Positions 1 through 32,000 are shown, counted from the first letter of the stretch. The stretch is 32,000 nucleotides of DNA from Clostridia bacterium (GCA_017450465.1 JAFSUW010000006.1:3117-35116); one strand, 5' to 3'. Made by a program: numbers and translations. Notes: a model not told the origin generated them from the sequence alone.

Positions 1-160
1 ATATCACATGTGATTTTTTTTTGCAAGTTTTATATTTTTTTATTAATTTATATTAAAAATTTTAAAAAATATTCTTAAAATTTTGGGACAATTATGTTAG
101 ATTTTTAATTAGGGAAAATTACAAAAAATGCTGATAAATAAAGAAAATGGCGGTTTTTTC

Positions 161-228
161 TGTCAGAAGGGACGGGGGCAACTGACAACACTAAAATGGG
201 TTGTCAGTTGCCCCCGTCCCTTCTGACA
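161..228. repeat. Perfect 28-bp inverted repeat (arms 161-188 and 201-228, 12-nt spacer); MITE-like or IS-end-like palindrome
   Basis: tgtcagaagggacgggggcaactgacaa (161-188) is the exact reverse complement of ttgtcagttgcccccgtcccttctgaca (201-228). Each arm itself begins TGTCAG and ends CTGACA. Confidence 0.8.
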
Positions 229-248
229 AGCCTGTCCCCGTTGACCAC
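201..248 (+). repeat. Copy A of a ~48-bp C-rich repeat (GTCAnTTGCCCCCGTCCC..TGACAAG.CTGTCCCCGT.GAC.AC)
   Basis: It aligns in the same orientation with 15279-15326, with a few substitutions and 1-nt indels. The gtcag/ctgac versus gtcaat/attgac difference is compensatory. Confidence 0.7.
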
Positions 249-282
249 AAAAAATTACCACTGGTTTTTTACACCAGTGGTA
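249..282 (-). terminator. Rho-independent terminator of the PyrH-like gene
   Basis: A 10-bp stem (taccactggt at 256-265, accagtggta at 273-282) is followed on the minus strand by a T-run. It lies 15 nt after the stop codon at 297. Confidence 0.7.
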
Positions 283-296
283 TAGGTTATTCTGAC

Positions 297-1088
297 TTAT
301 TCAAACGTCGTGGGGCAGTCCCAGACAAGCGTTCCATTAAGCGGGCCTTCTTCAAGGAACTGAATGAGGGATGCTCCATCTTCTGCATTGTATACATAGA
401 TTGGTACTTTGCCGTTGTCGCGTGCCTGAGCAACCGCTACGCTGTCGAATGCCCGCTTAGTAAATGCGGTGGTATATGATGCTGTTCTGTACTTCTTTGC
501 GTCATCATTCTTCCGAGGATCCTTGCTGTAAAGCCCGTCAACCCCATTCTTGGCCATCATGATACAGCCACGGTTAAACGAAGTTGCACGGTTAGCAGCA
601 GCAAAATCCGTACTGAAACCAGGGTTTCCAAGGCCTCCACCAAGGACTACCAACTTACCCTGTTTTAATGCGCGAGAGACCTTTTCGTAGGAGTACTCGA
701 TTGAGTTATCGACGTCAGCAGAGACGAAGATTACAACATGTTCCTCGCCAAGGTCTTCCATAAGCATAGCGCCAAGGAGCAATGCGTTGATTTCTGTTGC
801 TCTAATTCCGATTTTATCGGAATAAGCATTCGAAGTTTTTTGAAGCTTAAACTCTTCTTTCATACCTCCGCGCCAGATATTACCACCACCCGGCATAACG
901 ATCATGCCATTTTGCGGCATAACACGGTAAATATGGGCGATTTCTCGCGCCATACTCCAAACTCGCTCAGGATCAAAAGGCGGAACTTCCGATTTGCTCA
1001 TGCCCTCACCAGAGAGCTTTAATAAAAATCCTCGTGTCTTTACGGCCTCTTTGACCTTCCTTATCCAGTCTTCGATTTTTTTTGACAT
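297..1088 (-). CDS. UMP kinase (PyrH)-like amino-acid-kinase family protein; divergent and compositionally foreign
   Basis: The 263-aa ORF carries PyrH motifs: LLKLSGE, GGGNIWRG, GLGNPGFSTD and KNGVDGLYSKDPRKNDDAKKY. RBS GGAGG lies 5 nt before the ATG. A counted line is 50% G+C versus about 28% in the backbone. Confidence 0.8.
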   Translation of the reverse strand: MSKKIEDWIRKVKEAVKTRGFLLKLSGEGMSKSEVPPFDPERVWSMAREIAHIYRVMPQNGMIVMPGGGNIWRGGMKEEFKLQKTSNAYSDKIGIRATEINALLLGAMLMEDLGEEHVVIFVSADVDNSIEYSYEKVSRALKQGKLVVLGGGLGNPGFSTDFAAANRATSFNRGCIMMAKNGVDGLYSKDPRKNDDAKKYRTASYTTAFTKRAFDSVAVAQARDNGKVPIYVYNAEDGASLIQFLEEGPLNGTLVWDCPTTFE

Positions 1089-1132
1089 AACGACCTCCGT
1101 ATTGGATATGTATTTTTGAAAAACTAAGTATT

Positions 1133-1141
1133 AATATATCA
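1133..1141 (-). promoter_or_regulatory. Possible extended -10 box (TGATATATT) for the PyrH-like gene
   Basis: The reverse complement of aatatatca lies about 45 nt upstream of the start codon. No clear -35 was seen. Confidence 0.3.
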
Positions 1142-1203
1142 CAATTTTAATGTTATGTCAACTCACTAAAACAATATAAGATAATTTCAATCGCATTATA
1201 AAA

Positions 1204-1222
1204 GGGCGATTAATAATCGCCC
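1204..1222 (-). terminator. Rho-independent terminator after the 705-aa repeat protein gene
   Basis: gggcgatt/aatcgccc forms an 8-bp stem with a 3-nt loop, followed by a T-run on the minus strand. It lies 20 nt after the stop at 1242. Confidence 0.6.
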
Positions 1223-1241
1223 CCACAAGAAAAATGTAAAC

Positions 1242-3359
1242 TTATCTTCCAAAATCATCACCAAGCACACGCAAATCGACTTGCTGATGCCATCTGCCTA
1301 CTTCTGTTGAAGTTTCTGCTACTATTTCCTCTCCTAAATCTATTCCTTTTGCTATCTCTTTAAGAGGAGTTACCACATCATTTACAAAATTCTCTTTAGT
1401 TACATCATTTCCACTTTTAGTTACGCTTCCCATTACACTGTTATACCAATATGCTGCTACCGCTTTCGCTAATCCTACATCTTCTTTAGATGATATGCTT
1501 TGCGTCTTTACATTTAACGCTTCATTACAAGCGTTTTCAAAATCTATAAACCAATCAGATGCCTTTACCTTACCATCTCTTTTTTCTGCTAATGCTTCAA
1601 TTTCTCTTTCTTCTAATTTTACACAAAAATTTGCAAAATCATTTAATTCTTCATACGAATAAACTCCCAAATTATTAGTAAGTCTATAAAATTTATCATA
1701 TGATTCAACATTTGCTTTTGCTTTTGCTAAATAATTATCTTTTTCTGCTTGCGTTAAATCCATATTAGGAATAACCTCTAAATAACCTTCATTCTTGCTT
1801 TTGCCATTAGCATATTCTTCTAAACGTGAATTTATTACACCCTTAGATTCATTCTCATCTTTTGCAGCAGCAAATGCTTGCCAAAAAGTAATATCACCTT
1901 GCAAAACTTCAATTTGTGCCTGTTCCGAATTTGCAAAAAATAACCTTACTTCATCCATACATTTAGTTAATTTAATATATTCTATTAACACATTTTCTCC
2001 AGCTTCTTGTCCAAACTGTGAAACAAGTTCTTTACGTAAATTAAGGAAAAAGTCACCTTTCATCGATTTTACTTCTTCCATCCTATCCATACCTATCAAA
2101 CATTCGAAATGCTCATACATGTTCTCGTCTCTCTGATATGACATATACTCATACATACCATTTTCATATAATTTATATTCTTCATTTATAGATACACTAT
2201 CACTATCCATAAACAACATATATTTACTACTCTCAACATTATCTTGTGCAAAATCTTCTCCTCTTGCTGCACTTCCTTCAATTAAAGAACTGGTTGCAGC
2301 TGAATGCGATGCAGAAAGTATAGATTCAAAGCCGGTGTCCATAGCATGTCTTATTTCATGGGAAAGAATTTTAACCATTAAATTTTCATCACTACTTTTA
2401 ACAATATTCAAATTTTGTGTTTGCGTGTTATACACTGCAGGAGTTGAATTATCTATCTCGTATTCTTTAGCTTCAGGTGAATTAAGATCATAAATATTAA
2501 TTTCATTTATGTTATTTTCAACTGCATCTCTAAATTTTGATAGATATTCATCTTTCGACACTTTATTATTGGCATAGGTCGAATCATAATGTTTATCAAT
2601 ATTGTTATATACTGTTATTATGTAATTATTTATTTCTTCGGAAAAGCCACGCTTTTGCAATATAGTTTTTAATTCTTCAAGCCCTTTTTGTTGTTCTTTT
2701 TCTAATCTTTCTTGCTCTTGCCTTTCCTTTTCTTGCCTTTCTTTTTCTAGTCTTTCTTGCTCTTGCCTTTCCTTTTCTTGCCTTTCTTTTTCTAGTCTTT
2801 CTTGCTCTTGTCTTTCCTTCTCTTGCCTTTCTTTTTCTAGTCTTTCTTGCTCTTGTCTTTCCTTCTCTTGCCTTTCTTTTTCTAGTCTTTCTTGCTCTTG
2901 TCTTTCCTTCTCTTGTCTTGCTTTTTCTTCAGCTTCTTTCTTTGCCTTTTCCTCGGCCTCTTGTCTTGCCTTTTCTTCGGCTTCTTTCTTTGCCTTTTCT
3001 TCAGCCTCTTTCTTTGCCTTTTCTTCGGCTTCTTTCTGTGCCTTTTCTTCGGCTTCTTGTTTTGCTTTTTCTTCTACATCATCCTTAGTTTCTTCTTTAG
3101 TTTCAACTTTCGTTTCTTCTATATCATGTTCACCTGTTTCAAAGCCAACACCTTCTAATGCCTCTTCATATTGGGTTTCTATATCTACATTAGCTACAGT
3201 TTCTAAATTATCTTCCGGTCTTTCTGGTTCTTGTGGCTCAGGTAATCCCTCTTTTGCACAACCATTATTAGGCATCAAAACAGTGATAGCTGCAAGCCCC
3301 GTAGCTACCCATTTAGTAAATCTTTTGAAAATACTATTCTTCTTTTTTTCTTCAGGCAT
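1242..3359 (-). CDS. Exported or membrane-anchored repeat protein with an E/K-rich coiled-coil region and a C-terminal domain containing an HExxH motif
   Basis: The likely start is MPEEKKK at 3359 (RBS GGGAGG 7 nt upstream) rather than the track start at 3374. There is a hydrophobic N-terminal segment ending NNGC, which is a weak lipobox. Repeats are 8-aa AEEKAKKE units and five 15-aa ERQEKERQEQERLEK units. An SHEIRHAMD motif is present. Confidence 0.6.
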   Translation of the reverse strand: MPEEKKKNSIFKRFTKWVATGLAAITVLMPNNGCAKEGLPEPQEPERPEDNLETVANVDIETQYEEALEGVGFETGEHDIEETKVETKEETKDDVEEKAKQEAEEKAQKEAEEKAKKEAEEKAKKEAEEKARQEAEEKAKKEAEEKARQEKERQEQERLEKERQEKERQEQERLEKERQEKERQEQERLEKERQEKERQEQERLEKERQEKERQEQERLEKEQQKGLEELKTILQKRGFSEEINNYIITVYNNIDKHYDSTYANNKVSKDEYLSKFRDAVENNINEINIYDLNSPEAKEYEIDNSTPAVYNTQTQNLNIVKSSDENLMVKILSHEIRHAMDTGFESILSASHSAATSSLIEGSAARGEDFAQDNVESSKYMLFMDSDSVSINEEYKLYENGMYEYMSYQRDENMYEHFECLIGMDRMEEVKSMKGDFFLNLRKELVSQFGQEAGENVLIEYIKLTKCMDEVRLFFANSEQAQIEVLQGDITFWQAFAAAKDENESKGVINSRLEEYANGKSKNEGYLEVIPNMDLTQAEKDNYLAKAKANVESYDKFYRLTNNLGVYSYEELNDFANFCVKLEEREIEALAEKRDGKVKASDWFIDFENACNEALNVKTQSISSKEDVGLAKAVAAYWYNSVMGSVTKSGNDVTKENFVNDVVTPLKEIAKGIDLGEEIVAETSTEVGRWHQQVDLRVLGDDFGR
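2697..3075 (-). repeat. In-frame coding tandem repeats: 45-bp unit x5 (about 2697-2921) followed by a 24-bp unit x6-7 (about 2922-3075)
   Basis: Near-identical copies of ttttctagtctttcttgctcttg(c/t)ctttcctt(t/c)tcttgcctttct are visible directly. They encode the ERQEKERQEQERLEK and AEEKAKKE repeats. Confidence 0.85.
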
Positions 3360-3411
3360 TTTTATTCCTCCCAATGCTACTATTATACCATATTTATGTT
3401 AACTTTTCAAA

Positions 3412-4281
3412 CTAAAAATGTCTTCCTCCACCACCATGGCTACTTCCACTACTACTATGATGCGTTGATGAACCACCATGATAACTACCTCCACTAGATG
3501 AGCTTGAACCAGTATATGTTCTTGATGTATGAGTTGTAACAAATTTATCAGTTCTATTTGTTATAACCATGTTTTTCAAATAATACTTTGCTTCCGTTGC
3601 CTTCTTTATTAACTTATGTTTTGAAGCTGATACTAAGCCAAAAATACCTGCAAACACTCCTGCTATTATTGCAGATATACCCATTCTTTCGCTATTAGGC
3701 ATTGGTATACTTTCATGTGTTACAATATACTCTCCATTTTCATCTATATATGCATTTCTATTACTATCTGGTATACCTTTTGCAGCATAATCACCTGCGT
3801 ATTTTACAAAATAACTTGCACAAGAATAATAATCTTGGCGAGAAATTGCAGAATAACAATAATCTAAAATTTTATCTATTCTTGCATCATCATACACTAA
3901 AATTGCCTTACCAGTAGTTGAAATCCACATCTCACGAGTATCCATATCTATTAAAAATAATACTCCATCACATGTATCGCCTATACCAAAATCATTGTAG
4001 TCATAAAAATCATCAGCATAATCCATAGCTGTCCCTTTATTGTTATTATCTATTGTTACGACTGCCATATCCATATCATATGTATCTATAAATCTAGTGA
4101 TGTCATCATATAACGCTTTTTCCTCACTATCTGTTAATAGTTTTGCAAAATCATATACCTTTATACTTGCATCGACATGGGGTGTACTTTCATAATATGG
4201 ATTTCCAGCATAATTAGTTGCGAAAGCAAAAGTATTAAATGACAAAACTATTATAAAAAGCATAATAAAGATTTTTTTCAT
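3412..4281 (-). CDS. TPM-domain protein (YgcG/YdjH-like): signal peptide, TPM domain, TM helix and Gly/Ser/His-rich tail
   Basis: It contains VYDFAKLLTDSEEKALYDDITRFIDTYDMDMAVVTI, typical of TPM domains. It has a C-terminal TM segment and a GGSYHGGSSTHHSSSGSSHGGGGRHF tail. RBS is GGAGG. Confidence 0.7.
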   Translation of the reverse strand: MKKIFIMLFIIVLSFNTFAFATNYAGNPYYESTPHVDASIKVYDFAKLLTDSEEKALYDDITRFIDTYDMDMAVVTIDNNNKGTAMDYADDFYDYNDFGIGDTCDGVLFLIDMDTREMWISTTGKAILVYDDARIDKILDYCYSAISRQDYYSCASYFVKYAGDYAAKGIPDSNRNAYIDENGEYIVTHESIPMPNSERMGISAIIAGVFAGIFGLVSASKHKLIKKATEAKYYLKNMVITNRTDKFVTTHTSRTYTGSSSSSGGSYHGGSSTHHSSSGSSHGGGGRHF

Positions 4282-4293
4282 AACTTTCGCCTC

Positions 4294-5343
4294 CTAAAAC
4301 ATCATCATTATTAAATATGCTATCAAAAATACTATGCCAAACATCCCTACCATCCACAAAAATGCTTTCATACCTGAAATAGGAATGTTACCAACCATTT
4401 TACCTGTTTGACCATTCATAGCAAACGTATGCATCTTACCATTGTATTTTATATTTAACATCCAGACAGGAAACAAAACATAATTAATTTTATTTTGATC
4501 TATATCAATATGCTCATTACGAATATTAAATGTAGTATAAGTAGATGCGGTTGATTTTAATTCATTTCTAATTGTATTTTTCATTCTGAGTTCTGCACGA
4601 CTAAATGCTTCTTTATCATCCACATCGTACTTTTCCGCTAAGAAGCCAGACAAATATGATGGTGAAAATTCTTTTAAATCGTTATAATTAAATGGCTCTA
4701 TAGAATCCATTGTATCGTCATCAAATTTTTTAGAACCGTCAACAGGTACCTTATCAAATAAAGCATTTCCTGCACGCGCTACATTATAAATATCTGTTTT
4801 TGTATATCTATAATCTCCTGTACTCCAACTTGTAACCTTGGTTGCTTCACCTTCAATAGATGCATTGGTGTTGCAATCGTAAAGCCAGAAAGGAATATAT
4901 ACTCCTGTTATTTTATCAATCTGCTCTTTTTTCGTAAATTCACTTGGTGCAAACAATTTACCTTTTTTGCACTTTTCAAAAGCACGGATTGCATCCTGCT
5001 TTGTTTTAGAAAATGGTATTACAAAATTTGGCTGAAGCACACCTAAAAGTCTATTCTTTATAATTGATGTACTGCCACAATATACGCAAAAAGTTGCAGT
5101 TGTATTTTCATCTGTCATAATTTTAGCACCACAGTTTGGACAAGAATATTCATCTACATCCATATGCTTATGAGGTTTTGTTTCTTTTACTTCTTCTTTC
5201 CTTTTAGCTGCTTCCTCCTCATATTTATTTAGCTCTTCTAAGGTATATTCAGAAGCACAATATGTACATTTCCATTTCCCTGTAGTAGGGTCAAATGGCA
5301 AAGACGCAGAACACGCAGGACATTTATGATCTACTGCATCCAT
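4294..5343 (-). CDS. Double zinc-ribbon membrane protein (YdjG-like) with a C-terminal TM anchor
   Basis: Ribbons are CPACSASLPFDPTTGKWKCTYCAS and CPNCGAKIMTDENTTATFCVYCGS. A hydrophobic C-terminus is present. The ATG abuts the stop of the upstream gene, suggesting translational coupling. Confidence 0.55.
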   Translation of the reverse strand: MDAVDHKCPACSASLPFDPTTGKWKCTYCASEYTLEELNKYEEEAAKRKEEVKETKPHKHMDVDEYSCPNCGAKIMTDENTTATFCVYCGSTSIIKNRLLGVLQPNFVIPFSKTKQDAIRAFEKCKKGKLFAPSEFTKKEQIDKITGVYIPFWLYDCNTNASIEGEATKVTSWSTGDYRYTKTDIYNVARAGNALFDKVPVDGSKKFDDDTMDSIEPFNYNDLKEFSPSYLSGFLAEKYDVDDKEAFSRAELRMKNTIRNELKSTASTYTTFNIRNEHIDIDQNKINYVLFPVWMLNIKYNGKMHTFAMNGQTGKMVGNIPISGMKAFLWMVGMFGIVFLIAYLIMMMF

Positions 5344-5907
5344 TTACCTCACTCCTCTCATTGCATCTACATAATCTTCATCTAATTTTGTAATTACATA
5401 ATCATATTCTTCAGTATTAAAAATACTGCCACAATATTCACATTTACCAGAATAATTTATATCCATGTTTGCACCACAACTTGGGCACTTACGAGATATT
5501 CCAAGCTCATGAGCATTAATTTTTTTCTCAAGTGTTAAGTAGTTATTCCTTTGAACACGACTATCTCTATTACCTGCTACCATTCTACCAGTTGATTTAT
5601 CAATTGTATAGTCTAAGTATCTAGAAACAATTAAAACTTTTATAATTATTTTATCGTCTTCAACTTCTGCATTTAGTATCTCTGTAGATTTAACATTTAA
5701 TTCGTCATACATTTGACGCTGATTTGATTCCATTAATTTTTTTATTTTATTTTCATATTTTTTATATAAATCATCACCAATATAATGATCTACACGTGTT
5801 AAATCCTGCAGCATAATTGATGTGTAGAGCATTACAAACATATTATCTACTTTGGATTTAAACGTGCTTTCTGTAAATGATTTATCGTAGTCAGATATGT
5901 TTATCAT
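5344..5907 (-). CDS. Cytoplasmic Tim44-like domain protein with a C-terminal zinc ribbon
   Basis: The pattern is Tim44-like (FKSKVDNMFVML..QDL..V..Y..DDLY ... IIIKVLIVSRYLDYTIDKSTGRMVAGN). The ribbon is CPSCGANMDINYSGKCEYCGS. A strong RBS AAGGAGG is present. Confidence 0.6.
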   Translation of the reverse strand: MINISDYDKSFTESTFKSKVDNMFVMLYTSIMLQDLTRVDHYIGDDLYKKYENKIKKLMESNQRQMYDELNVKSTEILNAEVEDDKIIIKVLIVSRYLDYTIDKSTGRMVAGNRDSRVQRNNYLTLEKKINAHELGISRKCPSCGANMDINYSGKCEYCGSIFNTEEYDYVITKLDEDYVDAMRGVR

Positions 5908-6048
5908 ATGTGCCTCCTTTATAAATTAATGATTGTTGGGGAGAATGAATTTAATTTTTGTTAACGGGCTATAATCCTCGCCCCTACAATATTGGAAATA
6001 AAAAGTACTTAAAATGCGTATTATACAATCCCCTTATACCAAAATTTA

Positions 6049-6184
6049 TGTTTGTCAAAGATTTGATGTTTTGGCAAGGCAAACGAGCGAAAAAAACGGA
6101 AGCGTATGTGTTATACGCTGAGTATTTTTGATGCGAAGTTTAACGCAGACAAAACGCAAAATCTCTCAAACTCAGTGACAAACA
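6049..6184. repeat. About 136-bp imperfect palindromic intergenic element (MITE-like) with 9-bp perfect termini
   Basis: tgtttgtca (6049-6057) pairs with tgacaaaca (6176-6184). The arms are internally alignable. A central hairpin agcgtat/atacgct (6101-6119) is flanked by T/A runs. Confidence 0.55.
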
Positions 6185-6194
6185 ATAATTTATC

Positions 6195-7082
6195 CTACTG
6201 CCTTATTATTTCTTTTTTTGCTAACGCCCACTTTGTTCCTGTTCCTACTAGTGTTGAACCACAATAACTACATGTTTGCGAGGATGCATCTTCTATTTTT
6301 GCTCCACAATTTGGACAAGTTGTTACATCTACCTTCTTACTTACAAATGTTAATTCATATGCTACTAAATTATCAGCCCCTGCATCACCACGAAGTACAT
6401 TTCCTGTATATCTATCTACTACATAGTCTTTTTGCCTTACCATTAATGCTATCCTTACTGTTATTAAATCATTATCTTCATTTACACCTATTGCATCTAT
6501 ATCTTCTAAATTTATATCTCGCATTATATTTTGCTGCTTATTTAATTCAAGCGCTTCTAACTGCATTTTATATGTATTATATAACTCATCGATTGTTAAT
6601 TCACGAAGTGTTTTATAATCAAAATTTGACCATGCAATTTGTACTCGTTTATATATATCAAATGCTTGTTCATTCGAAAAACCATACTTTAATATTTCTT
6701 CTTGCGGTATTGGACAAATTTTGATATCTCGTTTTGAATTACCTTGATAATTTGCTTTATTTCCCGAATCTTTATAAGATATCGAAATAAGTAAACCTAT
6801 AATAATAAATGCAACAATAGATCCACAGAAAAAAACAACAATAAATATAATAAAACTAATTATCTCACTTGGATTAAAATTTGTGTATGAACTTGAACCA
6901 CTATGTGAACTTGAACTGCTACGCGAACTTGAACTACTATGCGAACTTGAACTACTATGTGAGCTGCTACTACTCCAACTACTTCCAGAATCATAGCTAT
7001 AATCCCAACCAGAATCAGCAAGTGAAGTCGTAAGAGAAAATGTTAAAATAAAAATAAATACCACAATAAATAGTTTTTTCAT
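6195..7082 (-). CDS. Tim44-like domain protein with signal peptide, poly-Ser/His region, TM helix and C-terminal zinc ribbon
   Basis: The likely start is MKKLFIVV at 7082 (RBS AAAGGAG). It has SSSSHSSSSS repeats. The Tim44-like core is FDIYKRVQIAWSNFDYKTLRELT...VRQKDYVVDRYTGNVLRGD. The ribbon is CPNCGAKIEDASSQTCSYCGS. Confidence 0.65.
   Translation of the reverse strand: MKKLFIVVFIFILTFSLTTSLADSGWDYSYDSGSSWSSSSSHSSSSSHSSSSSRSSSSSHSGSSSYTNFNPSEIISFIIFIVVFFCGSIVAFIIIGLLISISYKDSGNKANYQGNSKRDIKICPIPQEEILKYGFSNEQAFDIYKRVQIAWSNFDYKTLRELTIDELYNTYKMQLEALELNKQQNIMRDINLEDIDAIGVNEDNDLITVRIALMVRQKDYVVDRYTGNVLRGDAGADNLVAYELTFVSKKVDVTTCPNCGAKIEDASSQTCSYCGSTLVGTGTKWALAKKEIIRQ
6889..6978 (-). repeat. 18-bp coding tandem repeat x4-5 encoding SHSSSS units
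   Basis: gaacttgaac(c/t)(a/g)cta(t/c)g(t/c) units are visible at 6889, 6907, 6925 and 6943. Confidence 0.8.
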
Positions 7083-7127
7083 TTGTATACTCCTTTTGTC
7101 CAAATTAATCCTTCTATCAACAATTAA

Positions 7128-7730
7128 TTATATTATTTCTTCTTTTTTAGCAATAAACCACTTATCATCTTGCTTTATAAAAGTAAGCGAATAAACATCT
7201 CTATGACTTTCAAATTGGTTCCCACTTAAAACTTCGCCTGTTTTCAAATCTATAACAAAATCTTTTTGATTAATTGACATATTTACTTCTATAGTAGTAA
7301 CACCATTGTTCGTAGATGCTTGTAGTATCTCAAAATCATTGCTTATTATATCTCTTAACACATTTTGTTGTTGTTTCATATTAAGTGCATCTAATTGAAG
7401 TTTTAGTGTATTATAAAGCTCAGGAGTTGTTAAACTTTGTAACGAAGCATAATCAAAATTTGACCATGCTATTTCCAAATTTTTAAATAATGTAAATGCT
7501 TCTTCAAAACTAAAGCTATATTCTTTTAAATTATCTATTTCATTACTAAATAATAGTTGTCTTTCATCTGTTACTTCTTCATATTCTTTATCAAATTTAT
7601 GAACTTTACCAACTAATTTGCATATTAAATTAACAACCGGAATTACTAAAATCATCACAATTGGTAAAATATAATAAAGCATAACATAAATTAATGCTAA
7701 AGCTGCTCCATTTTCATCTTTATCAGGCAT
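7128..7730 (-). CDS. Membrane-anchored Tim44-like domain protein
   Basis: It has an N-terminal TM segment. The core FTLFKNLEIAWSNFDYASLQSLTTPELYNTLKLQLDALNMKQQQNVLRDI is paralogous to the 6195-7082 product. Confidence 0.65.
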   Translation of the reverse strand: MPDKDENGAALALIYVMLYYILPIVMILVIPVVNLICKLVGKVHKFDKEYEEVTDERQLLFSNEIDNLKEYSFSFEEAFTLFKNLEIAWSNFDYASLQSLTTPELYNTLKLQLDALNMKQQQNVLRDIISNDFEILQASTNNGVTTIEVNMSINQKDFVIDLKTGEVLSGNQFESHRDVYSLTFIKQDDKWFIAKKEEII

Positions 7731-7851
7731 TTATCACACCTCACTAATATAATCTCCAATATTTTTATCGGCAATTTTCCTATGAATTTTATAAAGTTTT
7801 CTGTTTATTTAAAACAATTAATATTAATAGCTATAAAGTAATAAATAAAAA

Positions 7852-7877
7852 AAGATTCGTATCTTAATACGAATCTT
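7852..7877 (-). terminator. Bidirectional rho-independent terminator after the SPFH gene
   Basis: An 11-bp perfect stem (aagattcgtat / atacgaatctt) has a 4-nt loop and is flanked by an A-run and a T-run. Confidence 0.75.
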
Positions 7878-7890
7878 TTTTTTATTAAAA

Positions 7891-9213
7891 TTAGTCTATT
7901 TGTGTTCCACAATTTGTGCAGAATTTACCAATTGCTTCTGTTCCACATTTTGGACATACTCTCTTTTGTGGTACTACTGGTGCTTCATATTTTGTTCCAC
8001 ATTCACCACAGAAATTACCTGCAACTTGAGCTCCACAATTTGGGCAAATCTTTCCGCCTAAATTTTCTGGCGCTGGTGTTGTTTGTGCTGGTTTATCCCA
8101 AGCCATCTTTGCTGCTCCAGGTGCGTTAGGAGCTGCTGCTACTGGGGTATCCCATCCCATTCTTGCAGGGCCAGGTGCACTTGGAGTTTGTGCTGCTGCA
8201 GCTGCCTGAGGATTTGGTTGCATTGGAGCTGCTCCGCCAAATGCTCCTGCTGTTGCATTACCAAAGGCACCGCCGCTTGCCATGCCCATCATTCCTACTC
8301 CCATAAATCCATTCATTGTACCGTTTGGATTGTTTGCTGCATCTTCTATAGCATTTGCATAAGAACCAACAAGTGTACCTTGTTGTTGATATGCGTCTCC
8401 ACCGATTTCGTATTTATTAATCTTTTCATTTGATTCATCATCAAGTGTTAAGCTTTCAACTATAAATGATACAATCTTTAAACCCCTATCTCTAATTGGT
8501 TGGTCAAATACTGCAGTATCCATTATTTGTTTAATTTCATCAGTTTTGTTTGGAAGCTCTAATACTTCTATTTTATATTGGTCACTACCTAAACTGTTCA
8601 TAACGTTTACAAATGAACCAATAACTTCTGCTCTAATTTGTTCTGTTAAATCTTCCTTTTTGTAAACTTCTGATAGACCAGCTATCTTTGACATAAATAC
8701 AAAAGGATCAGCAATTTGGAATGTATATGTTCCAAAGCATTTTACCTTTACGCTCATAGCGAGATATGAGTTTGTTCTTGCATTCATTATTGGGTGGCCC
8801 CAATCTTTATATGGAACTGGATTTGGTGTTCCAAATTTGTTACCAATTATTTCTTTTGTGTTGAAGAAGTAAACAGCTTGTTCTTTTGCTGTTGCTCCAT
8901 TAAATGTGAAACGTTGCCACATTTCTTTGAACATCTCACCAAATTGTCCTGCAAATAATGATGGTGTAGATGATGTATCGAATGTATAGAAACCTTCTTC
9001 TGCTGTTGCATCTACAATTCGACCATTATCATATATGATTGCTCCTTGACCAGGTCCAACAATTACAACACTCTTGTTTGAAATAACTCCTGTTGGTGTT
9101 GTTTTCTTAACCATAAGTATGTCATTACCCATTTCTTCACAACGTATGGCCTCTTTCCATTGGTCTTGCAATGTGCTTCCTATGGCACCTGCTGCTGCTC
9201 TTATTAATCCCAT
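7891..9213 (-). CDS. SPFH/Band-7 family protein of the YdjI/COG4260 type with a low-complexity linker and two C-terminal zinc ribbons
   Basis: The N-terminus MGLIRAAAGAIGSTLQDQWKE...ILMVKK...VIVGPGQGAIIYDNGRIVD is typical of YdjI-like SPFH proteins. An Ala/Gly/Pro-rich linker follows. Ribbons are CPNCGAQVAGNFCGECGT and CPKCGTEAIGKFCTNCGT. Confidence 0.7.
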   Translation of the reverse strand: MGLIRAAAGAIGSTLQDQWKEAIRCEEMGNDILMVKKTTPTGVISNKSVVIVGPGQGAIIYDNGRIVDATAEEGFYTFDTSSTPSLFAGQFGEMFKEMWQRFTFNGATAKEQAVYFFNTKEIIGNKFGTPNPVPYKDWGHPIMNARTNSYLAMSVKVKCFGTYTFQIADPFVFMSKIAGLSEVYKKEDLTEQIRAEVIGSFVNVMNSLGSDQYKIEVLELPNKTDEIKQIMDTAVFDQPIRDRGLKIVSFIVESLTLDDESNEKINKYEIGGDAYQQQGTLVGSYANAIEDAANNPNGTMNGFMGVGMMGMASGGAFGNATAGAFGGAAPMQPNPQAAAAAQTPSAPGPARMGWDTPVAAAPNAPGAAKMAWDKPAQTTPAPENLGGKICPNCGAQVAGNFCGECGTKYEAPVVPQKRVCPKCGTEAIGKFCTNCGTQID

Positions 9214-9324
9214 AATTAATACCTCCTATATATTTTTATTGTAGTTTCATTTTTTATAAAGCAAATATATTATATCGTTTTTTGTCGATTTATGCAATAT
9301 GTAAAATTTCGAATAGTTTTTCTG

Positions 9325-10893
9325 TTAAACGTAATTACACGTACCTATGAACGCCCAACCAGCTTTTGTACCATCATAATCAACAACAACATCGTTATAA
9401 TTTATTGGCTGACTAGGAGGTACATTACCTACATACACACATAATTTTTTGTTTACACCATCACTTATTGATAATACATAAAACTTGCTTGGTTCATTAT
9501 TAAAAGATTTTGCTTTATATTTATCAGATATATATGCTGGGCATAAACCTTCTAGCGTATTATATTCAACTGGTGTTGTAGGCAGAACTCTTTCTCCATA
9601 ATCAGAGTCAGTTGCCCAAATTATTATTGCTCGATATATTTGTTCTGCTTTAACCTTATCGACTAACCATGTTTCCATATAATTCACTTTTTTACCTGTT
9701 TTATCTATATAAAAACCCTCTCCTTTTTTCTCTACTTCTGCTATTCCTTCATCAAATTCTTCTGCATTATCATATTTACATTCCACCACTTCTTCGCCAT
9801 TCGTATTTATATAACCCCATTTATCATTTTTACATACTGCAGCCATTCCTTCATTAAATTCTTCTGCATCATCATATTTACATTCCACCACTTCTTCACC
9901 ATTCGTATTTATATAACCCCATTTGTCATTTTTACATACTACAGCCATTCCTTCATTAAAACCTCCTGCCCAATCATATTTACATTCCACCACCTCTTCA
10001 CCATTCGTATTTATATAACCCCATTTGTCATTTTTACATACTGTAGCCATTCCTTCATTAAAAGCCCCTGCATAATCATATTTAAATTCTATTACTTCTT
10101 CACCATTCGTATTTATATAACCCCATTCTCCATCTTTTCTAGCTTTTACTAATCCTTCACTAAAAGTATCTACATATTCATATTTACATTCAATTATTTC
10201 TTCTCCAGCTACATTTATAAAACCCAACTTATCTCCTTTTTCTACTCTTGCAAATCCTCCATCAAAATGCCATGCATCATCATATTTACATTCAACTATT
10301 TCTTCTCCTTGTTCATTTATATAACCATATTTCCCATCCTTTTTTACTACTGCCATTCCTTCACTAAATTTAGATGAATAGTCATATTTAGATGGTACAT
10401 TTCCACCTATCTCTACTGTACGAGAAATTGCATTCCAATTTATATTAATGCCAAGTACTTCACCTATTGCTCTAAGCGGTAAATATGTACTACCTTCTAT
10501 TACCACTACTGGTTTGTCTGTAGCCCATTTTTCCCCATCTATAAATATTGGAAAACTAGCATCTACTGCTTCATAATGGCTTTTAATTTTGGCGTTACTT
10601 ATTTCAACTTTTCTAACCTCATTTTTGGAGCTACTATCAATCTCTACTCTATGAAGAGCCTCATTCCAATTCACATTAACGCCAAGTACTTCACCTATAG
10701 CCCTTAATGGTAAATACGTACTATTATCTATAAGTAAAATCGGTTTATTTGTTTCCCAAATTTCTCCACTAATTATTATTGGGAAATTTGCTATAAATGC
10801 ATCATAGGTTGCTGCCAAAGATACTATAGTATTAAAAGCTAATATGCCCACTAATAAACTACTAAAAAGCAATTTTTTAACTTTACTCCTCAT
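9325..10893 (-). CDS. Secreted WG (KWG) repeat protein with two copper-amine-oxidase-N-terminal-like domains
   Basis: The likely start is MRSKVKKLL at 10893 (RBS GGGAGG). STYLPLRAIGEVLG(V/I)N(V/I)NWN occurs twice. There are about 7 repeats of DKWGYINTNGEEVVECKYD. Confidence 0.75.
   Translation of the reverse strand: MRSKVKKLLFSSLLVGILAFNTIVSLAATYDAFIANFPIIISGEIWETNKPILLIDNSTYLPLRAIGEVLGVNVNWNEALHRVEIDSSSKNEVRKVEISNAKIKSHYEAVDASFPIFIDGEKWATDKPVVVIEGSTYLPLRAIGEVLGININWNAISRTVEIGGNVPSKYDYSSKFSEGMAVVKKDGKYGYINEQGEEIVECKYDDAWHFDGGFARVEKGDKLGFINVAGEEIIECKYEYVDTFSEGLVKARKDGEWGYINTNGEEVIEFKYDYAGAFNEGMATVCKNDKWGYINTNGEEVVECKYDWAGGFNEGMAVVCKNDKWGYINTNGEEVVECKYDDAEEFNEGMAAVCKNDKWGYINTNGEEVVECKYDNAEEFDEGIAEVEKKGEGFYIDKTGKKVNYMETWLVDKVKAEQIYRAIIIWATDSDYGERVLPTTPVEYNTLEGLCPAYISDKYKAKSFNNEPSKFYVLSISDGVNKKLCVYVGNVPPSQPINYNDVVVDYDGTKAGWAFIGTCNYV
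9745..10360 (-). repeat. 102-bp (34-aa) coding tandem repeats; four near-identical copies plus degenerate ones
   Basis: catatttacattccaccac(t/c)tcttc recurs at 9771, 9873 and 9975, with a variant at 10077. Confidence 0.85.
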
Positions 10894-10987
10894 AACTTTT
10901 CCTCCCATAAATAAAATATTACTCCATTAATGTGTATCGGCATTCTGAAAATTTATTTAATGTTTAATTTTAAATTAAGCATTATAT

Positions 10988-11088
10988 TAAAACAGCTAAT
11001 CCGTCGGCTAAAGCCGACACTTGCATCTAAAGTAAGTGATGATTAATTAACTATGGCCGATGTGAGCATCGGCCACTACAGTGTTTTA
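10988..11088. repeat. About 100-bp intergenic element with two GC-rich hairpins and TAAAACA-type inverted termini
   Basis: Hairpins are gtcggc-taaa-gccgac (11003-11018) and ggccgatg-tgag-catcggcc (11055-11074). The termini taaaacag (10988) and cagtgtttta (11079) are roughly inverted. Confidence 0.5.
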
Positions 11089-11123
11089 TCAGCATTTTCT
11101 CAAAAAAGGCTTTAAATTAGCGC

Positions 11124-14100
11124 CTACGATCTTTCAATTTTGCTACCTTCTTCGGTTTTTACTACTTCAATGCTTTCTTTAAATCGTGCCTTCATTGCGG
11201 CATCATGTGTTATCGCCATTACTTTTATGTTTTTATAACGTTCTCCTATAGTGTTTAAGGCATCACAATACGCCTCTACGCCCTCTTCATCCAAAAATGG
11301 TGGTTCATCTATAAATAACATTCCTAGCTGAACTCCTGCACAACTTGCTTTTATTTCGGCAAGTGCTATTATTGAAGAAAGTGCCGCCTTTACCTTTTCT
11401 CCACCAGATTTTGATAAGTATGGTAGTATACCTATTCCTTCTTCTTTTATAAATATATCTAATGTAACAACCTCTTTTTTGTTACTCTTTAGTACCTTTT
11501 CTGTCCTAAATTCAAGTTCAGTTTTTCCTGATGTCATATTGCCTAATATATTGTTTGCCGTCTTTGTTAATACTGGTATGACAGAAGATACAATATTATG
11601 CGGAATTCCGTCTTGTGAAAACGCTATTTTTAATGTCTCATAAATTGATATCTTATGATTTAATTCTTTTATTTCTTTCTTAAGTGATTCTAAATTATCT
11701 TTTTTGCTTACTAAATCTTTCTGCCTTTGCAAAATTGCGCCAAGTTCTTTACTATAATTACTATGTACCTCTTTTTGTGAATTTATATCAGCCGTAAGAG
11801 TTGTTACTTCTTCAGTAATTTTTTCGATTCCATCAGTTTCACCACTTAATTTTGTTATGTCGGTCATAACTTTTTCATGCTGCTTTAATAAATCTACTTT
11901 GTTACTTCGAAGTTCCTCTATCCTCGATTTTGCATTATTTATTCTTTCCGTTGCAACTGGTAGCATCTTTTCATCTTCAGCAAAATGTTCGTATTCAGCT
12001 ATATCTTTTTTTAGCACATCATACTCTTTTAACATACCTTCATACTGTGATAATTCTTTTGACATATCATTAAGTTTTTTTAGTATAGTAGCATGATTAT
12101 CTAGTTCATTATCAAGTAATGCTTTTTGTTGATTTATTGAACTTAAAAGAACTTGTGCTTTTTGCTTTTCAAGAACTAATGCTTCAAATTCATGCATGCC
12201 ACTTTCAAGCTTAGATAATTTAGCTTTTAAGTCATTTACTATATTAGTATCATAGTTTAATTTTTCTATTGTGGCTTTTACACTAACACCTTTTTCTTTA
12301 AGCAGATTTAACTTTTCTTCATAGTAAGTATTTAATCTTGCTATTTCATTTTCAAGCGGTTCTATATCTATTTCTGCTTTCTTTGCATTAGATAAAAACT
12401 TACAGTTTGCATTTTTTATATCAATGCAATTACTACTTTTTAATATAGCTACTTTTTCTTTTAATGCTTTTAATTGTTCTGTTTTGGGTGCTATTTTTTC
12501 AGCAAACTCTTTATTGAGTGCAGAATATTCTTCACGTACCTTAACTAATTCATTGTTTAATTTTACATACTCTTCCGACTTCAAATTCATTTTTTCATAT
12601 TCTATTTTTGTTAAATTATACTCATCAGATACTGCCTTTAATTCTTTTTCACGAGCCAAATTTTTGTTTATTTTTTCATACTCAATATTACTTTTCTTAT
12701 ACTCATCTTCAAATTTTTTGCAAAGCAAATTAGATTTGTTTTCTTCATCTTTGCGCTCATTATAAAGCTTATCTAATGAGTCATAAGATTTCTTTGCACT
12801 TAAAAATTCTTTCTCTTTTTCAAGTAAATCTTTGTATTTTTTTAAGCCAAGTTTTATTTGTGATTCTTTGTTTAGTATTTTACTATTTTCATCTGCAATT
12901 TTATTAAAATCTACAATGCTTTTTTCTGTTTCATCTACTTTTAATAGCAATTTACTTGCTTCTTCTTTTAATCTATTTACTTCTTTTAACGCGTTTTCTT
13001 TGTTAAGTAGCTGCATATTTAATTTTTCGCGTTTTAGCTCATCGATATCTATTTTGGCTTTTACATCTTTTATTTTTACATTATATTCTTCTACACTTGC
13101 TTTTGTACTATCAAGTTCAGATAAAACACTATCTAATTCTGCTATTTTATCCGAACTATTGTTATACTCACGATTTAAGTCAGTAAGTATATTACGAACT
13201 TTATTTTCCATTGTGTCATATATAGAAAGGCCCAATATACTATATAGAGTATTCATCCTGCTTTCTACATCAGATTGCAAAAATAGGCCATACTGGTCTT
13301 GCATTATAAGGGCACAACTCTTAAAAGTCATGCTATCCATGCCAATAATATTTATGATTTCGTTTTGAGTATCTTTTACTTTTTCTTTGGATAAGTTTTG
13401 CCAATCATCATTCAAAAATTCAGATAAATTTAATGTGGCTTTTCCACTTTTAGTTCTTGTCCTTGCCACTTTAAATAATCTCTCGCCAATCTTAAATGTA
13501 AAAATAATACTACCACTTTTGGCATCAGATTTAATCCAGCCAGTTAAATCATTTTCACGTGGTTCTTCATAAAGTGCATCTAAAATAGCATCCATGAAAA
13601 ATGACGATTTACCAGAACCATTTTTGCCATTGATTACACAAAAACTTATTTTAGAAAAATCAAACGATTCTTCTAAATAATTTCTATAATTTTTTACTTC
13701 TAGAGAAACCGGTTCAAAAACACCATGCACACCTTTTGCCTCTTGCTCAGCTAAAGTATCTGTTATTATTTCTTTGGCTAAATTTAGTGTATCGTCATCG
13801 TATTTATTTTTGTCTTTTAAATATATTTTTAAGTTAGTAAATGGATCAGTTTCTTCATAAACTTTTTCTTTACCAAGCGATGTATTTTCATTTTTTTGCG
13901 TTATAGAATTTACAAAAAATGATCCTAAATCGTATAACTTTTTTTCAATAGTAGATTTGTTAAGTAAATTAGAAATTTCATCATCACATTCATACTCGAT
14001 GCGCACCATCTTATCGTTTACATCACTAAACTCGAAACTACCTTCAATTAATTCTTGAACATCGCTACTCGTTAAGCTTATGGTTTCTAACTCTCTATAT

Positions 14101-14921
14101 GGAGTTTTTATAAAATCATGTGTTTTATTTTTTATATCATGTATCCAAAAGCCACGTTTTTCGTTTTCGTCATTAAATGTTATTGTATTTATTGCACCAG
14201 AATAGTAGACATCATCCATCACCATTTGTGGAGTGTGTATATGCCCAAGTGTTACTAAATCAAACTTTGCTTTTTTTAATGTTTCCTTAGTTATAATCGG
14301 GTCAGTTCCTGAAAATAGCATGTTCTCACTACCGCTATATTTTGCATCTGCTACTGCAAAGTGTGCTACCAAAATTTTAGGAATATTTTTATCACATTCG
14401 TTTGATAATTCAAGTATTTTGTTATTTACTTCTTCTGTAAAAACTACTGCCTCTTCCTCTGCCGATTCCCCATTTAATTTGGTTCTGTTATCTCCTTTAA
14501 TGAAGCCCGGCATAGCAACAATTTGTACTTCTTCGCCAGTGCGTAGCGTAAACTTTTCCATATCTGGTTTTAAAAATACTTTTACATTATTGTTATAAAT
14601 AAAATGCGATTTAATCATATTAAACTGTTCTTCGCCATCATGATTTGGTGTGCCACGAAGTACAACTACATCGCAAATACTAGATAATCTATCAATAAGT
14701 TGTATCGCACGATTAGTTTCAAAAAGACCTCTGTCCGCCCAAACTTTTGCTTGATGAAAAATATCGCCAGCAATAATTGCTAAATCTGGTTTAATCGTAC
14801 TTGCCTCTTTTATCATAAAATTGATACAGTTTAATGTATCCTCTAAACGCAAATTCTTTCCATTTTTTTCTGGCCCTTTTAAATTACCTATATGCCAATC
14901 AGCTGTATGTAATATTCTCAT
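11124..14921 (-). CDS. Fused SbcD-SbcC (Mre11-type nuclease plus Rad50-type ABC ATPase) in a single polypeptide
   Basis: The N-terminal phosphoesterase motifs are DWHIG, GDIFH, GTPNHD, VAHF and GHIH. Then come Walker A GKNGSGKS, Q-loop IMQDQ, a ~570-aa coiled coil, signature SGGEKVK, Walker B LFIDEP and H-loop ITHD. It is one uninterrupted 1265-codon ORF. Confidence 0.8.
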   Translation of the reverse strand: MRILHTADWHIGNLKGPEKNGKNLRLEDTLNCINFMIKEASTIKPDLAIIAGDIFHQAKVWADRGLFETNRAIQLIDRLSSICDVVVLRGTPNHDGEEQFNMIKSHFIYNNNVKVFLKPDMEKFTLRTGEEVQIVAMPGFIKGDNRTKLNGESAEEEAVVFTEEVNNKILELSNECDKNIPKILVAHFAVADAKYSGSENMLFSGTDPIITKETLKKAKFDLVTLGHIHTPQMVMDDVYYSGAINTITFNDENEKRGFWIHDIKNKTHDFIKTPYRELETISLTSSDVQELIEGSFEFSDVNDKMVRIEYECDDEISNLLNKSTIEKKLYDLGSFFVNSITQKNENTSLGKEKVYEETDPFTNLKIYLKDKNKYDDDTLNLAKEIITDTLAEQEAKGVHGVFEPVSLEVKNYRNYLEESFDFSKISFCVINGKNGSGKSSFFMDAILDALYEEPRENDLTGWIKSDAKSGSIIFTFKIGERLFKVARTRTKSGKATLNLSEFLNDDWQNLSKEKVKDTQNEIINIIGMDSMTFKSCALIMQDQYGLFLQSDVESRMNTLYSILGLSIYDTMENKVRNILTDLNREYNNSSDKIAELDSVLSELDSTKASVEEYNVKIKDVKAKIDIDELKREKLNMQLLNKENALKEVNRLKEEASKLLLKVDETEKSIVDFNKIADENSKILNKESQIKLGLKKYKDLLEKEKEFLSAKKSYDSLDKLYNERKDEENKSNLLCKKFEDEYKKSNIEYEKINKNLAREKELKAVSDEYNLTKIEYEKMNLKSEEYVKLNNELVKVREEYSALNKEFAEKIAPKTEQLKALKEKVAILKSSNCIDIKNANCKFLSNAKKAEIDIEPLENEIARLNTYYEEKLNLLKEKGVSVKATIEKLNYDTNIVNDLKAKLSKLESGMHEFEALVLEKQKAQVLLSSINQQKALLDNELDNHATILKKLNDMSKELSQYEGMLKEYDVLKKDIAEYEHFAEDEKMLPVATERINNAKSRIEELRSNKVDLLKQHEKVMTDITKLSGETDGIEKITEEVTTLTADINSQKEVHSNYSKELGAILQRQKDLVSKKDNLESLKKEIKELNHKISIYETLKIAFSQDGIPHNIVSSVIPVLTKTANNILGNMTSGKTELEFRTEKVLKSNKKEVVTLDIFIKEEGIGILPYLSKSGGEKVKAALSSIIALAEIKASCAGVQLGMLFIDEPPFLDEEGVEAYCDALNTIGERYKNIKVMAITHDAAMKARFKESIEVVKTEEGSKIERS

Positions 14922-14933
14922 AAAAAATTCTCC

Positions 14934-14960
14934 TTAAAAAAAGTGCCGGTACCGGCACTT
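14934..14960 (-). terminator. Terminator of the small peptide gene (perfect 20-bp palindrome plus T-run)
   Basis: aagtgccggtaccggcactt (14941-14960) is followed on the minus strand by T7. It overlaps the TAA stop at 14959-14961. Confidence 0.7.
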
Positions 14961-15114
14961 ATACATTAAAATCTTCTAATGTGGTATTGCTATATGCCTC
15001 ACTCACATCATTTGTCATTGGTTCTTCGGGTTTTGTGGATGCTACACTAATTGCTGCCACTAATAATAGTGCTGCAATTATTAGATAGACCTTTTTTGTA
15101 AATATTTTTTTCAT
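14959..15114 (-). CDS. Unannotated 51-aa secreted small protein or pro-peptide (not in the ORF track)
   Basis: My manual translation is MKKIFTKKVYLIIAALLLVAAISVASTKPEEPMTNDVSEAYSNTTLEDFNV. RBS AAAGGAGAA lies 6-7 nt before the ATG. It has a signal-peptide-like N-terminus and its own terminator. Confidence 0.5.
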   Translation of the reverse strand: MKKIFTKKVYLIIAALLLVAAISVASTKPEEPMTNDVSEAYSNTTLEDFNV

Positions 15115-15278
15115 TTGTTATTCTCCTTTTATCTTTTGATAAATTTAGTATATATTTTTTATTTTAAAAAGTAAATGGTAATTATTAAAAATAAATTTTG
15201 TATATGATGTTGACATAAAACAAACTGTGCATCTGCTTGAATTGTGATCCTATAAACATTTGGTATTCTACATAATTG

Positions 15279-15326
15279 TGGTCAATTGCCCCCGTCCCCA
15301 TTGACAAGTCTGTCCCCCGTGACAAC
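15279..15326 (+). repeat. Copy B of the ~48-bp C-rich repeat seen at 201-248
   Basis: tggtcaattgcccccgtccccattgacaagtctgtcccccgtgacaac aligns with ttgtcagttgcccccgtcccttctgacaagcctgtccccgttgaccac. Confidence 0.7.
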
Positions 15327-15354
15327 ATAAAAAATAGAGGTGATACCTCTATTT
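15327..15354 (-). terminator. Terminator of the GHL10-like gene
   Basis: The stem aatagaggt/acctctatt has a 3-nt loop and a T-run on the minus strand. It lies 4 nt after the stop at 15358. Confidence 0.65.
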
Positions 15355-15357
15355 TTG

Positions 15358-16896
15358 TTATTTTATTACTACTGTTTTAGTATTTCCATTCCATGAAACA
15401 TCTTTATCAAATGCTTCAGATACTGCTCTAAGTGGCACTAGTGTGCGTCCATTTATTACTTTAGCAACCACATCAAGTTTTAGTCTTTTACTACCACGGC
15501 TCATTACATTACTACCTATCGCAAGTGTTATCGTGTTATCTCCTTTTTGTGCAAGTATCGTTTGATTGGCATCGTTATATATTACATCTGCACCAAGTTC
15601 TTCAAATATTGCTCTAAGTGGCACAAGTGTACGCCCATTTTCTATTATTGGTGGCTGGTCAAATGCTACTTCTTTACCGTCTATAAATACTTTTATATCA
15701 TCCTGCTTATAAAATGCTACTACTGTGTTTTTTAATTCATCGTAGTTTTTGAACGACGAATATCTATAGTGAATTTCTCCAGCAATATTTTTTATTCTTT
15801 TATTCATACTAAGTTGTTTTATTATTTCGCTACCACCATACCATATGCTTTCTGTCTTACTTGTTTCACACCTATAATCTGGTATACCTATATATAACAG
15901 TACATCTGTGCCATCTACAACATTACTCCACCATTTTACTAGTGTTTCATAATCTGCAACTTCATACCCAATGTTCCAATATACTTGTGGTGCAATATAA
16001 TCTATCCATCCTTTTTTTACCCATTTTCGAGTATCAGCATATTGCTTATAATATGATTCACTACCAGTAGTATTACTTCCAAGTGAATTATTTTTCTTGT
16101 TTGCCCATATGCCAAAAGGACTAATGCCAAATGTTACATTTTTTGCTGATAATTTTTTGTGTAATGCTTCAATTAATAAATCTACGTTGTGCCTTCTAAA
16201 ATCACCAATATTTGCGTAATCACTTCCATACTTTTTATATGACACGCTATCATCAAACTCAGTACCCGGATAGAAATAATCGTCCATATGAATGCCATCT
16301 ACATCATAATTTTCTACTATTTCTAATATGCCATCTATTACTAACTCGCGTACCTTTGGATATGCTGGGTCAAAATAATAATTACCATCAGTGTATTTTA
16401 CTACATATTCAGGATATTTCTTAGCAGGGCTTTTATCAGATAATGCTTCAAAATCTTTATCTCCGTTTTTAGTAATTCTATATGGATTAATCCATGCATG
16501 TAGTTCTAATCCACGTTTATGTGCTTCCATTACCCAATATTCTAGTGGATCAAAATTATTATTTGGTGCTACTCCATTGGTACCTGTAAGGTATGTACTC
16601 CATGGAAAAATTTTTGATTTATATAAAGAATCTGCACATGGTCTAACTTGTAAAAATACAGCATTAAATCCCATTGATTTTACATTATCTAGTATTTCAT
16701 TTGCTTCTTTTTTTAGTGTTTTTACATCTTTTGTTGGACTTGTTGGATAATCTAAATTGTATACAGATGCTACCCAAACGCCGTTCATCCTTGTTAAATT
16801 ATTAGAGGCCTTGGTAATAGGACAAAATGATAGTGGAAATAAAAATATAAAACACATTCCTATAATGAAAAAACGAATAAATCGAATGTTTTTCAT
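15358..16896 (-). CDS. Secreted glycoside-hydrolase-like family 10 (YngK/DUF187-type) protein with two C-terminal copper-amine-oxidase-N-like domains
   Basis: It has a signal peptide. The motifs MGFNAVFLQVRP, LELHAWINPYR and GIHMDDYFYP are typical of GHL10. RTLVPLRA(I/V) occurs twice at the C-terminus. Confidence 0.6.
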   Translation of the reverse strand: MKNIRFIRFFIIGMCFIFLFPLSFCPITKASNNLTRMNGVWVASVYNLDYPTSPTKDVKTLKKEANEILDNVKSMGFNAVFLQVRPCADSLYKSKIFPWSTYLTGTNGVAPNNNFDPLEYWVMEAHKRGLELHAWINPYRITKNGDKDFEALSDKSPAKKYPEYVVKYTDGNYYFDPAYPKVRELVIDGILEIVENYDVDGIHMDDYFYPGTEFDDSVSYKKYGSDYANIGDFRRHNVDLLIEALHKKLSAKNVTFGISPFGIWANKKNNSLGSNTTGSESYYKQYADTRKWVKKGWIDYIAPQVYWNIGYEVADYETLVKWWSNVVDGTDVLLYIGIPDYRCETSKTESIWYGGSEIIKQLSMNKRIKNIAGEIHYRYSSFKNYDELKNTVVAFYKQDDIKVFIDGKEVAFDQPPIIENGRTLVPLRAIFEELGADVIYNDANQTILAQKGDNTITLAIGSNVMSRGSKRLKLDVVAKVINGRTLVPLRAVSEAFDKDVSWNGNTKTVVIK

Positions 16897-17003
16897 ATGT
16901 ACACCTCCTAAATGAATTCTATCATATAAAATTATATGCTGTAAATGTTTTATTGATTATTTTTCTTGGTAATTTTTGTAGATAAAGCATTTTTACAAAT
17001 TAA

Positions 17004-17034
17004 AAATAGGGGCATTCAATAATCGCCCCTATTT
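17004..17034 (-). terminator. htpG terminator
   Basis: A 10-bp stem (aaataggggc / gcccctattt) is followed by a T-run on the minus strand. It starts 2 nt after the stop at 17036. Confidence 0.7.
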
Positions 17035-17035
17035 A

Positions 17036-18865
17036 TTACTTTGTCATTAAATCGCAAATCAAATTACTTATTTCCGCAGGGTTATCTATACTCATACCCT
17101 CAATTAACCTTGCTTGTGAATAAAGAATTTTTGTATAATCTTTTAATTCATCTTTATTTGTATCATATAAATTCTTTAACTTACTTACTATTGGATGACT
17201 ATTATTTATCTCAAGAATTGTCTGTGCTTTTAACCCTTTTTCGCTTCCCATCTGATTATTTAATGTCTTTACCATCTCAATAGACAATGCGCCTTCGGTT
17301 GTTAAACATACTGGATGCTTACCAAGCTTATTGGTAAACCTTACAGACTCAATATCTGCACCTATTGCATCTTTCATAAAATCGAGCATCGACTTATTGT
17401 CTTCATTCTCTTTTTTGATTTCTTCTTTTTCCTTATCAGTACTCAAATCAAGCGAATTTGCACATACATTTACAAACTTCTTGCCTTCATATTCCATTAA
17501 TACTTGTAGTACAAACTCATCAATATTTTCAGTTAAGAAAAGCATCTCATAACCTTTTTCTTTTATACTATCTACTTGTGGCAAATTTTCAATTTTATCT
17601 AATGTCTCACCAGATGCATAATATATTTCATTTTGGTCTGGTTTCATTCTATCAAAATACTCTTTTAAAGTAACGTTCTTCTTTTCAGTTGAAGAATAAA
17701 ATATGAGTAAATCTTTTAACTTATCTTTATCCATTCCAAAGTTACTATACGCACCATATTTTAATTGTGTCCCAAATACACTAAAGAACTTCTCATACTC
17801 TTCTCTATTACTTTGAAGCATTTTCTCAAGTTCAGATTTTATTTTGTTCGTAATATTCTTTTCAATTGCCTTTAACTGTCTATCATGCTGTAGCATTTCA
17901 CGAGATATGTTAAGCGATAAATCTTGGCTATCCACCAAGCCCTTTACGAAACTAAAATAATCTGGAATTAAGTCAGGACATTTATCCATGATTAGAACAC
18001 CATTTGAATAAAGTTGTAGACCTTTTTCATAATTTTTTGTGTAATAATCAAATGGCAAATGTGAAGGGATAAATAGTAATGCATTGTAACTTATCTGCCC
18101 TTCAACAGCACTATGAATTACTTTAATTGGCTTTTCATAATCACTAAATTTATCCATATAAAAGTTATCATAATCTTCTGCCTTAATTTCAGATTTATTC
18201 TTCTTCCAAATAGGCACCATACTATTTAGTGTTTTAGCATTTAATCTAATTGGATACCTTATATAATCTGAATACTTCTTTACAAGTTCTTCAATTGTAT
18301 AATCCTCTAAAAATCTGCTATACTTCTCGTCTTCAGTGTCTTCCTTAATGTGAAGTGTAATCTTTGTACCATAGCCAACCTTTTCACATGGTTCAACAGT
18401 ATAACCTTCTACGCCTTTTGAAGTCCACCTGTGCGCAATTTCTTCATCTGGTGATTTACTATCTACTGTAACCATATCACTTACCATAAATGCAGAATAG
18501 AAGCCTACACCAAATTGCCCGATAAGTTCAACATCTTTTGCATCTTTGTTTTCATTTTTAAATGCAAGTGAACCACTTTTAGCTATTGTTCCTAGGTTAT
18601 TCTCAAGTTCTGATCCAGTCATACCAATACCATTATCCGTAATAATTAAATTACGATTTTCTTTGTCTATTTCGATAAGTATTTCTAAATCAGAATCTTT
18701 TAAGGAAAACTTAGAATCAGTAAGTGAACGATAATGCATCTTATCTATTGCATCACTCGCATTTGAAATTAACTCCCTTAAAAATATTTCTTTGTTTGTA
18801 TAAATTGAATTTATCATTAAGTCTAAAAGTCTCTTAGACTCTGCTTTAAATTGTTTTGTACCCAT
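17036..18865 (-). CDS. htpG: Molecular chaperone HtpG (Hsp90)
   Basis: FKAESKRLLDLMINSIYTNKEIFLRELISNASDAIDK and GQFGVGFYSAF are Hsp90 signatures. The true start is probably MGTKQFK at 18865, not the track start at 18955. Confidence 0.9.
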   Translation of the reverse strand: MGTKQFKAESKRLLDLMINSIYTNKEIFLRELISNASDAIDKMHYRSLTDSKFSLKDSDLEILIEIDKENRNLIITDNGIGMTGSELENNLGTIAKSGSLAFKNENKDAKDVELIGQFGVGFYSAFMVSDMVTVDSKSPDEEIAHRWTSKGVEGYTVEPCEKVGYGTKITLHIKEDTEDEKYSRFLEDYTIEELVKKYSDYIRYPIRLNAKTLNSMVPIWKKNKSEIKAEDYDNFYMDKFSDYEKPIKVIHSAVEGQISYNALLFIPSHLPFDYYTKNYEKGLQLYSNGVLIMDKCPDLIPDYFSFVKGLVDSQDLSLNISREMLQHDRQLKAIEKNITNKIKSELEKMLQSNREEYEKFFSVFGTQLKYGAYSNFGMDKDKLKDLLIFYSSTEKKNVTLKEYFDRMKPDQNEIYYASGETLDKIENLPQVDSIKEKGYEMLFLTENIDEFVLQVLMEYEGKKFVNVCANSLDLSTDKEKEEIKKENEDNKSMLDFMKDAIGADIESVRFTNKLGKHPVCLTTEGALSIEMVKTLNNQMGSEKGLKAQTILEINNSHPIVSKLKNLYDTNKDELKDYTKILYSQARLIEGMSIDNPAEISNLICDLMTK

Positions 18866-18892
18866 AAAAAATGCACCCTCTTTCAGGTGCAT
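18866..18892 (-). terminator. Hairpin plus U-run ending the DUF4160 operon, abutting the htpG start codon
   Basis: The stem atgcacc/ggtgcat (18871-18877 / 18886-18892) is followed by T5-6 on the minus strand. It overlaps the htpG -10 box by 2 nt. Confidence 0.45.
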
Positions 18893-18919
18893 TATATAAC
18901 TTACATTTAGCAGTGTCAA
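18891..18919 (-). promoter_or_regulatory. Consensus sigma-A-type promoter for htpG (TTGACA-17 nt-TATAAT)
   Basis: The reverse complement of 18914-18919 is TTGACA and of 18891-18896 is TATAAT, with an exact 17-nt spacer. It lies about 25 nt upstream of the ATG at 18865. Confidence 0.6.
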
Positions 18920-18935
18920 GGTTAAAGTGCTAATT

Positions 18936-19214
18936 TTAACAATAAAAATCAACATTAGATACTTGATAAAATTCCTTCCATTTAGCTACTATAAAAAAAT
19001 GATTTGAAACAATTGTATCTATAATGATATTTAAATCTTTATCGGGAATCTTACTATTATTATTTGCCACTATACAATTTCCACCTCGTGTCAACCATAA
19101 TTTAGTTGAATTGGCAATTGGTGAACCTTTTGACACATGCACATGAATGGGTTCATTATTTTCATTTGACCAAAAATAAATTTTATAACCTGCGAGTTCA
19201 AATAAACTAGGCAA
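18936..19214 (-). CDS. DUF4160-family small protein
   Basis: The motif YKIYFWSNENNEPIHVHV is DUF4160-like. The best start is TTG at 19214, giving MPSLFELAGYK, with RBS AAGGGGGA 7 nt upstream. It overlaps the upstream stop by 8 nt. Confidence 0.6.
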   Translation of the reverse strand: MPSLFELAGYKIYFWSNENNEPIHVHVSKGSPIANSTKLWLTRGGNCIVANNNSKIPDKDLNIIIDTIVSNHFFIVAKWKEFYQVSNVDFYC

Positions 19215-19491
19215 TCTGTATTCCCCCTTCACGTGCCCATCCATAAAAATATGGTGCACCTTGCTCAACAATTTTTTTAAACATAGCTATTTCATCATCA
19301 GTATAATTACCTTCTTTATATGTTATTTTATAACTTGGCAATTCAAATCTTACACTATCAAAACCATATTCAGTAGGTCTCTCAAAATGTACAAACAATG
19401 TTTCTTCACCATCATCATTTATCTTTATATCTGAAAATACAACTTCTGTTTCATCGGCATATTTAACAAATGGATATACCATCGAACTCAT
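19207..19491 (-). CDS. Hypothetical 94-aa protein, translationally coupled to the DUF4160 gene
   Basis: The ORF has an ATG start and overlaps the downstream gene. I recognise no domain. Confidence 0.5.
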   Translation of the reverse strand: MSSMVYPFVKYADETEVVFSDIKINDDGEETLFVHFERPTEYGFDSVRFELPSYKITYKEGNYTDDEIAMFKKIVEQGAPYFYGWAREGGIQIA

Positions 19492-19548
19492 TCTCCTTTA
19501 CAATTATTTTCATAATTAGTATATCACATAAAACATAATTTTGCTAGT

Positions 19549-20709
19549 TTAATACGCATTATCTACATCAACAGTAACCTCTATCCTATCATCTTTGCTA
19601 CAAAGCTTCTCTTTTATATCACTTACTAACTTTTCTTTATCCTCTATATCTACTGGCACAACCAAATCAAACTTTATGTCTAACTTACCATCTATTTCAT
19701 TTACCCTAAAATCATGTGCTGTAAGTCTACTATCAAATTCTTTTATCATATTCTTGGTATATTTCCAAAGCCCTCTTACTTCTTCTGAATGTATTGCAAG
19801 CGGATCTATATGTATAACAAGCATTATCCCATGGTCTTTTAATACTTCCCTTTCCATTTCATCTATTATATTATGGATATCTACTATATTTTCATCATCT
19901 GATACTTCTGCATGAACTGTTGCCATTATTGTTCCTGGCCCGTACTCATGAACTATTAAATCGTGTATGCCTATTATGTGGTCATTGCTAAGTAATGTGT
20001 CTTTTATGTTGTTTACAACTTCCTCATCTGGAGGAGCCCCAAGTATAAGCCCTACAATTTCACGAAATAGTCTTATACCAGCAAAAAGTATAAAACATGC
20101 AACAAATATTCCGGCAATAGCATCAACTGGTAACGTTACAAATTTTCCAAGTACTACAGATAAAATAACTATTGCAGTAGTTAAAACATCATTTAAGCTA
20201 TCTGTTGCTGTTGCTTTTAATACATTCGAATTTATTAATTTACCCATATATTTGTTATACGAAAACATCCAAAGTTTTACTATAACTGTTAATACAAGTA
20301 TTATTAACAGTATACGATTATATACTACTTCGTTTGGCACTAATAACTTTCCTATTGATGTAGTTAGAAGTTCAAAACCAAATAGCATTATCATAAAAGA
20401 AACTACAAGCGAAGCAACATACTCTATTCTTCCGTGCCCGAATGGATGCTCTTTGTCTGCCTCTTTATTACTAAGTTTTGAGCTTATTACCGTTACTATT
20501 GAAGACGCTGTGTCTGACAAGCTGTTAAACGCATCAGAAATTATCGCTATACTATTCATAATAATGCCAATTATTATTTTCACAATAAACAATAATAAAT
20601 TGCATACTATACCAAGAGTTCCACTTAAAACTCCATACTTTTCACGAACCAATGTGTTATCGGTATCATCAAAGTTAGGTATAAATTTTTTTATTAATAA
20701 CTTTATCAT
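19549..20709 (-). CDS. Cation diffusion facilitator (CDF) family metal efflux transporter
   Basis: It has six TM segments and FNSLSDTASSIVTVIS...HPFGHGRIEY, plus a C-terminal cytoplasmic domain. Confidence 0.8.
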   Translation of the reverse strand: MIKLLIKKFIPNFDDTDNTLVREKYGVLSGTLGIVCNLLLFIVKIIIGIIMNSIAIISDAFNSLSDTASSIVTVISSKLSNKEADKEHPFGHGRIEYVASLVVSFMIMLFGFELLTTSIGKLLVPNEVVYNRILLIILVLTVIVKLWMFSYNKYMGKLINSNVLKATATDSLNDVLTTAIVILSVVLGKFVTLPVDAIAGIFVACFILFAGIRLFREIVGLILGAPPDEEVVNNIKDTLLSNDHIIGIHDLIVHEYGPGTIMATVHAEVSDDENIVDIHNIIDEMEREVLKDHGIMLVIHIDPLAIHSEEVRGLWKYTKNMIKEFDSRLTAHDFRVNEIDGKLDIKFDLVVPVDIEDKEKLVSDIKEKLCSKDDRIEVTVDVDNAY

Positions 20710-20710
20710 T

Positions 20711-21562
20711 TTACATTACCTCTATTACATATGACGCACTAAATTCCTCACCAATATTTAACTCTACTATTCCTTCTTTTTTAGCAAATTCACCATTGTG
20801 CCCTACTGTATCTGCAATTCCAAACCATGGCTCTAAACATACAAATGGTGCACCAGTTTTTTTGCTCCATATACCAAGGTATGGGAAACCTGCTATGTGC
20901 ATACATACTGCTTTATCCGTTACCTTTGATTTTAACCATACTTTTGATGAATTTAAGTCCTTAAAAATCATAGCATCATCATCAAAACTATGTTCATCTA
21001 AATCAATTTTATTTTCGTTTGTTAAAAACGCTTCGTTAGTAAACTTTACTAAACCATTTTCTACAAACACTTTATTTTGTGTTTCTGGCTTTTCAAATTC
21101 GATATAGTAATCTGTTATATCCGAAAACATATTAAATGCAGGGTGCCCGCCAATGCTGAAAAACATTGCATTGTTACCTGAATTTACTACTTCATAAGTA
21201 ACTTTTACGGTCCTTACATTTAATTCGTATTTAATATATAATTCAAACTCAAATGGATATTTTTTTAATGTTTCTTCATTACTTTGAAGCATAAACGTAA
21301 TAGAATCTTTTGTTTTAGCAAATAAATCAAATTTCATATCTCGTGCAAAGCCGTGTTGCTTCATTGAATATTCCGAACCTTTTATAATGCACTTATTATC
21401 TTTTAACATACCTACCATTGGAAATAATACTGGTGCATGTCTACCCCAATACTTTTCGTCCCCATTCCATAAATATTCAGTATTATTATAGTTTATACTA
21501 GTTAATTCTGCCCCTTCTTCTTTCACATTTACAGTTAAAAAATCGTTTGATATTGTATACAT
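20711..21562 (-). CDS. Aldose 1-epimerase (galactose mutarotase-like, LacX-type) family protein
   Basis: Motifs are W.RHAPVLFPMVG, HGFARD, GGHPAF and LEPW. The likely start is MYTISNDF at 21562 (RBS AGGAGG) rather than 21595. Confidence 0.7.
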   Translation of the reverse strand: MYTISNDFLTVNVKEEGAELTSINYNNTEYLWNGDEKYWGRHAPVLFPMVGMLKDNKCIIKGSEYSMKQHGFARDMKFDLFAKTKDSITFMLQSNEETLKKYPFEFELYIKYELNVRTVKVTYEVVNSGNNAMFFSIGGHPAFNMFSDITDYYIEFEKPETQNKVFVENGLVKFTNEAFLTNENKIDLDEHSFDDDAMIFKDLNSSKVWLKSKVTDKAVCMHIAGFPYLGIWSKKTGAPFVCLEPWFGIADTVGHNGEFAKKEGIVELNIGEEFSASYVIEVM

Positions 21563-21573
21563 AGTGTATCCTC

Positions 21574-22239
21574 CTATATGTTTTCTATCTGCCAATCTAT
21601 TGCATCTTTACCTAATATTTCATTTGCTCTTTTAAAATGATTACATCCAAAGAAACCACGACTTGCTGAAAGTGGGCTTGGATGAACTGATTTTAATATA
21701 TAATGCTGAGGATTCGTAATAAGTGCCTCTTTTGTTTTAGCCGAGCTTCCCCAAAGCATAAATATTACTGTCTTTTCTCTTTCATTTAATATTTTTATTA
21801 TATTGTCAGTAAACTCTTCCCAACCTTTATCTTTATGAGAATTTGCAAGGCCTTTACGAACCGTCAATACATTGTTAAGCAACAACACTCCTTGCTTCGC
21901 CCATTTTTCTAAAAAGCCGTTATTTGGTATATAACAACCAAGTTCATCATGAAGCTCTTTATATATATTGAGTAACGATGGCGGAATATCTACACCTGGC
22001 TTTACAGAAAATGAAAGCCCATGTGCTTGACCTTCTTCATGATATGGATCTTGTCCTATTATTACTACTTTTATGTTGTTATAATCCGCAAGTTTTAAGC
22101 TGTTAAAAATGTCATTCATATCTGGATATATTTTATAATGACCATATTCATAGATTAAAAATTGTCTTATCTTTTGATAATAATCTTTTTTAAACTCATC
22201 TTTTAATATATCATCCCATGAATTACCTAAATGAACCAC
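21574..22239 (-). CDS. ung: Uracil-DNA glycosylase
   Basis: Motifs are [21 protein letters not shown] and HPSPLSA. Confidence 0.9.
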
Positions 22240-22249
22240 AGTATCACCC

Positions 22250-22801
22250 CTAATTATATTTTTCCATCGCTTTATTTATTCCAGAAGACACTATTATACT
22301 TGCCGCATCAACTGCATTATCTATTGCTACATCTAGCTCCTTAATTTCCTCTTTAGTAAAGTTACCTAAAACATAATTAATTAAGTCAATATTTGGCTTA
22401 CCTATTCCAATGCGAATTCTTTTTACCTTTTTGCTGCCTAAATGTGCCAAAACAGATTTCATCCCATTATGTGTTCCAGCACTACCGCTTTCGCGTATAC
22501 GAATTTTCCCAACAGGCAAATCTATATCATCATAAACAATAAGCACATTATCTAAATCTTCTTTATAAAAATTAACTATTTCAATAACACTTTCACCGCT
22601 ATTGTTCATATATGTTTCTGGTTTTACAAGTAGTACTTTTTTGCCTTCAATATGCCCGTCACCAACCTTCGCCTTAAACTTTTCCTTAGTAACAGATATA
22701 TTGTATTTACTAGCAAGTCTATCTAGAAACATATAACCCGTATTATGCCTTGTCTTTTCATATTCGCCACCTGGATTCCCAAGCCCTACAATTATATACA
22801 T
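22250..22801 (-). CDS. pth: Peptidyl-tRNA hydrolase
   Basis: Motifs are [24 protein letters not shown] and GTHNGMKS. Confidence 0.9.
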
Positions 22802-22818
22802 TATTATCTTCCTTTCAT

Positions 22819-24828
22819 TTAATTTCCCATTATCATATCAAATACATCGGATAACATTCCTTCGTTTTCAAAGCCATCACCTGAATATTGCGATTCAAAC
22901 GTTACAAATTTATCACTACATCTTTTTAGTAATGCCCTCATTATTATTGCTATATTTTTCTTTTGATTTTCTTCTTCATAACTTTCCGTATATATATCAT
23001 CATCTTTCCATGTCGATGTTAATACATACGGGTTACTAAGCTCCTTCACGCATCTAGGTAGCCAATTTTTACTTGAAAGTCCTATTAGTATTATCACCTT
23101 GTGCTCTAATGAATTTGATAAATATGTCATCGGTGTAGAAAAGGTTATAGAGTTTTTGTAATCTTCCTCTTCCATTTCGAATATACTTTCTGCTGCTTTT
23201 ACTTCGTTTTTTATCATCTTCAAAAATTCTTTATTTACATCTATTGTATGAAAGTTTCTTACTGTTTCATCAAACGTATTTGCGCTATCTATTAATCTTT
23301 TTATGTTTATAATATCTTCTTCATTTGCTCCGTATACAAGTAAAATTTCAACAAACACTTTTCTGAAAAACTCATCTATTGGAAGTGGTTCATGTTCTCT
23401 ATAATCATTTATCCAATTTCGTATAAATTCATATTTTTGAACATTACTATATCCTATTCTTTCAATTATTCCTTCCTCATCTACTTGCGGGAATTTTGCA
23501 AATGGGTTTTGACTACATACGATTCCGGCTAAAATAGAACTACGAACTGGGTCGATATCTAATATCATCATAATTAATGCCTTCACATCATCCCTATTTG
23601 GCACTATCTTTTCATCCGGATGACACAAATATCCAAGCGTGATTAATGCATGTACAAATTTATTATCTATAAATCTATTTTTCCTAGATATATTTATCAT
23701 ATTTATATTTGCTTTTGCTAAACCAGAACTTAAAACATATTCTGTTACTGGATCTGCATAGGTCGATATTATTGCTATATTTTCTTCCTTATACCCCTTT
23801 TTTATTAAATCTTTAGTGTAATTTATAACATTAAATAACATGGTAGAACGAAGTGGTACTTGTGGTATTCTTTCGATAAGATTACATTTTTTGGCCTTTA
23901 TTTTTCCTGTTTCTATGCCATCAAAAAGCATATCTGAAAACTCTACCATTTCTTTTTTACAAGTATATGGTACTGTATCTATTTTTTCTATCTCACATTT
24001 ACCAAGTAGTTTTTGCTCTACATATTCTTTGTTTGCACCAAAAATACTACCATATCCACCTTCGTTGTTATACGCAATTAACGAATCAGTCATATATGGT
24101 AAAATTTTTTCAATAAAATCTATCTGACTTGGTACTGCTTCTTCTAAATTATCTACTATTAAATATTTAATGCGGTTCTTAAACGATGTCAAATACTCAT
24201 CGCTTCGAAGCAAAATATTGTTATACAAATCTAGTGCCATAGCAAAATCCATAACACCACATTCTAAACATCTTCTTCTGTAGTCGCTTATTATTTTATC
24301 CGCTGTCATGTAAATTTCTTTTTTCTCGTCCGATTTTACTTCTAAACTATTATATAATCTTGTCCCTATCTTTTCATAAGAAAGTGAAGCCGATGCTGCT
24401 TTTACTAAGTTAGATGAAATATCTATCGCTATTCTATTGTCTTTTGATGCCACATCATAAAAAGCATTATTTAGCATTCTACGCTGTTCAATCAACTTAG
24501 TAAGTAAATACTGCGATACTTCAAATGTCAAAAACTTTGGCTCTACACTATATGATTTTATATCACTACATTCTTTTAATATGATTGGATAATACATCCT
24601 TATCTCTTCTTGAATAAATCCAAAAAAAGATGTTCTTTTTATTTTATTAGAACTTTTTAGTTCCATTCTTTTACGCCATTTTAGCGATTGATTTCTATTC
24701 ATGACAAGTACGAGTATTTCATTACTTGAAATATTTTTATTCTCAACTAAATCTATATATGTATTAATTAAAGTTTCAGTTTTACCTGTCCCTGTACCGC
24801 CATATAGTATTTTATTCAAAAGAAGCAC
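22819..24828 (-). CDS. UvrD/Rep-like P-loop protein with degenerate helicase motifs
   Basis: GGTGTGKTE is a Walker A motif and LIVDNLEE sits at the DExx position. The track start is GTG at 24828. TTG at 24819 has better spacing from GAGG. Confidence 0.45.
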   Translation of the reverse strand: MLLLNKILYGGTGTGKTETLINTYIDLVENKNISSNEILVLVMNRNQSLKWRKRMELKSSNKIKRTSFFGFIQEEIRMYYPIILKECSDIKSYSVEPKFLTFEVSQYLLTKLIEQRRMLNNAFYDVASKDNRIAIDISSNLVKAASASLSYEKIGTRLYNSLEVKSDEKKEIYMTADKIISDYRRRCLECGVMDFAMALDLYNNILLRSDEYLTSFKNRIKYLIVDNLEEAVPSQIDFIEKILPYMTDSLIAYNNEGGYGSIFGANKEYVEQKLLGKCEIEKIDTVPYTCKKEMVEFSDMLFDGIETGKIKAKKCNLIERIPQVPLRSTMLFNVINYTKDLIKKGYKEENIAIISTYADPVTEYVLSSGLAKANINMINISRKNRFIDNKFVHALITLGYLCHPDEKIVPNRDDVKALIMMILDIDPVRSSILAGIVCSQNPFAKFPQVDEEGIIERIGYSNVQKYEFIRNWINDYREHEPLPIDEFFRKVFVEILLVYGANEEDIINIKRLIDSANTFDETVRNFHTIDVNKEFLKMIKNEVKAAESIFEMEEEDYKNSITFSTPMTYLSNSLEHKVIILIGLSSKNWLPRCVKELSNPYVLTSTWKDDDIYTESYEEENQKKNIAIIMRALLKRCSDKFVTFESQYSGDGFENEGMLSDVFDMIMGN

Positions 24829-24848
24829 CTCATTTGTAAAAATAATTA

Positions 24849-26441
24849 TTATTTCTTAAGTAATTTATTTAATACCGGCATTGCCTCTAATTCTTCTCTA
24901 TCAAATGTATTAAGTGCAAATAGCATAAATGCATAAATTACCATTGCAATTCCTACTGCACTAAGTGTTGATATTGTTCTTGAATGTATCAAACTAAGTA
25001 AATAAGTATATGAATAATACGCTACTATTCCCATTGTAAGTGAAGCAAGTAATGGTTTTATAATAACCTTTGTTATTTTTAACTTTAAGTGTATCTTACT
25101 ATTTAATACACAAAAACTTATAGTTGCCGCAACGAAATAACAAATTATTGTACTATATGCCGCACCCATTATTCCTATGTTATAAACTAAAATATAGTTA
25201 GATATATACTTGATTATTGCACCTATTATTATAGCTATCGCTGGCGTATAAACTTTACCCATGCCTTGTAATGAACCATTTAATGTTTGTGCAAGTGCCA
25301 TAAATATTACCGCAAATGCACTAGCTCGTATGTAATAACCACCTGCTGGAGCATTAGGGAATATTGTTGCTATTAATGGTTCTGAAAGTACAGATAACCC
25401 AACTGCTGCTGGAAGTGTAATTAGTATCGTACAAAATACTGAAAACGATATCTTCTTTGAAGCATCTTCTTTATTACCTACTGCAAGTGCCGCTGATATA
25501 TTAGGTACCAAACTTGTTGCGAATGCAATGTTTATCGCAAGTGGCAAGTTAAGTATAGTATCACTTTTACCAGATATTATTCCATATAGTGCCTGTGCTT
25601 CCTCTTGCGAATGTCCTGCATCAAGTAATCTTGGAATTACTGTGAGTAAATTAACCATACCAGCCATAGATGTTATAACAGCGCCAAGTGCTATTGGTAT
25701 AGATAATGAAATTATATTTTTTATAATTCTTTTTGTTGATTCTACTTTGAATTCATTTTCTTTATCCTTAGCATCACGAATATCTTGCCATATGCCTTTT
25801 TTGTGCCTATTATAGTACATTAAAAGATACAAGAAACTAACAACTGTTCCGACCGTTGCACCAAATGTTGCAGCTGCTGCCATTATTTCTGGAGTATGCC
25901 CAATAAATGAAACAGCAAGTGCAATAGTGAATAAGCATTTAGCAACTTGATCTATTACCTGCGATGATGCTTGTGGTTTCATATCGCAGTAACCTTGGAA
26001 ATATCCACGAATTACTGCCGCAATTGCTACAAAATACACGGATGGAGAAAGTGTCCATAAAGAATACTTAACACCAGGGTTTTTTATGACATCCGATACC
26101 CATCCAGCTGTTACAAACATAAATACACTAAAAACAATACCTACTACTGTAAATAGTTGTAACGCAACCTTAAATACCCTATGTGCACCCTTTAAGTTAC
26201 CTGTTGCAACACGTTCTGCAACAAGTTTTGCAAGTGCCGATGGTATACCTACTGTAGATATTGCAAGTATTACTGTATATACCTGAAATGCTGCTCCAAA
26301 ATAACTATTTCCTATATCTCCAAAACCATCTAAGTTTGTTATTGCTACTCTATATACAAAACCGAGTAATTTTATAAGCATCTGTGATATAAATAATATA
26401 ATTATACCTTTCATAAATGTTTGTTTCTTTACTTGTGCCAC
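24849..26441 (-). CDS. MOP-superfamily flippase (SpoVB / polysaccharide biosynthesis protein-like)
   Basis: This is a ~14-TM protein of 530 aa with the N-terminal FMKGIIILFISQMLIKLLGFVYRV pattern of SpoVB/MurJ-like proteins. It has a GTG start with RBS GGGGG. Confidence 0.7.
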   Translation of the reverse strand: MAQVKKQTFMKGIIILFISQMLIKLLGFVYRVAITNLDGFGDIGNSYFGAAFQVYTVILAISTVGIPSALAKLVAERVATGNLKGAHRVFKVALQLFTVVGIVFSVFMFVTAGWVSDVIKNPGVKYSLWTLSPSVYFVAIAAVIRGYFQGYCDMKPQASSQVIDQVAKCLFTIALAVSFIGHTPEIMAAAATFGATVGTVVSFLYLLMYYNRHKKGIWQDIRDAKDKENEFKVESTKRIIKNIISLSIPIALGAVITSMAGMVNLLTVIPRLLDAGHSQEEAQALYGIISGKSDTILNLPLAINIAFATSLVPNISAALAVGNKEDASKKISFSVFCTILITLPAAVGLSVLSEPLIATIFPNAPAGGYYIRASAFAVIFMALAQTLNGSLQGMGKVYTPAIAIIIGAIIKYISNYILVYNIGIMGAAYSTIICYFVAATISFCVLNSKIHLKLKITKVIIKPLLASLTMGIVAYYSYTYLLSLIHSRTISTLSAVGIAMVIYAFMLFALNTFDREELEAMPVLNKLLKK

Positions 26442-26445
26442 AATG

Positions 26446-26847
26446 TTAACCCCCTAATATCATATCTATTACTTCATTTAATCTATCATCATTTTTGAGT
26501 AAAAATAAATACCCAATTAAGGCCTCTAGTGCAGTTGCCTTTTTATAGTCTGCAACAGAAGCATTTTTAGGTATTGTCTTACTATCTGCGTTTCTTCCAC
26601 GCCTTATTATTTCTTGCTCTTCATGTGTTAAATTTTCATAAATTCTATCAAGTGCATCTGCCTGTGCTTTTGCTTTTACAAAACCTGTTGCAAGTGTATG
26701 CAATTTAGAAGTTTTTATATAACCATCATTTACTACTTTAGTTCTTACAAAAACTTCGAATACTGCATCTCCAATATATGCTAAAACTAGTGGACTTATT
26801 AGTGTTAAATCTTTTTCTTTTATATTGCTTAAATCAAAATTAATCAT
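26446..26847 (-). CDS. mrnC: Mini-ribonuclease III
   Basis: LAYIGDAVFEVFVR and ALEALIGYL motifs are present in a 133-aa protein. Confidence 0.8.
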   Translation of the reverse strand: MINFDLSNIKEKDLTLISPLVLAYIGDAVFEVFVRTKVVNDGYIKTSKLHTLATGFVKAKAQADALDRIYENLTHEEQEIIRRGRNADSKTIPKNASVADYKKATALEALIGYLFLLKNDDRLNEVIDMILGG

Positions 26848-27296
26848 TTAGTATTTTTCCCTTTTAACTCCTCTTTATTTTTGTGTATTTCTAAATATGC
26901 TTCTTTTAATGTATCTTCCATTTTAGATAAAACTTCATCTGCGTAATCTATTGAACCCTCACGAATATCTCTTGCTGTTTTTTGTGCATTTATTATTGTT
27001 TCATTTGCTTGTTCATATGATTTTCTTGTAATTTCGCTTTCATCAATCATAGAAACAATGCGATTTTCAGCATCTTTAATTATTGTTTGTGCCTCTTGTT
27101 GTGCTTCAAACAAAAATCTTTGACGCTCTTCCTTTATCCATTTTGCTTGTTTAATTTCATCAGGCAAAGCAACTCTTATTTCTTTTAAGAGTTCTGTAAC
27201 TTCCTTCTTCTTTACCATAGTTCTACCAGTAAGTGGCACACTCCAAGCATTATCTACAAGATCTTCAAGTCTTTCAAGCATATTAAATATTTCCAT
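26844..27296 (-). CDS. Coiled-coil protein of unknown function (often annotated as ATPase subunit H-like)
   Basis: The 150-aa ORF is predominantly helical and charged. It overlaps mrnC by 4 nt. Confidence 0.4.
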   Translation of the reverse strand: MEIFNMLERLEDLVDNAWSVPLTGRTMVKKKEVTELLKEIRVALPDEIKQAKWIKEERQRFLFEAQQEAQTIIKDAENRIVSMIDESEITRKSYEQANETIINAQKTARDIREGSIDYADEVLSKMEDTLKEAYLEIHKNKEELKGKNTK

Positions 27297-27336
27297 TTAT
27301 CTTATCATTCCTTTCACCTAATGTTAAAGGTTATTA

Positions 27337-27882
27337 TTAATATTCTTGCTTAAAAAAAGAAATAATAGTTCTTCCATACTTTCTTGAATCGCATTTTACC
27401 AAATTTCCTACTTTATCTTGTACATCATCTTTTTCATCAATTTCTACAACTACTATTGCGTCTTCGCTTAATTTATCATTTAGCATACCCAAAGCAATAG
27501 TCTCTATATCTTTTGAATATGGTGGATCAATAAAAACCAAATCAAATTTTTTATTTTCTAATTTTTTTAATGCTACTTTATAATCTAAATTTATGACTTG
27601 GGATTTATCTTCTTCACCGCATAACGAAATGTTCTTTTTTACAATGTCTGCTGCTTTCTTATCGCTATCTATAAAAACGCATTCTTTTGCGCCACGACTC
27701 AATGATTCAAGACCTAGTGCGCCACTTCCCGCAAACATATCTAAAACAACCGCATCAATTACCTTTGTACTTAAAATATTAAACAACGATTCCTTAACTC
27801 TATCTGCTGTTGGACGCGTTATGTCAAAACCATCTAAAGTTAAAAGCTTTCTGCCTCTATGTTTTCCTGAAATAATTCTCAT
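27337..27882 (-). CDS. rsmD: 16S rRNA (guanine966-N2)-methyltransferase RsmD
   Basis: Motifs are MRIISGKHRGRKL, RPT.DRVKESLFNIL, DMFAGSGALGLE and FIDPPY. Confidence 0.85.
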   Translation of the reverse strand: MRIISGKHRGRKLLTLDGFDITRPTADRVKESLFNILSTKVIDAVVLDMFAGSGALGLESLSRGAKECVFIDSDKKAADIVKKNISLCGEEDKSQVINLDYKVALKKLENKKFDLVFIDPPYSKDIETIALGMLNDKLSEDAIVVVEIDEKDDVQDKVGNLVKCDSRKYGRTIISFFKQEY

Positions 27883-27962
27883 AATATTATTCCTTCATTT
27901 ATTTTTTCATTTACATTTTATAATATTGATATCTAAACTGCAAGTTTTTTTATAAAATATAC

Positions 27963-27994
27963 AAAAAAAAGACACCAAACCGAAGTTTAGTGCC
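27963..27994 (-). terminator. Terminator cassette copy 1 (after paralog P1)
   Basis: The minus-strand RNA ggcacuaaac-uucg-guuugguguc is followed by U8. It lies 11 nt after the P1 stop. It is near-identical to the hairpins at 30236-30261 and 31940-31963. Confidence 0.75.
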
Positions 27995-28005
27995 TTATGT
28001 TATGT

Positions 28006-28647
28006 TTAGCCAACTGCTTTAATTACGACTGCGGGGCTCGTGATGAGCTGAATAAGATTCTCGTCACGTTTGGCATACGCGTTTCTGCGGAACATCGCGA
28101 TTTCTCCCCTATCTCCCATAAAGCCGCCGTACGTTACGAAGTTGTCTTCTCCGTTTCTTGCGATACGTACCGTATTACCGGCGCCATCAGCAAAGAGGCC
28201 ATCTACGCATCGTACACCACTTTTTTCGAAAACATGATGTGCTGTGGGAGAATCGATGTAGTTTCCTACATAACGGCTGTTGTCACAACCATCGTGGAAA
28301 CTTACAAGACCATGTGCTACACGGTATCCATACCACACAAGAAGTTCGCTCTCCGTGGCAATGTCAGAATGCTTTTCGCCCTCATGGAAGAACTTTTTGG
28401 CCTTCTTACGCCAGGCCTTAAAAGAAAGTCCACGAAAAACCTCGGCACCACTCTTGAAAGTGAGATCACCCTTCTCAGAAATCGAGGGCTCTACGGTAGA
28501 AATCCAGTAGTCATAATTTACTTCCGCCCTTGCCGCACGAACAGATTTGATAAACTTAATCTGCCGTCCGGTACGCGGAGAAGCTTCCTCAAGCCACTGA
28601 TCTACCTCTTCTCTTTCAGTAGGACCTACAAAGAAGAAGTTGTCCAT
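28006..28647 (-). CDS. Paralog P1 of the uncharacterised family (213 aa; most divergent copy)
   Basis: It aligns with P2-P4 at FFFVG..ERE.V..WL, Y.YWI..VEP, ELLVWYGYRVA, CDNS..VGNY.DSP and FADGAGNT. RBS AAGGAGG is present. It starts 9 nt after the P2 stop. Counted lines are 50-52% G+C. Confidence 0.8.
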   Translation of the reverse strand: MDNFFFVGPTEREEVDQWLEEASPRTGRQIKFIKSVRAARAEVNYDYWISTVEPSISEKGDLTFKSGAEVFRGLSFKAWRKKAKKFFHEGEKHSDIATESELLVWYGYRVAHGLVSFHDGCDNSRYVGNYIDSPTAHHVFEKSGVRCVDGLFADGAGNTVRIARNGEDNFVTYGGFMGDRGEIAMFRRNAYAKRDENLIQLITSPAVVIKAVG

Positions 28648-28656
28648 ACATCCTCC

Positions 28657-29301
28657 TTAGCTCTTCTTAATTACAACAACTCCAACAAAGTGACGTGCAG
28701 AGAAGTTGTAATTTTCCTCAAACCTGTACATTGCCACAGGATGGTTCTTACCACAACTCTTATACGAACCACCTACCAAGGCAATGCTCTTAAAGGCAGG
28801 CGACATAACTACCTTAGTAGTATTGCCTACTCCGTCGGCAAATCCACCAATGACGCGGCTATTCGTGGATTCAATTTCATGGCTGCTCGTAGGTGAATCT
28901 TCAAAATTCCCAAGAGCCGAACTGTCATCGCACACATACTCGATGGCCCAATAACCTTCGGCAACTCTATATGCGTACCAGAGCATAAGCTCATAAAGAG
29001 TAGCAAGTTCAGAGTGCCATTCACCATCGTCGAAGTAAGTTTTTGCCACCGCGGGCCACCTGGCAACCTTGATTTTACGCACGATTTCTTCACCGGGCTT
29101 GTAGACAAGGTTGTAATCGTCATCAAACACGGGCTCAATCGTTGCGATGAAGTACTCATATTTGATTGCCTTGAGTGCCCATCTCACAGTTCTTAAAAAA
29201 TCCTGTTGGTTATCCGAATACGCTTCTTCATTCTTCTCCAACCATTCACGTACTTTCTTGCGTTCTTTTTTCCCCATATGGAAGAAATATCTTTGGTTCA
29301 T
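28657..29301 (-). CDS. Paralog P2 of the uncharacterised family (214 aa from the ATG at 29301)
   Basis: Motifs are MNQRYFFHMGKKERKKVREWL, IEP, ELMLWYAYRVAEGYW, VCDDSSALGNFEDSP, GGFADGVGNT and VGGSY, ending VGVVVIKKS. RBS AAAGGA lies 6 nt before 29301. The track start at 29319 is less likely. Confidence 0.8.
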   Translation of the reverse strand: MNQRYFFHMGKKERKKVREWLEKNEEAYSDNQQDFLRTVRWALKAIKYEYFIATIEPVFDDDYNLVYKPGEEIVRKIKVARWPAVAKTYFDDGEWHSELATLYELMLWYAYRVAEGYWAIEYVCDDSSALGNFEDSPTSSHEIESTNSRVIGGFADGVGNTTKVVMSPAFKSIALVGGSYKSCGKNHPVAMYRFEENYNFSARHFVGVVVIKKS

Positions 29302-29386
29302 GACACGTCCTTTCTGCATTGTGCATATATTTACGCTTTCCTCAGCTACTATACTTTGCCGATTTTTGCCGTTTGCAAAAACATAA

Positions 29387-29395
29387 TTATTATAT
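29387..29395 (-). promoter_or_regulatory. Extended -10 box TGATATAAT upstream of the P2-P1 operon
   Basis: The reverse complement of attatatca lies about 85 nt upstream of the P2 start. Confidence 0.35.
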
Positions 29396-29433
29396 CATAT
29401 TAATTATGTAAAGTAAAGAAAAATTTCTTAACA

Positions 29434-29459
29434 CAAAAAGAGCCGAACCTAAGTTCAGC
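29434..29459 (-). terminator. Terminator after P3, overlapping its stop codon
   Basis: The minus-strand stem gcugaac-uuag-guucggc (one G-U pair) is followed by CUCUUUUU. Confidence 0.55.
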
Positions 29460-30114
29460 CCTCATTTTTATTTGGTCGTTCTCTAACAACTAAAACTGCT
29501 GTACTATTTATCTTCAAAATATCAAACGCTGGTGCCAAAGGAAAATAGTATGCCACAGGATAAACTTGACCAAATGCTTCAACGTCTCCTCCACAGAGTG
29601 CATAAGACCTTTCTGCTTGCACAAGTTTCATTGTGTTACCTACTCCGTCCGAAAAACCTCCGACCATTTTAATACCCGATAAATCAATTTTATGCGAACT
29701 TCCCGGAGAATTTTTATAATTACCTTCACTGCTACTGTTGTCGCAAATAAACGAAAGTGTCCACATTCTCCTTGCAACTCGATAACCATACCATAAAAAT
29801 AATTCATCCAAATTTGAAATTTTGGAGTACCACGATGAAGTATTAAAATATTCAGAAGCTTTTTTTATCCACTCTTGTAACGAATGTCCAGTAGCTACTT
29901 TTTTACCCTTGCCATAAAAAATCTCACCGTTATCCGAAAACGAAGGTTCAATAGTCGCAATTTTATACGAATAGTTTATTCTCTTAACTGCTTTTTCGAC
30001 GTTACTTACAAAACGTACCTGATGCACAGCCGGTTTTACTGTTTTTAACCAGTCTTCGACTTCCTTAATTTTTGCTTCGTCCATTTCAAAAAAGTAATTA
30101 AGTTTGTCTTCCAT
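29455..30114 (-). CDS. Paralog P3 of the uncharacterised family (219 aa; lowest G+C copy)
   Basis: Motifs are YFFEMDEAKIKEVEDWL, IEP, ELFLWYGYRVA, ICDNSSSEGNYKNSP, GGFSDGVGNT and CGG, ending AVLVVRERPNKNEG. RBS is GGGAGGACGT. A counted line is 38% G+C. Confidence 0.8.
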   Translation of the reverse strand: MEDKLNYFFEMDEAKIKEVEDWLKTVKPAVHQVRFVSNVEKAVKRINYSYKIATIEPSFSDNGEIFYGKGKKVATGHSLQEWIKKASEYFNTSSWYSKISNLDELFLWYGYRVARRMWTLSFICDNSSSEGNYKNSPGSSHKIDLSGIKMVGGFSDGVGNTMKLVQAERSYALCGGDVEAFGQVYPVAYYFPLAPAFDILKINSTAVLVVRERPNKNEG

Positions 30115-30142
30115 GATATACGTCCTCCCGCCTTGCGGCTAT

Positions 30143-30172
30143 TTAACAACTCCAAAAGAAATCTTTTGGCAT
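30143..30172 (-). other. 9-codon upstream ORF (MPKDFFWSC) with a strong RBS; possible leader peptide or relic 5' end of a lost paralog
   Basis: This is my manual translation. GGAGGAG lies 7 nt before the ATG at 30172. The xxDFF start resembles the family N-termini (MDNFFF, NYFF, GFFF). Confidence 0.3.
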
Positions 30173-30195
30173 AACTTTTCTCCTCCGATATTTTT

Positions 30196-30204
30196 ATTTT
30201 AGCA
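30196..30204 (-). promoter_or_regulatory. Extended -10 box TGCTAAAAT upstream of P3
   Basis: The reverse complement of attttagca lies just downstream of the P4 terminator. Confidence 0.3.
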
Positions 30205-30224
30205 TAATTATTTTTTTATTACAA

Positions 30225-30261
30225 TTAAAAAAACAGGCACCAAACCCGAAGGTTTAGTGCC
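30225..30261 (-). terminator. Terminator cassette copy 2 (after paralog P4)
   Basis: The minus-strand RNA ggcacuaaacc-uucg-gguuuggugcc (11-bp stem, one G-U pair) is followed by a U-run. It lies 8 nt after the stop at 30270. Confidence 0.75.
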
Positions 30262-30269
30262 TTAACATG

Positions 30270-31070
30270 TTATTTTTCTGTTCTTCTCAAAACGATTTTG
30301 CCGCTTGCGTAGTCATCGGTAAGATCAGATCTTTCATACTGGTGCAGAGTATATACCGGGACATACTTCCCAGAATCTCTACAGTATCCTCCGACATACG
30401 CATATTTGCGCTTGTTCTTGATAATTTTGCGAGTGTTCCCGATACCATCTGCAAAGCCACCGACTTCCGTCTTACCAGCACGTGTAAACACTCTTACACC
30501 ATCCGGTGAATCGCGATAATTTCCGGCCGACGAACTGTCATCGCAGACATACTCAATTGTCCAATAACCTCTTGCCACACGATACGCATACCAAAGCGTA
30601 AGCTCGTTAAGCGTTGCCAGATCCGACTGCCAAAAACCATTACTGAAATACTCTGTCGCCATGTATTTCCAGTGCTCAGGCGAATATTTACGAGCTACTT
30701 CCGACCCTTCGGAAAAATAGATATACCCAGTTTTCGGATTAACCGACGGCTCGATACACGAAATCTGAAAGTCGTAATCAACAGTTTCTAATGCTCTCCC
30801 TGTGACTTCTGCGAATATCTGCTGCTGAACTGTCTTAGGAGTAAAACCTTTAAGCCATTTTTCTACAATATCACGTTCATGTTGCCCCATAAAGAAAAAT
30901 CCCTGCTGTGCCATCTCAAAACGATATCCATTCAACTGATAATGTGCTACTTCACCTAATGCATCCTCAACAGAAAAACCTTCATCGGATATCTTAATCG
31001 TTGCTTCGCCCACTTTGATCACGGCTTTATCTATCTCGATAGTATTGCCGTTTACTTCTATTTTTGTCAT
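30270..31070 (-). CDS. Paralog P4 of the uncharacterised family (266 aa; extra ~53-aa N-terminal extension)
   Basis: The core is GFFFMGQHERDIVEKWL, IEP, ELTLWYAYRVARGYW, VCDDSSSAGNYRDSP, GGFADGIGNT and VGGY, ending GKIVLRRTEK. RBS GGAGG lies 4 nt before the ATG. A counted line is 45% G+C. Confidence 0.8.
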   Translation of the reverse strand: MTKIEVNGNTIEIDKAVIKVGEATIKISDEGFSVEDALGEVAHYQLNGYRFEMAQQGFFFMGQHERDIVEKWLKGFTPKTVQQQIFAEVTGRALETVDYDFQISCIEPSVNPKTGYIYFSEGSEVARKYSPEHWKYMATEYFSNGFWQSDLATLNELTLWYAYRVARGYWTIEYVCDDSSSAGNYRDSPDGVRVFTRAGKTEVGGFADGIGNTRKIIKNKRKYAYVGGYCRDSGKYVPVYTLHQYERSDLTDDYASGKIVLRRTEK

Positions 31071-31147
31071 ACGTCCTCCATGTTTTTATTTAGTGTTTAA
31101 ATACGTCCTCAGTTTTACTGATTTCATATATAAAACTCATGGAATAT

Positions 31148-31156
31148 ATTTTATCA
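31148..31156 (-). promoter_or_regulatory. Extended -10 box TGATAAAAT upstream of P4
   Basis: The reverse complement of attttatca lies between the tcdA stop and the P4 start. Confidence 0.3.
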
Positions 31157-31172
31157 CATTGTTTACATAAAA

Positions 31173-31880
31173 TCAACCGTTTGACAAAATATCCTTTACT
31201 ACCTCACTTGCAATAATTAAGCCAGCAACTGATGGTACGAAAGAAATACTACCTGGGACATGTTTATTATTTGAACTCGTTAATTCCACTAATGGTTTTA
31301 TCGGTTCTTCTTTCGAATAAACAACTTTTAACGAATCTATATTTCTTTCCTTTAATTCTTTTCTCATAACCTTTGCTAGTGGGCAAATACTTGTTTTATA
31401 TATATCTGTCACTTCAAACTTTGTGGGATCTAATTTATTACCCGTACCCATACTAGAAATTATAGGAATGTTTAATTCTTTTGCCCTTATAACTAATTCT
31501 ATCTTAGCTGTAATTGTATCAATAGCATCTACGATATAACTTAAATCACTTTCAATTATTCCTTTAGTTTCGGGCATAAAAAATTCTTTATAAACTTCTA
31601 CATTCGCATTTTTATTAATTTCCAATATTCTTTCTTTTGCTACATCAACTTTATATTGTCCAATGGTACTATTTAATGCTATTAGTTGCCTATTTAGGTT
31701 AGTTATACTTACCGTATCGTTATCCACTAAAACAAAATTACCAACACCTGCTCTTGCTAGTGCTTCAACTACATACGAACCTACTCCACCTATTCCAAAA
31801 ACTGCAACTTTGGCTCTTTTAAGCTTCTCTATATTTTCTTTACCTATTAAAATTTCCGTTCTTAAAAATTGACTCTCCAT
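31173..31880 (-). CDS. tcdA: tRNA threonylcarbamoyladenosine dehydratase (ThiF/E1-like, TcdA/CsdL type)
   Basis: It contains KVAVFGIGGVGSYVVEALARAGVGNFVLVDNDTVSITNLNRQ, and its size of 235 aa fits. Its base composition is native and low in G+C. Confidence 0.8.
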   Translation of the reverse strand: MESQFLRTEILIGKENIEKLKRAKVAVFGIGGVGSYVVEALARAGVGNFVLVDNDTVSITNLNRQLIALNSTIGQYKVDVAKERILEINKNANVEVYKEFFMPETKGIIESDLSYIVDAIDTITAKIELVIRAKELNIPIISSMGTGNKLDPTKFEVTDIYKTSICPLAKVMRKELKERNIDSLKVVYSKEEPIKPLVELTSSNNKHVPGSISFVPSVAGLIIASEVVKDILSNG

Positions 31881-31932
31881 TATTATCTCCCTTTCCTAGT
31901 TTATTATATAGTAAACCTGTATATATGTAAAC

Positions 31933-31963
31933 AAAAAAAGACACTAAACCGAAGTTTAGTGCC
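31933..31963 (-). terminator. Terminator cassette copy 3 (after the truncated gene at the window edge)
   Basis: The minus-strand RNA ggcacuaaac-uucg-guuuaguguc is followed by U7. It lies 6 nt after a TAA at 31970-31972. Confidence 0.7.
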
Positions 31964-31969
31964 TAAAAC

Positions 31970-32000
31970 TTATTCCTTTATCACGAGTATTCCTGTGCAA
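31970..32000 (-). CDS. 3' end of a gene truncated by the window edge; probably a fifth paralog (P5)
   Basis: My manual translation is ...CTGILVIKE*. This matches the family C-terminal strand (AVVIKAVG, VGVVVIKKS) and is followed by the family terminator cassette. Confidence 0.35.
   Translation of the reverse strand, partial: CTGILVIKE

Follow-up and report, generated by a model that had tools for sequence, protein, structure and literature searches.

A tandem array in a Clostridia genome, probably a fixed set of C-type-lectin-like paralogs related to the variable proteins of DGRs

Introduction

The closest described counterparts of the genes reported here are the variable proteins of diversity-generating retroelements (DGRs), among them Mtd of Bordetella phage BPP-1, TvpA of Treponema denticola and TaqVP of Thermus aquaticus. 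In phage DGRs a hairpin or cruciform with a GC-rich stem of 7–10 bp and a 4-nt GRNA loop lies 4–34 bp downstream of the variable region (VR), and Guo et al. found that the sequence of the stem is non-critical in BPP-1 (PMC3240598). Target genes left behind without a reverse transcriptase (RT) or a template repeat (TR) have been documented in T. denticola (PMC4891356), and the multi-target DGRs of cyanobacteria diversify C-type-lectin (CLec) domains of intracellular regulatory proteins (PMC7517822).

Here we describe a tandem array of genes in a 32-kb stretch of DNA from a Clostridia bacterium (the window, by which we mean the whole of the stretch analysed). A first-pass annotation, made from the sequence alone, had put the array forward as a candidate for an undescribed system. 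It is not one, because the family to which the genes belong is a variable-protein target of DGRs, and the DGR mechanism is already known; no new kind of system is revealed. We consider it probable that the array is a fixed, non-diversifying set of five old and diverged CLec-fold paralogs, relatives of DGR targets.

Results

Organization of the array

Four genes, P1 to P4, lie wholly within the window, all on the minus strand, and both the open reading frames and the alignment agree with their annotation as full-length paralogs. P1 (28006..28647) encodes 213 aa without an N-terminal extension and is the second gene of a P2-P1 operon, P2 (28657..29301) encodes 214 aa, and P3 (29455..30114) encodes 219 aa and has its own promoter, ribosome-binding site and terminator; these are matched by the family HMM at E=9e-76, E=1e-90 and E=5e-88, respectively. 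P4 (30270..31070; 266 aa), defined by its open reading frame, the alignment and an AlphaFold model, has a beta-rich N-terminal extension of ∼50–55 aa that is present in about half of 97 aligned family members. Full-length alignment of P1–P4 shows 32–37% identity to P1 and 44 invariant columns, and contains all of the motifs that the first-pass annotation had listed. Local BLASTP identities are 36–41% among these four and 27–41% over the whole five-gene array.

The fifth paralog, suspected to lie beyond the tcdA gene, is real. Its last 10 codons including the stop fall within the window (31970..32000, minus strand) and match the end of L009:8505-9101; L009 is from the same genome, is 100% identical to the window, and supplies the sequence past its end. 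P5 is the most divergent paralog (198 aa; HMM E=8e-49), does not have the CDDSS and EP motifs, and is directly upstream of tcdA in L009. The tcdA-type gene (31173..31880, minus strand) between P5 and P4 is not a member but a ThiF-family gene (PF00899, E=2e-42), and Pfam also supports the RsmD-type gene (PF03602) reported as the other flank.

The expression signals proposed earlier can all be located. The P2 stop and the P1 start are 9 nt apart, GGAGGACGT-type ribosome-binding sites are found upstream of P4 and P3, and TG-extended -10 boxes precede P4, P3 and also P2, with hairpins after P4, P3 and also P1. The ATG at 29301 is favoured over that at 29319 as the start of P2 because of a AAAGGACGT ribosome-binding site. 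Rfam has no match in 27800-32000. In agreement with the reported absence of signal peptides and TM helices, no hydrophobic N-terminal or TM segment is present in the 97 family members; two hydrophobic segments were flagged among them, and both correspond to the C-terminal strand.

The array differs in composition from its surroundings, with a GC content of 37–48% compared to 31% elsewhere in the window and a GC3 of 0.40 compared to 0.22; P1 has a GC fraction of 0.478 against 0.315 for the remaining window. We rejected amino-acid composition as the source of the high GC because GC3 is also raised. Family genes are compositionally foreign to their hosts in nearly all genomes.

Size, distribution and fold of the family

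An exhaustive HMM search recovered 488 cluster representatives at E≤1e-3, all from metagenomes and MAGs; the family of 5 proteins returned by a word-indexed search was a sensitivity artefact. At least six family genes are present in MAG RGIG9151. Close relatives, whether single genes or arrays, are surrounded by housekeeping genes and have neither an effector nor a toxin as a partner. Members of a distant clade map to the accessory regions of conjugative or mobilisable elements, in one case as four genes in tandem. A scan of viral contigs for family members, an exact search of viral contigs for the conserved 3' segment of the VR, and tblastn searches of INPHARED phages and PLSDB plasmids each found none, and we thus reject a phage- or plasmid-borne family, at least among sequenced isolates. 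A metagenome scan yielded four loci, too few for statistics on the frequency of DGR linkage.

The earlier statement that no named domain is recognisable holds at the sequence level. P1–P4 match no model in Pfam, NCBIfam, PHROGs or PADLOC significantly, the best sub-threshold match being that of the PADLOC CARF model to P3 (E=0.0028, 15.5 bits). Pfam matched none of the 97 members at E≤0.01 and gave stray single matches at E≤10, and neither the FGE-sulfatase model PF03781 nor DUF1566 (PF07603) matched any of them at E≤10. PDB sequence searches with 4- and 97-sequence family profiles were similarly without significant matches, as was hhalign comparison of the family profile with Mtd (probability 8.7%).

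Structure prediction was more informative. The AlphaFold model of P4 (266 aa) has a pLDDT of 91.8 and a pTM of 0.82, and the top 23 matches in a search of PDB structures, including Mtd, TaqVP and TvpA, all have the FGE-sulfatase / CLec fold, with probabilities up to 0.97 and TM scores of 0.34–0.41 normalised to the 266-aa query. The best viral structure match is the SUMF-like domain of phage LMM01 (probability 1.00, TM 0.46/0.49). Each of the fold matches is individually weak (E ∼0.004–0.02, TM 0.34–0.49). From the modelled structure we assign the family to the FGE-sulfatase / C-type-lectin-like (CLec) fold class, with a core of ∼210 aa.

This fold is shared with enzymes, and EgtB, ToxD and CalU17 are among the neighbours of the P4 model. 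The proteins might thus be enzymes of the FGE or EgtB C-terminal type rather than binding modules, a reading also favoured by several nearly invariant polar residues (E107, S149, E156, R164, D208, N212 and T213 in P4 numbering) and by the Cys of the CDDSS motif, which is common among family members. However, PF03781 matches no member even at E≤10, P5 dispenses with both the CDDSS and EP motifs, and the segment that DGRs randomise in relatives (see below) belongs to the functional face of the fold, as would be expected of variable binding rather than of a fixed active site. We regard an enzymatic role as very unlikely.

DGRs target the family in related gut Clostridia

In related gut Clostridia the family is a dedicated DGR variable protein. 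The gene order in L019 is family gene, bAvd (PF22296), RVT_1, a 122-nt TR (9600-9721) and a further family gene, and bAvd and RVT_1 adjoin family genes in L019 and in L027–L030. The RT shares 33% identity with BPP-1 Brt (E=1e-55), has YMDD and LGxxxSQ motifs, and falls in a large gut-clostridial clade of DGR reverse transcriptases of 337 aa, with more than 5,000 homologs. Adenines account for 36 of the 122 bases of the L019 TR, and 102 of the 104 mismatches between this TR and six VRs are located at them (16/16, 18/18, 19/19, 14/15, 19/20 and 16/16 for the individual VRs). A second DGR, in L030, has all 15 of its TR/VR mismatches at TR adenines, and its VR differs from that of L029.

At least five VRs match a single TR. 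The L019 TR also serves the tandem copies in L013, which are remote targets lying 10 kb or more from the RT of the related genome. The three tandem copies in L013 (a, b and c) are ∼91% identical, with variation concentrated in alignment columns 528–607, and their differences are almost confined to the NNC/NNT codons of the VR. The first-pass annotation had offered 'diversified binding proteins' as one of its options, and this was essentially correct. Import of a whole DGR from a GC-rich donor was also considered and rejected, because the RT and Avd of the same cassette are GC-poor.

A hairpin is shared by active targets and the array

Hairpins that also resemble terminators follow four of the array genes, all on the minus strand. 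That after P1 (27969..27996) is AAGGCACTAAAC-TTCG-GTTTGGTGTCTT followed by a T-run, that after P4 (30235..30262) is AGGCACTAAACC-TTCG-GGTTTGGTGCCT, and that after P5 (31939..31964), just upstream of the tcdA promoter, is AGGCACTAAAC-TTCG-GTTTAGTGTCT. The P3 hairpin (29438..29463) is a diverged version, GAGGGCTGAAC-TTAG-GTTCGGCTCTT, and has its TTAG loop in common with the L003 variant. The family hairpin has a 10–12-bp stem of 40–50% GC and a 4-nt loop, TTCG, with a T-run after it as in a terminator, and is ∼37 nt past the end of TR homology. The same hairpin is found after active VRs and after P1, P4 and P5; the sequence after P1 also occurs 3' of active DGR VRs in L019, L013, L007 and L008. 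Cassettes encoding proteins of only 35–45% identity have almost the same stem sequence. This exceeds what a terminator needs, and the pattern of conservation hints at a sequence-specific role for the stem, perhaps one still operating.

The window copies have no DGR imprint

We aligned the segment of each window gene that follows the conserved GG and precedes the C-terminal strand, codon by codon, with the L019 TR; the limits of these VR-equivalents are taken from the alignment and their coordinates are approximate. Active VRs match the TR at 83–84 of 84 non-A positions and at 19 of 19 codon third bases. The window segments, all on the minus strand, match it at far fewer: 28/84 non-A positions and 6/19 third bases in P1 (28033..28122), 43/84 and 9/19 in P2 (28684..28767), 36/84 and 3/19 in P3 (29500..29586), and 34/84 and 7/19 in P4 (30303..30386). 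The P5 segment matches at 39 of 81 non-A TR positions. That of P2 contains K, M and E codons, which an AAC/AAT-derived codon cannot encode. The 32-kb window has no TR-like repeat, and tblastn found neither an RT nor an Avd across the window and L009, which together make up ∼41 kb of the source genome. The window copies are thus without the imprint of diversification.

The VR-equivalent block is the most variable in the family alignment, with a column entropy for P4 of 3.1–3.7 bits compared to 1.5–1.9 bits in the core motifs. The array had been described as fast-diverging at a fixed slot, which the comparison with other genomes does not support. Every window copy has more similar counterparts in other genomes than within the array itself; for P2 the nearest external relative, at 47% identity, is linked to a DGR in L019. 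L020 has orthologs of P4 and P3 as a pair in the same order, the former 51% identical overall and ∼45% in the VR-equivalent segment, the latter 67% identical (partial, 133 aa); divergence is even along the protein, with the variable segment of P4 changing no faster than the remainder. A region of 4.7 kb is 100% identical in four assemblies (L009–L012), albeit from samples that are possibly the same or related, and P1 differs from a Logan variant (P0001) by one residue, outside the VR.

These data bear on the possibility that the window copies are still active targets, on which at least one DGR cassette at another site in the genome acts in trans. Such service has a precedent in the remote L013 targets, the target-type hairpin is almost unchanged after P1, P4 and P5, and the region covered is ∼41 kb of the source genome. 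However, the five VR-equivalents differ in both sequence and length, and five different TRs would therefore be required. Moreover, they do not have the GC-rich 3' element and contain K, E, Q and M codons beyond the reach of AAY mutagenesis, while the four identical assemblies, the single P1 difference and the lack of excess VR divergence between orthologs all argue against ongoing rewriting. We consider in-trans diversification improbable.

Discussion

The explanation that we favour is that the array is a fixed set of relatives of DGR targets. In related gut Clostridia, the bAvd-RT pair makes a cDNA copy of the 122-nt TR in which errors fall at adenines, and this copy takes the place of the final ∼120 nt of the family coding sequence. 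The replaced stretch, located after the conserved GG and ahead of the C-terminal strand, is predicted to encode the ligand-binding face of the fold. There is a GC-rich element at the 3' end of the VR, and the target would be marked by the 10–12-bp hairpin ∼37 nt downstream. The window cassettes retain this layout: a variable C-terminal segment is followed by a stop codon and then by the same hairpin, which here doubles as an intrinsic terminator. A matching TR and the GC-rich 3' element have either been lost from them or were never present. The window copies have neither an RT nor an Avd as neighbour, and they evolve by ordinary substitution. Most likely they are five binding proteins of different specificities, a fixed, germline-like set that past duplication or acquisition of DGR targets has left behind. 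The data show the paralogy of the genes, their fold class, the targeting of relatives by DGRs and the lack of a DGR imprint in the window copies; we infer ligand binding by the proteins, an intracellular site of action, and an origin from targets that were once diversified.

The first-pass annotation had also linked the array to conflict loci. The distant clade of the family is indeed found on conjugative or mobilisable elements. Nothing, PADLOC included, ties the array itself to immunity or anti-phage functions. As a conflict or defence module, the array would consist of leaderless CLec proteins that sense or inhibit proteins of invading elements, independently of any DGR. The accessory-region clade with its four-gene tandem, the lack of a signal peptide in any member, and the host-foreign composition in nearly all genomes are in its favour. 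On the other side, there is no significant PADLOC or PHROG match, the CARF match to P3 being below threshold, sequenced phages and plasmids contain no match, and close relatives sit amid housekeeping genes without a partner effector or toxin. A defence role is in our view unlikely. We note that it is compatible with the DGR link and would add a putative function only.

A broader and equally speculative proposal, to which we attach a low likelihood, is that leaderless CLec proteins constitute an intracellular recognition repertoire that senses or neutralises proteins of invading elements. Some gut Clostridia would diversify this repertoire somatically by a DGR, and other gut Clostridia and conjugative elements would carry it hard-wired in multi-gene arrays. 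If so, the conserved hairpin stem would be specifically engaged by the Avd-RT complex or in the duplication of cassettes, beyond its role as a terminator.

Returning to the array as a fixed set, the analysis assigns a predicted fold and a genetic mechanism to several hundred sequence clusters so far annotated 'hypothetical', for which there is no Pfam, NCBIfam or PHROG model. It also shows that the clade of 337-aa DGR RTs includes members that diversify a minimal, leaderless CLec-fold protein, with as many as half a dozen loci in one genome. The family exists in two states, as actively rewritten targets and as fixed arrays whose members have diverged deeply and retain only the hairpin of the target site, and the pair should be useful for DGR annotation pipelines and for studying the birth, duplication and retirement of DGR targets.

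Comparison with known systems

By structure search the family is in the same fold class as Mtd, TvpA and TaqVP. As in those DGRs, the VR of the relatives is the last ∼40 codons, is rewritten with adenine specificity from an AAC/AAT-rich TR beside bAvd and RT genes, and has a hairpin downstream. The family nevertheless has no detectable sequence similarity to Mtd (hhalign probability 8.7%; no PF03781 match), its core is ∼210 aa compared to 280–380 aa in the Mtd/TvpA/TaqVP group, and it is without the signal peptide, lipobox or phage-tail context of that group. The hairpin loop is TTCG rather than the GRNA of phage DGRs, and the hairpin doubles as a terminator. The window copies differ further in being without a TR, an RT or a mutagenesis imprint in the ∼41 kb covered.

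In T. denticola too (PMC4891356), homologs of targets persist where RT and TR are missing, and a single TR acts on several targets at dispersed sites. The window array, however, comprises five deeply diverged paralogs with an order that is kept in a relative, rather than recent leftovers in which a TR is still recognisable. As with the cyanobacterial multi-target DGRs (PMC7517822), the targets are cellular rather than phage-borne, apparently intracellular, and several per genome, although here they are stand-alone CLec domains, with or without an N-terminal extension, and not joined to a kinase, NTPase or other signalling domain.

The array and its fifth copy

Four minus-strand open reading frames, P1 (28006–28647), P2 (28657–29301), P3 (29455–30114) and P4 (30270–31070), lie in tandem with RsmD-type and ThiF/TcdA-type genes on their flanks, as described in the first-pass annotation. 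They align over their full length; P2, P3 and P4 share 32–37% identity with P1 end to end (36–41% by local BLASTP), there are 44 invariant columns, and every shared motif listed for them is found in the alignment. The extra N-terminal segment of P4, the 9-nt spacing of P2 and P1, and the signals of the array (GGAGGACGT-type ribosome-binding sites, TG-extended -10 boxes and hairpin terminators) were likewise confirmed. A suspected fifth copy, P5, is real. The ENA contig L009 (69.7 kb) matches the window with 100% identity; on it, the ORF directly upstream of tcdA encodes 198 aa and fits the family HMM (E=8e-49). This copy is more divergent than P1–P4, and its last 10 codons and terminator occupy window positions 31939–32000. 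The GC content of the array is 37–48% against 31% in the rest of the window, and its GC3 is 0.40 against 0.22.

We note several smaller features. The P3 leader contains a mini-ORF of nine codons (MPKDFFWSC; 30141–30170, minus) with a strong GGAGGAG ribosome-binding site, which is not conserved in the ortholog on the related contig L020, and the motif GAGGACGTAT occurs twice upstream of P4 (31070–31115, minus). Elsewhere, a perfect 29-nt GC-rich inverted repeat, TGTCAGAAGGGACGGGGGCAACTGACAAC, with a 10-nt spacer (161–228) has a related copy 15 kb away (15277–15332); the genome otherwise has 30% GC, and the repeat is possibly a dispersed palindromic element. In-frame tandem repeats are present in two long minus-strand ORFs, with 15-nt and 24-nt units at 2649–3124 in ORF 1242–3374, and with six 102-nt units at 9584–10368 in ORF 9325–10908.

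An unnamed family with a C-type-lectin-like predicted fold

The family had been placed in no named domain, and database searches bear this out. P1–P4 have no significant match in Pfam, NCBIfam, PHROGs or PADLOC, the sole sub-threshold match being that of a PADLOC CARF model to P3 (E=0.0028, 15.5 bits); family profiles match no solved structure in the PDB by sequence, and for 97 relatives Pfam gives no match at E≤0.01 and isolated stray ones only at E≤10. A word-indexed search recovered two relatives only, an indexed search with a 97-sequence profile gave 260 members, all unnamed or 'hypothetical' and from MAGs and metagenomes, and when 1.84 billion cluster representatives were searched exhaustively by HMM, 488 scored at E≤1e-3, 122 of them at E≤1e-30. 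The identifiable sources are gut Clostridia, from water-deer rectum, rabbit, mouse and ruminant data sets. The lack of a signal peptide or TM helix, reported earlier for the paralogs, holds in every family member checked, and about half of the 97 aligned members carry a beta-rich N-terminal extension of ∼45–55 aa like that of P4.

Structure prediction followed by Foldseek, which the first-pass annotation had proposed, was carried out on P4. AlphaFold2 with 6 sequences gave a pLDDT of 58, and a 97-sequence alignment was used instead, which yielded a confident model (pLDDT 91.8, pTM 0.82). The top 23 PDB matches of this model all have the FGE-sulfatase/C-type-lectin-like (CLec) fold, among them PorK, the variable proteins TaqVP, Mtd and TvpA of diversity-generating retroelements (DGRs), and also ToxD, CalU17 and EgtB (E about 0.02–0.7, probability up to 0.97, TM 0.30–0.41 normalised to the query). 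Among predicted viral structures the best match is a 'sulfatase-modifying factor enzyme-like domain' protein of Microcystis phage LMM01 (probability 1.00, TM 0.46/0.49, rmsd 4.9 Å over 189 columns), followed by more SUMF-like and tail-fibre proteins. The single scores are modest, yet the matches fall in one fold class throughout, to which P4 is predicted to belong. A link to FGE/CLec proteins is undetectable at the sequence level, by Pfam on the 97 members or by hhalign against Mtd. That these proteins are FGE-like enzymes we regard as very improbable.

Related genes are targets of diversity-generating retroelements

P0154, a family gene of the related locus L019, lies within a complete DGR. 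A first family gene (7075–7863) is followed by genes for the accessory protein bAvd (8223–8585, PF22296) and a reverse transcriptase (RT; 8578–9591, RVT_1), by a 122-nt template repeat (TR; 9600–9721) rich in AAC/AAT codons, and by P0154 itself (10001–10792). Over its full length the RT is 33% identical to Brt of phage BPP-1 (E=1e-55); its motifs include YMDD and LGxxxSQ. The TR matches the 3′ ends of both flanking family genes as well as remote copies in the related loci L013, L003 and L008, to which a BLAST comparison adds L007 and L014. Mismatches between TR and variable region (VR) fall on TR adenines in 16/16, 18/18, 19/19, 14/15, 19/20 and 16/16 cases, adenines being 36 of the 122 TR bases. 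The contig that carries P0154 measures 123,842 bp, and a contig of equal length is on record for the RT and for P0153 and P0155, which are L013-type proteins; we infer that all of them share one contig.

The three tandem copies in L013 are ∼91% identical in DNA, and their differences are concentrated in ∼80 nt just before the C-terminal strand, mostly at codon positions 1 and 2 with C or T kept at the third; 3′ of this stretch, ∼90 nt are perfectly identical through the stop codon and hairpin. A second DGR, whose RT is 75% identical to that of L019, is found on many contigs, including one from a mouse-gut sample. It has the same layout, its adjacent 242–250-aa protein is a family member (HMM E=1e-81 to 1e-92), all 15 TR/VR mismatches in L030 are at TR adenines, and its VR sequence varies from sample to sample. 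The VR-equivalent block is also the least conserved part of the family proteins (3.1–3.7 bits, against 1.5–1.9 in core motifs). We conclude that the family is a DGR target in related gut Clostridia.

On contig L027 (5435–5534 and 7462–7561; L029 is alike), the VR is T-rich, shorter and in another frame than that of L030. Just downstream of the true A-rich TR lies a second TR-like copy (6950–7308, duplicated at 7378–7716), and the VR matches this copy at 100% identity. The TR region seems to have been duplicated and to have acquired the VR sequence.

In nearly every genome the GC and GC3 of family genes exceed those of the host (for example L019, window 28006–31070, L004, L013, L021, L022 and L026). 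Within the L019 cassette (7075–10792) the two target genes have a GC of 0.51 and GC3 of 0.60, and the TR a GC of 0.49, with Avd and RT at 0.27–0.29 and 0.26–0.30. Since Avd and RT of the same cassette are GC-poor, the excess is a property of the targets, and an imported element does not account for it.

No sign of current rewriting in the window copies

No TR-like repeat is present in the window, and neither the window nor L009 (together about 41 kb) contains an RT or Avd homolog. The remote matches of the L019 TR make it conceivable that DGRs elsewhere in the genome act in trans on the window copies. These copies were aligned codon by codon to that TR. Active VRs agree with it at 83–84 of 84 non-adenine positions, and in 19/19 A-containing codons the third base is retained; the figures for one part-way decayed L013 copy are 74/84 and 17/19. 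P1–P5 agree at only 28–43 of 84 non-adenine positions (of 81 for P5) and at 3–9 of 19 third bases; they lack the GC-rich 3′ element, and their VR-equivalents hold K, E, Q and M codons, which are impossible from AAY-derived codons. Action in trans is accordingly improbable in our estimation.

Four other assemblies have the 4.7-kb array at 100% identity, though their samples are possibly not independent, and a Logan variant differs from P1 at a single residue, which lies outside the VR. For each paralog, a gene of some other genome is a nearer relative than its neighbours are, and L020 has a P4 ortholog (51%) and then a P3 ortholog (67%) in the same order as the window, both with GC equal to their flanks. 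P4 and its ortholog are ∼45% identical in the VR-equivalent, which is about as diverged as the whole protein. Together, the identity across assemblies, the nearer relatives elsewhere, the ordered ortholog pair and the even divergence of P4 indicate that the array is old and evolves by ordinary substitution, and the earlier description of the paralogs as fast-diverging does not hold. As far as can be seen within the sequence visible, the window copies undergo no diversification.

A shared hairpin follows the cassettes

Active VRs have a hairpin, GGCACTAAAC-TTCG-GTTTAGTGTC with a T-run, ∼37 nt past the end of TR homology. With one to three changes it also follows P1, P4 and P5, and the rest of the 32-kb window is free of it (chance expectation 0.00); the P3 hairpin is a diverged version, and the L020 P4 ortholog keeps the stem with a different loop. 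All four window hairpins score as intrinsic terminators. The stem is nearly identical among cassettes whose proteins are only 35–45% identical, a conservation far above what protein divergence would predict. DGR targets need a hairpin/cruciform 4–34 bp downstream of the VR, with a GC-rich stem of 7–10 bp and a 4-nt GRNA loop (Guo et al. 2011, PMC3240598); the family hairpin fits in position and geometry, although its loop sequence and GC content differ.

L013 has an extra family hairpin (9633–9667) directly after rsgA, upstream of the first of its three tandem genes, which may reflect array growth by duplication between hairpins or a leftover cassette terminator now used by rsgA. A second GC-rich inverted repeat, GTAGGGGACGGCGTCCTCGACGTCCC, stands just after each cassette's hairpin there (10700–10740, 11720–11760) and is absent from the window cassettes.

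Genomic contexts

Close relatives, as single genes or as tandem copies, are placed at the ends of unrelated housekeeping operons; they follow clpX, rsgA or gltX, stand beside coaE, or lie between a ttcA-like gene and one for an amidohydrolase. A distant clade (22–28% identity to P4) occupies accessory regions of conjugative or mobilisable elements, as in L026, where four tandem diverged members (7592–10795; GC 0.45–0.47 vs 0.33) lie inside a conjugative element near DUF3991-Toprim, DUF3846, MobC, relaxase, T4SS coupling protein and VirB4 genes, with no RT nearby. The mobile-element association envisaged in the first-pass annotation is thus seen for conjugative and mobilisable elements in this clade, but no family member was found in sequenced phages, PLSDB plasmids or IMG/VR. 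A conflict function independent of DGRs would suit the placement of this clade and is compatible with the reading of the array as fixed DGR-target paralogs; given the housekeeping sites of the close relatives, we think it unlikely as the explanation of the array.

Comparison with known systems

The genes of the array are probably paralogs that belong to a CLec-fold DGR variable-protein family but are fixed and do not diversify. CLec variable proteins such as Mtd and TvpA bind their ligands through a surface made by the C-terminal segment; by analogy, this segment is the predicted ligand-binding surface here, and five paralogs would mean five specificities.

The first-pass annotation had proposed an undescribed system, and much of it is already known: the DGR mechanism, the target fold, multi-target and remote-target DGRs, and remnant targets. 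Treponema denticola provides a precedent for target genes left without RT or TR, in which respect the window copies resemble them (PMC4891356). The novelty lies first in the family: none of the libraries searched contains a model for it, and its proteins are minimal in size and leaderless. Also new are the connection of the family to a very large clade of DGR RTs from gut Clostridia and the way in which its rewritten arrays contrast with hard-wired ones.
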